The notes below the pieces were generated by a model, which worked only from the letters and a program-made list of their open reading frames with translations, was not told the DNA's origin and ran no database searches. From assembly GCA_903856085.1 (NCBI GenBank), contig CAIOAT010000013.1, forward strand, positions 295,430 through 359,429: a stretch of DNA of 64,000 bases. The letters are read 5' to 3'. This document shows positions 1-64,000 of this stretch, piece after piece (the first letter of the stretch is position 1; every line of letters starts with the position of its first letter). The stretch comes from Candidatus Omnitrophota bacterium (GTDB lineage Bacteria; Omnitrophota; Omnitrophia; Omnitrophales; Aquincolibacteriaceae). A program made the position numbers and the translations under genes.

Positions 1-383
1 TATCGACTATCGTACCAAGTCAGTCTGTCTTGATTAAAGACTATTCCCACGGAGGGCCTCCAGCCAGAACTGCAAATCTGATTTCTAAAATATAAATATT
101 CGTACCTAGAACCGACGCCATAAGTCTGTTGAATGACTTTATACGTCTTTCCTGTAAGAAAATGCAGCCGCTCTTTCAAGCTCTCCCCTCGAATACCTTC
201 CTTTAAAGCAGAGGAGCCTAAAAGAACTATGTCGGGCTTTTCCCGTTGAATCCTGTTCCGGAGCCTATAATCGATCCCTTGACCAGACGGATAAAAGACC
301 GCGGCAAAAAAGAAAACAACAGCAACCAACACGATCGCATTAAAAACAAGCAGCTTGTTAAAACTTGAACTATAAGAAATCAT
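1..383 (-). CDS. N-terminal part of a membrane-anchored SGNH/GDSL-like protein, truncated by the window start; paralog of 880..1875
   Basis: Reverse-strand translation from the ATG at 381-383 (GGAG RBS) gives MISYSSSFNKLLVFNAIVLVAVVFFFAAVFYPSGQGIDYRLRNRIQREKPDIVLLGSS..., collinear with the N-terminus of the 331-aa ORF at 880..1875. Confidence 0.55.
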   Translation of the reverse strand, partial: MISYSSSFNKLLVFNAIVLVAVVFFFAAVFYPSGQGIDYRLRNRIQREKPDIVLLGSSALKEGIRGESLKERLHFLTGKTYKVIQQTYGVGSRYEYLYFRNQICSSGWRPSVGIVFNQDRLTWYDSR

Positions 384-879
384 AGGAATCAACTCCTCCT
401 GCGAAAATCATAAAACCTCGGTCTTTGGCGCCCAGGCTGGGAGGCAAAGAGATCGCTTAAAACAGAAATAGCACGACATCCCACCGGTAAAAGACTGCGA
501 TCACAGTGGTCGACCCGCACACGATCGGGTTTCCAGCATCACCTGATCTCAAAAGCCGGGGCAAGATATCTCCACCCCGCCCCCTCATTTTTTATGCTCT
601 CTTTTATTTCGTCTTTGATTCGCTCTTCGCCTTGCACCAAGTCCCCCTCGTCCGGCTACCGTTATGCTTCGTTTTTATGGACGGTACCATGCGTCCCCCA
701 AGCCATTGCCCTGCCGCCTATCTTGGACTCTCATGACTCGGAAAATCAACCCCTTCATACTTCCGTTTCTAATTCCAAGCTCGACCCTCCCCGAAGACTA
801 CAGCACCCTCCGGAATAAACCAACAAATCTCTCTTCTTTGTGCCCACCACCGAGTGATTCTCTCTTGGTCAAAAAAAGA

Positions 880-1875
880 TCATTTCACAATGCCTTTGGC
901 AACCAATTCTTGCGCCAGCAATTCGTGAAACCGCATAAAACTTTTCATATGCGCGGTATCGAGAAAAAGATCGGGGTTGTTCAGCTCCTCATTATCCCAA
1001 AAGGAAACGTACTTGATTCCATTATCCTCAAGATAATTCTCTAGTTGAGAATAATACCGTTGCTTCTGGTTGTATGAAAACCCTTGTTCAACCTGAGGAT
1101 ACGTGGGAAGCACTGCAACAAAAAGATCGATATTATATTTGTGTTTCAATACCACGATGCGCTGGAGAAGAGAGCCTCCCAGGTCTTTATCAAAACGATA
1201 GTTTGCAGCATAAGGCCCGCCATCGTAGAGATCGGCACCATCCTTAAAACTTCCTACGCGAAACTTCATGCTCAGCACATCCACACCATCAACCGAGGGA
1301 GCTATTTTTTCCAAGATCTCTTTTAAAAAAATATGCAGAAGATCTCTCGATATGTCCCCGGCACATCTCATAAGGAGAATACGCTCTGCCAAAATATCGT
1401 TTACTCCACGCTTGCTCATTAACCCCGGCTGAAAATCAGAAAGCCGCTCCCCTTTCCCAAGCTGTCTCCTGATTTTAGTGGTAATGGCTTTTCGGTTGTA
1501 AAAACGAGTCAGTTTGTCCCGAATTATGACCAAGCCCACGAGCGGTTTCCAGCTGGAATTGCAAACCTGATTCCTAAAGAATAAATAGAAGGGCGCAGAG
1601 CCTTGGTTCTCAACGTGACTGATAATACTGTACGTTTTTCCTTGAAGAGCGCTCAACTGCCTTTCCAGCGCGCCCTCACAAATAGCTGTCCCCAACACTG
1701 ATGTGCCTAAAAGAACGATGTCGGGCTTTTCCTCTTGGATCATGTCCCGGAGCGTATAATCGATTCCTTGACCGTCCGGTGGATAAAACACACCCACAAA
1801 AAAGAAAGACGCAGCGACCAAAATGACCGCACCAAGAATAAATAATCCGTTGAGAATTGAAATACGTGAAATCAT
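880..1875 (-). CDS. Membrane-anchored SGNH/GDSL-like hydrolase-fold protein (DltD/AlgJ-like), possibly polysaccharide O-acyl modification
   Basis: 331-aa ORF with an N-terminal TM helix, DIVLLGTS (GDS-like block I) and a C-terminal DTAHM (DxxH-like block V). It sits next to glycosyltransferase genes. Family assignment is inferred from motifs only. Confidence 0.5.
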   Translation of the reverse strand: MISRISILNGLFILGAVILVAASFFFVGVFYPPDGQGIDYTLRDMIQEEKPDIVLLGTSVLGTAICEGALERQLSALQGKTYSIISHVENQGSAPFYLFFRNQVCNSSWKPLVGLVIIRDKLTRFYNRKAITTKIRRQLGKGERLSDFQPGLMSKRGVNDILAERILLMRCAGDISRDLLHIFLKEILEKIAPSVDGVDVLSMKFRVGSFKDGADLYDGGPYAANYRFDKDLGGSLLQRIVVLKHKYNIDLFVAVLPTYPQVEQGFSYNQKQRYYSQLENYLEDNGIKYVSFWDNEELNNPDLFLDTAHMKSFMRFHELLAQELVAKGIVK

Positions 1876-1979
1876 AGGCGTTAACTCCTGCGAAGATCAT
1901 TAGCCATAGGCCCGCGAAAGCGTAAAATAAAATCTGGCTTCGCCGCATCGTCCGGGCAATTCAACGAATCTTTTTTTGC

Positions 1980-2198
1980 CTACCCACGGGGGTTATTGAG
2001 CTCCTGGTAATCCCAAAAAGAAATAAATTTGATCCCATTGCCCTCAAGGTAATTCCCCAGTCTAGAATAATGTCGCTTCTTCTGATCGTATGAACACCCT
2101 TCGTCAATCTGAGGATAAATGGGGAGCGCTACGGCGAAAAGATCGATGTTGTATTTATGTTTTAATGCTACGATGCGCGGAAGAAGTGATCTCTCCAT
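1980..2198 (-). pseudogene. Remnant C-terminal fragment of the SGNH-like paralog family
   Basis: The 72-aa ORF aligns with the last ~70 residues of the 880..1875 protein (RIVALKHKYNIDLF...YSRLGNYLEGNGIKFISFWDYQELNNP versus RIVVLKHKYNIDLF...YSQLENYLEDNGIKYVSFWDNEELNNP). No upstream coding continuation. Confidence 0.55.
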
Positions 2199-2231
2199 CT
2201 GCTTGTCAAAATCATAGCTTCGCCGGCGGGA

Positions 2232-2509
2232 TTACGGAAGCTTAGGCTTTGCCGGCGGCTGCTTTGAGAAAGCTTGGAAGTGGACCCGCTTGACAACGTC
2301 CTTTTTACCATCCTTCTCCCGCTCAACCTGCTTCACGACAAACTGGCCGAGACCCGCAACTTTCACAACCCCGGTTGTTGTCTCCTTGATCTCCCAAGCG
2401 ATCTGCTTGAAGACTTCCCGCAAAAGCATGCACCCTCTTTCGTCATTAAGCTTTTCAAGTTTTGGCTCCACCTGCTTGGCGCAATGCACAAATTCTCTGA
2501 TATCCATAA
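2232..2509 (-). CDS. Divergent HU/IHF-like DNA-binding protein
   Basis: ATG at 2507-2509 preceded by GGAGG. MDIREFVHCAKQV...VAGLGQFVVKQ... resembles the HU fold (N-terminal helices plus the GxGxF arm). The long ORF 2232..2576 has an unsupported N-terminal extension. Confidence 0.45.
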
Positions 2510-2520
2510 CGACCTCCGTT

Positions 2521-5500
2521 TTATTGGTTAAAATGAGAATCAACGACCTTTGATTGCTGCGTTTTTCCAGCCTCAAACAAATTCTTATAGATTCCGGCTA
2601 ATTCTTCCGCCTGATCCGATGGCAGACGCAATCGCTTCCCTGTCTTGACGCCACGAAAGTTCAGGTAGAAATCTTTATTTTTGTTGATCTGACCGAACAC
2701 CTTCATTAAATCTTGATGATCGTCCACCGAGATAACATTGCCATCGATCCCCTCGTGGACATCCGCACCAATCGCTCCCCGGTCCGAGGCAATGACCCAA
2801 ACACCCGCCATTTTCGCCTCCCGCGTTACAAGTCCGTAGCTCTCCGGCCAGGTGGAGGGCGCGACTAATACATCGATCTCACTGTACACCCGGTTGATCT
2901 CTTCCTGCTTCACTCGCGGAATGATCCTCACCTGTGTTTTTCCCCACGTTTCGCGGAGCTCTTCGCCCAGCTCAAGGGCGTGATCGACCACGATGGCCTC
3001 AATACGCTCAAAAACCCCTTTTTTCAAGGCCTCCCGGAATAAAGAAAAACCCTTATGCGGAGGGATACCTCCGACATGGGCTACGCGCACCTTGCCGTGA
3101 GGGCTGGACACTTTGGGCAATATTTCAAAGGGTTCCACGCCATTTTCGTTCACAATAACATTGGTTAAACCCGACGCCCGATAAATTTTCGCGAATGTCT
3201 CAGAAACCGCCAAGACCGCCCGGGCCTGTCTTAAGCACCGTTTCAAAGAGTCCCGGCGATTCATTTCTTCCGGCTTTGCACGGGGGTTAAACGGGTCGAC
3301 CGTCTTGCCATCTTCATCGACTAGAAACTGATGGGACGAGAGCCACCACCCATCATGAACTGTCACTACATAGGGTATTCTCAACGCCTGCGCTCCATCC
3401 ACCACGGAAGCCGTTAAGATTTGAAGGCAATGGAAATGGATGAGATCAAAATTGTACTTCAAATAAAAATCCCGGCAAAAAGCCAACACTTTAGGATCCG
3501 AGTGCTCCTGCCACGGCTTGTCTGGAACATAAAGCTTTGTCACCAGGACATCTCCGAAAACATACTGCTCGACCTCATAGGGAGCCCTGAACCCGGAACA
3601 GTCCGCACAAAGAACATGTATTTCGTACTCACTTCCATATTTCTCCGCAAGATAACTGACCTGCGATTCTGCGATCCGGGTCGCTCCGCCTATCGATTGC
3701 GGAGCAAAGTAAGTATTCACCACCAAGATCCTCTTGCGTTGGTTGGGAGATACGGGGGGCAAATAATGCTGTAAGATCTCTGCCGCGCAAATTTCGCCGA
3801 TCTCTGCCCCATGGTCCGATAAAGCTCTTGCGCAAGCTCTGAACCCTATCCGTTCCCGCAGAGACGCATTGTCGATCAACTGCCCAAGGGCCTTCACCCA
3901 ATCCGCAATGGACGAGGCAAACAACGCTTCCCAGCCGTCGCCTAGAAGAGAACCATAGAGTTCGGTCGGCGTAAGAACAGAGGGAATCCCAAAAGCGGCC
4001 GCCTCCAACCATTTGATCTCACTCTTACAGTCCGTGAGAATGGTCTTTTCCAAGATGGCAACATTAATATCCGCCCTTTTCAGATGCTCCAAATATTCGC
4101 CGTAATCATCCATGAATGGAACCATCAAAATACGATCGGAAAAACGTTCCAAGATTTTCGGGAGCTTAAAATGACCGATCATCTGAACCTCAACCTGTTC
4201 ATATTTCTCCAGGATCATCGCAAAGGCAGGAACGAGGATATCGTAAAAGGCTTCCTTATGCGCCTTGGTTCCGCTTCCATAGAAAATCCTGAGTCGTCCA
4301 TCCTTGCGAAATGGTTTTTCCTGAAAATCGGCGAAAGACAATTTCCCGTCCGTTTTAACGCCTAGCGAAGCCAGCTCCTCCCCGATAAGATTGGGATAGA
4401 CCCAAACAGGTGTCTTTTCGGCAACGCATTGCTGTACCTGTCTGGCCAGCGGAGCTGTGGAAACAATAATGCCGTCACAACATAAAAGCACCGCCCGGAA
4501 AAGAGGAACGTCGAGCATCAAGTGAACATGGGTTCTTTGATCTATTAACTCCGCATACGATGTGAGGGGCGCTGGAAAGTGGGCCCCGTCAAAGATCAGG
4601 TCATCGATATCGTAGAGAACGGGGATCCCCAACCCCTTGGCGTAATAAATAAACCGCAGGACTTCAAATGTGGCTGGCAATCGACACACGACCACTAAAT
4701 CCACGTCGATGAGCCTCGATTGCCATTGTAAACCGCCGAGTTCGGCTTGCTCCAGATAGTCCGTCTTGAGGCCGAGTTTTTTAAAATGTTCTGCCTTCTG
4801 CTTGGCCCGATAGTAGTAGCTCTGCGGGATATAAGGCGTACCTACGATAAGAATCTTGCCAAATCGAGGTCTCATGGGTGTTACGCCGCCCCTTTGCCCT
4901 AGATTCTTTTGAAACAATTCGTTTTTCAATTGGACTAGACGGCTGAGCAAGTCCAACATTTTTCCGCGCAAAATTTGAGCCGCAACCGGATTCTCCAACA
5001 ACCCCAAGGCTGCCGTTTTGTGAATAATGATATTTGAAAAACGGGACAAGATCACATCGATCAACTGAACGGCATAACCTGATGTGGGATCGAATTCATA
5101 GGCCGCCATCACCCAACGAAGAACATAATCCATCGCGTATGCCAGAGTGGAAAGTTCTGTCTCTGCAGCCTCAAAGGCAATGCTCGCCGCCAACATATAC
5201 AATTTAGGATCCGGCAACAATTTTGCGACAGGTTTTCCGCGGACGATCATATCTTTATAGCGCTTGTCCAACTTGCCGCGCATTTGAATGATCGCTCTCA
5301 TAAGGGACGAGTCCGCCGAGAATGACAATTCGTGGGATTTGCTCTGGGGCGCTACATTTCGAGAACGCTTTTTGATCTTCCGCAGATACATGTGAACTTG
5401 ATCCCGGGAAGGATCCTTATGGATAACGACGATTTCCCACGGAGAAGACTTGGGTCGAACAAGCAGGATCAACCCGCCTCCGTGAATTCCATTGGCGGCC

Positions 5501-5757
5501 ATAATATTGACTGTGGTCATTCCCGGAATCGACCCGGCACAAACCCGGCCCTCTTTCTTGCCGAATACAAGCCAATGCCTGATGGCTTTTCCTTTTGTGT
5601 TGATTCCGTTCTGCTCTAAATCCGGGTACATCCGGATGTATTGCTTCCATTGAAAATTGGGATAAAGAAAAAATTGCGCGCCATAAGATCCCAGCATGGC
5701 CAGCCGCGCACTCAGAAAACCTGCTATTTTGTGCCTCACCGATACTCCCCGGCTCAT
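2521..5757 (-). CDS. Large fused glycosyltransferase: unknown N-terminal ~250-aa region plus two GT4 (GT-B fold) domains
   Basis: 1078-aa ORF with two repeats of the GT4-like pattern, including C-terminal EPFGLV/ESYGLV-type motifs (…STWPESYGLVTREAKMAGVWVIAS…). Confidence 0.7.
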   Translation of the reverse strand: MSRGVSVRHKIAGFLSARLAMLGSYGAQFFLYPNFQWKQYIRMYPDLEQNGINTKGKAIRHWLVFGKKEGRVCAGSIPGMTTVNIMAANGIHGGGLILLVRPKSSPWEIVVIHKDPSRDQVHMYLRKIKKRSRNVAPQSKSHELSFSADSSLMRAIIQMRGKLDKRYKDMIVRGKPVAKLLPDPKLYMLAASIAFEAAETELSTLAYAMDYVLRWVMAAYEFDPTSGYAVQLIDVILSRFSNIIIHKTAALGLLENPVAAQILRGKMLDLLSRLVQLKNELFQKNLGQRGGVTPMRPRFGKILIVGTPYIPQSYYYRAKQKAEHFKKLGLKTDYLEQAELGGLQWQSRLIDVDLVVVCRLPATFEVLRFIYYAKGLGIPVLYDIDDLIFDGAHFPAPLTSYAELIDQRTHVHLMLDVPLFRAVLLCCDGIIVSTAPLARQVQQCVAEKTPVWVYPNLIGEELASLGVKTDGKLSFADFQEKPFRKDGRLRIFYGSGTKAHKEAFYDILVPAFAMILEKYEQVEVQMIGHFKLPKILERFSDRILMVPFMDDYGEYLEHLKRADINVAILEKTILTDCKSEIKWLEAAAFGIPSVLTPTELYGSLLGDGWEALFASSIADWVKALGQLIDNASLRERIGFRACARALSDHGAEIGEICAAEILQHYLPPVSPNQRKRILVVNTYFAPQSIGGATRIAESQVSYLAEKYGSEYEIHVLCADCSGFRAPYEVEQYVFGDVLVTKLYVPDKPWQEHSDPKVLAFCRDFYLKYNFDLIHFHCLQILTASVVDGAQALRIPYVVTVHDGWWLSSHQFLVDEDGKTVDPFNPRAKPEEMNRRDSLKRCLRQARAVLAVSETFAKIYRASGLTNVIVNENGVEPFEILPKVSSPHGKVRVAHVGGIPPHKGFSLFREALKKGVFERIEAIVVDHALELGEELRETWGKTQVRIIPRVKQEEINRVYSEIDVLVAPSTWPESYGLVTREAKMAGVWVIASDRGAIGADVHEGIDGNVISVDDHQDLMKVFGQINKNKDFYLNFRGVKTGKRLRLPSDQAEELAGIYKNLFEAGKTQQSKVVDSHFNQ

Positions 5758-6019
5758 CGTAACGATTAGCTAAAGTTAGTTGAAATGCTCTGAAGAATCC
5801 TGGGACCTCCCCTCGAACAGGGCTGTACAACAGCCTCAAGGAAAAGAACCCATGGCCGCAAATAATGTAACAAGGAAACACGGAAAATCAAAGGTAAAGA
5901 TCGACGAGAAAACTAAAAACAGCGCTGCAATAAATCGCAGAAAGCTACCGAGAAGATTTTGAAAAGCCGGGTCGATTTCTGACGACGGAACTTCTCGTGC
6001 CATGCGCGGCAAGAAATGC

Positions 6020-8071
6020 TTACTTGATGAAAAAAACAGGCTGTTGTGCATAACGCGGCGGCCAGGCCAGACTGAAATCCGCATCATCAAGCGTAAGGTT
6101 GGGACTGTAGGCCGGATCATTCACCAGCCGATCCCCCCAGCGTTTTTTCATATATTGAATTTCGCGGGCAAAACGCGCCATTTTTTTCTGAGTATCCTCA
6201 AACCCTCGCGTCGCTGACTCGCGATGCCAAAGCTCTGCGTAAGGCGTCCAAAGATTGCGATATCCGTCCTCGCGGACCCGGAGACAGAAATCGACATCAT
6301 TAAAGGCGATGGGGAGATCCTTCTCATTAAGTCCGCCCACGTCTTCATATATGGATTTTTTGATGACAAGACACGCTCCCGTCACGGCTGAAAAGGATTG
6401 TAGCAGCTCCGCGCGCGCAAAATATCCGGGCAAACCCCGGCCCAATCCCTTATGCGAATGCTCGGCACACCCCTTAAGCCCCGTGATAACACCTCCGTGT
6501 TGCAATGTCCTGTCGGGATACCACAATCTCGCGCCGACCGCTCCCACTCCAGGTTGGATCGCCAAACTGACCAACTCCGACAACCAATCCTCAGAAATCA
6601 CTTCTATATCGTCGTTGATAAGACCGATCAGTTCACCTTGGACCGCTTTGACCGCCGCATTATTCAAAGCTGCGAAATTGAACGGGCGATTATCCCGGAG
6701 CACCCGTACGTTGGATTTGGATGCGATTTCCTTTAAATAGTGAAGTGTCTGCGGATCATCGGATCCGTTATCGATGATCAGAATTTCATAACAAGGATAG
6801 GTGGTCTTCTGGAAGATGCTTTTCACACACTCGCGGATCAAGGGGAATCCGTTTCTTGTGGGAATGATGAGACTGACCTTCGGTGGAATTTCAGGCAACG
6901 CATAACGTACTCGATAACCGTGGGGCACCGGCTCCGCTGTCGCCCGGATTCCCTGCCGCTTGAAATACTCATTCAGAACCCTTTCTCCGGCGTGAAGAGC
7001 GTAGGGTTTAGTGCCCAGATGCGACGCTGTGCTCGAATCGTGCATCCTCCAATGGAAGAGAACCCGGGGGATGTGCTGGATCTTCTTGGCGCCGATGACT
7101 TCTAGACACCTCAGAGCCAGATCATAATCCTGGGCTCCTTCCACGCCTAAACGAAAGCCCCCGACCTCTCGAAGAAGTCGCGTTTTATAAACACCCAGAT
7201 GATTGGTTATATTGTGAGACAGAAAAAGATCATAGTTCCAGTCGCACTTAAAATAGGGTTTTACTCTTTTCCCCTCTTTGTCGATCTTGTCCTCATCCGA
7301 ATAGATCAAGCAGGTTTCAGGATGACGATGGATGGTTTCAGCCACCCAGAACAAAGCGTGTTCCGACAGCAGGTCATCGTGATCGAGTAAGGCAACCCAA
7401 TCTCCCGTGGCAAGCTCCAAAGCACTGTTCGAGGCTGCCGAGATATGCCCATTCTGCTCGCGGAACACTACTTTGATGCGGCCGTCTTCCCTCGTATATT
7501 GTTCCAAAAGAGTCCGGATCGTTGGATCCGTAGAAGCATCGTCTGCAATGCAAAGCTCCCAATGGGGATAGATCTGATTCCGAACGGATTCAATAGCTTC
7601 CTTCAGCCAAACGGGATTCGTATTGTAGACCGGCATCACAACAGAGATAACCGGTCGGGACGGAAAGACCTTGATCTGCTGACGCAGGCTGGCGCGCGCC
7701 TCATCGGTAAGCGTATCGTAGCGACGAATCCACTCCGGGTAATCGTTTAACAAAGAAGCGACCCCAGGCCGCCGTCCTTCGGCTTTCCCATGCCGGGCAT
7801 AATGCTCATAGGGATCCATACCGCTCGCTAAGACATCCGGATTTTCCTTGAGGTAGAACTCGGCATCAAAGGGCGGCCGGTCGATAAGAAACTCCATCCG
7901 ATAATAAAAAGATGGGTAGTGCCTATAAAAAAAATCAGCGACCTTCTGCCGCTGTGCCTGTCTCAGAGGAATCATTCGATAAGCCGCCCAAAGGAACAAC
8001 AAAAACCATTTGAGGAACTTTCTCGCGAATGTTACCAAAACTCCCGCCACGGCCTTGATCCCAGGTTCCAT
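6020..8071 (-). CDS. Tandem GT2 (GT-A fold) glycosyltransferase, two domains
   Basis: 683-aa ORF with two GT2 signatures (VSVVMPVYNT…DDASTD…LDHDD and SLIIPTRNG…IDNGSDD…INDD). Confidence 0.75.
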   Translation of the reverse strand: MEPGIKAVAGVLVTFARKFLKWFLLFLWAAYRMIPLRQAQRQKVADFFYRHYPSFYYRMEFLIDRPPFDAEFYLKENPDVLASGMDPYEHYARHGKAEGRRPGVASLLNDYPEWIRRYDTLTDEARASLRQQIKVFPSRPVISVVMPVYNTNPVWLKEAIESVRNQIYPHWELCIADDASTDPTIRTLLEQYTREDGRIKVVFREQNGHISAASNSALELATGDWVALLDHDDLLSEHALFWVAETIHRHPETCLIYSDEDKIDKEGKRVKPYFKCDWNYDLFLSHNITNHLGVYKTRLLREVGGFRLGVEGAQDYDLALRCLEVIGAKKIQHIPRVLFHWRMHDSSTASHLGTKPYALHAGERVLNEYFKRQGIRATAEPVPHGYRVRYALPEIPPKVSLIIPTRNGFPLIRECVKSIFQKTTYPCYEILIIDNGSDDPQTLHYLKEIASKSNVRVLRDNRPFNFAALNNAAVKAVQGELIGLINDDIEVISEDWLSELVSLAIQPGVGAVGARLWYPDRTLQHGGVITGLKGCAEHSHKGLGRGLPGYFARAELLQSFSAVTGACLVIKKSIYEDVGGLNEKDLPIAFNDVDFCLRVREDGYRNLWTPYAELWHRESATRGFEDTQKKMARFAREIQYMKKRWGDRLVNDPAYSPNLTLDDADFSLAWPPRYAQQPVFFIK

Positions 8072-8134
8072 CTCCGAGAGACCTCTCTTTCCCGGCGGAG
8101 AAATCCGCGGGGATTGTCGCTGTTTGGGTCGACT

Positions 8135-9874
8135 TCAGTTATTCTGAATGCAGGTCTGGTTCTTGCCGGAGGATTTTGCCTTGAGCAGGGCTTCCTGGGC
8201 GCGCTCAACAACCTTTTTGGGATCCTTTTCATCACGACTAAGCACCGACACCCCGACGCTGGCCGTAACTTTGAAAGAGGATCCTCCGGGGGCATGAAAT
8301 TCGAGACGCTCCGTCGCTTTACGGATTCTCTCCGCCACCCCGAAGGCCGCGTTCGCCAGGTTGTAACCCACGAGCAGGACAATGAATTCTTCTTCCCCGT
8401 AGCGACCTGCGATATCCGGCATCGCGCGGCCTTTGGTGCGGATCGCATATTGGATGATCTCCGCAACTTTTTTGAGAACCTCGTCACCGGTTCTATAGCC
8501 GTAGGCTTCATTAATCTTGCGAAAATCATCAATATCCAGAAGGATCACAGCAAAAGGTTTCCGGAAGGTGCGGGAATAGGAAAGCGCCTGCGACAGAAAG
8601 GTATTCACATAGCGCATGACAAAAAGCCCAGTCAGCTCATCGCGCACCGCCAGACTCAGATAATAAATCCGTTCCTTGTATTCCTGGACCTTGGCGACCG
8701 CAAAGGAAATCAGGGAATAAAAGAAAATCAGAAAAAGCGGCGATGCGATTCCGATCAGGACTCCTCCCCGTAAGAAAAGCGCGAACGAGATTGCGATCCA
8801 AATACCCGCCAGCAGGATCACGCGCAAAATCGAAAACACGCTCCGGAAAGCGATCAGGATAAACCCGGTTAAAAGCGCGAGCAAAAAAAGAAGCGCAGAA
8901 AAAATCTTGGGCGAAAGAACGTGAAGGTACTGCCGGGTCAAAAGGGTGTTGATAATATTCCCGAGCGCCCCAATGCTCGGGCTCGCTGCCTCAAGCGGCG
9001 TCATCTTGAAATCGGAAACGGTCATGCCGATAAGACAGATCTTTCCTTTAAAATCCCTGGCGGTGATCGGCGCCTTTTTGCCCTTGGAGACCAGAGCGTA
9101 ACTGTTCAGTACATCCACGAACGGATAATAACCGGAGGAATCGTTCCAGCGCTTGGCCCAATGAATGAGAAGATTGTTCTGGTCGTCGCGCGGAAAATCG
9201 CACCGCTCCATCGTCGGCACGGGTTTCCCGAGGAAATCGTACGCGACCCGGATCCCGAGATGCGGTACGAGCTCTTTGTTGAACTTCACGAAGGGATACA
9301 CGCGCCGGATCACGTTGTCAGGGTCCTGGTTGTAATTGATATGCCCAATCCCCCGAGCGGCCGCGCTATAAACCTGCGCCGATTGGTTGATGTAATAATA
9401 GTTCCTGAATCCCTCCGAATCGAAAGAGATCGGCAGATAAAAATTGGGCGTTTTCTTAAATTCCTCAAGAAGCGCCTGATCATCCTCAGGCGTATCCTTC
9501 TCCTCAGAAAAGAAAAGATTGAACACGATGGCCTTCGCGCCCCATTCCCGCAAAATACGCGTCATCGCCGCGTAGTAGCGCTTGGGCCAGGGAAAAGGCC
9601 GTATGGCCTGCAGGCTGCTCCTGTCGATCCCGATGTAGACGACCGCCGGATCAACCATGGGGGCGGGTTGATATTTGAGGAACTGATCGTAAACGTGATC
9701 ATCGAAAGACCGGAAGGTCTGGGTCCCTGAAAAACTGAGCGAGAGAACGAATACCAGGATAAATCCAAGGATCTGGATTATGCGAAGAGGCGTAAAAAAA
9801 AGAACTACCTGCCTCAGGGGTTCGGTCGAGTATCCCTGGCGTTTTTGAACAAGTCCTGTGGGCTCTTTTTCCAT
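8135..9874 (-). CDS. CHASE2 sensor-domain diguanylate cyclase (GGDEF, active-site GGEEF)
   Basis: 579 aa with an N-terminal periplasmic CHASE2-like region between TM segments and a C-terminal GGDEF domain (…RYGEEEFIVLL…). Confidence 0.75.
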   Translation of the reverse strand: MEKEPTGLVQKRQGYSTEPLRQVVLFFTPLRIIQILGFILVFVLSLSFSGTQTFRSFDDHVYDQFLKYQPAPMVDPAVVYIGIDRSSLQAIRPFPWPKRYYAAMTRILREWGAKAIVFNLFFSEEKDTPEDDQALLEEFKKTPNFYLPISFDSEGFRNYYYINQSAQVYSAAARGIGHINYNQDPDNVIRRVYPFVKFNKELVPHLGIRVAYDFLGKPVPTMERCDFPRDDQNNLLIHWAKRWNDSSGYYPFVDVLNSYALVSKGKKAPITARDFKGKICLIGMTVSDFKMTPLEAASPSIGALGNIINTLLTRQYLHVLSPKIFSALLFLLALLTGFILIAFRSVFSILRVILLAGIWIAISFALFLRGGVLIGIASPLFLIFFYSLISFAVAKVQEYKERIYYLSLAVRDELTGLFVMRYVNTFLSQALSYSRTFRKPFAVILLDIDDFRKINEAYGYRTGDEVLKKVAEIIQYAIRTKGRAMPDIAGRYGEEEFIVLLVGYNLANAAFGVAERIRKATERLEFHAPGGSSFKVTASVGVSVLSRDEKDPKKVVERAQEALLKAKSSGKNQTCIQNN

Positions 9875-10250
9875 GGTTCCCTCGTCATTATTAAATGGGG
9901 TTTAAAGGAATTCGAACTATGTAACGGCCAGAACTCTCCTTCTATTAAACAATAAACGTGTAGTTGTGACCGTCCAAACTTTTATTTCTTTTTCAAAATG
10001 GCTGTTGGGAAGGCCCGATTTTCAACCTGCGTTGAAATTGACAAGTATTAAGACCGCCCCAATCTCCGCCTTACTTCGATTGAAAAGCATTGGGACGGCC
10101 ATACTGAGCTAAAACCTACTTTCTTCCAAGAAAATTTTTTCGAAAAAATCCCTGCATCTTGGGGGAAGCTACAGTATAATCTCGCTCTACATAAAAGGCG
10201 CGATCATGGCGCCCGCGTTCTCAGCGGACCTTTAAAGATTGAGGAGAATT

Positions 10251-10955
10251 ATGGCGATCCAGGGATGGTTTAAATTTAAAAAGATCCGGTTACTGCTGGC
10301 CTGGGGTTCGATCCCCATTCTACTCTTTTACTCCCACATGAACGACAAGAGCTTCCGCTGGGGCATTGTGCTTATGGTGATCGGTGAATTGATCCGTTTT
10401 TGGGCCCTCGGATTCGTGGAAAAAAAAGGCCGGAAACTCGCCACGAGCGGTCCTTATGCCTTCGTGCGCAACCCCCTTTATGTCGGCAATTTCTTTCTAG
10501 GCCTCGGAGTTGCCGTAATCGTCTGGAACTGGGTCATCCTGCTCCTTTTTCTCGCTGGCTTCCTGGGAATCTATACGGGGACCATTCGAGGCGAAGAAAA
10601 ACACTTGCGAGAGATGTTTGGAAAACCTTACGAGGATTATTGCAAAAATGTCCCCTCGTTCCTTCCGCGGTTGACACCTTACGCGGCGCCCGAGAAGGAC
10701 TCTTTCCTCTGGAGCCGTATCATCAAACATCACGAATACATCACGGTTGCCGGCATCTTCCTCATTCTCATGCTGATCCATCTTTACGAGGAGCTCTTCC
10801 TTGCCAAAGAACCGATGACCCAGCAAATACCTCTGATCATCGCAACCGTGATCGTGGCGCTCGCGCTTGCGTTGGAACGGATATTCGTCAGCCGCCTGCA
10901 CATCACGTTCTTTGAACGCCTGCGCGAAAAAGACGCTCCGAAAAATAATCCGTAA
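10251..10955 (+). CDS. Isoprenylcysteine carboxyl methyltransferase (ICMT)/phospholipid methyltransferase family membrane protein
   Basis: Multi-TM protein with the RNPLYVG motif typical of ICMT/PEMT-family methyltransferases. ATG at 10251 follows GAGGAG; the ORF tool used TTG at 10239. Confidence 0.65.
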   Translation: MAIQGWFKFKKIRLLLAWGSIPILLFYSHMNDKSFRWGIVLMVIGELIRFWALGFVEKKGRKLATSGPYAFVRNPLYVGNFFLGLGVAVIVWNWVILLLFLAGFLGIYTGTIRGEEKHLREMFGKPYEDYCKNVPSFLPRLTPYAAPEKDSFLWSRIIKHHEYITVAGIFLILMLIHLYEELFLAKEPMTQQIPLIIATVIVALALALERIFVSRLHITFFERLREKDAPKNNP

Positions 10956-11038
10956 TCGCTCCCGACGGACAGGAAGAGGTTGACCCGGACAAGCCTGAGT
11001 CTCTATAATCCCTCCATTAATTTTTTTCACGGGAGATA

Positions 11039-12496
11039 ATGATCATGCTGGATTTTAAACAGAAGGTCCTTTGCATCGGATTCGGTTCCGTGGGCAAATG
11101 CGCCCTGCCGATCCTCCTCGAACATATCCGCATCCCTTATAAGAATATCACCGTGCTCGACTTCGCCGACAAGCGCAAGGAACTCGCACCCTGGATCAAA
11201 AAAGGCGTCCGTTACTCTCAGGAAAAACTCAGCCCTGTCAACGTTGCGCGAACGCTTTCCAAGTATGTCTCCCCCGGCGGAATGATCATCGACCTGTCCT
11301 GGAATATCGATTCCCTCGACATGCTCTCTTGGTGTCATGAAAACAAAGTGCTTTATGTGAACACCTCGGTTGAGGAATGGGACCCGTACGCCAATATCGA
11401 AAAAAAGACACCGCTTGAGAAGTCGCTCTATTTTAAACAGATGGGGCTCCGCAAGATGACGGCGAAATGGGCGCATGATTCCACAACGGCAGTACTCGAC
11501 CACGGCGCCAACCCCGGGCTCATCAGTCACTTCACAAAACAGGGCCTTCTCGATATTGCCGAAAAAGCAACACATGACAAGACCACCTCCAAGAAAGACC
11601 GGAAATCCCTGGAACGTCTGATCCGCGACGAGAAATTCCACCGCTTGGCCATGAAACTTGGTGTGAAGACGATCCACGTGAGTGAACGCGACACCCAGAT
11701 CACGGATCAGCCCAAAGAAGTCGATGAATTTGTCGGTACCTGGTCGATCGAGGGTTTACGCGAAGAAGCGACTTCTCCGGTCGAAATGGGTTGGGGAACG
11801 CACGAGAAAGAGCTGCCCACTCTCGCCACGATCCCCGACTACGGCCCGCAGAACCAGATCTTTCTTTCTCAAATGGGCATGAACACCTGGGTGCGTTCCT
11901 GGGTCCCGAACTACGAGATCGTCGGCATGGTCATCCGCCACGGTGAAGCCTTCAGCATTTCCGAAAAGCTCACGGTCTGGAAAAGCGGAAAGCCCATCTA
12001 TCGCCCGACGGTTCATTATGTGTACATGCCTTGTAATGAAACGATCGCCTCGGTCCACGAACTCCGCTGCCGGAATTACGAACTTCAGCCCAAATGCCGC
12101 ATCATGTCTGATGAGATCGTGAAGGGCTCGGACATCTTGGGTTCATTGATCATGGGGCACAAATACAATTCCTGGTGGACCGGAAGCGTCCTCACGATCG
12201 ACGAAGCACGCAAACTCGTCCCCCATCAGAACGCCACCACCATCCAAGTCGCGATCGGCGTAGTGGCGGCGGCCATGTGGATGATCGAACATCCCAATAA
12301 AAGCGTCTGCGTCCCGGACGATCTCCCTCACAAGGAGATCCTCGCCACAGCGAAACCTTATCTGGGTACGGTGGTCTCGGAGCCTTACGACTGGACACCT
12401 TTTAAGAATTATCAGGTGTTCTTCCAGGAAAATCAGGGTTCGCACTTGGACAAAAAAAACCCCTGGTGCTTTAAGAATTTCCTGTTTAAACAATAA
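11039..12496 (+). CDS. hss: Homospermidine synthase
   Basis: 485 aa with an N-terminal GFGSVG Rossmann motif and conserved blocks RDTQ, NTWS, VRSW, YRPTVHYVYMPCN, DQNATTIQV, KPYLG, DWTP, PWCFKNFL that match bacterial homospermidine synthase. The start may be the second ATG at 11045, which has better RBS spacing. Confidence 0.8.
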   Translation: MIMLDFKQKVLCIGFGSVGKCALPILLEHIRIPYKNITVLDFADKRKELAPWIKKGVRYSQEKLSPVNVARTLSKYVSPGGMIIDLSWNIDSLDMLSWCHENKVLYVNTSVEEWDPYANIEKKTPLEKSLYFKQMGLRKMTAKWAHDSTTAVLDHGANPGLISHFTKQGLLDIAEKATHDKTTSKKDRKSLERLIRDEKFHRLAMKLGVKTIHVSERDTQITDQPKEVDEFVGTWSIEGLREEATSPVEMGWGTHEKELPTLATIPDYGPQNQIFLSQMGMNTWVRSWVPNYEIVGMVIRHGEAFSISEKLTVWKSGKPIYRPTVHYVYMPCNETIASVHELRCRNYELQPKCRIMSDEIVKGSDILGSLIMGHKYNSWWTGSVLTIDEARKLVPHQNATTIQVAIGVVAAAMWMIEHPNKSVCVPDDLPHKEILATAKPYLGTVVSEPYDWTPFKNYQVFFQENQGSHLDKKNPWCFKNFLFKQ

Positions 12497-12518
12497 ATGC
12501 GAGAAACACGTTCTTAAA

Positions 12519-12866
12519 ATGATCAAGAAAAAAGCCGAACAAGAAGTTGAAAAGCGCCATGTGATGCGCGGCGGTACAGGCGAAGTCACGATCCGCCATT
12601 ATTTAAAACACGAAGAGATCAAGGCGCGCACACGGCTTTGCGCGGAACTCGTCCTTCCTGCCGGTGCGAGTATCGGTCCCCACGACCACGTAGACGAAGA
12701 CGAGATTTACATCATCCAAAAAGGCCACGGGCTCATGACCGACGGCGGCAAAGAGTTCACCGTAGCGGCCGGCGATGCCATTCTCACCGGCCAGGGTGCC
12801 TCCCACTCCATCAAGAATACCGGCACCGAAGACCTCGTGGTCACAGCCGTCATTATCCAATACTAA
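12519..12866 (+). CDS. Cupin domain protein
   Basis: 115 aa with GPHDH…E…G and a second PxGxxH-like cupin motif. Confidence 0.6.
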   Translation: MIKKKAEQEVEKRHVMRGGTGEVTIRHYLKHEEIKARTRLCAELVLPAGASIGPHDHVDEDEIYIIQKGHGLMTDGGKEFTVAAGDAILTGQGASHSIKNTGTEDLVVTAVIIQY

Positions 12867-13981
12867 TGCATCCTATTTTTCCGCAGGAAACTTTTCTCCC
12901 GGCCAAAATCCTCTTTAAAAAAGGCGGGCTCTCAGACCTTGCAAAGGAAACCGCAGAATTCGGTGCTCGCGGGCTCGTAATTCACGGCGCCTCGTTTGAA
13001 AAAAATGGCTTCAAAGAAAAAATCGCGGACGACTTCAAGAAAACGGGCTTATTCGCCGAGTTTTTTTGCCGCACGCAGGGTGAACCGACCCTCGGCGAGA
13101 TCAGCGCAGTCATTGAAAAAGGACGCGTCTTAAAAATCGATTGGATCCTCGGGATCGGTGGCGGCAGCGTGTTGGACCTTGCCAAGGCCGCAGCCGGACT
13201 TTTCCACGCCAAAGAAAAACCGGTTTTTTATCAAGAAGGGGGCGCTCTCGGAGAACGGGGGATCCCGTTCATCGCAGTTCCAACGACCGCAGGCAGCGGC
13301 TCGGAAGCATCCCCTAATTCCGTGATCATCCATCCTGAAAAAAAAGTGAAGCTCTCGATCCGCCACCAAGATTTTCTCGCGCGCAAAGTGATCCTCGATC
13401 CGGACCTTCTTAAAGGCCTGCCCTTCGCCGTGATGTGCTATTCGGGAATGGATGCCTGGGTCCAGGCGTATGAATCGTTCATCTCAAAACACGCAACCTG
13501 GTTCAGTGAAAACTTCGCGCTCAAAGCTATTCAGCTAATCAGCCGTCACCTGACGCCCGCGTTAAACGCAGGCCGCGACGAAGACCTGGGCGGGCTCATG
13601 CTCGGAAGTTTTTTCTCAGGGATCGCGTTCTCCCATTCGCGCTTAGGTGTGATCCACGGCCTCGCGCATCCGCTGGGTGTCCTTTATAACGTCCCGCATG
13701 GACTGATTTGCTCGATCTGTTTCGCGCCTTCCATCAAACTCAATCTCGAAGCCATGGGCAATCAGAAATACGCCATCATGAGCCAAGCCGTCGGCATGGA
13801 CCTCCTCCAGAAAGTCCATGAACTTCAGAAAACGCTCAAGATCATTTCCCCTTTCAAAGGAAAACCACTCCTCGAAAAAGAAAAAATCATCGCAGAAACG
13901 CTCAAGTCCGGCTCCACCGCAGCAAACCCAAAACCCATCACCCGGGATGATGTCGAATATCTTTTGCGGGAGATCTTTTAA
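12867..13981 (+). CDS. Iron-containing alcohol dehydrogenase family protein
   Basis: GGGSVLDLAK and PTTAGSGSE motifs, plus His-rich metal-site motifs. True start is the ATG at 12867 (MHPIFPQ…); the longer ORF from 12638 overlaps the cupin gene out of frame. Confidence 0.75.
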
Positions 13982-14081
13982 AAAGTCTTGCGAGACGCGA
14001 GATAAACGCGCACGGCATTGCCCTAGAAACCTTCTCCGCAAAAATATTTTCTTATCTTTGCATCTATGTTAGCATGGCCTC

Positions 14082-14984
14082 ATGCACGAAAAACCTTCCT
14101 TTAATTATTGGCTTCAATACCTCGTCGTCCGGTTTTTGGCTATGCTCGCGACAGCCCTTCCTGTGGAGGTTTCGCATAGAATCGCCTGCGGATTTGGGAC
14201 CTTAACCTACTGGATCTTGGGAAAACGTCGCAAGATCGCCCTAAAAAATATCGCCAGCGCGCTTGGAAACTCCCTTCCCGATCGGAGAAAAAAAGAGATC
14301 GCACGCTCCGCGTTCCAGAGTGCCGCACTTTCCATGATGGAACTTTTCACGGTCGAAAAAATCAAAAAAGAGGCCGAGACGCGTTTTCAGCTTTTCGGAA
14401 ATGAATTCCTGGAAGAAGCCTTTTCTAAAGAGCAAGGCGTCGTCCTCGTGATCTCCCATCTGGGTTCTTGGGAATATCTTTCATTCCTTCCTTATTTCAC
14501 AAAACGGCCCTGGTCGGTCGTGGTCAAGAACATCAAGAACCCTTATCTGGACAAAGCGATCGATACCATGCGCCGTGTCATGACTGTCAATCCGATCTCA
14601 AAAGACAGCTCGGTCAGGGCCATCTTTCATGAGCTGAAGGCAGGCCACGGAGTCGCTATTCTGGTGGACCAATGGGCCGGTAATGAAGGTCTTTGGGTTG
14701 ATTTTTTTGATACGAAGACATCGACCACGTCGATCCCCGCGCGACTTTCCGAAAAGACCGGCTGCGCGCTCGTTTCCGCATACTGCCTCCGAAAGGCACC
14801 CGGGCATTATGAAATCCACATCGAAAAACCGGTCGTTCATAATATGGACCAGCCGGGCTGGGAAAAAACCATCACAAAAGATCTCAATGAAGTTCTCGAA
14901 CGTCAGATCTTGGGCCATCCCGAACAATGGCTCTGGGGTCATCGGCGGTGGAAAAATAAACCTGATAATCTGAGACAGACTTAA
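14082..14984 (+). CDS. LpxL/HtrB-family lipid A biosynthesis (lauroyl/myristoyl) acyltransferase
   Basis: 300 aa with an N-terminal TM helix and an HxxxxD-like acyltransferase region (VISHLGSWEY). Size and organisation match LpxL/LpxM. Confidence 0.6.
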   Translation: MHEKPSFNYWLQYLVVRFLAMLATALPVEVSHRIACGFGTLTYWILGKRRKIALKNIASALGNSLPDRRKKEIARSAFQSAALSMMELFTVEKIKKEAETRFQLFGNEFLEEAFSKEQGVVLVISHLGSWEYLSFLPYFTKRPWSVVVKNIKNPYLDKAIDTMRRVMTVNPISKDSSVRAIFHELKAGHGVAILVDQWAGNEGLWVDFFDTKTSTTSIPARLSEKTGCALVSAYCLRKAPGHYEIHIEKPVVHNMDQPGWEKTITKDLNEVLERQILGHPEQWLWGHRRWKNKPDNLRQT

Positions 14985-15050
14985 CCACGGGCCTGCCCAC
15001 TGTCTTGAGATACACTTTCGCACGCGTCGGATGTGACCTAAGAGGAAAAG

Positions 15051-16301
15051 ATGGATATTGAACTCAAGATCGAAAAACTGGTATTCGGCGGCGATGGCCT
15101 AGGATTCGTCGAAGGAAAGGCCTGCTTTGTAGAAAGGACTCTTCCGGGCGAGAAAATCCTTGCGCGGATCTTAAGCGATAAGCCCAACTTCATGAAGGCA
15201 AAGCTCATTCGCGTCCTGGAACCTTCCCCTCACCGCATCCATCCGTCCTGCCCTTACATCGAACGCTGCGGCGGCTGCCAGTACCAGCATCTCCCCTATC
15301 CGGAAGAATTGAAGTGGAAAGAACACCAAGTGCGTGAGAGTTTCGCTCAGGCGTTCAAGGCGGAGGAGATTTCGATCCTCCCGATCCAATATGGCTCCAA
15401 GGAATACGGTTACCGGACGAGCATTACGATCCACCGCACGACGGAGAAGAATAATAAACCTCAGCGTCTCGGTTTCATCGGCCACGACAATTATTCCAAG
15501 GTTCTGATCGACCATTGCATGCTCGCGGACGAACGGCTCAAGGAGATCTTTACGGCCGAGCACAAGCTCAACCGGCGTGAAGAAAAAAGAGGTTTCAAAC
15601 TGGACGAAAAAGGCCGGATCTTCACCAACGATGAAGAAAAGCTTTATCGCGTTAGTGTCGGCGGCCGATCGCTCTGGACAAGCTCCATGGGATTTTTCCA
15701 GAATAATATTGAGGTCACTGAACTCATCGCAAAGAAACTATCGGAGTATATCGAAGTCTTGAAGCCCGCCCGCTTTTTAGATCTCTACGCGGGCGTCGGA
15801 ACTTTTCCGCTTCTCGCAGCTCGCGGCGTACCGGAGGTCCACTGTTTTGAAGACAGCCCCTACAGCACGGGCTGTCTCCGGAGAAATGTTAGAGAGTGCG
15901 AGTTGCCTCTGGCGGGTATTTTTGCGGGGAAAGTCGAAAAAACCTTCCCGCGTTTTATTATCCACAGTCCCAATACCAATCAATCGAAGCGAAGCGGAGA
16001 TTGCGACAGTCCTTGTCTCCATCCTGAAGAAGAAATGAAAGACAAGGACAGCCCAAAGCCCGGGACGCTTGTCTTCATGGATCCGCCGCGGCAGGGCATC
16101 GCCTCTTCCCTAGCAGACTTCTTGTCCAAGGAAGATGTGGGAGAGAACATCTTTTATCTTGCTTGCGATCTTCCGATCCTCTTGCGGGATCTAAAACAGA
16201 TCCTTGCCTCCGGCCGTTACAAGATCCGGGAAGTCATCCCCTTCGACATGTTTCCTCGAACGAAGCACATTGAGGTGTTGGTACATCTTCAAAAAATTTA
16301 A
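15051..16301 (+). CDS. 23S rRNA (uracil-5)-methyltransferase RlmD/RumA family (TRAM + Fe-S + SAM MTase)
   Basis: N-terminal TRAM-like beta region, Cys cluster CPYIERCGGCQYQH, and a C-terminal SAM methyltransferase fold (DLYAGVGTF…DPPR). Confidence 0.7.
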   Translation: MDIELKIEKLVFGGDGLGFVEGKACFVERTLPGEKILARILSDKPNFMKAKLIRVLEPSPHRIHPSCPYIERCGGCQYQHLPYPEELKWKEHQVRESFAQAFKAEEISILPIQYGSKEYGYRTSITIHRTTEKNNKPQRLGFIGHDNYSKVLIDHCMLADERLKEIFTAEHKLNRREEKRGFKLDEKGRIFTNDEEKLYRVSVGGRSLWTSSMGFFQNNIEVTELIAKKLSEYIEVLKPARFLDLYAGVGTFPLLAARGVPEVHCFEDSPYSTGCLRRNVRECELPLAGIFAGKVEKTFPRFIIHSPNTNQSKRSGDCDSPCLHPEEEMKDKDSPKPGTLVFMDPPRQGIASSLADFLSKEDVGENIFYLACDLPILLRDLKQILASGRYKIREVIPFDMFPRTKHIEVLVHLQKI

Positions 16302-16325
16302 GGCGGGAACGAAAAGCCCTCTACG

Positions 16326-17538
16326 CTAGCCGTTCGACACTCCCCGTCCGTTGCAACCCCCGGCGACAGCACCGCTGGCCCAGGCCCAAGCAAGATTGTA
16401 TCCGCCCCGCCGTCCCTGCACATCGAGCACTTCTCCTGAAAAATAAAGGCCTTTTTGGAGCTTGGACTCAAGGGTCAAAGGATCCACTTCATCTAACGGA
16501 ACCCCTCCCGCGGTGAATTCCGCTTCATTCCAACCGCGCGTGCCGATCACCTTGAATTCTTTGTGCTTGAGCAGATGGGCGATCGACGAAGCGTCCGCGT
16601 TGTGGATCGCGCTGCGAAAGGCAAGGAAAAATTTGTGCGCCAAGAGCCCCTCCAGCAAATTCTCATGTGTCACGCCCTTTTCAAAACGACGGGAAAGTTC
16701 TTCCGCGAATGCGGCCTCGCCCATGAAAGGGATCAGGTCGGCCACCACGGTAACGTTTTTCATGTGGTCGCGGTTAAGAGCAATCGAGATCTCGTCACTC
16801 ACATCCAGGATCGCGGTCCCGGAAAGTCCGTACTGTGTAAAAAGAAGTTCTCCCGATACAGTCCGGATATTTTTCCCCTCGATACGGCTGGTAACCTTCG
16901 CGCGAACCTTCTGGCCTTGCAAAAAATGGCAGCAGGGGTCTTTCACGAGCAAAGGAACCGTGCTCGGAACCGGCTCATTGATCCTGTGCCCGAACGCCGC
17001 GGCCAGCGCATAGCCATTCCCGTCCGCGCCGAGCGCCGGATAGGATTTTCCTCCCGCGCATAAAATGACCTTCCGGCATATTTCTTTTTCTCCGGTCTTG
17101 GCAGAAACTTCAAAACCATTCTTAAAAGCCCGAATATTTTGTATCTCGCATCCAAGATCAAGCGTTACCTTGAGCCTCTCTAGTTCCATCTCCAGCACTT
17201 TGAGCACCGAAGCAGCCTGATTCGTCACCGGAAAGATCCGGCCTGTTTCATCCGCATAGGTCGCAAGCCCCAGTTCTTTAAAAAAATCCAGCATGTCTTT
17301 TTTCCCGAATTGGTCCAAAATCGATTGAACAAACGTCTGGCCGCCGGGATTATAAAAAGAAGCATCGAGCACATCGTTCAAGAGATTGCATCGACCCGCG
17401 CCCGTGATGAGCAGTTTCTTCCCGATCTTCGGCATCTTTTCGCACACAAGGACCGATGCGCCCTGGCGCTTCGCAGTAATGGCGGCCATAATTCCAGCAG
17501 CGCCCCCACCGATCACGATCACATCATGCTCGGCCATG
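16326..17538 (-). CDS. HI0933/BaiN-family FAD-dependent oxidoreductase
   Basis: DVIVIGGGAAGIMAAI dinucleotide motif and family-typical length. ATG at 17536-17538 with GGAGAG RBS; the longer ORF to 17612 overlaps the upstream gene. Confidence 0.7.
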
Positions 17539-19365
17539 TTCGCTCTCCTTTCGCGGAAAACGTTTACCGGAGAACGTGGGCCGGTTTTTATTCCCCATGA
17601 GACGTTCTCCACCCGATGTTTTTTGCCAGACCCCCGGAGGATGGATGACCCCCTCTCGTTTGGGCTGGATCAACTCACGTTGAAACTGCCGCTCCTTGTA
17701 AGTTTTGGCGCTCAGGACCGGTTCGCCGGTCATCGGATGCTTACCCGTGTAATACATACAAGTCGAAAGAGTCATGGGAAGCGGCATGAAATCCTGCACC
17801 TGCTCCGGATGCATTCGCTGTGCCGAAAAATATGCGGCAAGCTTCCCGGCATCTTGGTCCGTACACCCTGGATGCGAACTGATAAAATAATTCACAAGAT
17901 ATTGTTCTTTGCCGACTTTCCGATTCATGACCTTAAAACGCTCGACAAACCTCTCATAGATCTTGAACGGCGGTTTATTCATCATCTTGAGCGCTGCATC
18001 CGAGGCATGTTCCGGAGCGACCTTCAGCTGTCCGCTCACGTGACTGCGACAAAGCGCTTCAAGATAGGCATCCGATTCCTTTTCCACAAGCAGGTCATGC
18101 CGGAGACCGCTTTGAATGAAAAGATGTTTTACCTTCGGAACGGCCAGAACTTCTTTCCAAAGCTCCATGGATTTTTCGTACCCGAGTTTCAGATTTTTAC
18201 ATTTCGCGGGCATCATGCACTGTTGATTGCGACAAGCGCCGGAATGGTCCCACTGTTCACAGGTCGCCCCGTAGAGATTCGCGGTCGGACCGCCAATGTC
18301 AGTGATCGTACCCTTAAATTCTTTCCGCGCAGCCAGCGTCCGCACTTCATTTAAAATAGATTCTTTGCTACGGCTCTGGATCATCCGCCCTTGATGCGCA
18401 GAAAGTGAACAGAAGCTGCACTCTCCGGCACAACCGCGATGCGCCGTGATGGAAAAACGTACCGTCTCAAATCCCGGAACGCCTCCCATTTTTTCATAAA
18501 CCGGATGCCCCTCTCGAGCAAAGGGCAAGCTATAGTAATGATCAAGCTCCGCGGTCGTAAGCGACAGCGGAGGGGGCTCCTGGATCACGAACCGAGCACT
18601 GTGTTTTTGGATCACCGGTTTCCCACGCACAGGATCCCCTTCAAGATATGCGAGCCTGAACGCTTCATTAAATTTGTTTTTATCCGTACTCACTTCTTCA
18701 TAGGAAGGCAGTGTAACCGCACCTTCGAAACCTTCGCTGCTGCTTCGGACGATCACTGTCCCCCGGATATCTTTCAGCTTCTTAATGTCCTCCCCGTCGC
18801 CCAAGCGCCTCGCGATCTCAAGGATTTGGCTTTCTCCCATACCATAAACGAGAATATCCGCTTTCGAATCTACCAAAATAGACCGGCGCACGTCTTCAGC
18901 CCAATAATCAAAATGCGCGAGGCGGCGAAGGCTCGCTTCAACCCCGCCGAGCACGACCGGAACACCCGGAAAAAGGCCTTTGATCTTGCTGGTATAAACG
19001 ATTGTCGCACGATTAGGCCTCCGCCCGGACCGCCCGCCCGGCGCGTAATCGTCCGTACGCCTCGGCTTTTTGCTCGCCGTGTAATTACTGACCATGGAAT
19101 CAAGATTGCCGGCCGTGATCCCAAAAAAGAGCTTGGGACGACCCAGCGCGAGAAAATCCTCGGAGGTCTTCCAATCAGGCTGGGCGATGATCCCAACTTT
19201 ATACCCAGCATCTTCCAGAACCCGCCCGATGATCGCCGCACCATAGGAAGGATGATCCACGTACGCGTCGCCCGTAACAAGAATAATGTCACACGCATCC
19301 CAGCCGCGCTCCGCAATGTCTTGCTTTGAAATAGGAAGGAATTTTTTTCGCTCTGTTTGGGACAT
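17524..19365 (-). CDS. YgiQ-family radical SAM protein (UPF0313)
   Basis: N-terminus ILVTGDAYVDHPSYG and radical SAM cysteine cluster CAGECSFCS. ATG at 19363-19365 with GGAGG RBS. Confidence 0.75.
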   Translation of the reverse strand: MSQTERKKFLPISKQDIAERGWDACDIILVTGDAYVDHPSYGAAIIGRVLEDAGYKVGIIAQPDWKTSEDFLALGRPKLFFGITAGNLDSMVSNYTASKKPRRTDDYAPGGRSGRRPNRATIVYTSKIKGLFPGVPVVLGGVEASLRRLAHFDYWAEDVRRSILVDSKADILVYGMGESQILEIARRLGDGEDIKKLKDIRGTVIVRSSSEGFEGAVTLPSYEEVSTDKNKFNEAFRLAYLEGDPVRGKPVIQKHSARFVIQEPPPLSLTTAELDHYYSLPFAREGHPVYEKMGGVPGFETVRFSITAHRGCAGECSFCSLSAHQGRMIQSRSKESILNEVRTLAARKEFKGTITDIGGPTANLYGATCEQWDHSGACRNQQCMMPAKCKNLKLGYEKSMELWKEVLAVPKVKHLFIQSGLRHDLLVEKESDAYLEALCRSHVSGQLKVAPEHASDAALKMMNKPPFKIYERFVERFKVMNRKVGKEQYLVNYFISSHPGCTDQDAGKLAAYFSAQRMHPEQVQDFMPLPMTLSTCMYYTGKHPMTGEPVLSAKTYKERQFQRELIQPKREGVIHPPGVWQKTSGGERLMGNKNRPTFSGKRFPRKESEHGRA

Positions 19366-19590
19366 GGCAGGATTATAACCTCCCCAGGACCTATACCGCA
19401 TCAGATTTAAATATAAGGGTATGCGACACAGCGCTTAATTTTCATTAAAGAAAATGATCGGATATCAGTCCATCCCAAGTCGCCATGATAAAAAGAAATG
19501 ACGATTTTGGCGGAACTGTTAACCCCTGAGATCAAATTGAGAACCGTTCCAAAGGCCAAGGACTCGGGATTTTACTACGCGAGTATCAGG

Positions 19591-19618
19591 TTTACTGGAA
19601 AAAACCCCATGATATAAT
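19591..19618 (+). promoter_or_regulatory. Candidate sigma70-like promoter for the peroxiredoxin-sodB pair
   Basis: TTTACT (19591-19596), 16-nt spacer, TATAAT (19613-19618), ~100 nt upstream of the ATG at 19721. Confidence 0.35.
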
Positions 19619-19720
19619 GACGGCCTTGAATTCCAGTGGTCAGCAGCAAGTTGTCAGCGAAAAACTTAAAATAGAACCACTGAGTTTTTATGGCCTAGCA
19701 TGTTAAAAAAGGAGGGTGAC

Positions 19721-20284
19721 ATGATCAAGATCGGTGAAGCAGTTCCCAGTTTCGAAGCTCAGGCTTACCATCATAATGACATCAAACGGATTAAATTATC
19801 CGATTACAAAGGCAAATGGGTCGCGATCGTTTTCTACCCGGCGGATTTCACGTTTGTTTGTCCCACCGAACTCGAGGAGGCGGCCGGACTTTATGAAGAT
19901 TTCAAAAAAGAGGGCGCGGAACTCCTGAGCGTCAGCACCGACACTGTTTTCGTCCACAAGGCGTGGCATGACATCTCGCCCGCCATCCAGAAGGTCCAGT
20001 ACCCCATGGTCGCGGACCCGACGGGAAATCTTTCCAAGATGTTCGGGACCTACATTGAAGCCGAAGGTTTGGCGCTGCGCGGAAGTTTTATCATCGACCC
20101 GGACGGTGTGCTTCAGGCTTATGAGATCCATAATCTCCCGATCGGCCGCAGCATGCAGGAGTTGCTCCGCAAGCTCAAGGCCTCCAAGTTCGTCCGAGAA
20201 AACGGAGGCGAGGTCTGCCCCGCAAATTGGCAACCGGGCAAGAAAACCTTGAAACCGGGTCTCAATCTTGTAGGAAAGATCTAA
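19721..20284 (+). CDS. 2-Cys peroxiredoxin (AhpC/TSA family)
   Basis: FTFVCPTE peroxidatic Cys motif and resolving Cys near the C-terminus (EVCPANW). ATG at 19721 after GGAGGG. Confidence 0.85.
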   Translation: MIKIGEAVPSFEAQAYHHNDIKRIKLSDYKGKWVAIVFYPADFTFVCPTELEEAAGLYEDFKKEGAELLSVSTDTVFVHKAWHDISPAIQKVQYPMVADPTGNLSKMFGTYIEAEGLALRGSFIIDPDGVLQAYEIHNLPIGRSMQELLRKLKASKFVRENGGEVCPANWQPGKKTLKPGLNLVGKI

Positions 20285-20347
20285 GCCAGACAATCCTTAA
20301 CCAACGCAGCGAACGCAGGTCACGTATTCATTAAAGGAGAAACCATC

Positions 20348-20929
20348 ATGCCATTCACACTTCCTGAACTTCCCTATGCCTGGGACGCTCTAGCACCGCA
20401 TATCAGCAAAGAAACACTCGAATATCATTACGGCAAGCATCACAACGCCTACGTCACAAATCTTAACAACCTGACGGACGGAAAACCGGAAAACAACAAG
20501 TCGCTTGAAACACTGATCAAAACCGCCAAAGGACCTATCTTCAATAACGCAGCGCAGGTCTGGAACCACACCTTCTACTGGAACTGCCTGAAGCCCCAGG
20601 GCGGCGGACTTCCGGAAGGCGCCTTGCTCGAAGCGATCAACGCTTCCTTCGAAAGCTTTGAGGAGTTTAAAACGCTTTTCACGAAGATGGCCATCGGGCT
20701 CTTTGGATCCGGCTGGGTCTGGCTCGTGAAAGACGAGGACGGGACACTCGGAATCGAAGCGATGTCCAACGCCGGAAATCCCTTTACAAACGGCCAGACG
20801 CCGCTTCTCACGTGCGATGTTTGGGAACATGCCTATTACATTGATTACCGGAATGCCCGCGCTAAATATGTGGAAACGTTCTGGAATCTTGTGAATTGGG
20901 AATTTGCGGCAAAAAACCTGAACGGCTGA
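20348..20929 (+). CDS. sodB: Fe/Mn superoxide dismutase
   Basis: 193 aa with LPYAxDALEP, HxxKHH and DVWEHAYY signatures of the Fe/Mn-SOD family. Confidence 0.9.
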   Translation: MPFTLPELPYAWDALAPHISKETLEYHYGKHHNAYVTNLNNLTDGKPENNKSLETLIKTAKGPIFNNAAQVWNHTFYWNCLKPQGGGLPEGALLEAINASFESFEEFKTLFTKMAIGLFGSGWVWLVKDEDGTLGIEAMSNAGNPFTNGQTPLLTCDVWEHAYYIDYRNARAKYVETFWNLVNWEFAAKNLNG

Positions 20930-21002
20930 TTTCCCTTCAAGGCGGAAGGTGTGCGGAGTTCGGCAAAAAAACTTTCGCACGCGCAACGCTACACATCAAG
21001 TT

Positions 21003-21040
21003 AAAGCCCCGGTCTTTTAGTTAAGACCGGGGCTTTTTTT
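21003..21040 (+). terminator. Rho-independent terminator after sodB
   Basis: aaagccccggtctt / aagaccggggcttt stem with a ttagtt loop, followed by a T7 tract. Confidence 0.8.
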
Positions 21041-21075
21041 AGATCTTCGCCGCACGCACGACTCTGTACGCCGTA

Positions 21076-21567
21076 CTAATTAAGCATCGATTGCATTCTT
21101 GAAATGGCTTTTTCGGCTAGCGAATACTCGGGATTCTGCTCCAGGGCATGGCGATAGGCCTCCAACGCCTGAGTCCAATCCCCCATGTGTTCCCAGACAC
21201 GCCCTAAATTATACCAAGCGTAAAATTTTCCGTCATATCGTTCCGCCGCAGTCGCTTTTTCAAGCCAGGGAATCGCTTCTTCCCATCTTCCTGTTTCGAT
21301 CATATACGCTCCGATATCATTGTAAGGATTTCCATATTCCGGATCCAGCCGAACAGCTTTCTCGCATTCCCGAATCGCGTCTCCGTACCGGCCCTTGACG
21401 CTATACGCCCATCCCAGGCAGGTGTGCGCCTCAGGAGTAGGCTGTGCAGCGATGGAATTCAGGTAAAGAGCGATCGCTTCATCGACCTTTCCGGCCATCT
21501 GTTGGTCGTAAGCCTCCTGAAGAAACTTTGCAGCATCTTCATCTTTATTCAAATGAAACTCACTCAT
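21076..21567 (-). CDS. Tetratricopeptide repeat protein
   Basis: 163 aa with repeated W/LG/Y/A/F/A/P TPR-like 34-mers (…GDAIRECEKAVRLDPEYGNPYNDIG…). Confidence 0.65.
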   Translation of the reverse strand: MSEFHLNKDEDAAKFLQEAYDQQMAGKVDEAIALYLNSIAAQPTPEAHTCLGWAYSVKGRYGDAIRECEKAVRLDPEYGNPYNDIGAYMIETGRWEEAIPWLEKATAAERYDGKFYAWYNLGRVWEHMGDWTQALEAYRHALEQNPEYSLAEKAISRMQSMLN

Positions 21568-21628
21568 GGCTTCATACCGCCTTATTCTGGAAACTGTGAG
21601 TAAAGGCTCGAAATGGCATTCTCCGGCT

Positions 21629-22237
21629 CTATGAAGATTTCATGAACGGATTCGTGCGTCGCTCATGTTCGATCGTGGAAGAATCCGCATCCCCATAAGC
21701 ATGGCCAGGGAAAACTTTAAGCGCCCCATCCAGCGACGCAAGGCGTTTGAGGCTCTGCATGAGTTTCTTTTCATCGCCGCCCGGAAGATCGCAACGGCCG
21801 CAGGCTCCCACAAAAAGCGTGTCGCCTGTGATGATCTTATCACCAAACAAAATACACTGCGCTCCTTCCGTATGGCCCGGCGTGTGGAGAAAAGTCATTT
21901 CCACATCCCCGATCTTAAGCGTGGAACCTTCTTTTGTTTCCACAAGATGCTCTTTGCTCTCCTTCAGATACTTCGCCTCGTTCTCATGAACATAGACCTT
22001 CACCCCGGTCTTTTGGATCAGTCCTTCAACGCCGTTGCAATGGTCAAAGTGTGTATGCGTGAGGATCCCCGCCACGACCTTCATGCCGTCTTTCTCAGCT
22101 TTCTTGAGAACTGCATCCACGTCCCAAGCCGGATCCACCATCACGCATTCTTTTTTATTGCTATCACCGAGCAGATAGACAAAATTCCCCATATAGCCCA
22201 CGGGGATCTGCCTGAAATACAGGTTCTTGCTATCCAC
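21629..22237 (-). CDS. MBL-fold metallo-hydrolase (hydroxyacylglutathione hydrolase-like)
   Basis: HTHFDHCNG metal-binding motif and TPGHTEG. GTG start overlaps the folA stop. Confidence 0.7.
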   Translation of the reverse strand: MDSKNLYFRQIPVGYMGNFVYLLGDSNKKECVMVDPAWDVDAVLKKAEKDGMKVVAGILTHTHFDHCNGVEGLIQKTGVKVYVHENEAKYLKESKEHLVETKEGSTLKIGDVEMTFLHTPGHTEGAQCILFGDKIITGDTLFVGACGRCDLPGGDEKKLMQSLKRLASLDGALKVFPGHAYGDADSSTIEHERRTNPFMKSS

Positions 22238-22724
22238 AGCAACAACAACCCTTGTTCTTTGTGCTCTCGTAATAGATCACCTCAAGCGTTGGATTTTCTT
22301 GAAGCGGAAGCCGCTTTTTTTCAGTGAAAAATGGCGGGATCTCCGGGTAAAGGACATCCCCGACGTAATCGGCGTGAATACGTGTCAGATAGATCGCGTC
22401 CACGCGATCGATCGTGGTCCGGTAAAGCTCGGCCCCTCCAATGATAAAGGCATGCTCGGTTTTAACGCTCTTCAAAGCCTCATCCAGGGAAGCAAAAAAT
22501 GTCTGGCCCGGATACGGCTTTTGGCCGCTCCGGTCCAGGATCAGATTGACCCGGCCGGGTAAGGCCTTGCATCCTAGACTTTCAAATGTCTTTAAACCCA
22601 TGATCACGGTTTGCCCGAGAGTCGTCACCTTGAAATGCTGCAGATCTTTAGAAAAATGCCAGGGAAGCTTGTTTCCATTTCCGATGACGCGATGATTGGC
22701 TACTGCAACAATGTGATAGAGCAT
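22230..22724 (-). CDS. folA: Dihydrofolate reductase with an unusual C-terminal CCCCG tail
   Basis: DHFR signatures (IVAVANHRVIGNGNKLPW…GGAELY) directly downstream of thyA. Confidence 0.85.
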   Translation of the reverse strand: MLYHIVAVANHRVIGNGNKLPWHFSKDLQHFKVTTLGQTVIMGLKTFESLGCKALPGRVNLILDRSGQKPYPGQTFFASLDEALKSVKTEHAFIIGGAELYRTTIDRVDAIYLTRIHADYVGDVLYPEIPPFFTEKKRLPLQENPTLEVIYYESTKNKGCCCCG

Positions 22725-22818
22725 GATGGTATGGATTCTCCTTTTTTATGCTATGTTGACCTGGCAAATATACGGCCCGCGCTTTCCCGCCGAATTTCTC
22801 ACATCATACGCTGCACGT

Positions 22819-23613
22819 CTAAACAGCAACCGACGCTTTGATCGCCGGGTGCGGGTTGTAATTTTCGAGTGTAAAATCTTCATATTTGAAATCGAAAATG
22901 CTTTTGACCGCGGGATTAAGTTTCATTTGCGGGAGCGCGCGCGGTTCCCGCGAAAGCTGCAACTCCACCTGCTCTCGATGGTTCAGATAAATATGCACAT
23001 CCCCAAAGGTGTGAATGAATTCTCCGGGTTGAAGACCCGTCACTTGCGCCATCATCAGGGTCAGAAGTGCATAGGAAGCGATATTAAACGGCACTCCCAG
23101 AAAAACGTCGGCACTTCGCTGATAAAGCTGGCAGGAAAGTTTTCCCTTCAGCACATAGAACTGGAAAAACGCGTGGCAAGGCGGCAAAGCCATCTTTTCG
23201 ATCTCGCCGGCATTCCACGCACTCACAATGATCCGGCGACTATCGGGCGTTTTTTCAATCATTTCAACCGCCTGGGCGATCTGATCCACCACGGTGCCAT
23301 CCGGACGCTTCCACGCACGCCATTGAGCACCATAAACCGGTCCCAGGTCGCCTTTCGCGTCTGCCCACTCATCCCAGATCGTCACACCGTGGTCCGTCAG
23401 GAACTTAATATTCGTATCGCCGCCAAGCAACCAAAGAAGTTCATAGATCACGGCCTTGGTATAGACCTTTTTGGTGGTAAGGAGAGGAAATCCTTCGGCG
23501 AGGTCAAAGCGCATTTGATAACCGAAGGTGCTGATCGTCCCAACGCCGGTGCGATCCTTCTTTTCAGTGCCATGATCGAGGATATGGTTTAAAAGATCCA
23601 GATATGGCTTCAC
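22819..23613 (-). CDS. thyA: Thymidylate synthase
   Basis: 264 aa with the catalytic ALPPCH motif, RIIVSAWN and DRTGVGT. Confidence 0.95.
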
Positions 23614-24695
23614 GAAGCTTGTCCCTCGCTTTCCAATAGACTCGCGTTGATGTCTTGGGGCAAGTCCTTCTTGGGCTTTACGGCAGGCGAAACGTCTTTT
23701 AGAAAATGAATATCATCGACATTCAGGTCGTCAAAAAAAGAGCTCTTAAGGGCGAAAGCCGCTGGCTCCCCGGAACGCTTCACATAAAAAAGTTCTCCTT
23801 TGTCATCCTTCGAGCCCACAGTAAGAAGCTTTTTCTTACCGTTTTCGGTCACGGCTAGCTGCCAAACAGGTTTCTCAAAACCATACCCCTTCCCGCCAAG
23901 ATCCACGACCTTCTCGGCCCGGACACTGTTCATCACGACGATGAATTTCAGAACCTTATCAGGGTCAAGAGGAGAGGACATGTTTTTGCGCAGAAATTTC
24001 CAGGAATTTTTGAGCGGATCCTTGGGATCGGTCACGCGCTCCAATCCTGCGACCATAGTTTTTTCATCTCCCTTGAGAAGATAGACGGTGATCTTTGTTA
24101 CTTTCTCAGGATCCAAATTGAAAAGGCTGAGATCCGCCCAAAAAAGACTCGTCGGTGACGCGTCATGGAGATCCGTATGGATCCCCAAAAGCTCTGCCAT
24201 GTTCATGTCCACAAGATAGATATTTTCACTTGTGGCTTTACGGATGAAATAGGAATCCTCACCGGCCTGTTTCGTCCCAAGCCGAAGATCTTGGAGCAAA
24301 GTATTCCCGGCGCCAAAAAGCTTGATCGAAAAGGCATCCGCATCTTGAATGCCAAAATCCGCAAAAAAACTCTTCCCCGAAGTGCGCAGCTCTCCTCGGG
24401 ACGCGAGAAGCCCTTGAATGAACTTTTCCACCTTCGCAGGATTCGCCTTGGCATTCCAAAGACTTTTCACCTTCCAATCGCCATTTTCGTTGGCAAGTTC
24501 TACGGCCGGTGATTGACTGCCACAACCGATCAGTATCCTTTCAAGTTTCGCCGGATCGAATTCCACAAGCGCCACGCGTTCGTTTCGTGCGGAACCTGCA
24601 TTATCGCTCGCAGAACGAACCCAGAATTTCAAAAAGATCCCCAGCGCGAGGACCGCAAGAATAGCGCCTAAGATCATGATCTGTTTTTTTGTCAT
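23610..24695 (-). CDS. DUF4340-like lipo/periplasmic protein (ABC-transporter/gliding-motility GldG-associated)
   Basis: N-terminal TM/signal anchor, 361 aa, 4-nt overlap with thyA and 44-nt gap to the upstream permease gene; composition typical of DUF4340 partners of GldG-like transporters. Confidence 0.45.
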
Positions 24696-24738
24696 AGGAC
24701 CTGAGCCCGTTCAAAACCCGGGCGTTCATTGAGTGATT

Positions 24739-27240
24739 CTAAGAGATGGCTAGGTTTTTGAGATATTGCTGTTTCGCACGCCGGCGCATGTAGGCGCGCC
24801 CAAATCCGAGCAGGGCGACAACCACGGGCATCAAGAACACTATAAAAAGCCTCCATGCTACTTTTGCGGGAGCCGAGACCTTGGGAAGCGCGCGGCCCAC
24901 CTGTCCTTTCGAGCGGATCCCGATCAGCGCATCTCCCAGAGTTAAGACATCCATAGCGTTTAAGAAAAAATTCAGGTGCCCGCCATTTTGCATAAGTTGT
25001 TTTTGGAAAGGCGTCGCGGCACCGATCAGGAGGAGTTTTCCGGGCTTTGTCTGAAGAGGGGCGGGCGTTTTTTCTTTTTTTATTTCTTCCGCAGGATGAG
25101 GCGTTGCTGCATCGGCGGCCGCCTCCGGAGCCCATTTTGGAATTTTCTTATTTTTGAACGCGTCCGCAAATTGCCCTTCCGCCAGCACCGCCAGCGGGAA
25201 CGGTCCAGGAACGCTCGTCGCAACGTGTTCCAGTCCTTGGGTCATCATGCTCCCCGACTTGAACGGCACAGTCCAGGAACGCTTGCTGGAATGAAGCAAG
25301 GTCTGCACTTTGAGCCCCTGTGCTTTAACCTTCTCCGGGTCGATCTTCAGAGCACTGCCCCAGAGATAAAAGAACGCCGATAGACGCGACGTGATCGAAA
25401 CTCCGGTGTTCATTTCCGCATCCGTCAGCAGGATCTGGATCGGAAGTTTGACCGGGACAGAGACATCTGAAAGACCGCCACCGGCTGAAAGCGTGATCGC
25501 TTCGCTCTGCTCATCGGCCAGAACGCTTGTTTCTACCTGGAATCCCCACACAGAAAGCAAATCGTTCACGCCGGGATCTTTCTCACTTGGCACAAGCGTG
25601 ATCGCCCCCATGCCCTCGGGCTTGTAATTGAACTCGTAATTCTGCACGGCCATGAGCACAGAACCGCCCTGGCATAGAAAACGGTCGATCTCGTATTTCT
25701 GCCGTTCGCTCAAGTTCCCCGGCTGAACCACCGCAAGCGTCTTCGTCCCTTCCGGAATCCCGGACTTCTCACTTAAAGAAATGCGCTTCACGGGATAGCC
25801 TTCTCCTTCAAGTCCTAGTTGTAAATACTCATAGGGATCGTCGCGATAGCTTGGAGGAACCTGGCCGCCGAGCTGCTGAAGGAGCATCATGAGATTGGGA
25901 TCGACCGATCGCTCGGTATAAGGTGCCATCAGTGCAACCTTCGGGACCTCCGGAAGAGTCATGCGGTAAAGCTTGGAGATGATCGCATACTCCAGATCAT
26001 CCAAATTCCCCGAATGGATCTGCGGCAGGACTTCCTCGGGTTTTTCCTTGTAAGAGATCGTAAGCCCGGAATAGACGAGACGAACACCCATTTCATCCGA
26101 TTGGATGGATTCGACCTGAAAAGGCTGGAGACCTTTTTTGGCAAGTTGCTCTTCCATCGTGTCCTTCTTTTGAGTGCCCTCCACCGCGGTCGCAGCATCC
26201 ATGTGGAGAACCTGGTACTGAAAATGGCCTTCGGATACGGCGCGTAGTTCTTCCAGCTTATCGCGCGCGTCCTGTTCCAGCGTCTTCATGGAAGTCGGCA
26301 TTTTGTCCGCAGAAGAAATATAGAATTTTATGGTCACAGGAGACGGAAGGCTCCTCAGGATCTTTCGGGTCGCCGGAGAGATCGTGTAGGTTTGGCCCTC
26401 ACTCATATCGAAACGGCCGAGAGGAACCCCGGCCACAAGCCAATTACTCAGAAGAAAGATCCCGGCCGAGATCAGGGCTGCGGTCGCAAAGATCGAGGTG
26501 GCTTTCGGACGCATCCGTCCTTCGATCCAAAACCCATTCAGCACAAGTGCCACCGCACTGCCGACCCCGAAATAAAGAACATCGCGATTATCGATCACGC
26601 CCTTTGCGAACGTGCTGTAGTGATCCGCGGCACCGAGAAAATGCCGGAGAAAGGTCCCGAACCCCGCCACCCACCCATCGATAGAAGAAGCCACGAATTC
26701 GGTACCCGTAAGAAAAAGCCCGAAGCAGATCATCATGGAGAGGATGAACGCGACGATCTGATCACGAAAAAACCCCGACACAAGCGTTCCAATCGCAAGA
26801 AAGAACCCGCCCAGGAATGCCGCGCCGATATAGCCACTCAGGATCGCACCAAGATCCGGCCGCCCGAGCACGGCTAACATCACAGGAATCGGAAATGTGC
26901 AGGCAAGCGTGATCAGGTAGAAAAGGAAGCTTGCGAAGAATTTTCCGAGCACTAGTTCATGCGCCTGCATGGGGAAGGTCAAAAGCAACTCCTGCGTGTT
27001 CCCGCGTTTCTCCTCGGCCCAAAGGCGCATGGAAACTGCCGGCAAAAAAACCGAGAGGAAGAATGGGAGCGTATAAAAGAAAGCTCGCATATCCACGCGC
27101 CCGACCAGAAAGAATTGCGTCATAAAAAGCCCGCCGTTCAGGAGCGTAAAGATGATCATGAAAATATAAGCGATGGGAGAATTAAAATAAGCCGCCAGCT
27201 CTCTGCTTAAAATGATGCGAAGATTGGCGCACTTTTTCAT
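24739..27240 (-). CDS. ABC-2 family permease fused to a GldG-like periplasmic domain
   Basis: 833 aa with an N-terminal 6-TM ABC-2 permease region, a large extracytoplasmic domain and a C-terminal TM. 4-nt overlap with the ATPase gene. Confidence 0.65.
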   Translation of the reverse strand: MKKCANLRIILSRELAAYFNSPIAYIFMIIFTLLNGGLFMTQFFLVGRVDMRAFFYTLPFFLSVFLPAVSMRLWAEEKRGNTQELLLTFPMQAHELVLGKFFASFLFYLITLACTFPIPVMLAVLGRPDLGAILSGYIGAAFLGGFFLAIGTLVSGFFRDQIVAFILSMMICFGLFLTGTEFVASSIDGWVAGFGTFLRHFLGAADHYSTFAKGVIDNRDVLYFGVGSAVALVLNGFWIEGRMRPKATSIFATAALISAGIFLLSNWLVAGVPLGRFDMSEGQTYTISPATRKILRSLPSPVTIKFYISSADKMPTSMKTLEQDARDKLEELRAVSEGHFQYQVLHMDAATAVEGTQKKDTMEEQLAKKGLQPFQVESIQSDEMGVRLVYSGLTISYKEKPEEVLPQIHSGNLDDLEYAIISKLYRMTLPEVPKVALMAPYTERSVDPNLMMLLQQLGGQVPPSYRDDPYEYLQLGLEGEGYPVKRISLSEKSGIPEGTKTLAVVQPGNLSERQKYEIDRFLCQGGSVLMAVQNYEFNYKPEGMGAITLVPSEKDPGVNDLLSVWGFQVETSVLADEQSEAITLSAGGGLSDVSVPVKLPIQILLTDAEMNTGVSITSRLSAFFYLWGSALKIDPEKVKAQGLKVQTLLHSSKRSWTVPFKSGSMMTQGLEHVATSVPGPFPLAVLAEGQFADAFKNKKIPKWAPEAAADAATPHPAEEIKKEKTPAPLQTKPGKLLLIGAATPFQKQLMQNGGHLNFFLNAMDVLTLGDALIGIRSKGQVGRALPKVSAPAKVAWRLFIVFLMPVVVALLGFGRAYMRRRAKQQYLKNLAIS

Positions 27241-27989
27241 ACGGCCACCCGCTGCGAGGGCATGAGCAACTGGATAAAGATCTCTTCCAGGCTCAGATCC
27301 CGCGCCGCTTTGCCGGAGTTTTGGACTTTCTCCGCCAGCTCTTGCTTCGTTCCCTGCGCCACAAGCTTCCCTTCATTGATGATCACGATGCGGTCGGCAA
27401 GGGCTTCTACTTCCTGGAGAATGTGCGTGGAAAAAATAATGGTCTTTTCCTTGGCGAGACTTTTCACGAGAGAACGGATCTCGATAATCTGGATCGGATC
27501 CAACCCCGAAGTGGGTTCATCCAGGATCAGAACCTTGGGATCATGGATCAAAGCCTGCGCAATCCCAACCCTCTGACCATACCCCTTGGAGAGTTCACAT
27601 AAAAGATGTTTCCACGCGCTCTTAAGATGACAGGTGTTTTTAACCCATTCAATCCGTTCCGCAAGCTTGGCTCCTTCCAGTGCGCGAGCCTTGCCTACGA
27701 ACGTCAGATATTCATCAACCCGCATATCCCCGTAAAGCGGAACCGTCTCGGGCAAATATCCAATGCGTTTGCGAACCTCGATAGGATTTTCCAGGATATC
27801 GAACCCATCGACTTTTGCGGTACCGGAGGAAGGAAAAAGATAGGTCGTGAGAATCCTCATGGCGGTCGTCTTTCCCGCTCCGTTGGGGCCGAGAAGGCCC
27901 AGCACTTCGCCCGGATTCGCCTGAAAGGAAACATGATCCAGCGCAGTCGCCGGGCCATAACGCATCGAGAGGGATTGAACGTCGATCAT
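27237..27989 (-). CDS. ABC transporter ATP-binding protein
   Basis: Walker A GPNGAGKTT, signature LSKGYGQR, Walker B ILDEPTSGLD. Confidence 0.9.
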   Translation of the reverse strand: MIDVQSLSMRYGPATALDHVSFQANPGEVLGLLGPNGAGKTTAMRILTTYLFPSSGTAKVDGFDILENPIEVRKRIGYLPETVPLYGDMRVDEYLTFVGKARALEGAKLAERIEWVKNTCHLKSAWKHLLCELSKGYGQRVGIAQALIHDPKVLILDEPTSGLDPIQIIEIRSLVKSLAKEKTIIFSTHILQEVEALADRIVIINEGKLVAQGTKQELAEKVQNSGKAARDLSLEEIFIQLLMPSQRVAV

Positions 27990-27996
27990 TTTTTCT

Positions 27997-28027
27997 CCGT
28001 ACGCCGTACGCCGTACAGAGTACCGCG
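27997..28027. repeat. Tandem GTACNCC heptamer repeats in the 5' leader of the ABC transporter operon
   Basis: ccGTACGCCGTACGCCGTACagaGTACcgcg, 8 nt upstream of the ATPase start codon. Confidence 0.6.
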
Positions 28028-28067
28028 TGACAGCTGATAAAGCATAACGATCCGAGCCTTCTTTTTA

Positions 28068-28754
28068 CTAACGTCTGCGGCCAAAAATCTGCAGCAAGAA
28101 CAAGAACATATTAATGAAATCCAAATAGAGCATCAAAGCGCCAACGATCGCGAGTTGCTCCGGTGCGTTCTCCATATTTTGATGGATGGCCTTAAGCCTC
28201 TGCGTGTCATAAGCTGTAAGCCCGATAAAAACTGCAACGCCGCAGTAAGAAATGATCCAGGAAAAAACAGGCGAGTGAAAAAACCAGTTCGCCAAGCTCG
28301 CGACGATCACTCCGATAAGCGCCATAAAACAGAAACTCCCCACCGATGTCAGATCTTGCTTAGTCACCCAGCCGTATACGCTTACTCCCGCGAACGTCAT
28401 CGCCGTAATGAAAAAAGTTGAGGAAATCGAGGCGGAAGTGTAAATGAGGAAAATGCCCGACATCGTGATGCCGTTTAGCACGGAATAGGTCAGGAATCCA
28501 AGGGTCGCCGCCTGAACCGAGATCTTCTGCAAGCTCCGCGTAAGCCATATGACTAAAACAAACTCTGAAATGAAGAAAAGCCACATGCCGCCATGCAAAA
28601 GAAAGCGCAGAAGCGATGCATTGCCGATCGTAATGAAAGCTGCAAGACCGGTAAGCGCGAGCCCCATAGCCATCCACTGATATACCCGCTGCATAAAATT
28701 AGAAAAAACGGCATCCTGGGAATAGGAAAACGGCTTATTATCTTGCTGGTTCAT
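28068..28754 (-). CDS. Bax inhibitor-1/YccA family membrane protein
   Basis: 228 aa, 7 predicted TM helices, characteristic C-terminal charged tail (…LQIFGRRR). Confidence 0.7.
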   Translation of the reverse strand: MNQQDNKPFSYSQDAVFSNFMQRVYQWMAMGLALTGLAAFITIGNASLLRFLLHGGMWLFFISEFVLVIWLTRSLQKISVQAATLGFLTYSVLNGITMSGIFLIYTSASISSTFFITAMTFAGVSVYGWVTKQDLTSVGSFCFMALIGVIVASLANWFFHSPVFSWIISYCGVAVFIGLTAYDTQRLKAIHQNMENAPEQLAIVGALMLYLDFINMFLFLLQIFGRRR

Positions 28755-28864
28755 AGAGCACCCCTCCTGGTTAAATCTTGCACAAAAACATTCTAACCGA
28801 AAATCGAACTTCCCTCAAGAATCGGAACTACAGACTAGGAAAAATAAATCTCGCGGCTCTCGCC

Positions 28865-29263
28865 TCAAATCGTTGACGCGGTCGGAGGAGGCATCTCCGC
28901 GGGTACGACCGGCATCAGAAATTCTTTTATCTTTCTCGCCGGTCTTGCGACGATTGCCTTGTCGCCTCTTTCCACGATGGGACGCTGCAGAAGATCGGGA
29001 TAGATCGCCAAAAGATCCAGCCACTGCCCCTCAGTGAGTTGCTTTTCCCCGAGCCGAAGATCCCCAAAAAGCTGGTCTTTTTTACGGATCAATTCCTCGA
29101 CCGGCAGACCTAGTTTCTGAATGAGATCCTTGAGCTTCGCCTTGGGGATCGGATCGGTAAAATAATCCACCGCATCAAAATCCACGTTCGCTTCTTTCAG
29201 GATCTGATACACCTCTTTGCAGGTACTGCAGGTCGGTTTTTGATAAATGGTGATATCGGCCAT
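28865..29263 (-). CDS. ArsC/Spx/YffB-family thioredoxin-fold protein
   Basis: N-terminal CSTC (CxxC) at residues 12-15 in the ITIYQKPTCSTCK context, typical of this family. Confidence 0.65.
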   Translation of the reverse strand: MADITIYQKPTCSTCKEVYQILKEANVDFDAVDYFTDPIPKAKLKDLIQKLGLPVEELIRKKDQLFGDLRLGEKQLTEGQWLDLLAIYPDLLQRPIVERGDKAIVARPARKIKEFLMPVVPAEMPPPTASTI

Positions 29264-29282
29264 AAAAAATCCTTCTCCGAGT

Positions 29283-29789
29283 TTACATTTTTAGAAAATA
29301 CAGTCCTACATAAACCTTCGGATCCACAAGGAATCCCTTTTTTTCCATCTCATAAAGCCAAAGGTCCGCTTCTTTAAGCGGTATTTCGTGAACCTTGATG
29401 GATTCCGTAGCGTCTCCGCCGCCGGGCCCAATTTTAACTACATCCAAAGCCTGATAGAAGGTGATGCTTTCGGAACTCAAACCGCTTGAGATAGGCCCTT
29501 CCACCAAAAGCGATAAATGCCCCGCTTCATAGCCGGTCTCTTCCAAAAGCTCTCGGCGGGCCGCCTCTTCCATCGTCTCGGGATCAGGCAACGTCTTGTC
29601 ATTGACGAGCCCCGCGGGCCATTCGATCACTTGGGCTTCAACGGGCCTTCGGAACTGTTCGACAAAAATAACCTTGTGCTCTTTATTCATCGGAACAATG
29701 ACCACGATGCCGCTGCAATTGACCCGTTTGACGTACTCCCAATTATCTTCGCAGATCAGATGGAGATATTTGCCTTTATGCAGGATCAT
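29283..29789 (-). CDS. NUDIX hydrolase
   Basis: Nudix box GLVNDKTLPDPETMEEAARRELLEETGY. Confidence 0.75.
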   Translation of the reverse strand: MILHKGKYLHLICEDNWEYVKRVNCSGIVVIVPMNKEHKVIFVEQFRRPVEAQVIEWPAGLVNDKTLPDPETMEEAARRELLEETGYEAGHLSLLVEGPISSGLSSESITFYQALDVVKIGPGGGDATESIKVHEIPLKEADLWLYEMEKKGFLVDPKVYVGLYFLKM

Positions 29790-29872
29790 TTTTGCTCCAT
29801 GAGAACTGTCACACTATTGATTTTAAGGATTCACAGCGCTTGACCGTTCACTCGTAAAAGCAAAAAACGGTG

Positions 29873-31636
29873 CTAGAAACCAGCGGCTTCTCCGCTCGCA
29901 CGAGGATCGCTTTCGCCCTCTATTCTACCAGAACCCTCATCAAAACAAACCATTTGCGCAACCCCGATCGGGTCTTTTTTTTCGATATCATGCCCCCAAA
30001 GATCGAGCTTTAAACGTATCATCTCCTGATCATAAAGTCTGGACTCCATGTGAAGAGCTCTGTCCTGGACTAAAAGCCTCGGAGATTCCACCGCTCCGGA
30101 GCAGGACGCCCCCAAATCGATCTTCTGGACCATCACATTTAAAAGAACGGCCGCTGGATCGTCCGGGCCATAAGCATTCAACAAAAGAGAAGGCTTCCCG
30201 TTTTTGAAAATGAACGTGGGTGCTTCCGGTCCGCGAGGTCTTTGCCCTCCGGAGATCAGCGCCCATGATTGGGGAGCCTTAACAAGCGATGGGTCCGGGG
30301 TGAAATCAGTCAGCAGATCGTTTAAGAAAAAACCGTAGCCCGGCACCCTCAGTGCCGAGCCGAACGCGTCCCCAAGCGTCGTCGCAAGAACCGCAATATT
30401 TCCCTGAGGATCCACGATCAAGACAGAAGACCCCGTGCGCTTCTTTCCTCTTTCTGGCCCCGCCACCTTCATCTCATCAGACTTCAAGGCCTGATCAAAT
30501 TTAATGACACTCGCCCGGTCTTGCGCCCATGCTGCCGAAAGAAGTTCTTTGAGCGGAACATCAAAAAGATCGGGATCGGCCACGCCTGAGCGATTTGAAA
30601 AAGCGATCTTCTGCGCTTCTCCGAGAAGATGGTACGTCTCCGGAGCCTGCCCAAAACCGGGAATGCCGAAATGGGAAAGAAGATTGAGCCCGCGAGACAA
30701 CATCACGCCTCCGTCTGCCGGAGGTCCCGCGCTGAAAAGGTCGTATCCTTGATAGGTGATATGAATGGGACCTCGCTCTGCGATCGTATAATTTTCAAGA
30801 TCCCTCTCGCCCAACAGACCCGCTCTATAGGAATTTTTGTGCACGGCACGCGTCATCGCCTTTGCAATCGAACCTTTATAAAAAGCCGCTGTTCCCTTGC
30901 TCTGGATCAGACGAAACATCTGGGCAAGTTCAGGCTGGGAGAATTTTTGCCCTTCTTCAAGAGGAACGCTGTTCTTGAAAAACACCGTTCTCTTTGAATC
31001 CAAAAGCGCCAGCCTTTTTGCATTCTCACGAAGCGCCTTGGCAAGCGCTGCGGAGACTTCCGTTCCGCCTTCGGCAAGACGCTCCGCCGGACCCATAAGT
31101 TTCGCAAAAGGAAATTTATGCGTTCCGTATTTCGCATGAACTTCTTCGACTAATTTCAGCAGTCCCGGAACACCGACCGGAAGTCCCCCCGTATTCCGTT
31201 CCGGCTGATAAGGAAGAGGCTTTCCGTTTTCATCAAGGAACATCTTCGGAAGAATTTTCGCGGGGGCCTTGACGCTTCCATCGAAGGAAAGAATACGCCG
31301 TGTGCCGATATCATAAAAAAGGAGGAGGCCGCCGCCCCCGATCCCGGAAGCCTGCGGTTCGACCACATTGAGCACCCACTCGGCAGTTACGGCCGCGTCC
31401 ACCGCATTCCCGCCTTGTTTCAATACTTCTAAAGCGGCTCGCGTCGCGCGGGAGTCCGACGTCACCACCATGGCTTTTTCGCCCGTAGCGGCCTGGAGCG
31501 GGGTAGAAAAAAGAGTCGCGAAGAGAAGAACGAGTACGGCGAAAGGAATACGACGTACGGTGCTCTCTAGAGAGGAAAACTTTTCACAATCCGCGGTACG
31601 CCGTGCACGGTACGCCGTACCCAGGAGGGTCTTCAT
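29873..31636 (-). CDS. ggt: Gamma-glutamyltransferase
   Basis: 587 aa with GGT family blocks (…TTHFSVVD-like GTRRILSFDG…, large and small subunit regions). N-terminal extension has a twin-arginine-like TVRRIPF followed by a hydrophobic stretch. Confidence 0.75.
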   Translation of the reverse strand: MKTLLGTAYRARRTADCEKFSSLESTVRRIPFAVLVLLFATLFSTPLQAATGEKAMVVTSDSRATRAALEVLKQGGNAVDAAVTAEWVLNVVEPQASGIGGGGLLLFYDIGTRRILSFDGSVKAPAKILPKMFLDENGKPLPYQPERNTGGLPVGVPGLLKLVEEVHAKYGTHKFPFAKLMGPAERLAEGGTEVSAALAKALRENAKRLALLDSKRTVFFKNSVPLEEGQKFSQPELAQMFRLIQSKGTAAFYKGSIAKAMTRAVHKNSYRAGLLGERDLENYTIAERGPIHITYQGYDLFSAGPPADGGVMLSRGLNLLSHFGIPGFGQAPETYHLLGEAQKIAFSNRSGVADPDLFDVPLKELLSAAWAQDRASVIKFDQALKSDEMKVAGPERGKKRTGSSVLIVDPQGNIAVLATTLGDAFGSALRVPGYGFFLNDLLTDFTPDPSLVKAPQSWALISGGQRPRGPEAPTFIFKNGKPSLLLNAYGPDDPAAVLLNVMVQKIDLGASCSGAVESPRLLVQDRALHMESRLYDQEMIRLKLDLWGHDIEKKDPIGVAQMVCFDEGSGRIEGESDPRASGEAAGF

Positions 31637-31693
31637 TGCGGAAATATTCTCCGATCAGGAAAAACGCGGTTTTCACAACTTACGTAAGGGAGA

Positions 31694-32635
31694 TCAGCGG
31701 CCCAAGATCTTTTTTGCGGTTTTGATAATATAGGGATGGGTAAGGCCGTACTTTTCCAAAAGTTCGTCTGCCCTGCCGGACTCCGCAAAGGTATCTTGAA
31801 TGGCCACAAAACCCATCTTGCAAGGATGTTTCTTGGCGAGAAAAGTCGCCACCGCACTTCCGAGGCCGCCCCAGATTTGATGTTCTTCCGCGACCAGGAC
31901 ATGCCCGGTCCGCTTGGCTTCTTCCAGAATAAGATCCGTATCCAGCGGCTTCACCGTGTGCATATCGATCACGCTCGCACTGATACCTTCTTCGGCCAAA
32001 CGTTCCGCCGCTTCAAGCGCTTCGAAAACTTCCAAACCATTGGCGATAATCGTCAGATCCTTCCCCTCACGCAACCGGATCCCTTTACCGATCTTGAAAT
32101 CCGTGCCGGTTTTGTAAACGACCGGCGCTTTCGGACGTCCGGTGCGGACGTAAACAGGCCCAAGGTGCTTCGCGGTTTCAAGAACCAACGCCCGCGTGGA
32201 GACCTCATCGCTTGGGACCACCACCGAAAAACCAGGAAGGCTTGTCATGAGAGCCACGTCTTCGATCGCCATCTGAGAGGCGCCATCCTCCCCGACCGTG
32301 ATGCCGCCGTGGGAACCGACCACTTTAACATTCAGCTCAGAAAACGCAACGCCCATGCGAAATTGATCAAAACCTTTGCTCACCAAGAAGGATGCAAAAC
32401 TGGAGATGAAAGGGATCTTCCCGCAGGAGGCAAGCCCTGCGGCCACTCCCACCAGGTTCGCTTCCTGGATCCCGACGTTGAAGAACCTCTCCGGAAACTT
32501 TTCGGAAAAAAGCACCGACTTCGTGGCTTTGGAAAGATCCGCGTCCAACACGACCACATTCGGATTCATCTTGCCGATCTCGACAAGGGTCTCCCCGTAA
32601 GCATCCCGCGTGGCTTTGCCTAAGATTTTTTGCAT
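31694..32635 (-). CDS. Transketolase, C-terminal (pyrimidine-binding + C-terminal domain) subunit
   Basis: Split-type transketolase subunit B, 313 aa. Confidence 0.8.
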   Translation of the reverse strand: MQKILGKATRDAYGETLVEIGKMNPNVVVLDADLSKATKSVLFSEKFPERFFNVGIQEANLVGVAAGLASCGKIPFISSFASFLVSKGFDQFRMGVAFSELNVKVVGSHGGITVGEDGASQMAIEDVALMTSLPGFSVVVPSDEVSTRALVLETAKHLGPVYVRTGRPKAPVVYKTGTDFKIGKGIRLREGKDLTIIANGLEVFEALEAAERLAEEGISASVIDMHTVKPLDTDLILEEAKRTGHVLVAEEHQIWGGLGSAVATFLAKKHPCKMGFVAIQDTFAESGRADELLEKYGLTHPYIIKTAKKILGR

Positions 32636-33453
32636 CAGGATAATTCCTTTAGAGCTTTTTCAACTTCTTCGCGCGTCGGCGCGACGCCATGAAAAGCATT
32701 GTTCCCTTCCATGAAGGAAACGCCTTTGCCTTTGATCGTATGCGCGATGATCATGACCGGCTCATTCTTGACCTTTTTGGCCTTTTCCACCGCATGCAGG
32801 ATCTGTTTCACATCGTGCCCGTCGATTTCAAATGTGTGCCAGCGAAATGCCTTCCATTTTCCGACCACAGGCTCCATATCGCAGATATTTTTCGTAGAAT
32901 CATCGAGCTGATATTTGTTGTAATCAAGAAATGCGATCAGATGATCGACTTTGTGATGCGCCGCCATCGCGGCAGCCTCCCAAGTCTGGCCTTCATTCAT
33001 CTCACCATCGCTTGTAATGACATAGGTGTAGTATTTTTTTTCATCAAGACGCCGCGCAAGCGCCATACCAATCCCCATCGAAAGACCTTGCCCGAGCGAA
33101 CCCGTAGAAGCCTCCACCCCGGGCAACTTGCGCCGGTCCGGATGTCCTTGGAGCGGACTGCCAAGTTTACGGAAATCGGTAAGTGTCTTGGGGTCAAAAT
33201 ACCCGGATTCGGCAAGCGCCGCATAAAGAGCCGGTGAAGCGTGCCCCTTGCTCAAAATGAGACGGTCACGATCCGGCCATTGCGGGTCTTGGGGATTGTG
33301 GTCCATGAGGTTGAAATAGAGGGCTACCAGCATATCGGTAGCAGAAAGTGAACCGCCGGGATGCCCCGAAGCCGCAGCCCCGGTCATCTCGACAATATGG
33401 CGACGAACAAGTTTCGCCTTCGCCTTAAGTTGCTCTACGGACAGCTTTTCCAT
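32635..33453 (-). CDS. Transketolase, N-terminal (thiamine-diphosphate-binding) subunit
   Basis: Split-type transketolase subunit A with the ThDP-binding motif GDGEMNEGQTWEAA. Confidence 0.8.
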   Translation of the reverse strand: MEKLSVEQLKAKAKLVRRHIVEMTGAAASGHPGGSLSATDMLVALYFNLMDHNPQDPQWPDRDRLILSKGHASPALYAALAESGYFDPKTLTDFRKLGSPLQGHPDRRKLPGVEASTGSLGQGLSMGIGMALARRLDEKKYYTYVITSDGEMNEGQTWEAAAMAAHHKVDHLIAFLDYNKYQLDDSTKNICDMEPVVGKWKAFRWHTFEIDGHDVKQILHAVEKAKKVKNEPVMIIAHTIKGKGVSFMEGNNAFHGVAPTREEVEKALKELS

Positions 33454-33689
33454 TAAATTAAGTATGCCTTGGCTGATTTGTATAGAGGAAAAAGACAGCG
33501 AAGTTTAGCGGCTTTCACGAATATCGTCAATGAATAAAACGGGAATAAAAACTGCATCTCGGGAAACAAGGAACGGCAAATGTTGCATGTTAAAAGAGCG
33601 CATTTCCCGTTACCGTTACCCCTTTCCCAAAGCATGTTCTCCCAAAAACATATTGTCATACCGATAGTTCCCCATAGAATGATGTTCCT

Positions 33690-34817
33690 ATGTCTATCAA
33701 ACCAACCCTGTTGATCATCGCCTCAAGTGAAAAAGACGCGGACCTTTATTACGCGACGAAATTCATCGCGCCGGATCCGTTCGTCTTCATCCGGGTTCGC
33801 GGGAAAAACTATATTCTTATTAACGACCTTGAGATCGATCGTGCCAAAAAACAGGCCGAAGCCGATGGGATCTTTTCTACTTCCCGGCTCGCCGCCGAGT
33901 ATAAACAAAAACACAAGAAAGCTTGTTCCTTCACGGAATTGGTTCTTTATTTCCTAGAAAAACAAAAAATCAAAAGCGTGCTCGTACCTGGAAATTTTCC
34001 GGTCCAATATTATGAGCCCCTGAAACAAGCCGGCCTCCGGATCCAGTATAAAAACGGGCTCTTTTTTGATAAGCGCCTGATCAAGGACCGTGCCGAGATC
34101 GCGGCGATCACTCAGGCGCTGCGCGCCACAGAAAAATCAGCCCGGGAAGCAATCAAGGTCCTGAAAAAATCCGTCATCCGGAAAGATAAACTTTATTTCC
34201 AGGGGAAAGTCCTCACAAGCGAAGCCCTCCGCAAAGTCATTCATCAAACGCTTTTGGCAGAAGGATGCGCCGGCGAACATACCATCGTCTCCTGTGGCCA
34301 GCATTCCATCGATCCTCACGATCAAGGCACTGGACCGCTGCGACCTCACCAGCCCATCATTATGGATATTTTCCCACGCAGTGAGAAAACGCTTTATTAC
34401 GCGGATTTCACACGCACCGTGGTACGCGGCAAGGCATCCCCTGAACTTAAAAAAATATATGCGGCGGTCAAGGAAGGACAAAACATCGGTTTCAAAATGG
34501 TCCGTGCCGGAATGGCAAGTAAAAAAGTCCATGCGGCTATTCAATCCAGGTTTACGCATCTTGGCTTCAAAACAGGCCCGAAGGATGGCCGCATGCAAGG
34601 GTTCTTCCATAGCACCGGCCACGGACTCGGGCTGGACATCCATGAGCCACCGCGCCTCAGCGTCGGAGAGGATATTTTGAAAGAGGGACAAGTCGTGACC
34701 GTAGAGCCGGGACTTTACTACAAAGGCATCGGAGGCGTGCGCCTCGAGGATGTCGTCGTCGTGACAAAAACAGGCTGCAAGAATCTTACGAAATTCCCAA
34801 GATCGCTGGAAATCTGA
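33690..34817 (+). CDS. M24-family Xaa-Pro aminopeptidase/dipeptidase
   Basis: HSTGHGLGLDIHEPP and VTVEPGLY metal-ligand blocks of the pita-bread fold. Confidence 0.8.
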   Translation: MSIKPTLLIIASSEKDADLYYATKFIAPDPFVFIRVRGKNYILINDLEIDRAKKQAEADGIFSTSRLAAEYKQKHKKACSFTELVLYFLEKQKIKSVLVPGNFPVQYYEPLKQAGLRIQYKNGLFFDKRLIKDRAEIAAITQALRATEKSAREAIKVLKKSVIRKDKLYFQGKVLTSEALRKVIHQTLLAEGCAGEHTIVSCGQHSIDPHDQGTGPLRPHQPIIMDIFPRSEKTLYYADFTRTVVRGKASPELKKIYAAVKEGQNIGFKMVRAGMASKKVHAAIQSRFTHLGFKTGPKDGRMQGFFHSTGHGLGLDIHEPPRLSVGEDILKEGQVVTVEPGLYYKGIGGVRLEDVVVVTKTGCKNLTKFPRSLEI

Positions 34818-34919
34818 TATCCCCTATCCCCGCGGTCTAATTCACTTTACAAAACGCAGGAGCCTCTTAGAATGACGCGGAATCAGAACGTTTCACACCG
34901 CACAGACGGATAATAGCTC

Positions 34920-36341
34920 ATGGAAAAATCTCAAGGTTCAAAAAAAGGAACTTGGTTGTTTTTCGGATTGATCCTCTTCCTGGTAATGATTGCCTTCTAT
35001 TTTTATCTGGATTCCGAACATCGCTATTACCAGAGCTTCCGCTACGACCTGCAGGCCGACTATGGTTATGCTTTTCCAAAAGACTCTGCTGTCCCCGTCA
35101 CACTTGAAAAGAATGGGTTCAAATGGCCCTCGGCGAGGCCCGGTGCCGATACGGCTTTTCTTAAAATTGCGGTTCGTTCGGATTGGACAAGCCTTTTATT
35201 TCTTCCCTATGTTGAAGTTCGTTATCGCGATATCGTTTTGAAGCAATATTTTGAAAAAACAAGTTCCGGGATCCGTTATCTGAATCTGAGCCCGCTTTTG
35301 AAAGCAACCCCATCTCTTACCAAAAAAGAAGAAATTGTCTGCAAAGGGCATCACCTCTCCTGGGATCCAGGCGTTTCCGAGCTTTATCTTTTTCAAAATC
35401 CCGAGATTAAGAAAGCCAAGATCCTCATCCTCGCGCCGCACCCGGATGATGCCGAGATCGCGACTTTCGGCCTTTATGACGATCAAGATGCCTATGTCAT
35501 CACCCTCACGGCCGGCGAAGGCGGAAAAACAAAATATAAACGGTTTTTCAAGGATCCGAAAAAGCATGCTCTTTTTCAAGGGAAAGTTCGAACATGGGAT
35601 AGCCTCGTGGTCCCTTTTTGGGGTAACATCCCGCCTCAAAAATGCTTTAACCTCGGCTATTTTGATGGAACATTAAAAGCCATGTCCGGCAATCCAGCCC
35701 GGAAGTTTGCTTCGGAAGATGCGGGAACCTCCGACCTGAACACCTTTCGCCAATACAACGTTTCGGATCTTCTGCCTAAAGATATCCCGACCGAAGCTAC
35801 GTGGAACAACTTGGTCGCGGATCTGGAGCATCTCCTGAACAAGATCAATCCCACGATCATCGTCACTCCCAATCCTCTCATCGACGGACATCCGGACCAT
35901 CAATTTGCCACCCTCGCACTGCTTGAGGCCCTGCAGCGAACACCCGCCGTCAAAGGAAACTTGTACCTTTACACCGTGCACTGCGCCTATTCGACGCGCT
36001 GGCCCTTGGGAACGGCGAAAAGCGTTGTCTCCCTTCCGCCTTTCTTTTCCAAACTTCCATTTTTTGAGAAGATCTACGCCCTCCATTTGTCTCTTGACGT
36101 CTACACCCAGAAATTCTTCGCGATCGATGACATGCACGACATCCGGCCCGTCTATTTTCTCAATGCGCAACAAATCACCGAAGCACTTCCCTCGGCATTG
36201 CAATCCCTTTACCTCCACTGGAAAGGGGCTTTGACCATGCGGAAATATTTGCGAATGGACGAACTTTTCTTTGTAGCTCCTACGGAAAATGCGTCTCATC
36301 TTCGGGAACTATTCTTGAAAAACCTTGCGCCGGAGGATTGA
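34920..36341 (+). CDS. Membrane-anchored PIG-L/LmbE-family N-acetylglucosaminyl deacetylase
   Basis: N-terminal TM helix, then PHPDDAE and HPDH zinc-site motifs of the PIG-L family. Confidence 0.65.
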   Translation: MEKSQGSKKGTWLFFGLILFLVMIAFYFYLDSEHRYYQSFRYDLQADYGYAFPKDSAVPVTLEKNGFKWPSARPGADTAFLKIAVRSDWTSLLFLPYVEVRYRDIVLKQYFEKTSSGIRYLNLSPLLKATPSLTKKEEIVCKGHHLSWDPGVSELYLFQNPEIKKAKILILAPHPDDAEIATFGLYDDQDAYVITLTAGEGGKTKYKRFFKDPKKHALFQGKVRTWDSLVVPFWGNIPPQKCFNLGYFDGTLKAMSGNPARKFASEDAGTSDLNTFRQYNVSDLLPKDIPTEATWNNLVADLEHLLNKINPTIIVTPNPLIDGHPDHQFATLALLEALQRTPAVKGNLYLYTVHCAYSTRWPLGTAKSVVSLPPFFSKLPFFEKIYALHLSLDVYTQKFFAIDDMHDIRPVYFLNAQQITEALPSALQSLYLHWKGALTMRKYLRMDELFFVAPTENASHLRELFLKNLAPED

Positions 36342-36640
36342 GCTCTGTGGACATTCTTTTTAAGATCAGCGCCTGGGCGGGAGCGGTCCTTCCCCTTTTT
36401 AATATTCCGCTCATTACGCGAATCATCAAACGAAAATCCGCCGACGATATCAGTCTGGTCTGGCTTTTCGGGGTTTGGGTCTGCATCCTTTTGATGACCC
36501 CCGCCGCATTGACCTCCCAGGACATCGCTTTTCGCGCGTTCGGCTGGACGAATATCATTTTCTTCACCGGCGTCGTCATCGTGACCGTGAAGTATCATCA
36601 TAAAATGGGGGGAAAGGGGAACAGACCCCGGGGAACGTAA
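36338..36640 (+). CDS. Small 3-TM membrane protein, PQ-loop/SemiSWEET- or LAB_N-like
   Basis: ~100 aa with three predicted TM helices and a charged loop (ITRIIKRKSADDISL) after TM1, an architecture shared by SemiSWEET and lipid-A-biosynthesis N-terminal domain proteins. Confidence 0.4.
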   Translation: MSSVDILFKISAWAGAVLPLFNIPLITRIIKRKSADDISLVWLFGVWVCILLMTPAALTSQDIAFRAFGWTNIIFFTGVVIVTVKYHHKMGGKGNRPRGT

Positions 36641-36688
36641 AGCTTTTCCGTTGGCCGCTCCCCGTTCAACACTCCCCGGTCTTTAATC

Positions 36689-37126
36689 ATGCATCCCACC
36701 TATAAAAGAATGCTCGCGGGTCTCAAAAAAGAAAAACCCTCTGCAAACGGGAAGAAAACCGCAGACGATTGGTCTCTTTATATTCTGAAATGCCGCGATG
36801 GATCGTTTTACACCGGCATCACCAACAATCTGGAGCGTCGTCTCAAAATGCACCAGGACGGAAAAGCTTCCCGCTACACCCGCACCCGGGGGCCCGTAGA
36901 GATGCTCTACTCCGAAACGTGCGGCACGAGATCCAGCGCTTTGATACGGGAATGCGAAGTGAAGGAATGGCCTAAAAAGAAAAAAATCTCTTTGATCTCG
37001 GGTGAAGAAGAAACTCCTAAGAGACAAAGGAGAGAGAAAGAAACTTTGATAACATCGGGGAGTGGGAAACGAGAAAAGAAAAACCGAAACATTCACAGTT
37101 CCCCGGGTGACGTTCCCCGTTACTAA
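36689..37126 (+). CDS. GIY-YIG nuclease superfamily protein (UPF0213-like) with a Lys/Glu-rich C-terminal tail
   Basis: WSLYILKCRDGSFYTGITNNLERRLKMH matches the GIY-YIG motif. The C-terminal ~60 aa are low-complexity (K/E/R-rich). Confidence 0.65.
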   Translation: MHPTYKRMLAGLKKEKPSANGKKTADDWSLYILKCRDGSFYTGITNNLERRLKMHQDGKASRYTRTRGPVEMLYSETCGTRSSALIRECEVKEWPKKKKISLISGEEETPKRQRREKETLITSGSGKREKKNRNIHSSPGDVPRY

Positions 37127-37722
37127 TTGAGTTGATCTTCGAGTTTCTGCGCCAGGGCTTCCATTTGCTTGAGCAAGTAATCCGGCACGAGGTCCTCTTC
37201 TTCCAACTGGGTTTTCGCGGAATTAAGAAATCCGATCAGGCGTCTTAAAACCCCGTTGCGTTTCTGTTCTTTGGCCTCTGCCGTATCCTTCGGCGCATGT
37301 GTTTCGAGGATCTTTTTCACCTGCGCCCGGGCTTCCTTGACCTCCTTACCTTCATTGAGGACATCATTCCGGAGCTCGGCGAATTCATTGGTGGGAATAT
37401 TTTTGTTGTTCTTGGCGAGCCGGAGCACATTCACCGCTTCATAATCCGGGATCTTCCGGGGAGTTTCATCTTCCGTGAAATCCGGTTTTACGATGCGCGG
37501 CTCTTCTTTTTCAAGAAAAGAGTAGGATTTGATCAGTTTTGAGGCCGTCGCTTCCCGGATGCTCAGCTCTTTTTGACAATACGTCTCGAACGCCTGATAG
37601 CCCCATTCCTTATAAAGCTTGTTCTTATAAATGGAGAATAAGTGCTGGCCGAGCTGGATCCAGCTTGCTTTGTGATGTTTGGCGATCTCTACAGTCTTGA
37701 TGCGTAATTCGTCGTTAGCCAT
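37123..37722 (-). CDS. Hypothetical protein
   Basis: 199-aa ORF with RBS AAGGAG and no recognisable motifs. Its 5' leader contains GTACGGCGAAAGGCGTAC. Confidence 0.5.
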   Translation of the reverse strand: MANDELRIKTVEIAKHHKASWIQLGQHLFSIYKNKLYKEWGYQAFETYCQKELSIREATASKLIKSYSFLEKEEPRIVKPDFTEDETPRKIPDYEAVNVLRLAKNNKNIPTNEFAELRNDVLNEGKEVKEARAQVKKILETHAPKDTAEAKEQKRNGVLRRLIGFLNSAKTQLEEEDLVPDYLLKQMEALAQKLEDQLN

Positions 37723-37764
37723 TCTTAACTCCTTGTACGGCGAAAGGCGTACCCCTTACCTGTT

Positions 37765-38622
37765 CTAAATGAATTCAAGATGGATCTGTTTCGGAATGAT
37801 CTTGTGCCGGCACGCTTCATCCAGCAATCTACGGAATCCCGCTTCCCCGTCTTCTCCGAGATCGACCGTGCGATCATTCACATACATGGCAACGAAGCGG
37901 TCGTTCAGGTCCTCAGAGATCCCGCGACCGAATTGGCTCGCGTATTCTAAGGCATCCTTCCTGTGGTTCAAGGCATATTCAATGCTTTCTTTAAAGAGCT
38001 TGGCGAAGGAAGCTATCGTCTCCTGCCCCAGATCCCGGCGGATGATATCGATCCCAAGCGGAAGCGGGAGCTTCGTCTTTTGATGCCACCATTCCCCGAG
38101 GTCCAGGACCTTTTCGAGACCGTGTTCGGCATGCGTGATCTGTCCTTCATGGATCACAAGCCCGTAATCCACTTCCCCGCTTTTTACCGCATCAAAGATT
38201 TTATCGAAAGGAACAAAAACCGGCGTGAAATCTTTTGTGTGGAGTTGCAACACTAAAAATGCTGTGGTCAATTTTCCGGGGATCGCAATTCTTGTATGAC
38301 GATCCACGTTCCACGATCCGCGTTTCACATTTCCCGTGGCCCGCGCAACAATGATCGGCCCATAATTGTCGCCGACACTCGCCCCGGACCGCATGACGAG
38401 ATATTTGTCCGCGAGATAAGCATACGCGTGACAGGAAACGGCCGTCACTTCGAGTTCTTCTTTAAGCGCGCGCTGATTGAGAGATTCGATATCCTCGATC
38501 ACATGTTCGACTCGGAATCCCCGCATATCGATCTTTTCATGAGCGAGGGCATAGAACATGAACGCGTCGTCAGGGTCCGGACTGTGACCGACTCGGATAA
38601 TTTTGGGGGATGTTTCAAGCAT
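37765..38622 (-). CDS. MqnA/MqnD-family protein (futalosine-pathway menaquinone biosynthesis; likely 1,4-dihydroxy-6-naphthoate synthase)
   Basis: 285 aa with N-terminal VGHSPDPDDAFMFYAL, characteristic of the MqnA/MqnD periplasmic-binding-protein-like fold. Confidence 0.6.
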   Translation of the reverse strand: MLETSPKIIRVGHSPDPDDAFMFYALAHEKIDMRGFRVEHVIEDIESLNQRALKEELEVTAVSCHAYAYLADKYLVMRSGASVGDNYGPIIVARATGNVKRGSWNVDRHTRIAIPGKLTTAFLVLQLHTKDFTPVFVPFDKIFDAVKSGEVDYGLVIHEGQITHAEHGLEKVLDLGEWWHQKTKLPLPLGIDIIRRDLGQETIASFAKLFKESIEYALNHRKDALEYASQFGRGISEDLNDRFVAMYVNDRTVDLGEDGEAGFRRLLDEACRHKIIPKQIHLEFI

Positions 38623-38738
38623 AGAGGGAATATACGGGATACTTCGAGAAAGTCAACTTTTCCGCAACGCTCCACGCACCAAGCATCGCGGACCACGTGC
38701 TGCGTCTACCATAGTCCGTGATTCGCGCAATGTTCGCC

Positions 38739-41700
38739 TTACGCGCTCTTCGCGGTCGCGAAATACTCGGCCTGCATCTGCTCGACAAACTTGCTCACGC
38801 CGAGGCCGGCGAGATTGAGGAAATTCCGGAACATCTTCTGATCGATCGTCACGATGTTTTCTTTCAGCTCTTCTGCCAGAAGTGCCGTCTGGGGATTATG
38901 CGCTCCCGCGAAAACCATGGCCTTCAGATTCCAGGAATCACGGATAGGTGCGGCTTCACGATCGGTTGCCAGAAGTTCTCTCGCTTCATCCAGATTGGCG
39001 GCCGACAGAATGGTGGGCCGATTCGCTTGACGAAGTTGCTGATTGATCTTTTCAAGAAAAACGCGATCGGTGGAACCTTTTTCAGACAAGACAACGACAG
39101 GAATAGCTCCGAATACATTCCGGATCACATAAATAAGGCCTCGCTTGAAGGCTGTTTCGGGATCAAGAACAAGCGCATCGCTCGCCTGGATCGTCTTGAC
39201 GCCCAGCGCACGATAAAGCATCTTGATCTTAAGCTTACTGAAGAAATTCTTCGGCTCACGGGTCAACGTGACCGGTTCTCCAGCATAAGCAGCCGGGATC
39301 AAATTCGACAAGATAATATCTTTTGCCTTGTTCGTATAAGCCAAGAGCGAAACGATGCCATCCGCAAGTTTTTCTGTAACACCCCGGATACCTTGTTCGC
39401 GTCCGCCACCCCTCCGGAAGTTATCCTCAAAAAAATCACGAAGCCCGGCTACCGGCGACGAGGGTTTCGTCTCTTCAGCCGATCTCAATTCAGAGCGTTT
39501 GTTCAGTTCCATAATACCCGCTTGCGGCGCGTTCATGAAATGCAAGATCTCATCCCGGACTCCAGGACGGCTCTCCAGAAGGTCCTGCACGGGCCCATAG
39601 AACTGTTTAAATTCATGCCCGGCCATCCCCAAATGCCAAACGCTTGGCGACTGGACCGCAACGTGCGCATAGGGCAGCTTGACGTAAGCAATGGCGTGGA
39701 TCACCTCGGGATCGATCACGATCGTATCCCCCGCCTGGACCTTCATCACATATTCTTTCGAATGCTGTGTTTTGATATAAAAACCCATAGCTCCGTCGGC
39801 GACGTAATACAATTCGATGGCCTGCGCGCGTTTCCCTTCATGCTCCAGGGAAGAGCGGTGGGAGTGCACTCGCTCCCTGTCGCCATAGAGTTTCTCATCG
39901 TAGCGTGACAGATCCCTCCCGGGAAAAGATCTTTCCTGGGGTGCGTCTTCCCGGATGAGAGATGCCCCGTTCCAAAGAAACTGGTCTTTCCCGTCTGCTT
40001 TCCTGAAATGAGTATAGGCGGAATTGGCCCACTGGGTCGGCATACGGGAACTCGCGTACATAAAATTCTGTTTATCGGAAAGGGCGATAACAAGCACTCC
40101 CAGTTCCTGGAGCTTTTCGTTTGAAACTACCGCGGAGCGATCCGGCCCCGGGTGCGGCAAAGCCCTGAAATCCTCGCTTCCAAAATCCTTGAACCACGGC
40201 GGTGCCTTCCGCATATGGATCATGAACTCGGCCCCGCTCAAATCCAGAAGATCCAGAGTCACTCCCGGCGCTAGGTCTTTTATTACGATCACGCCCCGCT
40301 CGTTGAGCTCAATGACCTCCCGGTAGTTTCCGTGATTGACCTTGATCTTGACGGCTCCTCCCTGGACGTTATAAATCTGGATCTCGCCCGCAAAACCTCC
40401 GGCGACCTCTCCAGCCGCGAGGGCGCGTAGATATTTTTCTATCTGAGGGCCGACGTAAAAACTCAGATCCGAATCGCCTTCAACCTTCTGTCCCATCTGA
40501 CCCATATCGATCGGTTGAGTGAGTAGCTGTCCATTCTGGAAACGGTAAAAGTTCCCTGTCTGATGCGGCACCAGGGGCTGTAATGCACCCAACTTGGAAT
40601 ATTCAAAACCATCCGCCTTGACGAACCTCTTGATCCCCGCGATCTTGGCGTAGATCATTTCGTCCGAAGACGGCACCGGCAGGATCTCGAAGAAATGGAA
40701 CTGCCCCGGCCTCAGGATCACATTCAACGGCTTCATTTCGTCGGGCGTTCTTATGAAGGTAAGATCGTTTTCATGGGGCCATTCAAGCGCTCCCTTCCAA
40801 AAGCGGGTGCCCCGGTCACGAAGAATGTAGAAGTTGGAGGAAAAATCTGCACCAAAATATTTCTTGAGATCCAAGGAGATCGCGGCCACACCGTCTTCGG
40901 TCCGGCCTTCGTGGGTGATCCCCAAGAACCATTTGCCGTCGTAAGAAGTCATGGAGGCGGCCACCGTGGCATTTTTAGCATTCCAATTTCGCACCTGGAG
41001 CGGCGTCACGGTACCTTCAAAAAATGCGCGGTGCGAAACGAGCTGATTCCGGAATCCTTGAGCAGGATGCACATTGATCATCCCTTCGGGTCGCTCACCG
41101 CGAAGGAGCTCTTCGATGGAAACCCCACGCGCTTCGGACCGCTGGAGCGGAATAGTCGCTTTAGGGACCCTCCGGACAGCGGTGAATGCGATGTCCTGAT
41201 AGCTGTTGATCTCAAAACCAGAGATCGTAATGGGGATCTGCTGGACGGGAACTTTACCGACGGCTCTATAAAAATCCGCGAACTCCTCGGCCGTCATGCG
41301 TCCCTGAACGGGATAGACCAGCGTCACGTGAAAAGGCCGTGGCGGATTACCAAGACCAAGATGTTTTGCGATCGTCCCTTGGACTACGGCCAATGGATCT
41401 TCTTTCCCGTCAGCTTTCCAGATCATGACCACGCCAAGATCCCGGTGCCAGTAGGGCCCGATCAATTTTCCGTGAACTTCGGAAACGGAAGAACTTCGAA
41501 ACGCCTGCCGCAAAGCTTCGGTTGTCTTACGAAGAAAACCATTGTCGACTTCCGCCGCCGTCACCCCATGCTTCAAGCCCTGCAAAGTCAGGTGAAGCTC
41601 ATCCTGAGGAACCGTCAGAACACGAGGTCCGAGCGCGCCCTGGATCTCGGCTTGGATCTGCGTCATTTTTTGGACCGCTGCTTCCTGGTCCTTCCCAAAG

Positions 41701-44700
41701 AAAACACAAGCTGAGGCTCCGCGAGCGGTCACGATCTTGCCGCCCTTGAAGTTTTCCGCGATCCTCGGTAATTCCACCGCCGGCTGATCGCTTTGTAATA
41801 GCGAATCCATTTGCGCCTGAGCTTCAGTCCAAAACGCGTTCGAGGGACTTTCTTTCAATAAGCCAACAACCTTCTTGGCGTTAGCACTGATTTTCTTGGC
41901 CCCAAGGGTCGTTTGGATCTCTTGGGTGTCCCTCATCTCAGAACGCTGCTCAGAGACAGAAAACTCTCCATCCCTAACTCCGCCCGCTTGTTGCGCCCAT
42001 ATCCTCTCGGTGTGAAAAGCCGCATCCTGCAAAGTAACATCGGACGGCAATAAGAAGACAGTCGCTCCAAACGCTCCTGTGAATTGAGGGTATTTTTCGC
42101 GCGGATCGATTTCCGCAACAAGCTCATAGACGCCTTTCTCACCAGCCTGCTGTAAAGGCTTAATAATCCCTTCCCCCGGGATCTCCTGATCATGCCACGG
42201 CGGAACCGAGGTCCCTTTGCCTCTCGGTCCAAAGTGGACGAAGAAACGAGCCCTCTGAAGAGCTTCGTGCTTCATCCGAACCAACAACTTCAGCTGAAAA
42301 CGTCCGGACGCCTGCGGCTCGATCCTTACGCCTTTTTCAGGAAATTCAATGGCTCCTGCCAATTCCGCTTTCGCAGCCCCCGGAAGCACCACGGTTTTCT
42401 TTTCTTTTTGAGAAGGAATTCCGACCGCGAAATAATGAAAGCCGTTCGCTTCCAACTCATAAGGATCGTAGAAATGACGTCCGTCCACAACATTGAAATG
42501 CTCTGTAACGGATTTTCCAGAGGCCTCGGTCATCCCTCCCTCAAAAAACAGTGTTCGCCAATCCGCGTATTCGGGCCATTCGGTCACCAAAATTTGGGCG
42601 TCACTACCGCGAATCGCCTCACGCGCATTTTCAGCTGCATTTGTTTTATGATCGAAAAATTCGACCCCTTTAAGGTCCATCGCCCTTTTTGAAAAATGGT
42701 TTCGCACACTCGAAGCTGTGGCAGGATGCGCGTCCGTGACCCGCACCTTGGCGCCCTGTGCTAGCAACGCTTCTATTAATTTCAGGGAGGGCGCATTTTC
42801 AATGGAAGAATTCGGCCCGGGCTTATAAGCAAGGCCCAGAAGTGTGACCGTTTTCCCGCTCAAATTGCCTCCGACCGCTTCGCGCGTCTTATCGACATAG
42901 AGTTTAACCGCTCGCTCATTGCTCTCAGCGAACGCGGTAACAAAAGGCACTCTTGTGTCTGTCCCGTTACTCCCGCTAAACCCATAATGGCGCTTTAGGA
43001 TCTCGATCTGTTCTCGATATTCCCGGAGTTTGTCCATAAGACCTTCGCTGTGACTCTCTGCGAATTTAGTAAATTTTTCAAGAGCGGCAAAAAGATCGAA
43101 TCCACCAAACCCGATCCCGGGCTTCAGGTAGAGGTCTCCCACGACAGGATCCGCGCCAAGGCCTTTGAGGATGTCGCGAATATCGCCTCCCGACCTTTCG
43201 GCCAGCTCCGCGAGCGAGATCATAAAAGCGATCCTTCCGGCGAGAAAAAATTCGATCGCTTTTTTCACGAATTCGTCCATTCCACGGGTCAGAGAAGTAC
43301 CGGTTTCCCCGACGAAAGGACTCGGCAGCGTTTCATGGCTGATACCAAAATATTGAAAACCAAAACCCGCAACCTCCGCGGGATCCCAGGCGTTGCGCCC
43401 GTCAAAAACAAGCGGCCTCTTCTCCCTGTCGGGGAACATCGTTTGAACCTTTTTAAAATTGAGCTGTCTGAACGCATCCCATTCAGTGACAAGCACGATC
43501 GCACTGGCCCCTTCCATCATGCTGTAAAGATCTTCCGGATTTTGAAAATACTGCACGGGCGCCGCAGTGCCGGTGCCCGGGGCCGGATTCAGATCCGCAA
43601 GGGTTTTTTGTAAAGAGGGGATCGCCACAGGATCATAAACCCGCACCTGAGCGCCCCATTCCACCAATTGACGGATGATCAAGATAGAACGCGCTTCCCG
43701 GTCGTCGCTGGTATTGGGTTTAAAAGCCGCGCCCAGCACAACGACGGTTTTGTCTTTCACCCCGTCGAGCTTTTGCTTGATCCCGTTCGCGAACATTTGC
43801 CACTGTGCTTCATTGACCGCAAAGGTATCCATCATGAGCCCGAAAGGCATACCGGCTTTCGCCAGCTGTCTCATGAAAGAAAGGGAATCTTTCGGAAAAC
43901 ACGACCCGCCCCATCCGATCCCGGCTGAGAGAAACATCGGTCGGATCCTGGGGTCCGCTCCGAGTTTTTCAGCGACCTTTTTGACATTGAATCCGAAAAG
44001 CGCAGCATACCAGCTCAGGTGATTGATGAATGAGATCTTCCAGGCCCGGTAACCATTGGCCGCATATTTGACGAGCATGGCGCTTTTGATCCCCATCTTG
44101 AAGATCGGGATGGGTTTCCCCGGGTATTGAGGATTGATATTTTTCGGATCGTAAAGCGCTGCCACCCGGTCGGCAATCGCCGGCTTCTCAGCGCCAACAG
44201 CCATGCGCCCGGAACCTCCGAGGGCATCCTCCACCTCCAACCCCTCGCGCAGGAATTCCGGGATCCAGGCAAATTCGATCTCGGCGCCTTGCGGAAGACC
44301 GACCTGGTGTATCCTGGCTTTCAGCCTGTCAATGGTCTCTGGCGGAGCCGTGCTCTTTCCGATAATGATCTTCTTCTCGCCGGGTTTCATCAGTCGGGCG
44401 ATATCAGCAACCGCATCTTCGAGGAAATGGGTGTCACTTTCCCCATTGGAAAGATAGGGCGTCGGCAGGGCCAGGTAGATGATCTCGCGGCCCTCGATCG
44501 CTCCAGCAAGATTCGTCGTGAATCGGAGACGTTTCGCCGCCAAGCCTGCTTGGAGGAATTCCTCAAGACCCGGCGCGTAATTGACCAGCTTTCCACCATT
44601 TAAGGATGCCACGCTCGCGGGCTTAATATCCACAGCGGTCACATCATGACCGAATCGGGCAGAAAGCATAGAAGCTTCCGTCGCACCCACAAACCCTGCG

Positions 44701-47700
44701 CCACCGATCACCGCGATCTTCTGAGCCTCGTGCTGTGGCCACGCCGCATTTAATGTTCCGGCGTCTGAGGTTCCTGTCCTCGCTTCAGATCGCATCCCCT
44801 GCGTCGCCCCCTCAGAAGAATTGACGCCCACCGGGACCATTTGAAGGACCTGAAAACGCCACCCCAGCTGAGCGATCCCCGCGGGATCTTTCCTCTTCAC
44901 CACTGAAATGCCGACTCTCCATCCTTCTTTTTGAATAGAAGATAATGTGTGTTTCTTTTCGTAATCGATTTGGAGCATATGATCCCGGGTCTGATACACC
45001 AGGCTGGACTCCAACCCGAGCAACGAAATGCTCCCGACCCCGAACCACACTTTTCCTTCCTCTTTATTATAAGGAACCTTCGAGAAATGGATGGGAACCA
45101 CAACATGACGCTTGTGCTCGAATCCGTCCTTTTCTTCCTTCAATACTCGCGCAAGAACCACGGCCGTATCCCGGCTCGAATCGAGAAAAAAGACCTCTCC
45201 TCTTTCGAAAAGATCTTTCGTCTCAGGACTCTGCATCATGTTTTTTAATGCCCCGTAAACTTCCGCATCCCACTCTTTCATGTCCTCAAGAAGTTCGGGC
45301 ACAAGCGTCGCGATAAAGGCCATCACGGGACGAACGCCCTCCACCCCGAAAATAGCGTGGGCTTTGTCCCTGCCGATACCGGAAACCGTCTGAAGAAGCA
45401 TTTTCAGGTCTTCGGGCTTAGTCCCCTGGATCATTCGCTTTAGCCAATAAGTCCTAGGCTTTTGCTGCCGCAACTGCTCTCCAGAATTTCCGGAAACAAG
45501 AGAGCGCAGATCGTCCAGGATCAGAGATCCTCGCTGTTCTCTTTTCTTTTCCGGCTTCATGACCCCCGCGGCCTGCAATTCAAGGATTTGAAAATCGGGA
45601 ACTCCGATCGGTAAAGCCCCCTCCATTAACACCGAAAGAGGATAAGGCTTCCTCTCCTCGCCCGCCCCGTAAACTTCCCCCGTGATCGTATTTACAATGT
45701 GATAAGTCATGGCAGCTTCTGGATCGAGCATGTCCGTGAGCCATTGAAACGCTTTGTTTCCGTAAAACTGTCCCCAGGCCTTCGATTCTCCTCCGTCGAT
45801 GGCAGGATATTTTTGCTCTCCCAGATTAAGTCCTATGATGTATTTCTTATCGCCGACCTGAACGCCAAACCCTACAAGCTTTTTGTTCAAGGAACCGAAC
45901 CTCTTTCCCTTGGATTCCAGCAGGAAATAGAGGTTCTGCCGGAAAAGCTCATCCCTAAAAAGCCTTTCGTATTCTTTGCTGCGCGACTGAATGTAACCCT
46001 GCAAGACGGTCTCGGAGAGTTGGACCACAAAACGATCAAAAAGCCGGAGCGCCGCCAGATGAATCCGGACTTTTTCTAAAAGATCGTTCGTTTTGTCAGC
46101 CTCCGCCTTGAGCCGCATCATTTCCTGATAAAAATCGGGAGCTTCCTTTTCGAATCCTTCGAAATAATAAAGGATCTTTGCGAAGATCTCGCCCCTCGCC
46201 GCGTGATACGCGATCGACTTGTAGCTCTCGACGCCATGCGTCCGTACTTGCCGGGCGCTTTCAACAAACGTCAGGACTCCGGGAGGAGCGATCTCCAGAG
46301 CATTCGAAGGCTCACTCCTCCAGACAAATCCTCCGTCATTCCCGGATTTTTTTGAAAGAAATCTCAAAGCGCTTTCGGCAGAAAGTCCCGGCTTTGCCAA
46401 CAGAGCTTTTTGTTTCTCGGATTTCTGAACGACCCTCTGCCAAAGCTTGATATGCGCCCTTGCCTGACTTTTTTCCATATCGACCAGAGGCGAGGACCGG
46501 AGCGCTTCCCACTGAAGATTCATTCTGTCGCCAGAGACCGCGTATGCCTTTTGAAGGGCGATAAGGTCCTCGATCATGGATTCCGCGAGTGGATAAGGGG
46601 CGTTGACGACCTTGATATTCCCGTTGTCGTCGAGAGTGCTTAAGATGAACTTGCCGTCGCCATCCTTGCTGTAAAACACCAGAAAACCATTCGTGATCTT
46701 CCACTTTTTTGATTTGAGATTCTCAACCACCTGTTCGTAAGTGATCTTATCTCTAAAAATATCCTTTTCGAGCCCAGTCTCATTATCCACGATGGTGAAA
46801 AGTTCCGGCTGCGCGCCTCCCCAGGCCCCCATCAAAATGGCCCCGTTCGGCAGACCTTTCATCATACTGGTCGCGGAAGCCTCAAGGATCATGTAGGTGA
46901 TCATGACGGTTCCGGAAACGCCCTGGAAAATAATGGGCGCGTCTTTAATATTGTAGTTCTCGATGGTCGCGAATTTATCTTCGAGTTTAAGTTCCCGGAT
47001 AAGACGCTGGATCTCCAAGAAGAGCCCGTGCGCCTCATCATCGAATTCCCGGCCGCCGATTATGGCGCGCGCCGCCGTCTTTTTATACTGTTCGAGTTTG
47101 GCAGGATCTGCCGCTAGCGACCGGAGAATCTCAAGCCATTTGTCCGGCCCCTTGTAAGAAACCTGTCTGCGCACATTCGAAACGATTGCTGTTAAAAGGA
47201 ATTGCTTCCTGAGCGCCTGGGCCTTGGGATCCTTAAAGATCTGTTGCCATTCACTCTCATCTTCCAACGCCTTTTGGATCCGGGCTTGAAGATCTGCCAC
47301 AACCTGAGGCCCATCCACTTCCGTGATACCGAATTCTTCCTGATACGACTTCATCGCCTGATCGAACCATTCGGGTTTGTTCTGGCTTGCCTTGAGCCAT
47401 AGCATCAGCCGCCCCGCAAGGTAGGACTTGATCATGTCCGTTCTTTCCTTGAATTCCCCCAGGAAAGCCTCATTCCCCGGATGGCCAATCTTGATGAAGA
47501 AATCCCGGTCATCCGATTCAGAAGACATCCCGAGTTTCGCTTTGTAAGTATTGATCAATTGACGCAAAAACGGCGCCTGCCATTGTTCGAGCAGTACCCC
47601 GTTGGTGCTCCGCAGCCCACCCTGGTTGAAGCTATCGATCACATCGACATACCCCGGCATCACGCCTCCGGACACCGCGGGCGTATGCTCGTACAACGCA

Positions 47701-50700
47701 ACACCGGTCACGAGATCGTAAGAAATTCCCACCGCATCCACGATGCTGATCGTTCCATTCCTGATAATGCGCGACCGCATCGCCTGGGGATACCCCAAGA
47801 GTTGAAATGAGGCTTCAGCCGGCCGGTAGATGGTCGGCGAATACACAGAATGATTCATGTGGTGATGAGGCGCATCCGGAAAAAGAGGCGTCGGGATACT
47901 GGCGAAGACCTCGTTATCCACAAAGAGAATTTTCTTTTTAGCGATGCCCTTTTCCTGGAGTTTTAGCGTAAGGAGTTCTTTGGTTTTCCCATAAACTGCC
48001 AGATGCAGATCACGCCAAAGATTGGGACCGCCATCACGAGTATCCGGATAAACTTCATCAAAGATTTGGACCTTTGTCCCATCATCGGCAATATAAAAAG
48101 CCTCGATATAAAAATTCGGCATCCCGCCGGAAAATGTGTTTGTCGGATAAACCTTAACTTTGATCTCGCGATCCACCGCTTCTCGGGCTTGCTGGAGCCG
48201 TTTCTTATACAGCGGGTCCCCTGCGCGTCCGATCCATTCCTCAGCTTTGGCGCGGTATTCATTGCCAGCATCGAGAAAAATACTAAAACTCAATCCAGGA
48301 TCTTCGGTCAAAACCTCGCGAAGATAATCCCCCAGCGTCTTCTTACCGCTCGTCACTTCCTCCGGAAGATCTTTGGCGAATTCCTGTCCCTTGATCCGGT
48401 CATAGATCACATTCACGGCAAAAGCGTCGATGTTCGCTTTCTTGGGCTGGCCAAAATTCTTTTGCCACGAAGGAAAAAGATCATGCATCAGAGCTCCTAA
48501 TCCCCCCGTCACGGTTGTTGCTGCGACCAAGCCCGCAATCGTTTTGCCATATTTTTCTTCAAGCTTCTTTAGGATTTCACGATCCAACCCCGCCTCGAGT
48601 TGCCCAGTAACAACGGTATAATCCTCTAGCTCGGGAGCATTTTTCTCGGCCCAGGAACGCAATTCGGCGCGCTTGGAATTTGCTTTTTGAGCCACGCGAA
48701 CCATGGCTTGCGCGATTTCAAGACCATTTCCCACAGCCCCGCCTTCGATCACAGGCAAAACATTCTCGGACACATATCCGGCAGATCCGAGAGCATAAAG
48801 AAGCAATTGACCGCTCTCCTCCGCAGCCTGAACTCCCCTCGAGATACTGCGCGGCATGTTGCTTATAAATGCCGCAAGTTCTGAAATCGTCGGAAGATAA
48901 TGAGGCATGAAAACCGCTGCGATCGCAGCAGGATCCGCCGCCCGAGCTTCGGAACGAAGGGCAGCAAGAGGAATGCCATTTAAATGGAACGCGTTAAAGC
49001 GGGCTGTTTCATATAATTTTTTAAACTCCGGAACCAACTCGTCCCAGTCGCGGACAGAATTCATCCCGCGTGCTCGCATATCATAAAAGGCTTGGGGATC
49101 GTTCATGTAGACCGCAACAGCTCGCTCAGTAGCCTCATCAAAAAGCTTCATGACTGCTTCAAAGGACGGGGTTTTCTCAAGATCTTTGATCTTGTTCAAT
49201 CCTGGAAAATAGAACTTGAAGCCTGTGGCCATCGCCGCGTCTTCCTTGGGGTCCAGGACCGTATTATCAAGCCCGCCCACCGCATGCACGATCGGGATTC
49301 CGCCATACCGGAGGGCCTGCATTTGGCCAAGTCCGCAGGGTTCAAATTTTGAGGGCATAAGAAAAAAATCTTCCGCGGCATGTGCCTTCCGAACGAGCGT
49401 TTCACTGAAGGCGGGCGTGAAATAGGCGCGCCCCGGGAATTGCGCCATTAAGGCCCTGAAACCCTCCGCGTAGTGATTTTCCTCCCCGATCACGGCGATT
49501 TGAGCATTCGGATGCCGATTCAAGAGCCGGCGTGCTTCTTCAAGGATCAGCTCCGGACCCTTTTGATCCGCAAGTCGCGTAGCCGCCACAAAAAGCATGG
49601 CGTTCGGGTTTTGCTGGAGGCCGACTTCTTTTTGAAACTCTAATTTATTCGCACGCTTGCCTTCGGCTACGTTTTCAGACGTGTATTTTTGATAGATTTT
49701 GTTATCCTTCGATGGATTCCAAACACCGCTATCCACTCCGTTCAAGATCCCCGTGAAATCATCTTTCCGTTCGAGAAAAACGCCTTGCAGACCCGTGTCG
49801 GGATCCGCAAGAAGTTCTTCGCGATATTTCGGGCTCACCGTCATGAATTTTTCCGAAAAAACAAGCCCGGCCTTCATCAGATTGAGCCCGCCATGGAATT
49901 CGAGATACTTCCACCCAAACGCCCATTCGGGCATCCCCATGGACATAAGAAGCTGTTTGCCGTAATTAAAAAGATCCGGACCATAACGCTGTTGATACGC
50001 CGCATCAGCATTATGGATCGTCATCGTGATCCCGGAGGTCTGGAATTCACTGGGGAAAGCGGCTCGGATAAAAGCCGCGACAAGTCCCGGATGCGCGTCG
50101 TGTAGATGAATGATGTCGGGTTTCTTGACAGCGAATTTTTTACGAAGGATCTCCACGGCGGCACGAGAAAAAACCGCGTATTCCCGGAGCCCGTCGAGAC
50201 TTCCGGAACTCCAGTAGCCTTTTTGAAAATAACCGTCTTTCTTGATGAAATAATACCGGACACTGTGCGCAACTGCGGTATAAACCTCAAAAGTTTCCTC
50301 GCGCCCTTCGATGGGGATCTTCACAGTAAACCCAGCATTTTCAACTTTGAAAGTTTTCTGGGTAAAAACCGAGGGGTGGCCCGGCATGATCACAAATTGA
50401 TGAGCCCCTAAATGTTTTAAAAGCGCCGGCGGTTTTTCCCGAACGACATCTTTCACTCCCCCTTTGCCAAAAAAATCCGCCGATTCCATCGCGATATGAA
50501 CCACATCGTGGACCGGCATAGTCATGGCTTCATCGTTTCGCACCTCACTCCGGACTTTTCGGCTCGTAGGGGGCGCAGAACGAAACGCCGCAGGCAATAT
50601 GTTTATATGAAGCTGCTGCCCTAAAAATAACGGGTTAAAGTTTCCGGCAAGTTCCGCCGCCACACTCAGCGCAGCCTTTTGAAAACTTTGGGGAGACACA

Positions 50701-53700
50701 GCCATAAGGGTAAATGAAGGTCCCGTAGCATTCCAAACAGGCAACCCCAAGACCGCAAACCCTGCTCCGCTGAAAGCAAGGATCGCTTCCTTTTCGAACT
50801 GAAGGTGGGAATATGAGCGATTAGCCCTCTTCTCGGAGCGAAATCCCCCGGAAAATGCGGGCTTTCTCACGCGAGAAGAAGTGAAGTGGGCCTGACCGAG
50901 AGAGTCCACGCCGGTGAGCCGGAGGGTGAACTCTAAATCTTCGCCTGTTGTCCCGCTCGGAATTTTCGATTTGAATTCAAAACCGACATCGCGCCACTTC
51001 AAATCAACAGAGGGCATAGAAGCGCCCCGGGAGGGGTCATAAAGGGTCGAGGAAACCTCAAATTGGGCCTGACTTCCTTGGCTTTCACTCTGACGCAGTT
51101 TTGTTTCGGCTAAACGGATCGTGATGCCCGGAAAAATTTCCGCCGTTTTCCCGGAGCTCAGCGTAACCAGATGTTCAATTTTGCTGAAATCGAATGGATC
51201 TTTGATTGACTCAACAAGCGTTCTGTTTTCAGCTGTCGGCTGACCTTCATCCCGTATTTCGGAACGAATAAATTTTGCGGTCGAACCCTGCGGCAATGTC
51301 ACAGTGGGAATTTCATCCAGCGGACGCGGTTGAATGCTGAGAGGAACCTGGATGTTTTCCTTAAACTCTGTTTGCAAGATCCTTTCCACCACCGGGATTG
51401 CGCGAAGGATTCCGTCCTGAATTTTGTCACGCCCAAGGCCATCATAAAACCAATCCAAAATGGGAGCCGGCGCTCTTTTTTGACCTTCCTTATAATGAGG
51501 GTCTGTTTCGTTTAAAATAGCAACAATCACTGCGTCTGATATCTGACCTGTGGTGTTTAATTTTGACTGGATAAGCGCCACGGCTTTGGCTTTATCAATC
51601 TTCAACCGGTCTCTCATATTCATAGCAGAGTAAAAAACATCCCCGGCAAACTCTCTTCCGAGGAGCTTCCAAAGAACCACTCGCTCAAAACCTGTCGCGT
51701 TGCTTAGAAGATACCGTTTGGGACTTTGCGGATCTCCCCATCTTCCGTTGTAATCACCCCAAAAAGCATTCACGAGCGCCTGCAGGGACTGTCCATACTT
51801 GAGCTCCTTGGGCGGCTGAGGAAGGCTTCCCATTTTTATATTTTGCATCCACTGAGGAGCGACATACATCTTATCGGGTGTCTGTTTCAACAAGCCTTCA
51901 GCCCGGATTTTCTCAATGGCCTGCACCGCCAACTTCCGCGTATCCGGCCAGGTCCTATTCAATTCGGCCAAAGCAACGGCCACTGCTTGGGCGGCTTTTG
52001 CCCTTATTTCTTCCATCCTTTTTATAGAAGCGGCATCCTCCGCCGCGCCGGCGAAACGGATCGGCTTCCCAACCATCCGGCTCGCATTCATATAAAATCT
52101 TTCGGCCGACAAGGCTCCGTCAAAACGAATTTCGACATAAGGCTCGCTGCCACCCCCATAGGACTCCACAGTCCCGATTCTTCCGGCCCGCTCCACGCGC
52201 ACTCCTGCCATTCCTTTAACGCCTTTGAGATTCAGGGGCACCTCTTCCCCTCCCCGCATCTCGGCACGGATTTCGCCAACAGCGCTTGGCTCCGACGTTG
52301 CAAAAGAAACCATCAAAATATCGCCACGCGTCAATTGAGTCCCGCTCTCGCCGAGCACTTGAATTTTCCTGATTTTAGAAGAATTAAATTTCCCAATCTC
52401 CCTGATGGCTTGCGGCATTGAAATATCTTCCTTGATAAGAAATTCGCCCGGAGCCAGCTCCTTGATCAAAGAACTTAGACCCGCGTTTCCTCCTTCTAAC
52501 TCACTGGCTATTGCATCCAACCGCCGCATTAGCCCCAATGTCAAAGCGCGATAGGGAGCCAGTATCTCAATGACCGAATTGACGGTTCCGATCACTTGCA
52601 ACAGATCCGCCGGGAAATAGGTCAAGGCTTGGGTTAACACACCCAGAACTTCGTGCTTGTCGTTGGGATTGAGCGAATAATTTGAATCAATTTCTGTGCG
52701 GATAGCCTTAAGCTCCGCAATCATTTCTCCCATGCGAGCTTCGGTGATTTGAGGAGCCTGCTTGCCCGCCCGCACCTCGGAGCGGACTGCTTTACCCGGG
52801 GATTTCTGTGACAGTGCCACCGATGGGATCTCGTCCATCGGGCGGGGTTTGAGCGTGATCCCGATCTCAAGCCCCTTTTGGACTTCCGCCTGGAGGATTC
52901 TTTCCACCACGGGGATGGCGCGAAGAACCGCTGATTGGACATCGAACCCGCCCTCATTCCATCTTGCAACGGCCACCGGAGCTTTGGAATTTCCGGGCCT
53001 TGCTTCTCCCCATATTTCCTCAATGGTTTTATCGGAGATACGCCCGTATTTCAATTTAGACCTTATCTGCCAAGCTGTTTTCCCTTTTTCATCCTTAAGC
53101 CTTTCCCGAAGATTGAACGCGGAAAAGAAAACATCTCCGGCCAGCTCATGCCCCAAGATCTTCCAAAGCACGAAACGCTCCACGCCTGTCGCATTGCTAA
53201 AAAGATACCGCTCTTTCGCCCTTCCGTTATAAGCTCCCCAAAAAGCCTCCACCAAGCCTTGCAGGTCTTGGGCATACTCGGCGTCCGTCATTTTACGATC
53301 TTCTTCCTCTTCGCCGAGATTCTTGGGAGGCATTGCCGAACTGCTTGCAATGGCGATTTTTTTCATCCAACGGGAATGAACATACATCCGGTCGGCGGAT
53401 TGGTTCACAAGACTTTCTTTTTTAATGAGCGCGATGGCTCCTTTTGCCAGACCCGTTGTTTTAGTCCAGGTCTTCGCCAATTCACTGGCAGCTTTTTGCG
53501 CTTCAGCTTCCGCAGCCTTTCGCGATCCCAGCTCTTCCACCTCCGAGGCAAAAAGAAGGGGTTTTCCCACCGAGGCGCTGCCTCGTAAATAAAACGGTTG
53601 GATATCACTCTCTCCGTCGAAAAGGATCTCCAAAAACGGTTCTTTTCCACCGCCATAACCCTTTACGGTTCCAACCTTTCCGCCCCGTGTCACGCGGACA

Positions 53701-56700
53701 TTCATCTTCCCTTTGATTCCCTCTAAGTTCAGTGGTACCTCGCCCATGTTTCTCACCTCCGAGCGCGGGAAGAAGAGGATCGTCACCACGGAGCCAAGGA
53801 TTTGGTCCCGGCTCCAGGATTCCATGGAAAAAGATTGGCTCCTTTTCAAACCCGCAGGATCTATATGAAGGGCTTGGTCGCCGCGCTGTGCGTCCATATC
53901 CATCAGGCCCTCATGAGCTCTAAATTGACGGATCAGCGTATCAATGAAGAGCTGCCAGGCCACCTTCGGATCCCCCGGCAGGCTCCCGTCCCCCGCAGGG
54001 ATCTCCACGGCCAGGGCATCGGCTCCCTGAAATTCCGCGGCCCGTTCGGATAAATGAACCACGGCTTTGTGATTGCGCAGAAAGTCCGGAAGCACTGATT
54101 TTCCGACCCCTTCAAGACCTTTTAAAAAATCCGCTTCGTTAAAATTGGATGCAAGCATGATTTCATCGGGAAGCTCTCCCGGGCCAACCGGGCCAACCCC
54201 CGCAACAAACGCGGCAACGCCAATGCGGTGGGTTAGGGTGTGTACCATGGGACCGATGTCTTCATCTTCAGCCTTAGAAAAAAAGTTTTGAAGAAGCTTA
54301 TCCAGCGCTCCCTGGAACAGAAGGGTCTGAGGTTCTTTTGTTTTTTGAAAGGTCTCTAAAGCCTGGGTGATAGGAGCGGCTACGGCGCCAACCGCGGATA
54401 AAACGAGGTCATTCCGACCGCCCTTGTACACGTCTTCGAGGATCTTGTTAAGCATTTTGCGGACCATTCGGAAATTTTCCGCATTAATCTGGCTCTGCTG
54501 TCCCCGGATCGCTTCGATCACTTCCCTTATCTGCCCGACAGCCTTATCCCGCGCTTCAGCGCGGGGCGCCAAAAACAGATTGGTTTGGATGTTGGGGCCA
54601 AGCCAGCGATAAACGCCCTCCGGCAACCGGTCCTTTGATTCCATAAGAGCACGCGAAGGATCATCCGTGGCAGCCGGAACCAAGAGAAATATTCCTTCGT
54701 AGTCTTTCCAGTTGTAATAAGGCGTCGTAAAAGCGGAGCCTAGAAGTTTCACCTGGTTGGCCGGAAGGCCGTAGCTCTGCATAGAGGCTTCTGAAAAGGT
54801 CCAAGATTCTTTTTGTTTCGAATTCCCCCAGCGCAGATAAACTCTGAAATTCCCGGCGTTAAGGAATGCGTCGCGTGCTGCCGAATCCGGGAATTCCAAG
54901 GTCGAAGAAAAATCAGCCCGGTCCCCGTGGATCTCCACCTTGCCATCCTTCGAGCTCATGACCGGCAGAATTGGATTTGAACGCACTTCGGCGCGGGGCG
55001 AACCGGCCGCGGGAGCTGCGTGTCCTACTGGCCGCATAGCCAACGAGGGACTTTCGGGTGTCATTCTTGCCAACACCCGATAGGCTTGCTCGGTCTCATT
55101 ACTTTTCTGATCTTGAAGAAAGGGCGTTAACCGGATAAATTTACCGAGCCCCAATTCATCAAAACTCCCGGTCGCAAACCTGACGCTTTTTTCTACGATC
55201 CGGATCGAGTTATCTTCACGCTTGCGAAGAATCGCAACGATCGGGAATTCGCCCTGATACGCTTGCAAAACCTTTGGTGTTGCATCCTGCGCGCCTTGAA
55301 CGGAGAGTTCGGTTTTTTCAAGCCCTGCTCGGAAAGAAACCCGCCCCTCGGATCCCACCACGCGATATTCCAGCGAATGGTCAGGATGTAGGACAAATCC
55401 CCAAAAGTTTGGATCTGCAGGCAAGGTTCCATCAAAACTGATAACGCCCAAGTATTGATCATCCGCCGGCAGGATCTTCACGCCGCCATAGGTCGCATCA
55501 ATCTCTTCGCCCAATGTTTTAAAAAATACGTCGACTCTTGCCGCGCGCAGTTCGGGGCGAAACAAACCCGAGGGTTGAGGCTGAGATTGCCGCGGGGAAA
55601 CGCCAACGGCAGAAGCAATGATTTTTTTGAAGCCCGCATCAAACTCCGCCCTATTCTCCGCGCTGCGATCGTGGTAAGAAGCAACGGTCTCGCGCACAAT
55701 ATCGCGAATCCTGGCAAAACGGACCGCAAGTTCGCGACGCCAAAAACGCGGCGACACGGCGCTAAAAAAAGAGACCTGCTGGGTGACTTTTTCAGGAGCG
55801 ATATGAGAACGCGTAATCGCGTTGGAGCCAAGAAGCGCTGTCAGATAATTTTTGTTGGAATCGGCTGTGATCTCGCCGATGGAAGGCATGATGCCGATAT
55901 AAGAACTGCCGGAGGCTGTGATCGCCTGTTTAAAACCCTCGGTGTGAAAACCACCGGTGATGATGACCGCTTTCGTCTGCTTGCGCTCCTTCATCACTTC
56001 GCGCGCCCTCTTCATCATAAAATCTTCACGCTCGATGGCGCCGGAGTAAAAATTCAAAGCTTGCTCGTTAAGTTGCTGTAAGGCGGGCAGCGTGTCGCGT
56101 ACGGCGCTCTCTTTGCCCCGCACCCGATCAAGCGCTTGCATTAACTCGGAAGGAGAAATTTGACGTGACAGAACTTGCTGATATTCTCCGCGAGAAAGCT
56201 CCAAATGAAACAGCTTTTTAAGGAGTTGGTATTCGCGAAGCGAGCGCACAAGCGTTTTTTCCTCATCAGTTTTTACAAGGACTTCGACCAAGGACGCAGT
56301 AAGCTTTTTAATCTCGGACTGAAGCACCTCGCTCTGGAGTTCGCTTATAAGGATCATTTGCTGGATGCGAAGGCGGAGGTTCGGGTAAGCATTAAAAGAA
56401 AAGTCGGCTGGTAACGCATCCATCAGACGCTCGAAAACGAAGCGGGTCTTGTAGAGCGGCAAACCGCCTTTTTTCGCCATTTCGAACATCGCATTCATTT
56501 CATCTCCAAGCTTCTTTTCACCGTACTCCGTACTCTGTACTCCGTACTTAGCGATATCGCGTAGAAACGTTGCTTTCTCCGCTTCAACTTTTGAGAGATC
56601 AATCTTCCCATCCAACGATCTCAGCCGGAAATAGCGGACCAGGGTCGGCCACGCAAGCTGCGCCTTAACATCTGTAAGATCATTTCGTAGGATCGTATTC

Positions 56701-57425
56701 GAAGATTTCTTGAGTGTTTCCAGCCAGCTTTCAAGCGGGACGGTCCCCTCATCGAATGCAGCGTAACGGGTTATGAGTTCGCGAAGCTCAGGGTTCAGCC
56801 GAAGGCTTGCCTCTTTTTGCCACTCAAGATAAACACCTTTCAAAAACAGATCGGAGGCTCCTCGCCCTTCATAAACTTTCCTATAGGATTCACGATCCTT
56901 GGCGTATGCCGCAGCGTTTTCAATACCGTACGCCTCTGCTTGTACAGCGTCTTTCGTACCCCGTACTCCGTACGGCAACTGATCGATCATGAACACTTCT
57001 GCGCCGGTAAGTTCCCCGGCCTGCATGAGTTTTTCGTTCACTGAATGCTGAAGTTGGGCGTTCTTAGGAAAGAATCTGAAAGGTTCGGGCGTAAGTTTAT
57101 TGCCGGCGCCTTCTAAAAGGACAAGCTGGATGCCGTAATTTTTGGATAAATACTGAAGGATATTCTGGATATTCTTCTGGGCATCGTAGTTCGCATGAGC
57201 TTCCTGGATATGAATAAGGAGAGATCCTCCTTCAGAGCTCTTGATGCTGTCCGTGATCTTGCCGAACTCCGCTGGAATTTTAAATGAGTTTTCGGAAAAA
57301 AACTTCGGGAAGTTTTCGACGGTTTGGCCATAGGCGACAGGAGCAGGCGTAAGCGTGTTGGTCACGAAGAAAGTGACAACAATAACGCCCGCAAATAATC
57401 TCTGTAACCGCTTGAGACAGTTCAT
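38739..57425 (-). CDS. Giant 6228-aa multi-enzyme protein: signal peptide + TraB/GumN-like domain + duplicated unknown modules + glycogen synthase + alpha-glucan phosphorylase + UDP-glucose dehydrogenase + degenerate UGDH-like domain + 2H phosphoesterase + cupin, joined by recurrent RSE[VA]R linkers
   Basis: Uninterrupted 18,687-nt ORF with an ATG at 57423-57425. Domain calls rest on motifs read directly in the translation (see sub-features). Antisense ORFs across it are short and carry no motifs. Confidence 0.85.
   Translation of the reverse strand: [6228 protein letters not shown]
39621..39908 (-). other. Cupin domain with a His/Glu metal site (sugar-phosphate isomerase-like), aa ~5840-5935
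   Basis: [25 protein letters not shown] (HxH…E motif 1) and [18 protein letters not shown] (P…H motif 2). Confidence 0.45.
41226..41723 (-). other. 2H phosphoesterase (LigT/ThpR-like) domain, aa ~5235-5400
   Basis: Two H-x-T-x motifs in hydrophobic context ~88 aa apart ([10 protein letters not shown] and [10 protein letters not shown]), the hallmark of the 2H superfamily. Confidence 0.55.
42546..43328 (-). other. Second, degenerate UGDH-like domain lacking the catalytic cysteine, aa ~4700-4960
   Basis: [14 protein letters not shown] aligns to the [13 protein letters not shown] block but with Cys-to-Phe/Asp substitutions, followed by a UGDH C-terminal-like [20 protein letters not shown]. Confidence 0.5.
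43626..44720 (-). other. UDP-glucose/GDP-mannose 6-dehydrogenase domain, aa ~4236-4600
   Basis: [16 protein letters not shown] NAD-binding motif, catalytic [13 protein letters not shown] (Cys present), and C-terminal UDP-binding [18 protein letters not shown]. Confidence 0.75.
46746..48623 (-). other. Alpha-glucan (glycogen/maltodextrin) phosphorylase GT35-like domain, aa ~2935-3560 (may extend further C-terminal)
   Basis: [29 protein letters not shown] resembles the PLP-lysine block EASGTSxMKxxxNG of GT35 phosphorylases. An upstream Gly-rich [10 protein letters not shown] fits the N-terminal glucan phosphorylase region. Confidence 0.5.
48966..50522 (-). other. glgA: Glycogen/starch synthase (GT5, GlgA-like) domain, aa ~2302-2820
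   Basis: N-terminal [24 protein letters not shown] (compare GlgA …E.APF.KTGGL.DVV) and C-terminal [28 protein letters not shown] (GlgA EPCGL motif). Confidence 0.7.
51267..52253 (-). repeat. Internal protein module copy 2 (aa 1725-2053), paralogous to copy 1
   Basis: [45 protein letters not shown]…MYVAPQWM…[38 protein letters not shown]…[12 protein letters not shown]…[11 protein letters not shown]. Collinear with copy 1 at roughly 45-50% identity by eye. Confidence 0.7.
52785..53750 (-). repeat. Internal protein module copy 1 (aa 1226-1547, unknown function)
   Basis: [44 protein letters not shown]…MYVHSRWM…[38 protein letters not shown]…[12 protein letters not shown]…[11 protein letters not shown]. 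Confidence 0.7.
55566..57248 (-). other. N-terminal TraB/GumN/Tiki-superfamily-like domain (paralogous to the 733-aa neighbour)
   Basis: Shared blocks with the 57696..59897 protein: [16 protein letters not shown] / IQIQDVHAHATAQQNI, LLEGAG / [17 protein letters not shown] / VTGGFHTDGL. These resemble the GxxH…E…GxGH pattern of the TraB/GumN family (assignment inferred). Confidence 0.4.
57327..57425 (-). other. Predicted Sec signal peptide / N-terminal membrane anchor of the giant protein
   Basis: [34 protein letters not shown]: basic n-region, hydrophobic core, AxG-type cleavage context. Confidence 0.55.
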
Positions 57426-57625
57426 GAAATGGTCTTTCCCCTTTCAGAATTTGTATGGAGGATTTATAGAAATGTAACACGATTTTCTAAAATTTCAAGG
57501 GGTTGGAAAAGTATTTATCAGACTATGTTTAATGCCTTTTAAAGAAGGACTCCTTCCGAGGCTATTGCTAGTTTATGCTACAACTTGGTCTTGGCAGCAA
57601 TACCGATCTTTAACATCGCAAGGCA

Positions 57626-57654
57626 TTGATTTTACACGGGTTCTGGGCTATATA
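57626..57654 (+). promoter_or_regulatory. Candidate sigma70-like promoter for the 733-aa secreted paralog gene
   Basis: TTGATT (57626-57631), 17-nt spacer, TATATA (57649-57654), ~40 nt upstream of the ATG at 57696, in the divergent intergenic region shared with the giant gene. Confidence 0.3.
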
Positions 57655-57695
57655 TATGGGGTGCGCTCCCAACAGCTATTCAAGCGGAATCCATA

Positions 57696-59897
57696 ATGAA
57701 CAAGGTGCCCGTGAAAAAGCTACTCGCTGTCTTTCTTTTCCTGATCCTTCCGCTTACTTCGGCTCCGGTCGACTTGAGATCTGAAACGTCGGGACCCCAC
57801 TCGGAGGCATCTCTCCCTTTATCCAGCCTGGCGGTCCCTGAAGAGATTGGAAAAGTCCAGGAGCGCTTCGCTGGAAGCGGCTCAAGAATCATCATCCAGA
57901 TCCAGGATGTCCACGCACACGCCACCGCCCAACAAAACATCGCCGCTATGTTGGAGCATCTCCGCTCAGTGTTCGGTGTTCAGACCGTCGCGCTGGAAGG
58001 CGCCTGGGCCGCCACTTCCCTTTCTAAAAGCCATGCTATCCCGACCTCGCGTGAAAAACAGCTTCTCGCCAGAACCCTGCTTGAAGATGACAGAATCTCC
58101 GGGCCGGTTTATGCCGCGATCATGTCCTCGGAGCCGATGACACTTATTGGGATTGAAGATAACGTCCTTTACGAAAAAAACCGCGCTATTTTCCTCACAC
58201 ACCTCGTCAAGAATCGTGAGATCCAGGAAAAACTCCGGGCTTATAGCAAGACCCTTGAAGAATCTCAGCAATCGCTCTGGGGACCGAACCTTTTGACCTT
58301 TGGGAACGCTTTCGGAAAATTCCGCGAGGTTGAAGACCTTGGAAAATTTTTCCCTGTCCTCCTGAAAGCTGACGAAACCCAAAACGCTGAGATCTCGGAT
58401 CTCCCTCAGATCTCGCTCTTAAGAGACATCCTCGCCCTGGAAAAGACCTTTTCGAAGGAGAGACTGGAGCAGGAGGTCAAGCTCGTGATGCGAGAATATA
58501 AGGACACTCCCTTGACCTTGGAAGAATTGATCCGTGGCGGCAAGATCCCGGCTGAAAAAATAGGGTCTTACCCTGAGATCAAAAAACTGACTCATCTCTA
58601 TCAAATGCGCGATCAAATTTCCATTCGGGACTTAACGGCCCAGATCGAGACTTTGACCGGTCGTATCCTCGAAAAACTTCTTAAAACGCCGGAAGAAAAC
58701 GCGTTGTGGAAAAAAACCGAGCGGTTTTATCTCGCCCGGCGCATCCTTCTTTTACAAGCGACTCCCTCGGATATAACGGCCTATGAGAATGAAAAACTTT
58801 TGATCGAGCCCGAACTCGCCGAAGCCGGTCTTTCGGAAAGCCTGTCCTTGTCGCTTGATTTTTATGAGGCGGTCAAAAAACGCGATGAGATCTTCTTCGA
58901 TAAAATCATGAACGATCCGGCGCTGGCCGGCAATGTCGCAGTGGTAACAGGCGGATTCCACACGGATGGCCTTTCGCAAAAATTCCGCGACGCAGGGATT
59001 TCCTACATCACAGTCACGCCAGAACTCAGCAATACTTCTGCGAATGAAAAACTCTATGAAACCAGGATGGCGGATGACGCAGAGAGGATGGCAACAAATT
59101 CAAAGACGTCGCCTGAGATCCAACATCCAACACCCTCGGCTCACAGCGTCACACTATCCGAACTTCGAAACTCTATCGCTTGGGTCGATGACAGGTTCCC
59201 GGAAAGTTTTAAGGTGCTGCTACAAACCAAGGATGTCCGGAAAGCGGTCGCGGCTTTTCTGGGTGAGCCGGTTACGGTATCAAGATCCGCCAGGATTTCT
59301 CAGCTTTCGCGCGAAGGAAGGGTCATCCCGGAGTTAAGAACAGGGACCGCGATCAATGCCTCCGAGTTGCGGATCAGTGAATTTATGGCAAAGCCCCGTT
59401 TGGAACAGCTAAAAATTGTGCGGGGCTGGCAAACGCAAGGACCGGACCGACACGAAAAAGCAATGCTGGTCTCTTCGGTCAGCGTCCTTACGAGAATGCT
59501 TTCGCAGGAAAATGTCGTGAAACTTCTGAAGGAGGCCGTGGCGGGCGGTGATATCGTAGCGTTGGCTCAGGATGTCCCTGCAACACAAATGCCGGAGATC
59601 TTGCTATCCACCCGCGGAGTCGATCGCTTTGAGACGCCGGACATCGCGTCTCTGATCGAAAGAACGCCGCGTTTCGGACGTCTTGCCAAAAAACACCCCT
59701 TCGCGATCATGGAGAACGGACGTCAGGGCGGGGCTTATGTTGTGTTGCCGGAAAAACCAATCTCGCTTGTTCTTTTTCGCATCATCACGCTGAATCCCAG
59801 CCTTTACCAAGCCGCCAAAGATTCGGCGTTCCTAACTCTTCTGGAAGATCTCGTCTCTGAAATCTTGGCGCGGGAACTTCCACAGAAATCCGTTTAA
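57696..59897 (+). CDS. Secreted TraB/GumN-like protein, stand-alone paralog of the giant protein N-terminal domain
   Basis: 733 aa. Signal peptide MNKVPVKKLLAVFLFLILPLTSAP, then blocks collinear with giant-protein residues ~60-620 (QIQDVHAHA…LEGAWA…GGFHTDG). Confidence 0.75.
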   Translation: MNKVPVKKLLAVFLFLILPLTSAPVDLRSETSGPHSEASLPLSSLAVPEEIGKVQERFAGSGSRIIIQIQDVHAHATAQQNIAAMLEHLRSVFGVQTVALEGAWAATSLSKSHAIPTSREKQLLARTLLEDDRISGPVYAAIMSSEPMTLIGIEDNVLYEKNRAIFLTHLVKNREIQEKLRAYSKTLEESQQSLWGPNLLTFGNAFGKFREVEDLGKFFPVLLKADETQNAEISDLPQISLLRDILALEKTFSKERLEQEVKLVMREYKDTPLTLEELIRGGKIPAEKIGSYPEIKKLTHLYQMRDQISIRDLTAQIETLTGRILEKLLKTPEENALWKKTERFYLARRILLLQATPSDITAYENEKLLIEPELAEAGLSESLSLSLDFYEAVKKRDEIFFDKIMNDPALAGNVAVVTGGFHTDGLSQKFRDAGISYITVTPELSNTSANEKLYETRMADDAERMATNSKTSPEIQHPTPSAHSVTLSELRNSIAWVDDRFPESFKVLLQTKDVRKAVAAFLGEPVTVSRSARISQLSREGRVIPELRTGTAINASELRISEFMAKPRLEQLKIVRGWQTQGPDRHEKAMLVSSVSVLTRMLSQENVVKLLKEAVAGGDIVALAQDVPATQMPEILLSTRGVDRFETPDIASLIERTPRFGRLAKKHPFAIMENGRQGGAYVVLPEKPISLVLFRIITLNPSLYQAAKDSAFLTLLEDLVSEILARELPQKSV

Positions 59898-59902
59898 TAC
59901 TT

Positions 59903-59925
59903 CGGGGAACGGTTAACGGGGAACG
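59903..59925 (+). repeat. Two direct copies of CGGGGAACG downstream of the 733-aa gene
   Basis: cGGGGAACGgttaaCGGGGAACGcgg, immediately after the stop at 59895-59897. The same 9-mer is at 36629-36637 and inverted at 37111-37119. Confidence 0.6.
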
Positions 59926-59989
59926 CGGATTCAAGAGATTTTCCATCGCCTGTTTCGTATTTCCCGTTTTCAGGGGAAAAAGCAGTGGC

Positions 59990-60430
59990 CTATTTTTTTT
60001 CCGCGAGATCTTTCCAATTCGCGAGCGTATTCTCAAAACTCTGGTCGAGAATAGCCCGCACTTTCTGTTCTCCGAGGATCATCCCCGCGATCCCAAGATC
60101 CCAGCGAAATTCTGCGGCAATTTCAACTCCGGCAGGTTTTGTTTCAAAAACAAGTGCTCGCGTCATAGAGCCGTTCATGGGAAGCGTGCTTTGAATAACC
60201 GCTTTCCTCATAGGCTCCCAAACGGTCATTGTGTGCTCTACCTCAATATGCTGGCGGTCCAAGACACAACTTTCACGCCAGCGCATTCCACCCCCTTCGC
60301 GCACTGCTCCTGTTCGCTCACTTTCTTTGACGCCATCCACCCATTCAGGCGTACGCGTCACATCAGCGAGCAGATTCCAAATCCGCTCGAGTGGGGCCTT
60401 TATTAAAATATTTTTTGTGAGTAGATTCAT
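59990..60430 (-). CDS. SRPBCC (Bet v1-like/polyketide cyclase) family protein
   Basis: 146 aa. N-terminal IKAPLERIWNLLADVTRTPEW pattern typical of SRPBCC ligand-binding proteins. Confidence 0.55.
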   Translation of the reverse strand: MNLLTKNILIKAPLERIWNLLADVTRTPEWVDGVKESERTGAVREGGGMRWRESCVLDRQHIEVEHTMTVWEPMRKAVIQSTLPMNGSMTRALVFETKPAGVEIAAEFRWDLGIAGMILGEQKVRAILDQSFENTLANWKDLAEKK

Positions 60431-60440
60431 TAAAATTGAT

Positions 60441-60980
60441 TCAGGCGTCTAGAGATGAACGGTTTTGTTTTTGAAAAAATTTCAAAGTGCGACTGCTCAT
60501 CAAAAGAAAGCTGCCTCCAATGTAAGCGCTTAAAACATATACAATCACCTTCGGCAATCTCTGACTCCCGTTTCTATTGCATTCAAAAACCATTTGCATG
60601 ACCACTAGAAGCAGCAATTGCGTCAGATTGCCCAGCCAAAGCATCGAGTTGTTGATATGTTGGAGGATGTCACGTTTTTTAAAAAGATCAATCCTTTCAC
60701 CTTTCTGCCGCAACCTGATAAAAACTTCAGGTAATTGACCCAACGCTGGGATTAGGATTAGAAATGCGAAGCCGAGGATAGCAATGAGGATCGCGTAAAA
60801 AATAAAAAACTGACTTTTTGGCATCCACCCGTTCGCCTCCCCCGAAATTCCGAAATGCGCCGCCATGGTAGACGGTAATGCGAAATAATAAAATAATCCC
60901 TGGATCCCCATCAAAAGGATCATACCGAGAAAGATGTTCCGTGCTTTGTTCACTGTCGCCCTCCCTAAAGCCACGTTCAA
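60441..60980 (-). CDS. DUF1648/SdpI-like membrane protein
   Basis: 179 aa, 4 predicted TM helices. 4-nt overlap with xth. Confidence 0.4.
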   Translation of the reverse strand: MNVALGRATVNKARNIFLGMILLMGIQGLFYYFALPSTMAAHFGISGEANGWMPKSQFFIFYAILIAILGFAFLILIPALGQLPEVFIRLRQKGERIDLFKKRDILQHINNSMLWLGNLTQLLLLVVMQMVFECNRNGSQRLPKVIVYVLSAYIGGSFLLMSSRTLKFFQKQNRSSLDA

Positions 60981-61750
60981 TCCGCCAACACCAAAGAAAC
61001 GGGCGCGTGGTCCGATCCTACCACATCGCTTAAAATCGTAGCGCTCTTCACGCGCGGCACAAGATCTTCTGTCACAAAATGATAATCAATACGCCACCCG
61101 ACATTCCGATCCCGCGCACTGGTCTTCATATCCCACCAGCTATAATGGCCTGGCTCTTTATGAAACTCCCGAAAGATATCTACTTGTCCGTCGGCAACCC
61201 ACTTATCAAGCCACGCGCGTTCGATGGGCAGAAAGCCAGAGGTCTCTTCGTTCTCTTTGGGCCGCGCAAGATCGATCTCCCTATGCGCCGTGTTGTAATC
61301 GCCGGAAATAATGACTTTTTTGCCTTCCTTTTTCAACGCCTGTACACACTTCAAGGTCGCATCATAGAAATCCATTTTAAACTTAAGCCGCTCGTCGCTT
61401 GCCTTGCCGTTTGGAAAATAGATATTGAGAAATGTGAATTCGGGATATTCGGCGATAAGAACACGCCCTTCCTCGTCGAATTTCTTGATTCCAAATCCAC
61501 GCTTCACGTTCAAAGGCTTTTCTTTTGTGAAAATCGCGACACCACTGTAGCCCTTTTTGACCGCGGACCAGGCCCAGTGAGTTTCATAACCGGCGGGATG
61601 CATCAAAAACGCGTCAAGCTGATCAGGGTGGGCCTTGGTCTCCTGAACGCCGAGAATGTCCGGCTTCTCCCTCTCGAGCCATTCTAGAAAACCTTTTTTT
61701 TGAACTGCCCGGATACCGTTGACATTCCAGGAGAGAATTTTAATGGGCAT
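60977..61750 (-). CDS. xth: Exodeoxyribonuclease III
   Basis: ILSWNVNGIRA N-terminus, GDYN and SDHAPV catalytic blocks of the EEP/Xth family. Confidence 0.9.
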   Translation of the reverse strand: MPIKILSWNVNGIRAVQKKGFLEWLEREKPDILGVQETKAHPDQLDAFLMHPAGYETHWAWSAVKKGYSGVAIFTKEKPLNVKRGFGIKKFDEEGRVLIAEYPEFTFLNIYFPNGKASDERLKFKMDFYDATLKCVQALKKEGKKVIISGDYNTAHREIDLARPKENEETSGFLPIERAWLDKWVADGQVDIFREFHKEPGHYSWWDMKTSARDRNVGWRIDYHFVTEDLVPRVKSATILSDVVGSDHAPVSLVLAD

Positions 61751-61761
61751 GTGCTGGCAAT

Positions 61762-62154
61762 CTATTTGCTGAGAATGTCTTGCGCTCGTTCAGGCTGGTC
61801 GGTGCGGATCACGAGACACCCGCAGTCTTGGTTTGGCGTAGCGGTGCAATAGGCATAAGCGATATTAATATCCGCTTCGGCGAGAGATTGGCAGATGCGC
61901 GCCAGGGTTCCGGCTTTGTTATCGATCTCGACGACGAGGACATCTTGCTCCATCACGTAAAGCTCTTCTTGTTCAAGAAGAAGTGTCGCTTTAGTGGGAT
62001 GGTCGACGATGAACCGAACAACGGCATTATCGACGGTGTCATGAACCGCCATCGCAAGAATATTGACCCCGGCTTCGGAAAGAATGGCGCATGTGCGCGC
62101 CATAATGCCGGGACGATTCGGAAGGAATACGGAAAGTTGTTTTTGTATGGGCAT
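61762..62154 (-). CDS. Tandem ACT-domain protein
   Basis: Two ~60-aa beta-alpha-beta-beta-alpha-beta units (LSVFLPNRPGIMARTCAIL… and LVVEIDNKAGTLARICQSL…). Confidence 0.6.
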   Translation of the reverse strand: MPIQKQLSVFLPNRPGIMARTCAILSEAGVNILAMAVHDTVDNAVVRFIVDHPTKATLLLEQEELYVMEQDVLVVEIDNKAGTLARICQSLAEADINIAYAYCTATPNQDCGCLVIRTDQPERAQDILSK

Positions 62155-62297
62155 AACAGCAACATCCTAACATTAGGGCATGGTCTCGAAACGATTTCCA
62201 GCACATTCAGTTTAACAATTTTCGCCGCGCTAAGCGACTGTTTTTTCTCGAGCTCTAAACTCTACTCCAAAACGGAGATGCCGTTTAAATAACCACC

Positions 62298-62669
62298 TCA
62301 TACAATATTTCGACGAATCAATGCGAGCAATTTTTCGCGCTCATAAGGCTTTGCGATAAAAAAATTACCGCCAATGTTATTCTTCGTCGCTTTCTCCTCG
62401 TCCTTGGAAATAATGCCTGTGAGAAATATGATCGGAATATATTTTGTCAAAGGGCTCTTCTTAAGCTCTTGTGCGGTTTCTCCCCCATCCAAACCCGGCA
62501 TCGTAATATCAAGCAGGATAAGGTCGGGTTGCTCCGTCTTTGCCGTCGCAATGGCCTCGCTGCCATTTTCCGCTTTCAACACCCGATAACCCGCGTCGGT
62601 CAAGTGCTGTGCGAGAAGCTTGAGTGTCACAGGATCATCGTCCACTGTGAGAATTTTTTTCTTAGTCAC
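62298..62669 (-). CDS. Single-domain response regulator (CheY-like receiver)
   Basis: ILTVDDD…DLILLDITMPGLDG…K: phospho-acceptor Asp and conserved Lys present. Confidence 0.8.
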   Translation of the reverse strand: MTKKKILTVDDDPVTLKLLAQHLTDAGYRVLKAENGSEAIATAKTEQPDLILLDITMPGLDGGETAQELKKSPLTKYIPIIFLTGIISKDEEKATKNNIGGNFFIAKPYEREKLLALIRRNIV

Positions 62670-62688
62670 GACTGACTCCTTTGCTGGG

Positions 62689-63465
62689 TTAAAAAGCCGC
62701 CGCTCTCATCGCCTTAACAAGTTCGGCCGGATCGTCATAACCGACAAGCTTTACGCCTGCTTTTTCGCATATTTTTTCTGCGACCGTCTGATCGATCGTG
62801 CTCTTATAAGGCGTGTATAAAACGACTGGAATATCCGCGGTCCGGGGAATCTGTTTCAACTTTGCGGCCAAAAGGTCCCCCGAAAGATCCGGTAGCCCTA
62901 ATTTCATCAGGATCATCTCCGGCAGATCGGCCATGATCTTATCGACGGCCTCCATGCCGCTTCGCGCCGCGGTAACATTGTACCCAGCATTGATGAACGA
63001 CATAACGATCCTGTTGAGATCATCTTGATCATCCTCGACAACCAAAAGCTTTTTAGGACTTTCCTTGGGCTTGGATTCTTTAGCCCATTCCGTTCGATAT
63101 CTTTTCGCAATGATAATGTCAACTTCCGAGAGGGCTTTTTTGATATCGAACGGCTTTGTAATAAAACCATCCACGTTCAGGTCCCTAAACAGCGAACCCA
63201 TTTCTTCGCGGGTCGTCAGAACTAGAACCGGAAACAGCGAACGTCCCGTCCCCGCGATCAAATCCCTGTAAACGTCCAGACCGCTCACCTTCGGCATATT
63301 GATATCGAGAATAATCAGGTCGGGCCGTTTCTCGCGGATTAATTTCAACCCTTCCGCTCCGTCCGCGGCTTCCAGCACATTATATTTTTTGATCTCGAGG
63401 TGGAGCCGTAAGAGCTTCCGCACGTCGATAGCATCATCGATCACCAAAATCGTTCTTTTATCCAT
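62689..63465 (-). CDS. Response regulator with two tandem receiver domains
   Basis: ILVIDDAIDV…DLIILDINMPKVSG and LLVVEDDQDD… second REC. ATG at 63463-63465 after AAAGGAGAG. Confidence 0.75.
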   Translation of the reverse strand: MDKRTILVIDDAIDVRKLLRLHLEIKKYNVLEAADGAEGLKLIREKRPDLIILDINMPKVSGLDVYRDLIAGTGRSLFPVLVLTTREEMGSLFRDLNVDGFITKPFDIKKALSEVDIIIAKRYRTEWAKESKPKESPKKLLVVEDDQDDLNRIVMSFINAGYNVTAARSGMEAVDKIMADLPEMILMKLGLPDLSGDLLAAKLKQIPRTADIPVVLYTPYKSTIDQTVAEKICEKAGVKLVGYDDPAELVKAMRAAAF

Positions 63466-63476
63466 GTTCTCTCCTT

Positions 63477-63797
63477 TCAAATAAGCTTTTTCAGCTCCTC
63501 AAACCCGCGCTTAAAGCTCTCCACATGCATCTTGATCATTTTAAGGTCTTTGCCTTCTTTCGCACCGGACTCTATTTCTTTCGCAATCGCGTAAAGCTCT
63601 CCAATCCTCAAGTTTCCGGTAGAGCCCTTTATAAAATGTCCTCTTTCCATGATTTGTTGAAAATCCTTTGCTTCAACTGCGGCCTGCAATTGCGGCAACA
63701 CAGTCTCGGCCTGGCTAGTAAAATCCTGCAAAAGTTCATTATACATGTCTTCCGAAATGCCAAGTTCTTCCGCTATCTTTTTTTTGTCTAGCTTCAT
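63477..63797 (-). CDS. Hpt (histidine phosphotransfer) domain protein
   Basis: HFIKGSTGNLRIGEL matches the HxxKG Hpt active-site motif. Start taken at the ATG 63795-63797; a longer GTG-start version would overlap the upstream gene end. Confidence 0.65.
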   Translation of the reverse strand: MKLDKKKIAEELGISEDMYNELLQDFTSQAETVLPQLQAAVEAKDFQQIMERGHFIKGSTGNLRIGELYAIAKEIESGAKEGKDLKMIKMHVESFKRGFEELKKLI

Positions 63798-63817
63798 GTC
63801 CCCTCTTTTCTCTGACG

Positions 63818-64000
63818 TTACGATGTAGGACGGCCTGCCCACTCGAGGATCTTCTCTCTCAGCCGGGTCAATTCCACGGGCTTCGTTATAAAATCGTTCA
63901 TACCAGAAGCCAGGCTCTTTTGTTCGTCCTCTTTCAGAACTGCGGCTGTCAAAGCGAGGATGGGAAGCGTCTTGCTGATCTGGCTTCGAATGATCGCCGT
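63818..64000 (-). CDS. C-terminal receiver domain of a (hybrid) sensor kinase or response regulator, truncated by the window end
   Basis: Reverse translation gives …SKTLPILALTAAVLKEDEQKSLASGMNDFITKPVELTRLREKILEW…*, the C-terminal half of a REC domain (conserved T and K-P). Confidence 0.55.
   Translation of the reverse strand, partial: TAIIRSQISKTLPILALTAAVLKEDEQKSLASGMNDFITKPVELTRLREKILEWAGRPTS

Follow-up and report, generated by a model that had tools for sequence, protein, structure and literature searches.

The locus described here raises the question of what kind of unit is present twice within a giant protein of an Omnitrophota bacterium, how the two copies are related and what they might do there. 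The window, that is the whole stretch of 64,000 nucleotides that was analysed, carries a continuous ORF of 6,228 aa, in which an initial annotation had noticed an internal duplication of a module of about 325 aa and had proposed it as a candidate new domain family with a fold that matched no family it recognised. The giant ORF and the features around the two copies are listed below, residue numbers referring to the giant ORF.

38739..57425, minus strand: host gene, a continuous ORF of 6,228 aa with 16 linker-delimited cassettes
53766..54548 (residues 960-1220), minus strand: possible partner cassette directly before copy A, with weak similarity to a cassette of L015
53751..53765 (residues 1221-1225), minus strand: linker RSEVR, upstream border of copy A
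52785..53750 (residues 1226-1547), minus strand: module copy A, type 1
52770..52784 (residues 1548-1552), minus strand: linker RSEVR, downstream border of copy A
52269..52769 (residues 1553-1719), minus strand: acidic spacer cassette (pI 5.1) between copies A and B
52254..52268 (residues 1720-1724), minus strand: linker RAEMR, upstream border of copy B
51267..52253 (residues 1725-2053), minus strand: module copy B, type 2, found as BLASTP match to copy A
51252..51266 (residues 2054-2058), minus strand: linker RSEIR, downstream border of copy B

Residue 1226 corresponds to position 53750 and residue 2053 to position 51267. The two copies (module length about 315-330 aa per copy) align collinearly from end to end with 155/339 identities (46%) and 59% positives (BLASTP, E = 4e-95), which bears out their earlier description as collinear paralogs. 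All six motif blocks that had been listed as shared are present in this alignment, so the similarity is not of low complexity, and with 46% identity over 339 columns both low-complexity and coiled-coil similarity were ruled out. The cassettes in front of A and B do not resemble each other, on which ground a duplication unit larger than the module was rejected. Searching the six-frame translation of the window with a module HMM gave exactly two matches. The linker-bounded spacer of about 170 aa was also found as described; it comprises 167 aa between RSEVR and RAEMR, or 172 aa when the leading linker is included, and has neither a Pfam or NCBIfam match nor a BLAST match among the cassettes of 25 other giant ORFs.

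The duplication is genuine in the sense that A and B are two true paralogs, but it is not a recent event. Nucleotide identity between the copies is 56%, synonymous differences are saturated (pS 0.75) and pN amounts to 0.35. Copy A is 65% identical to the single copy of L001/P0002, with a 13-aa insert common to both, and between these two orthologue-like copies we obtained a dN of 0.26 and a dS of 1.33; copy B is 49% identical to the copy of L015 and has a 7-aa insert in common with it. Four-point distances and shared indels yield the tree ((A,L001),(B,L015)). It is true that both copies lie close together in one ORF, as would be expected if their similarity reflected a recent tandem duplication or an assembly artefact without functional meaning. 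This explanation is nevertheless very improbable, as for each copy a closer relative exists in another genome, neither reading frame is interrupted, and the first approximately 2,166 residues of the giant ORF, both module copies included, are identical in an independent ENA assembly (P0001). Given the saturated synonymous sites and the tree topology, a recent tandem duplication was rejected, and sequence comparison identifies A and B as an anciently diverged pair of paralogues.

The host protein is a chain of protein-sized cassettes at a locus that is syntenic across Omnitrophota, and this giant-protein context matters more than the duplication of the module. The set of internal cassettes differs from genome to genome, and cassettes from different giant ORFs align residue 1 to residue 1, flush at the junctions. 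The junctions are marked by the motif R-[SA]-E-x-R, which was observed 14 times in the host ORF against 0.25 expected (maximum 3 in 2,000 shuffles); over the giant ORFs it occurs 222 times per 98.5 kaa, compared to 8 times per 100.6 kaa of other ORFs. Codons at the junctions vary, which rules out a repeat at the DNA level and argues that selection acts on the peptide. Recognisable cassettes of the 6,228-aa ORF (Pfam, NCBIfam) include GlgA (residues 2307-2807), a GT35-like phosphorylase and a UDP-glucose dehydrogenase; GT5, GT1, GT35-like and UDP-glucose dehydrogenase domains are all found within a single ORF. GlgA and UDP-glucose dehydrogenase are full-length enzymes that fill their cassettes; they start at most about 25 residues after the preceding junction, and the end of GlgA is separated from the next junction by 17 residues. 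RSExR may be a cleavage site, and it could instead be a hinge or docking site. In either case the motif offers an objective means of cutting Omnitrophota giants into units, and it makes the distinction between a polyprotein and a tethered array directly testable.

The two ends of the giant ORF and its neighbour on the opposite strand are conserved as well:

55560..57425 (residues 1-622), minus strand: conserved head, with a signal-peptide-like N-terminus and a Tiki/ChaN-superfamily domain
38742..39497 (residues 5977-6228), minus strand: conserved tail cassette, 37-38% identity
57696..59897, plus strand: divergent neighbour of 733 aa, a head paralogue with its own signal-like N-terminus

The head opens giant ORFs in 24 GTDB loci, most of them from MAGs labelled Omnitrophota. 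Its N-terminal consensus consists of a hydrophobic core followed by A-x-A, and in the window residues 10-28 form the only strongly hydrophobic N-terminal segment of the giant ORF. The head resembles the Tiki/TraB/ChaN/erythromycin-esterase superfamily (PF04187), a likeness that concerns the head only and consists of invariant His/Glu/Arg motifs, including LIHIQEAH ... TGGFH, together with weak matches: PF04187 was found in 9/20 head sequences with a best E-value of 4e-5, all below the Pfam gathering score, and E = 0.078 for the head of the window itself. In length the head exceeds the Pfam domain about threefold, and a protease activity is putative. The tail has its counterpart in the final cassette of the giant ORFs of L009, L013, L014 and L022, in each case from cassette residue 1. 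The 733-aa neighbour is syntenic in about 20 loci with 41-69% identity (the same neighbour is present in L001 and L003) and shows 22-25% identity to the heads over about 500 aa. Cysteine is depleted in the tenfold range, with a total of 4 Cys in the giant ORF (0.06%) against 0.97% in neighbouring genes; the 733-aa neighbour contains none.

We then asked how far the module is spread and whether it belongs to a known family. No Pfam family was found for either copy at E ≤ 0.01, and at E ≤ 10 the four members gave only three unrelated single-member matches of 0.07 or weaker. NCBIfam and PADLOC yielded no match to the module, PHROGs only single-member matches of 0.069 or weaker, and PDB sequences none, by single sequence or by profile. 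No well-known family is therefore matched in Pfam, NCBIfam, PADLOC or PHROGs, and a defence-system or phage origin finds no support in PADLOC and PHROGs. When 1.84 billion representative proteins were searched exhaustively with an HMM, only two true matches came back, the window protein and one other, both representatives of singleton clusters. An additional copy was found in L015, a GTDB Omnitrophota MAG; a GTDB pattern scan built from the two-copy alignment gave no match and missed this copy, in which both patterns differ. In total the module is present in four copies in three Omnitrophota genomes, a lower bound with 10 kb of each foreign giant ORF covered. Stand-alone homologs, which the initial annotation had suggested looking for, were not found among the protein representatives or in two scans of JGI metagenome contigs, and the copies always lie inside giant proteins. 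They begin at residues 1226 and 1725 in the window protein and at residues 791 and 2594 in the other two giants, and in 4/4 cases they sit flush between RSExR junctions. P0002, which lacks glycogen enzymes, has a single module copy accompanied by cassettes of the response-regulator and HEAT types, and L015 has a single copy within the 3,880 aa of the giant that were read, accompanied by aldolase, HAD and ATP-grasp cassettes. Sequence searches thus establish the module as a real, very rare and previously undescribed family. The proposal of a candidate new domain family withstood all of these tests, with the qualifications that the family is tiny, that the fold predicted for its N-terminal barrel is an ordinary one and that copies A and B are an old pair of paralogues.

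Structure prediction divides the module into three parts, given here for copy B and, for the barrel, also for copy A:

52050..52211 (module residues ~15-68), minus strand: predicted Tudor/SH3-like beta-barrel of copy B (AlphaFold, Foldseek)
about 53547-53708, minus strand: equivalent of the predicted beta-barrel in copy A
51891..52046 (module residues 70-121), minus strand: predicted long connecting helix of copy B (DSSP on the AlphaFold model, pLDDT 54-66)
51351..51857 (module residues ~133-301), minus strand: basic all-helical domain of copy B (model helices, invariant columns)

The AlphaFold model of copy B is weak (pLDDT 58.6, pTM 0.42; about 40-43 for the other four models), and that of copy A, from a two-sequence run with pLDDT 38.6, was too poor for use. 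According to these predictions the module would comprise a small beta-barrel of Tudor/SH3-like type, then a helix some 50 residues long and finally a basic helical domain of about 200 aa. For the first ~55 structured residues the prediction is a five-stranded barrel resembling the PcrA/UvrD Tudor domain (5dma) and other SH3-like small barrels, with strands at module residues 19-22, 25-33, 39-44 and 51-54 at a pLDDT of ~70-76. Foldseek places 5dma as the top match of the barrel with probability 1.0 but E = 0.17 (TM 0.68, target-normalised; rmsd 2.6 A; 27% identity over 56 columns), and many small phage barrels, for example DUF1653 and DUF4314, match as well. Searched against PDB sequences, a profile built from the four barrels retrieved neither 5dma nor any Tudor domain, and the PcrA/UvrD Tudor domain lacks a counterpart of the fused long helix and the helical domain. 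The PcrA Tudor domain is known to bind RNA polymerase. For the helical two-thirds of the module we found no significant fold match (Foldseek) and no sequence match, in keeping with the claim of an unfamiliar fold; as an ordinary small barrel is predicted for the ~55 residues at the N-terminus, the module as a whole does not count as a single new fold. The three parts were never found separately, neither barrel nor helical domain occurring alone elsewhere.

Among the four copies, the barrel and the C-terminal helical domain are the most conserved parts, unlike the long helix. The helical domain contains the motifs LVxAFWGxY, YL(L/F)(S/T)NAT..ER.VLW, F.SA.N.R.R and LRA(I/V)PVVER(I/M)LQ in the four-copy alignment, with D127, Y130, W135, N185, E190, R191, N212, R214, R216, D240, E290 and R291 invariant. 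Its net charge is +2 to +6 over the four copies (+5 in copy B), and the pI of the whole module is 9.3 in copy A, 9.4 in copy B and 9.2-9.5 over all four, unlike most of the neighbouring cassettes, which are acidic. This consistently basic pI suggests a ligand. As a whole these observations are best explained by a rare, self-contained cassette family of three-part build with a binding or adaptor role, to which we assign a probability of roughly 0.55. Through the Tudor/SH3-like barrel the module would dock on a macromolecular partner, and through the basic helical domain it would bind a polyanionic ligand, for instance a nucleic acid, acidic glycan or membrane surface; paralogues A and B might differ in their targets or pair with each other by way of their long helices. 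The module would be an independent unit like the surrounding enzyme cassettes, tethered or released by cleavage at RSExR. We infer the non-catalytic nature of this binding or adaptor unit with low confidence, and its biochemical role is a guess.

The invariant polar residues of the helical domain (D, E, N, R, Y, W) could equally be catalytic, and the poor model of this domain leaves room for an unrecognised enzyme fold. The module would then be an enzyme of a new fold class, with the barrel as a substrate-binding accessory, for example on glucans or sugar nucleotides. Glucan metabolism dominates the window protein, most recognisable cassettes in giants are complete enzymes, and the helical domain combines many invariant polar and aromatic residues, tryptophan making up 1.8-2.1% of the module. 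The association with glucan enzymes is not kept in P0002 or L015, however, and no enzyme family matches by sequence or by fold, which makes this alternative doubtful, if still plausible. Lytic transglycosylases of family 1 (SLT) are defined by the ordered motifs E-S, GLMQ and AYNxG. This family was ruled out, as Pfam gave no match and the SLT-like string, AYNG in copy A and DYNG in copy B, is unconserved, with the Asn replaced by A in L001 and by E in L015; motifs E-S and GLMQ are not conserved in the four copies either.

The long helix, predicted in both copies, and the presence of two copies in one chain only ~170 aa apart would also fit a purely structural spacer or oligomerisation element with no ligand of its own, in which pairing of the A and B helices folds the chain back or dimerises the giant; duplicated cassettes are otherwise rare, with two other cases in 25 giants. 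Such a role is unlikely in view of the single copies in P0002 and in the part of the L015 giant that was read, the basic pI and the weaker conservation of the helix.

In MARTX toxins and viral polyproteins, effectors or enzymes are arranged as interchangeable cassettes that site-specific proteolysis sets free. The giants resemble them in their conserved ends, in variable protein-sized cassettes that differ between relatives and in a short conserved junction; neither RTX repeats nor a cysteine-protease domain were found anywhere in the ORF (Pfam, NCBIfam), and by analogy the comparison may indicate how the giant protein works rather than membership. On a further, bolder reading, the giant would be a Sec-exported polyprotein cut at its junctions, with the duplicated module as a released effector pair. 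A dedicated protease, possibly the Tiki/ChaN-like head or the stand-alone paralogue next door, would cut the R-S-E-x-R junctions, and the released genome-specific enzymes and effectors would work away from the producing cell, for instance on or inside a host or prey cell. There the Tudor-like barrel might attach to a conserved machine of the host, such as RNA polymerase, and nucleic acid might be bound by the basic helical domain. We consider this scenario quite unlikely.

The multi-enzyme giants of Omnitrophota described previously (10.64898/2026.06.07.730766; 10.1101/2023.11.21.568195) belong to the same phylum. In them, too, a single polypeptide is tiled by numerous different Pfam families, carries a signal or transmembrane segment at its N-terminus and contains long stretches that lack annotation; families common to both include starch synthase, GT1, response regulator, HAD and HEAT. 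The surveys cover proteins of at least 10 kaa or at least 30 kaa, while the host protein here has 6.2 kaa: it is an Omnitrophota ORF tiled by multiple Pfam families that falls below the catalogue cut-off of at least 10,000 aa for class 1 of the 2026 preprint. West-Roberts et al. state explicitly that the cleavage points of giants were unknown, which blocked domain-wise structure prediction (10.1101/2023.11.21.568195). Neither report describes such a module, and no mention of the junction motif was found under terms for linker, cleavage and the like in both, or under 'motif' in 10.64898/2026.06.07.730766 only. With the module, one more orphan family joins the large part of Omnitrophota giants that lacks annotation, which is modest in itself; its value lies in giving a clean example of their construction, a protein-sized unit flush between R-S-E-x-R junctions whose position and copy number vary among orthologous genes at a syntenic locus. 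Between the cassette directly before copy A (residues 960-1220) and the one that immediately follows the module in L015 there is weak similarity (25% over 154 aa, pairwise E = 5e-5), and this match ends in register at the linker.

Both copies of the module, a unit of about 320 residues, lie in a single uninterrupted ORF of 6,228 codons on the minus strand (38739..57425), and the region 51267-53750, in which the initial annotation had placed an internal duplication, corresponds exactly to residues 1226-2053 of this ORF. In a pairwise BLASTP comparison, copy A (residues 1226-1547) and copy B (residues 1725-2053) are identical in 46% and positive in 59% of 339 alignment columns (E = 4e-95); the alignment runs from the first residue to the last, which bears out the proposed collinearity, and all of the motif blocks originally quoted were found again in it. 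Across all six reading frames of the window, a module HMM matched at exactly two places, copies A and B. An assembly artefact as the source of the duplication is contradicted by an independent ENA assembly (contig L003), which encodes a protein (P0001) with the same N-terminal ~2,166 residues, both copies included. The duplication alone is of modest interest, to which its context adds somewhat.

None of the four module copies known to us matched Pfam, NCBIfam, PADLOC or PHROGs at permissive thresholds, as expected from the earlier remark that no recognised family was present, and no match was found among PDB sequences with either a single-sequence or a profile query. When 1.84 billion cluster representatives were searched exhaustively with HMMER, the only matches, apart from one spurious coiled-coil hit, were P0001 and a second real protein, P0002 (1,964 aa, ENA contigs L001 and L002), both unnamed singleton clusters. 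P0002 carries the third copy, and the fourth is located at residues 2594-2899 of a giant ORF on the GTDB MAG contig L015. JGI metagenome contigs, scanned twice with patterns, yielded no match, and no stand-alone homologue was found among the representative proteins, in the GTDB scan or in the JGI metagenome scans. The family thus has at least four copies in at least three genomes, as the foreign giants were read over 10 kb downstream of the head (the conserved N-terminus) and a first GTDB pattern scan missed the L015 copy. With these qualifications the proposal of a candidate new domain family is supported by the lack of any curated-family or PDB-sequence match: the module forms a new and very rare family, represented here by two ancient paralogues.

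The nucleotide identity of A and B is 56%, with proportions of synonymous and non-synonymous differences of 0.75 (saturated) versus 0.35; for A and the L001 copy dN is 0.26 and dS 1.33. With the P0002 copy, copy A shares 65% identity and a 13-residue insert; with the L015 copy, copy B shares 49-51% identity and a 7-residue insert. By the four-point condition, the pairwise distances of the four copies agree with the tree ((A,L001),(B,L015)). Saturated synonymous sites, closer foreign relatives, shared inserts and four-point distances together show that A and B are old paralogous types, each maintained by purifying selection. The module sits at residues 1226 and 1725 in the window protein, at 791 in P0002 and at 2594 in L015. 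Cassette duplication is otherwise rare, with two further cases among 25 giant ORFs covered in part.

All cassettes of the giant ORF are separated by junctions with the pentapeptide R-[SA]-E-x-R. The ORF contains 14 strict matches, compared with 0.25 expected from composition and a maximum of 3 in 2,000 shuffles, and all 15 matches to R-x-E-x-R fall between recognisable units. Examples of these junctions are the following:

54981-54995, 54549-54563, 50538-50552, 48942-48956, 48657-48671, minus strand, R-[SA]-E-x-R
44778-44792, 41931-41945, 41127-41141, 39483-39497, minus strand, R-[SA]-E-x-R

Small residues are found upstream and acidic residues downstream of the junctions. The Arg and Ser codons vary freely, so it is the peptide that is under selection, not the underlying DNA. 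In head-bearing foreign giants (24 loci) the motif occurs 222 times per 98.5 kaa, against a background of 8 times per 100.6 kaa in the remaining six-frame ORFs. Since the pentapeptide is conserved across giants whose heads are only 25-60% identical, we infer that it is recognised by a trans-acting factor (protease, modifying enzyme or docking partner) rather than serving as a passive hinge, and we regard R-[SA]-E-x-R as a candidate processing or docking site.

Among the cassettes, GlgA covers model positions 2-476 of 477, beginning 15 residues after one junction and ending 17 before the next, while UDP-glucose dehydrogenase covers positions 2-413 of 413 and begins 24 residues past a junction; a GT35-like phosphorylase is also present. 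The recognisable units are complete enzymes, each filling its cassette. Window and foreign cassettes align with one another from the first residue of each, which makes the stretch between two junctions the evolutionary unit. As a cassette of this kind the module is real, under selection and autonomous; since each cassette that can be recognised corresponds to an entire protein, the module probably does so too. Cassette content varies between genomes: the module occurs together with response-regulator and HEAT cassettes in P0002, and with aldolase, HAD and ATP-grasp cassettes in L015. The cassette just before copy A (53766-54548, minus strand) resembles the one just after the L015 module (L015:9944-10777), the two being 25% identical across 154 aa (E = 5e-5 in the pairwise comparison) and both ending flush with a junction; it may be a partner cassette of the module. 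In the UDP-glucose dehydrogenase cassette (~41946-44792, minus strand; residues 4212-5160), the full enzyme is followed by a second, partial dehydrogenase-like region (several HMM stretches), which has GIGFGGFDLF in place of GWGGSCFPKD, hence no cysteine, and is possibly an inactive duplicate. The cassette of residues 5161-5428 (41142-41945, minus strand) has no Pfam or NCBIfam match at E <= 0.01 and contains two H-x-T-L motifs, HLTL and HVTL, a pair that we take to be reminiscent of 2H phosphoesterases.

Two AlphaFold runs, one given two sequences (pLDDT 38.6) and the other three, with copy B as the target (pLDDT 58.6, pTM 0.42, in one of five models), were concordant on the secondary structure of the module, predicted as strands, a long helix and further helices:

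module residues ~19-54, four to five short strands (pLDDT ~70-76, AlphaFold)
module residues 70-121, long helix of about 50 residues (AlphaFold)
module residues 133-301, seven further helices (AlphaFold)

Foldseek with the module model gave nothing in the PDB at E <= 0.001. The top match was 5dma, the 53-residue C-terminal Tudor domain of PcrA/UvrD (probability 1.0, but E = 0.17), with which the module barrel aligns at a TM-score of 0.68 (target-normalised), an rmsd of 2.6 Å and 27% identity. The next matches were the Lon specificity factor, Spindlin Tudor domains and chromo-shadow domains, all small barrels, and in BFVD only phage barrels of 50-70 residues were retrieved. A profile of the four barrels retrieved no Tudor domain by sequence. 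As the structure matches are weak and lack a sequence-profile counterpart, the N-terminal barrel is assigned a Tudor/SH3-like fold at prediction level only. The first impression that the fold matches no family applies to the helical two-thirds, which have no recognisable relative, but not to the barrel with its predicted likeness. The three parts of the module never occur apart in any locus examined. The module is basic in each of its four copies (pI 9.2-9.5, net charge +4 to +8); the other cassettes of the window protein are mostly acidic or near neutral. A small barrel joined to a basic helical domain, with neither an enzyme signature nor a constant enzymatic neighbourhood, fits binding or an adaptor role better than catalysis, and we tentatively prefer this role. 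The module could still be an enzyme with a new fold, for which the poor model of the helical domain leaves room.

The ends and flanks of the giant gene comprise the following features:

55560-57425, minus strand, head, conserved first ~620 residues
57696-59897, plus strand, 733-aa neighbour, divergently transcribed from the giant gene, head paralogue
38742-39497, minus strand, tail cassette (residues 5977-6228), terminal cassette also in the foreign loci L009, L013, L014 and L022
37765-38622, minus strand, 285-aa gene downstream of the giant gene, also after the tail in L022, L009 and L014
37123-37722, minus strand, 199-aa gene downstream of the giant gene, syntenic in L022

The conserved tail and syntenic flanks identify the giant gene as an orthologous locus whose ends are conserved while its internal cassettes vary. 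The head opens giant ORFs at 24 GTDB loci, in MAGs mostly labelled Omnitrophota, with LIHIQEAH and TGGFH as invariant motifs; weak hits to the ChaN/Tiki family (PF04187) recur in 9 of 20 members, the best at E = 4e-5. The 733-aa neighbour is 22-25% identical to the head over ~500 aa, shares (I/V)Q(E/D)xH ... TGGFH with it and likewise matches this superfamily weakly; in about 20 Omnitrophota loci the two genes are found in synteny. Because the ChaN/Tiki superfamily includes metalloproteases, both proteins are candidates for the enzyme that would cut the junctions.

The N-terminus looks like a Sec signal peptide: a basic start leads into a hydrophobic core (residues 10-28), and the consensus includes A-x-A. 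Apart from this stretch, the giant protein has no convincing transmembrane segment. Cysteine accounts for 4 of its 6,228 residues (0.06%), about tenfold fewer than in the 24 other window ORFs (0.97%), is absent from the 733-aa neighbour and makes up 0-0.33% of all foreign giants. One of the four remaining cysteines lies in GGSCFPKD of the dehydrogenase, where it is presumably the catalytic residue. Cysteine depletion and the signal-peptide-like N-terminus suggest that the giant protein is exported. For cassettes such as GlgA, phosphorylase and the NAD-dependent dehydrogenase, export would be unusual. Signal peptide, cysteine depletion and a cargo of cofactor-dependent, cytoplasmic-type enzymes raise the speculative possibility of delivery beyond the producer's cytoplasm, which would agree with the host-dependent way of life that has been proposed for the phylum (PMC10066038); if so, the giant protein would work in the manner of a MARTX toxin or viral polyprotein.

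A bioRxiv preprint (10.64898/2026.06.07.730766) describes as 'multi-enzyme metabolic clusters' those Omnitrophota giants in which numerous metabolic Pfam families, among them starch synthase, GT1, response regulator, HAD and HEAT, tile the chain; a signal peptide or TM helices are reported in 94%, together with a large unannotated share. West-Roberts et al. suspected post-translational cleavage and stated the cleavage points to be unknown (10.1101/2023.11.21.568195). Term searches of both papers found no mention of a junction motif. The host architecture is thus of a known kind, to which the module adds a new family; the conserved head and tail, the junction motif, the syntenic locus and the cysteine depletion are, as far as checked, undescribed details. 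Elsewhere in the window, an 833-aa ORF (24739-27240, minus strand) fuses a GldF-like ABC permease to a GldG-like domain (NCBIfam, E = 1e-39 for the former and 3e-38 for the latter, each short of its curated cut-off).

Follow-up and report, generated by a model that had tools for sequence, protein, structure and literature searches.

A stand-alone protein and the N-terminal head of a divergently transcribed giant are ancient paralogs of a large Omnitrophota domain family

In a 64,000-nucleotide stretch of DNA from a Candidatus Omnitrophota bacterium (GCA_903856085.1 CAIOAT010000013.1:295430-359429; hereafter the window), a gene encoding a giant protein lies head to head with a gene encoding a much smaller one, and the two products resemble each other over their N-terminal regions. 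The locus raises the question of whether the smaller protein is a recent offshoot of the giant or an old partner, and of what the shared domain might do at the head of so long a protein. The open reading frames and the divergent gap between them lie exactly where a preliminary description, made from the sequence alone, had placed them.

57696..59897, plus strand: stand-alone gene, 733 aa (open reading frame list and translation)
38739..57425, minus strand: giant gene, 6228 aa (open reading frame list)
57426..57695, no strand assigned: divergent intergenic region, 270 bp, with three blocks conserved across species

The stand-alone protein is present in identical form on 18 contigs, and its 114 homologs are nearly all Omnitrophota hypothetical proteins of 680 to 750 aa. 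When it was compared by BLASTP with the first 1000 residues of the giant, a single collinear match joined its residues 9 to 450 to giant residues 14 to 522 (77 bits, E = 1e-18, 22% identity and 39% positives over 513 columns). The reciprocal match was recovered by tblastn over the whole window, which revealed no third copy of the domain. The best-conserved parts of the family are three blocks (IIQIQDVHAHATAQQNI versus LIHIQEAHANYDAQKNI, ALEGA versus LLEGA, and VTGGFHTDG versus ITGGFHTEG). The preliminary description had named all three and had called the proteins paralogs on the strength of them; the blocks are real, and the pairwise alignment that it proposed as a check shows the homology running collinearly over ~510 columns. 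Its extension of the giant's share to about residue 620 was too generous, since the alignment stops near residue 530 (window position ~55836), and residues 530 to 622 form a giant-specific helical tail reaching the first RPELR junction at residues 623 to 627. It was right that the shared domain is the N-terminal leader of the megaprotein and that both proteins begin with export signals.

57813..59075, plus strand: shared domain of the stand-alone protein (aa 40-460), BLASTP E = 1e-18 against the giant's head
57897-57920, plus strand: QIQDVHAH of the stand-alone protein
58950-58964, plus strand: GGFHT of the stand-alone protein
55836..57293, minus strand: shared head domain of the giant (aa 45-530), BLASTP; AlphaFold2 mean pLDDT 81.9
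57189-57209, minus strand: IQEAHAN of the giant's head
55941-55955, minus strand: GGFHT of the giant's head
57696..57785, plus strand: N-terminal export signal of the stand-alone protein, MNKVPVKKLLAVFLFLILPLTSAPVDLRSE, with a basic n-region and a hydrophobic helix modelled at residues 6-21
57327..57425, minus strand: N-terminal export signal of the giant, MNCLKRLQRLFAGVIVVTFFVTNTLTPAPVAYG, the top hydrophobicity peak of the protein, with a helix modelled at residues 2-22
59163..59894, plus strand: C-terminal alpha/beta domain of the stand-alone protein (aa 490-733), in which AlphaFold2 places alternating strands and helices beyond a disordered linker (463-484)

Both AlphaFold2 models have one topology in common, an alpha/beta core broken by a helical insertion of ~250 residues, and both N termini carry a basic n-region followed by a hydrophobic helix of 12 to 17 residues, which could be a signal peptide or an anchor. 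The giant's signal is unusually conserved, with F19, T22, N23, T24, and P27 invariant in the head clade, and in orthologs the signals end in AHA, a signal-peptidase-like site. Beyond the helix of the stand-alone protein, the tract ..AP..LRSE.. is kept in close homologs. The stand-alone protein was modelled with a mean pLDDT of 88.6 (>90 over most of the shared domain) and continues from its signal through a Tiki/ChaN/Ere-like domain and the disordered linker into the separate C-terminal domain. That last domain has no counterpart in the giant by BLASTP or tblastn and no Pfam or NCBIfam match, and it is retained in the syntenic stand-alone orthologs. Twelve positions are invariant in 61 diverse homologs (giant numbering: H77, E105, G167, Y174, F459, Y460, R466, G491, G492, H494, P514, and Y527); in the stand-alone protein the invariant residues are Q70, D71, H73, E101, G102, E154, Y159, N162, Y390, R396, G419, G420, F421, and H422.

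The stand-alone protein and the giant's head are ancient paralogs of a very large, uncatalogued Omnitrophota domain family for which there is no Pfam model. The family comprises 10,113 representative proteins at E ≤ 1e-3 (7,291 at E ≤ 1e-30), and 174 stretches were found in the GTDB species representatives. Among the best 150 proteins, which range from 502 to 6292 aa, the domain starts at or before residue 53 in 149, and at about 33 of the 79 loci fetched the open reading frames exceed 3,800 aa and continue beyond the retrieved sequence. Almost without exception, an N-terminal signal peptide or anchor immediately precedes the domain. It heads proteins of ~500 to >11,000 aa, and the content downstream is unrelated between lineages. 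The heads of giants of 11695, 6228, and 4642 aa, for instance, are 50 to 52% identical; these proteins differ in length and also in cargo where Pfam sees anything. Attached to very many unrelated cargo strings, the head therefore behaves as a mobile, reusable N-terminal module.

This history bears on the proposal, made in the preliminary description, that the pair arose by a local duplication in which one copy joined, or broke away from, the neighboring megaprotein in this lineage. The genes are indeed adjacent, divergent, and homologous, and heads clearly move between cargo strings. As a recent event, however, the duplication is already contradicted. The pair is only 22% identical; in a neighbor-joining tree the stand-alone family forms its own deep clade, and when 79 heads are ordered by how far they lie from the stand-alone protein, that of the adjacent giant comes only 31st; and the head-to-head layout recurs in 22 of 26 assessable relatives, with divergence proceeding in step within the same genomes (stand-alone orthologs 47 to 73% identical, heads 43 to 59%). 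The intergenic region is conserved as well, and we regard this origin as very improbable. The arrangement is kept in one lineage of giants. Whether the stand-alone gene exists apart from the giant, which the preliminary description left to synteny, was answered in both directions: it lacks a giant neighbor at one locus (L005), and head-bearing long genes with no stand-alone gene are found at four loci (L017, L026, L027, and L030) and in all of the more distant subfamilies.

The DNA between the two genes is strongly conserved. Across 14 aligned orthologous intergenic regions, 40 columns are invariant although the flanking proteins are only ~50% identical, and the invariant blocks cover the -35 and -10 elements, a tandem repeat, and the ribosome-binding site. 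The spacing is 201 to 489 nt in 18 of 19 measured loci, and no Rfam match was found in the region.

57626..57654, plus strand: putative stand-alone promoter, TTGATT, 17-nt spacer, TATATA, both hexamers invariant or nearly so in the 14-species alignment
57562..57581, no strand assigned: tandem ATAGCAAT-like direct repeat, one helical turn apart, a conserved block in the 14-species alignment
57503..57521, minus strand: conserved A/T-rich element, consensus TTGATAAATCCTTTTTCAA, lying immediately upstream of the -35 box of the giant and containing T and A columns that are invariant
57471..57498, minus strand: putative giant promoter, TTGAAA, 16-nt spacer, TG-extended TACATT

The putative giant promoter was the sole sigma-70-like site that a consensus scanner found in the region, and the best-conserved block of the 14-species alignment, CTTGAAATTT...TGTGTTA, falls at the same place. 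The scanner missed the stand-alone promoter because the last base of its second hexamer is A; that promoter was therefore assigned from conservation and geometry. The A/T-rich element could serve as an UP element or bind an activator, and the tandem repeat (minus-strand consensus ATAGCAATTTATAGCAATA; window sequence CTATTGCTAGTTTATGCTAC), which lies between the two promoters, is a candidate regulator binding site. Since a strongly conserved bidirectional control region is common to both genes, their products are most likely co-regulated partners, to judge from the DNA.

The biochemical identity of the domain was approached through profiles, structural models, and motifs. The only Pfam family matched repeatedly was PF04187 (Cofac_haem_bdg; ChaN, Tiki superfamily), the family of the haem-binding lipoprotein ChaN of Campylobacter jejuni, with sub-threshold matches in 12 members (10 of 61 heads, best E 3.9e-5, and 2 of 56 stand-alones). 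Among the matches listed, scores of 11 to 16 bits lie below the gathering cutoff of 27.7, and the matches, mainly from one clade, span only profile positions ~126 to 204 of 213 (the C-terminal third). They cover the R[DE]xxM...GGFH region, that is, the helix with R[DE]xxM and the next strand with G-x-x-H. ChaN is extracytoplasmic, as the Omnitrophota domain is predicted to be; the latter is twice as long, owing to the ~250-residue helical insertion, and keeps the catalytic-type His and Glu positions. Foldseek placed Bacillus cereus BcR135 and EreC at the top of the PDB matches to the stand-alone model (E 0.08 to 0.2), and EreC, BcR135, and ChaN (2g5g) recurred among those to the head model, these structural matches being statistically non-significant (E ≥ 0.08, TM about 0.2). 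The EreA/B/C and BcR135 structures (PDB 6xcq, 6xcs, 2rad, 3b55) resemble the domain in that an inserted helical lobe separates the N-terminal His/Glu strands of an alpha/beta core from its C-terminal G-x-x-H strand, at non-significant scores (E 0.08 to 2.5, TM ~0.15 to 0.24) and 9 to 14% sequence identity; Ere enzymes differ, however, in being cytoplasmic resistance esterases of ~400 aa that do not head long proteins. Profile searches against PDB sequences gave no relevant match.

The motif order H...E...R[DE]xxM...GGFH is present in the family, and together with the PF04187 and Foldseek matches it provisionally places the domain as a distant member of the Tiki/ChaN/Ere/TraB hydrolase superfamily. 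The label "TraB/GumN-like" of the preliminary description was thus apt at the level of the superfamily; the TraB/GumN model itself, PF01963, was absent from all Pfam scans of 117 sequences. Pfam's description of PF04187 groups TIKI1/2 and TraB/PrgY/GumN (PF01963) with ChaN and Ere in one superfamily. They differ from the Omnitrophota proteins in their length of ~250 to 400 aa, their C-terminal anchor, and their lack of a long cargo. These proteins are membrane-tethered extracytoplasmic domains; Tiki is reportedly a metalloprotease that trims Wnt, and PrgY/TraB reportedly inactivate peptide pheromones.

Because the same invariant His, Glu, Arg, and Tyr set occurs in both paralogs, both are predicted from residue conservation to be, probably, active enzymes rather than degenerate binding modules. 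The domain could instead be a non-catalytic envelope module, either a binder of a cofactor or haem in the manner of ChaN or a head for docking or export assistance that keeps the nascent giant at the membrane, with the stand-alone protein as a competing or partner receptor. Such a role would suit the haem-binding function of the sole Pfam family matched, the invariant tyrosines (Y174, Y460, and Y527), the membrane-proximal position that the domain always takes at the N terminus, and the unusual conservation of the head clade's signal-anchor sequence. However, all subfamilies, both paralogs included, keep the catalytic-type His, Glu, Arg, and His of the superfamily without exception, a more enzyme-like pattern, and we consider a purely non-catalytic module distinctly unlikely. 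An enzyme need not be a peptidase: the superfamily includes both esterases (Ere) and a haem binder (ChaN), so that peptidase function is not implied by the fold.

Behind its signal peptide or anchor and head domain, the giant consists of 15 further modules bounded by R-[SAP]-E-x-R. Pfam recognized GT5 and GT1 glycogen-synthase-like domains and a UDP-glucose dehydrogenase, with weak matches to phosphorylase, LigT, and cupin, and detected no C39, S8, or other protease-like domain; a hydrophobicity scan found no segment of membrane-helix strength beyond the N terminus. The cargo enzymes depend on nucleotide sugars and NAD, an awkward requirement for an exported protein.

55545..55559, minus strand: first junction, RPELR (aa 623-627), which closes the head module
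39483..54995, minus strand: span of the other 14 junctions (aa 811, 955, 1221, 1548, 1720, 2054, 2196, 2292, 2824, 2919, 4212, 5161, 5429, and 5977)

The 15 motifs compare with 0.33 expected from residue shuffles, and none occurs in the 16,069 aa of the other open reading frames of the window. No Pfam domain is interrupted by any junction; modules 5 and 7, which are 46% identical, are duplicated exactly from junction to junction; and the first junction lies in a low-confidence segment (residues 610 to 640, pLDDT <50) that is probably flexible. Synonymous codon differences from site to site indicate that selection on the motif acts on the peptide. In most motif-carrying head-bearing open reading frames the first motif falls at ~580 to 700, and the density is 1.55 motifs per 1000 aa in head-bearing frames versus 0.19 in others at the same loci. 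The association between head and motif is correlative, and it has exceptions: eight head-bearing long frames (L044, L046, L062, L064, L077, L078, L080, and L081) yielded neither RSExR nor another enriched motif, which counts against a role of the head at the junctions. Whole proteins have switched in concert, to RPExR at 12 sites (L022) or RAExR at 12 sites (L029), which implies a common reader.

Published Omnitrophota giants ("Archaeovorins" and others), from the same phylum and likewise long multi-enzyme open reading frames, are rich in GT5 starch-synthase, GT1, and PPDK_N domains and carry N-terminal export signals; their post-translational cleavage is suspected, and their N-terminal regions generally lack identifiable domains except C39 or S8 peptidases (bioRxiv 10.1101/2023.11.21.568195, 10.64898/2026.06.07.730766). 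A term search of both papers found no mention of the head domain, the stand-alone paralog, or an RSExR-type junction. Archaeovorins differ in having many membrane-helix segments. Their cleavage points are unknown (bioRxiv 10.1101/2023.11.21.568195), and the recurring five-residue motif may mark these so-far unfound sites.

We hypothesize, with slightly more confidence than doubt, that the two ancient paralogs are an exported, co-regulated pair and that the head, the stand-alone protein, or both process a secreted polyprotein at its junctions. Both would be exported; the giant would be a polyprotein-like string of enzyme-sized modules with exposed R-S/A/P-E-x-R junctions and the head as its first module; and a junction-recognizing hydrolase, the head in cis and/or the co-expressed stand-alone protein in trans, would release or mature the modules at the cell envelope. 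Peptide cleavage by Tiki and PrgY/TraB would be the functional model for a junction-cleaving head, and the process may also be likened to the action of a viral leader protease. Viral polyproteins with an N-terminal leader protease include those with picornavirus Lpro and potyvirus P1/HC-Pro. The likeness, offered as an analogy, lies in one open reading frame, enzyme-sized modules, a short recurring motif, and a hydrolase-like first module that the first junction closes off. Neither sequence nor fold relates the two systems, and here the gene is bacterial and chromosomal, its product is predicted to be exported, and cleavage is hypothetical.

Two other readings retain a hydrolase or a cleavage step, and we consider each unlikely while still giving it weight. 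In one, the domain would be an exported Ere-esterase-like hydrolase for a non-protein substrate, such as ester-linked envelope or polysaccharide material, and RSExR would be an unrelated linker or docking motif. Structurally, the nearest matches are esterases together with BcR135, deposited under the name of a succinoglycan biosynthesis protein; glycogen and nucleotide-sugar enzymes abound in the cargo; neighboring genes in relatives include AlgX, MBOAT, and glycosyltransferases; and some giants carry the head without RSExR. Because cargo is completely different between giants with equally conserved heads, a substrate linked to carbohydrate cargo is unlikely to explain the universality of the head, and it would be left unexplained why the first junction always comes after the head. 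In the other, an unrelated factor working in trans would cleave or read RSExR, for example a trypsin-like or subtilisin-like protease whose gene lies elsewhere, and the head and its paralog would do another job. The terminal Arg of the motif suits a trypsin-like enzyme, C39 or S8 peptidase domains have been proposed to process published giants, and no distinctive substitutions at positions conserved in other heads set those of the RPExR and RAExR lineages apart. This giant, however, has neither a C39 nor an S8 domain, the motif is concentrated in head-bearing open reading frames, and the first junction delimits the head.

The 733-aa protein encoded on the plus strand (here, the stand-alone protein) and the N-terminal domain, or head, of the neighboring 6,228-aa giant protein (residues 45 to 530) form a conserved partnership of stand-alone and giant-attached members of a very large, unannotated family of Omnitrophota head domains. 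Their ORFs are divergently transcribed and separated by 270 bp.

38739..57425, minus strand: giant ORF, 6228 aa (ORF list and translation)
57696..59897, plus strand: stand-alone ORF, 733 aa (ORF list and translation)

The similarity between the stand-alone protein and the giant's N terminus that was noted in the preliminary description was borne out by BLASTP against giant residues 1 to 1000, which gave one collinear alignment of stand-alone residues 9 to 450 with giant residues 14 to 522 (E = 1e-18, 22% identity, 39% positives). The three blocks singled out there (I.IQ..HA.A.QNI, LEGA, and GGFHT.G) hold up as the best-conserved stretches of the family. A tblastn search of the whole window returned this reciprocal match and nothing else. 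AlphaFold2 models made from homolog alignments (pLDDT of 88.6 for the stand-alone protein and 81.9 for the head) have a common layout, in which an N-terminal hydrophobic helix is followed by two short strands and the His motif, a strand and then the Glu, an inserted helical region some 250 residues long, and a pair of C-terminal strands, with GGFH at the end of the first. Similarity by chance or through composition is ruled out by an E value of 1e-18 in a collinear, reciprocal match and by the agreement of two independent structure models. The searches, blocks, and matching models confirm the original observation with two corrections: homology ends near giant residue 530 rather than 620, residues 530 to 622 being a giant-specific helical tail, and stand-alone residues 490 to 733 form a separate alpha/beta domain with no counterpart in the giant.

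Neither protein reached a Pfam or NCBIfam threshold, with NCBIfam returning nothing, and no relevant match came up when alignments A1 and A4 were run as profiles against PDB sequences. When family members were scanned singly against Pfam (61 diverse heads and 56 stand-alone proteins), PF04187 (Cofac_haem_bdg, which Pfam itself describes as "Tiki superfamily, ChaN") was matched by 10 heads (best E, 3.9e-5) and 2 stand-alone proteins (best E, 0.0056), with all listed scores below the 27.7-bit gathering cutoff. Other Pfam families recurred at most four times in the stand-alone set (E of at least 0.12) and at most twice in the head set. The PF04187 matches were limited to profile positions 126 to 204 of 213 and fell on the FY..A..R[DE]..M helix and the GGFH strand; the family was absent from a Pfam scan of ten distant subfamilies. 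TraB/GumN proper (PF01963), to which the pair had been likened, was reported for none of the 117 sequences at E ≤ 1 or E ≤ 0.5 and was not among the 25 most frequent families listed in the alignment scans. Foldseek searches of the PDB placed BcR135 and the erythromycin esterase EreC at ranks 1, 2, and 4 for the stand-alone model (E of at least 0.08), and EreC, BcR135, and ChaN recurred for the head model, with no E value better than 0.08, amid coiled-coil noise caused by the helical insertion.

In the Tiki/ChaN/Ere/TraB superfamily, a His sits just behind the first core strand and a Glu behind the one that follows; an R[DN/E]xxM helix comes next, and G-x-x-H lies on a C-terminal strand. The domain has I(Q/H)(D/E)(A/V)H, LEG, FYxxAxxR(D/E), and GGFH(T) in that order along its predicted strands, with H77, E105, R466, and H494 invariant in the 61 diverse members, and these putative catalytic motifs appear to fit the superfamily definition. 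The Pfam, Foldseek, and motif lines, all of them weak, agree on this superfamily, and the domain resembles an active extracytoplasmic hydrolase belonging to it. Tiki and PrgY/TraB are peptide-cleaving members, and other members include esterases and a heme binder. It is conceivable, at rather low probability, that the domain is an esterase acting on a nonprotein substrate; EreC recurs in both structural searches. That it is a noncatalytic anchor or binder seems quite improbable: the superfamily does include a heme binder, but the four invariant residues would be more usual in an enzyme.

When 1.84 billion representative proteins were searched with a profile of the domain, 10,113 matched at E ≤ 1e-3 and 7,291 of them at E ≤ 1e-30, and in 149 of the best 150 matches, on proteins of 502 to 6,292 aa, the domain started within the first 53 residues. 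With one genome taken per GTDB species, 174 coding stretches contained it, nearly all of them from Omnitrophota/Omnitrophica MAGs or labeled "uncultured bacterium," with a few labeled Planctomycetia or Planctomycetales. In the 79 loci that were fetched, the domain always lies behind a signal-peptide-like N terminus; about 33 of the head-bearing ORFs exceed 3,800 aa and run off the end of the fetched DNA, and the complete ones span 517 to 3,744 aa. Close relatives of the window encode an 11,695-aa giant and a 4,642-aa giant with PPDK_N cargo, the first ~620 residues of which are 50 to 52% identical to the window's head. The domain thus serves long proteins as a reusable N-terminal head with interchangeable cargo. 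A Tiki-superfamily-like domain in this architectural role is new, and the family, which comprises over 7,000 clusters at 50% identity, merits a database entry. Several head-bearing long proteins of different subfamilies can occur in one genome (loci L013 and L052 in one MAG, L026 and L045 in another), and L049 has two head-bearing copies in tandem; in these genomes the stand-alone paralog is paired with only one head-bearing protein. Giant residues 1 to 33 (57327-57425, minus strand) are unusually conserved in the head clade (..VTFF.TNTLTPAP.AHA, with F19, T22, N23, T24, and P27 invariant), which suggests that this signal peptide or anchor may be more than a generic export signal.

The giant belongs to the giant multidomain proteins of Omnitrophota (as in West-Roberts et al. 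2023), being a 6,228-aa ORF with an N-terminal export signal and GT5, GT1, and UDP-glucose dehydrogenase domains and having relatives of up to 11,695 aa. However, it is well below the class of more than 30,000 aa emphasized in that study, and whereas the described giants have many transmembrane segments, no segment of membrane-helix hydrophobicity was found past its N terminus. According to the 2023 preprint (bioRxiv 10.1101/2023.11.21.568195), the N-terminal regions of giants generally lack identifiable domains, and a term search of that preprint and of a second giant-protein paper (bioRxiv 10.64898/2026.06.07.730766) found no mention of the head domain. Omnitrophota giant genes are an open puzzle for which this locus gives three concrete handles: an alignable head domain that is common to thousands of giants and has mutable catalytic-looking residues, a dedicated stand-alone paralog that lies beside one giant lineage and has a conserved control region in common with it, and a short junction motif that divides the giant into enzyme-sized modules.

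The pair had been taken for a local duplication in which one copy was captured as, or released from, the leader of the megaprotein. A recent event of this kind is contradicted by a neighbor-joining tree of 92 domains, in which the stand-alone proteins branch deeply as a clade of their own, distant from that of the adjacent head, and the adjacent head is only the 31st closest of 79 heads to the stand-alone protein. Of 27 GTDB loci in which the head and that of the window share 43% identity or more, 26 could be assessed for synteny; 22 of these have the stand-alone gene upstream in divergent orientation, and four (L017, L026, L027, and L030) lack it. The intergenic spacing is 201 to 489 nt in 18 of 19 measurable loci, and the two proteins have diverged in parallel (47 to 73% identity among stand-alone orthologs and 43 to 59% among heads). 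The identical gene pair was also found on 18 metagenomic contigs, and all stand-alone homologs bearing a name are from Candidatus Omnitrophota or Omnitrophica. None of the distant head subfamilies has a stand-alone neighbor. A stand-alone gene without a giant, for which a synteny check had been proposed, does exist: locus L005 encodes a more distant homolog among unrelated genes, with no giant nearby. The deep clade, the synteny, the spacing, and the parallel divergence indicate an old paralog pair kept together in one lineage, a case broader than was first envisaged and not a one-off local duplication.

In five relatives (L009, L011, L014, L020, and L021, positions 1-604) the contig stops within a 23S rRNA gene, which is followed by a 5S rRNA gene, about 4.5 to 5 kb upstream of the giant's start. 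The gene pair thus has the 3' end of an rRNA operon about 2 kb away, which also accounts for the breaks that many assemblies have at this place. On the downstream side of the stand-alone gene (59990-62154, minus strand), genes for a 146-aa Polyketide_cyc2/SRPBCC protein and for Exo_endo_phos and ACT-domain proteins are syntenic with those in L003 and L004, and in the window's species a two-component block comes next (response regulators, Hpt, and a 1,984-aa CHASE/PAS sensor).

The intergenic DNA (57426-57695) is conserved above the flanking genes, with 40 invariant columns arranged in blocks in an alignment of 14 orthologous regions whose flanking proteins are only about 50% identical.

57626-57654, plus strand: putative promoter of the stand-alone gene, TTGATT, 17-nt spacer, TATATA (14-region alignment)
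57562-57581, either strand: tandem ATAGCAAT-like repeat, one helical turn apart (14-region alignment)
57503-57521, minus strand: A/T-rich element upstream of the giant's -35 box (14-region alignment)
57471-57498, minus strand: putative promoter of the giant, TTGAAA, 16-nt spacer, TG-extended TACATT (14-region alignment and consensus scan)
Beside each start codon, both strands: GAAAGG ribosome-binding sites (14-region alignment)

The consensus scan called the giant's promoter only, an Rfam search of the region gave no family, and no terminator-like site was found in it. The conserved blocks point to back-to-back putative promoters with a shared candidate regulatory site, and the two genes are probably coregulated.

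The peptide motif R-[S/A/P]-E-x-R recurs along the giant at what we call junctions, which are candidate sites of processing or recognition.

39483-55559, minus strand: 15 junction sites (peptide motif count)
52785-53750 and 51267-52253, minus strand: duplicated modules, giant aa 1226-1547 and 1725-2053 (direct comparison)

Residue shuffles predict 0.33 copies, compared with the 15 present, of which ten are RSExR. The junctions lie at domain borders, with the site at residue 2292 just before GT5 (from 2308) and that at 4212 just before the UDP-glucose dehydrogenase N domain (from 4236), and none cuts a Pfam domain. Two modules of unknown function, 5 and 7, share 46% identity (E = 4e-95) over a stretch that begins at the fourth residue past one junction and closes with the residue just ahead of the next; this duplication was seen when the two were compared directly, but the output of a self-BLAST of the entire giant showed no internal repeat. 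The first junction, RPELR (623-627), ends the head module within a low-confidence segment of the model, and in motif-bearing head ORFs the first copy is mostly at ~580 to 700. Besides the head, the modules comprise glycogen-synthase-like GT5/GT1, a phosphorylase-like region, UDP-glucose dehydrogenase, and several unknowns, with no family detected in modules 2 to 9 or in the last 247 aa. C-terminal modules weakly match a LigT-like 2H phosphoesterase (41142-41930, minus strand; E = 3.6e-4) and a cupin (39498-41126, minus strand; E = 0.018).

The R, S, and E codons vary synonymously among the 15 sites, which argues for selection on the peptide and rules out a DNA-level repeat or recombination site. 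Nor is the motif a general feature of Omnitrophota proteomes, being absent from the 16,069 aa of the window's other ORFs and occurring across the 79 loci at 1.55 per 1,000 aa in head-bearing ORFs versus 0.19 in other ORFs, where hits came mostly from further long ORFs cut by contig ends. All sites have switched together in two lineages, to RPExR (12 copies, L022) and to RAExR (12 copies, L029), which argues for one common reader of the motif; serine phosphorylation or glycosylation is ruled out, as Pro or Ala replaces Ser in whole lineages. A full-text literature search for RSEVR found no relevant paper. With a recurrent motif at its module borders, the giant has a polyprotein-like arrangement.

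The paralogy, the head role of the domain, the antiquity of the pair, its conserved and probably coregulated layout, and the modular junction architecture are the best-supported results. As a mechanism, we propose that the giant may be processed at the RSExR junctions by the head acting in cis, by the stand-alone paralog acting in trans, or by the two together. They are put forward as processors because the domain is hydrolase-like, forms the first module of the string, and is the giant's only hydrolase-like candidate; a domain scan of the giant recognized no protease domain. A more speculative extension, to which we attach a low probability, is that the megaproteins in general would be secreted polyproteins in which the Tiki-like head, helped or regulated by the coexpressed stand-alone protein, would be a leader peptidase acting at R-S/A/P-E-x-R; a single giant gene could then supply separate enzymes in fixed stoichiometry to the envelope or to a cell that serves as host or prey. 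Against processing by the head or its paralog, the motif is missing from several head-bearing long ORFs, and a search of head-bearing ORFs without RSExR for an alternative junction motif found nothing convincing. The heads of the RPExR and RAExR lineages have no distinctive substitutions, and a comparison of head residues with the motif variants, in itself uninformative, gave no covariation at conserved positions. The fold assignment is also weak, with esterases and a heme binder among fellow superfamily members, and the export of NAD- and nucleotide-sugar-dependent enzymes would be puzzling. An unrelated trans-acting protease may instead read the junctions, an alternative of rather low probability.

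Cleavage of giants has been suspected, and according to the same 2023 preprint, unknown cleavage points had blocked their module-wise analysis (bioRxiv 10.1101/2023.11.21.568195). With the head domain and the junction motif in hand, whether and where giants are cleaved becomes directly testable. Standard tryptic data cannot reveal junction cleavage, since both arginines of the motif are themselves trypsin sites. Should the junctions be processing sites, giants could be divided in silico into their real products before structures and functions are predicted, and bacteria would have a polyprotein strategy hitherto tied to viruses; if a leader peptidase acts on the junctions, the module content of every such giant would be readable from its sequence. 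If they are not processed, the motif still delimits the units of the giants' evolution. The stand-alone protein itself carries L-R-S-E directly behind its hydrophobic helix, in a disordered stretch (residues 26 to 30; 57771-57785, plus strand), and LRSE or LRAE is kept at the same place in close homologs; it could be a signal-peptidase site or kin to the RSExR junctions.
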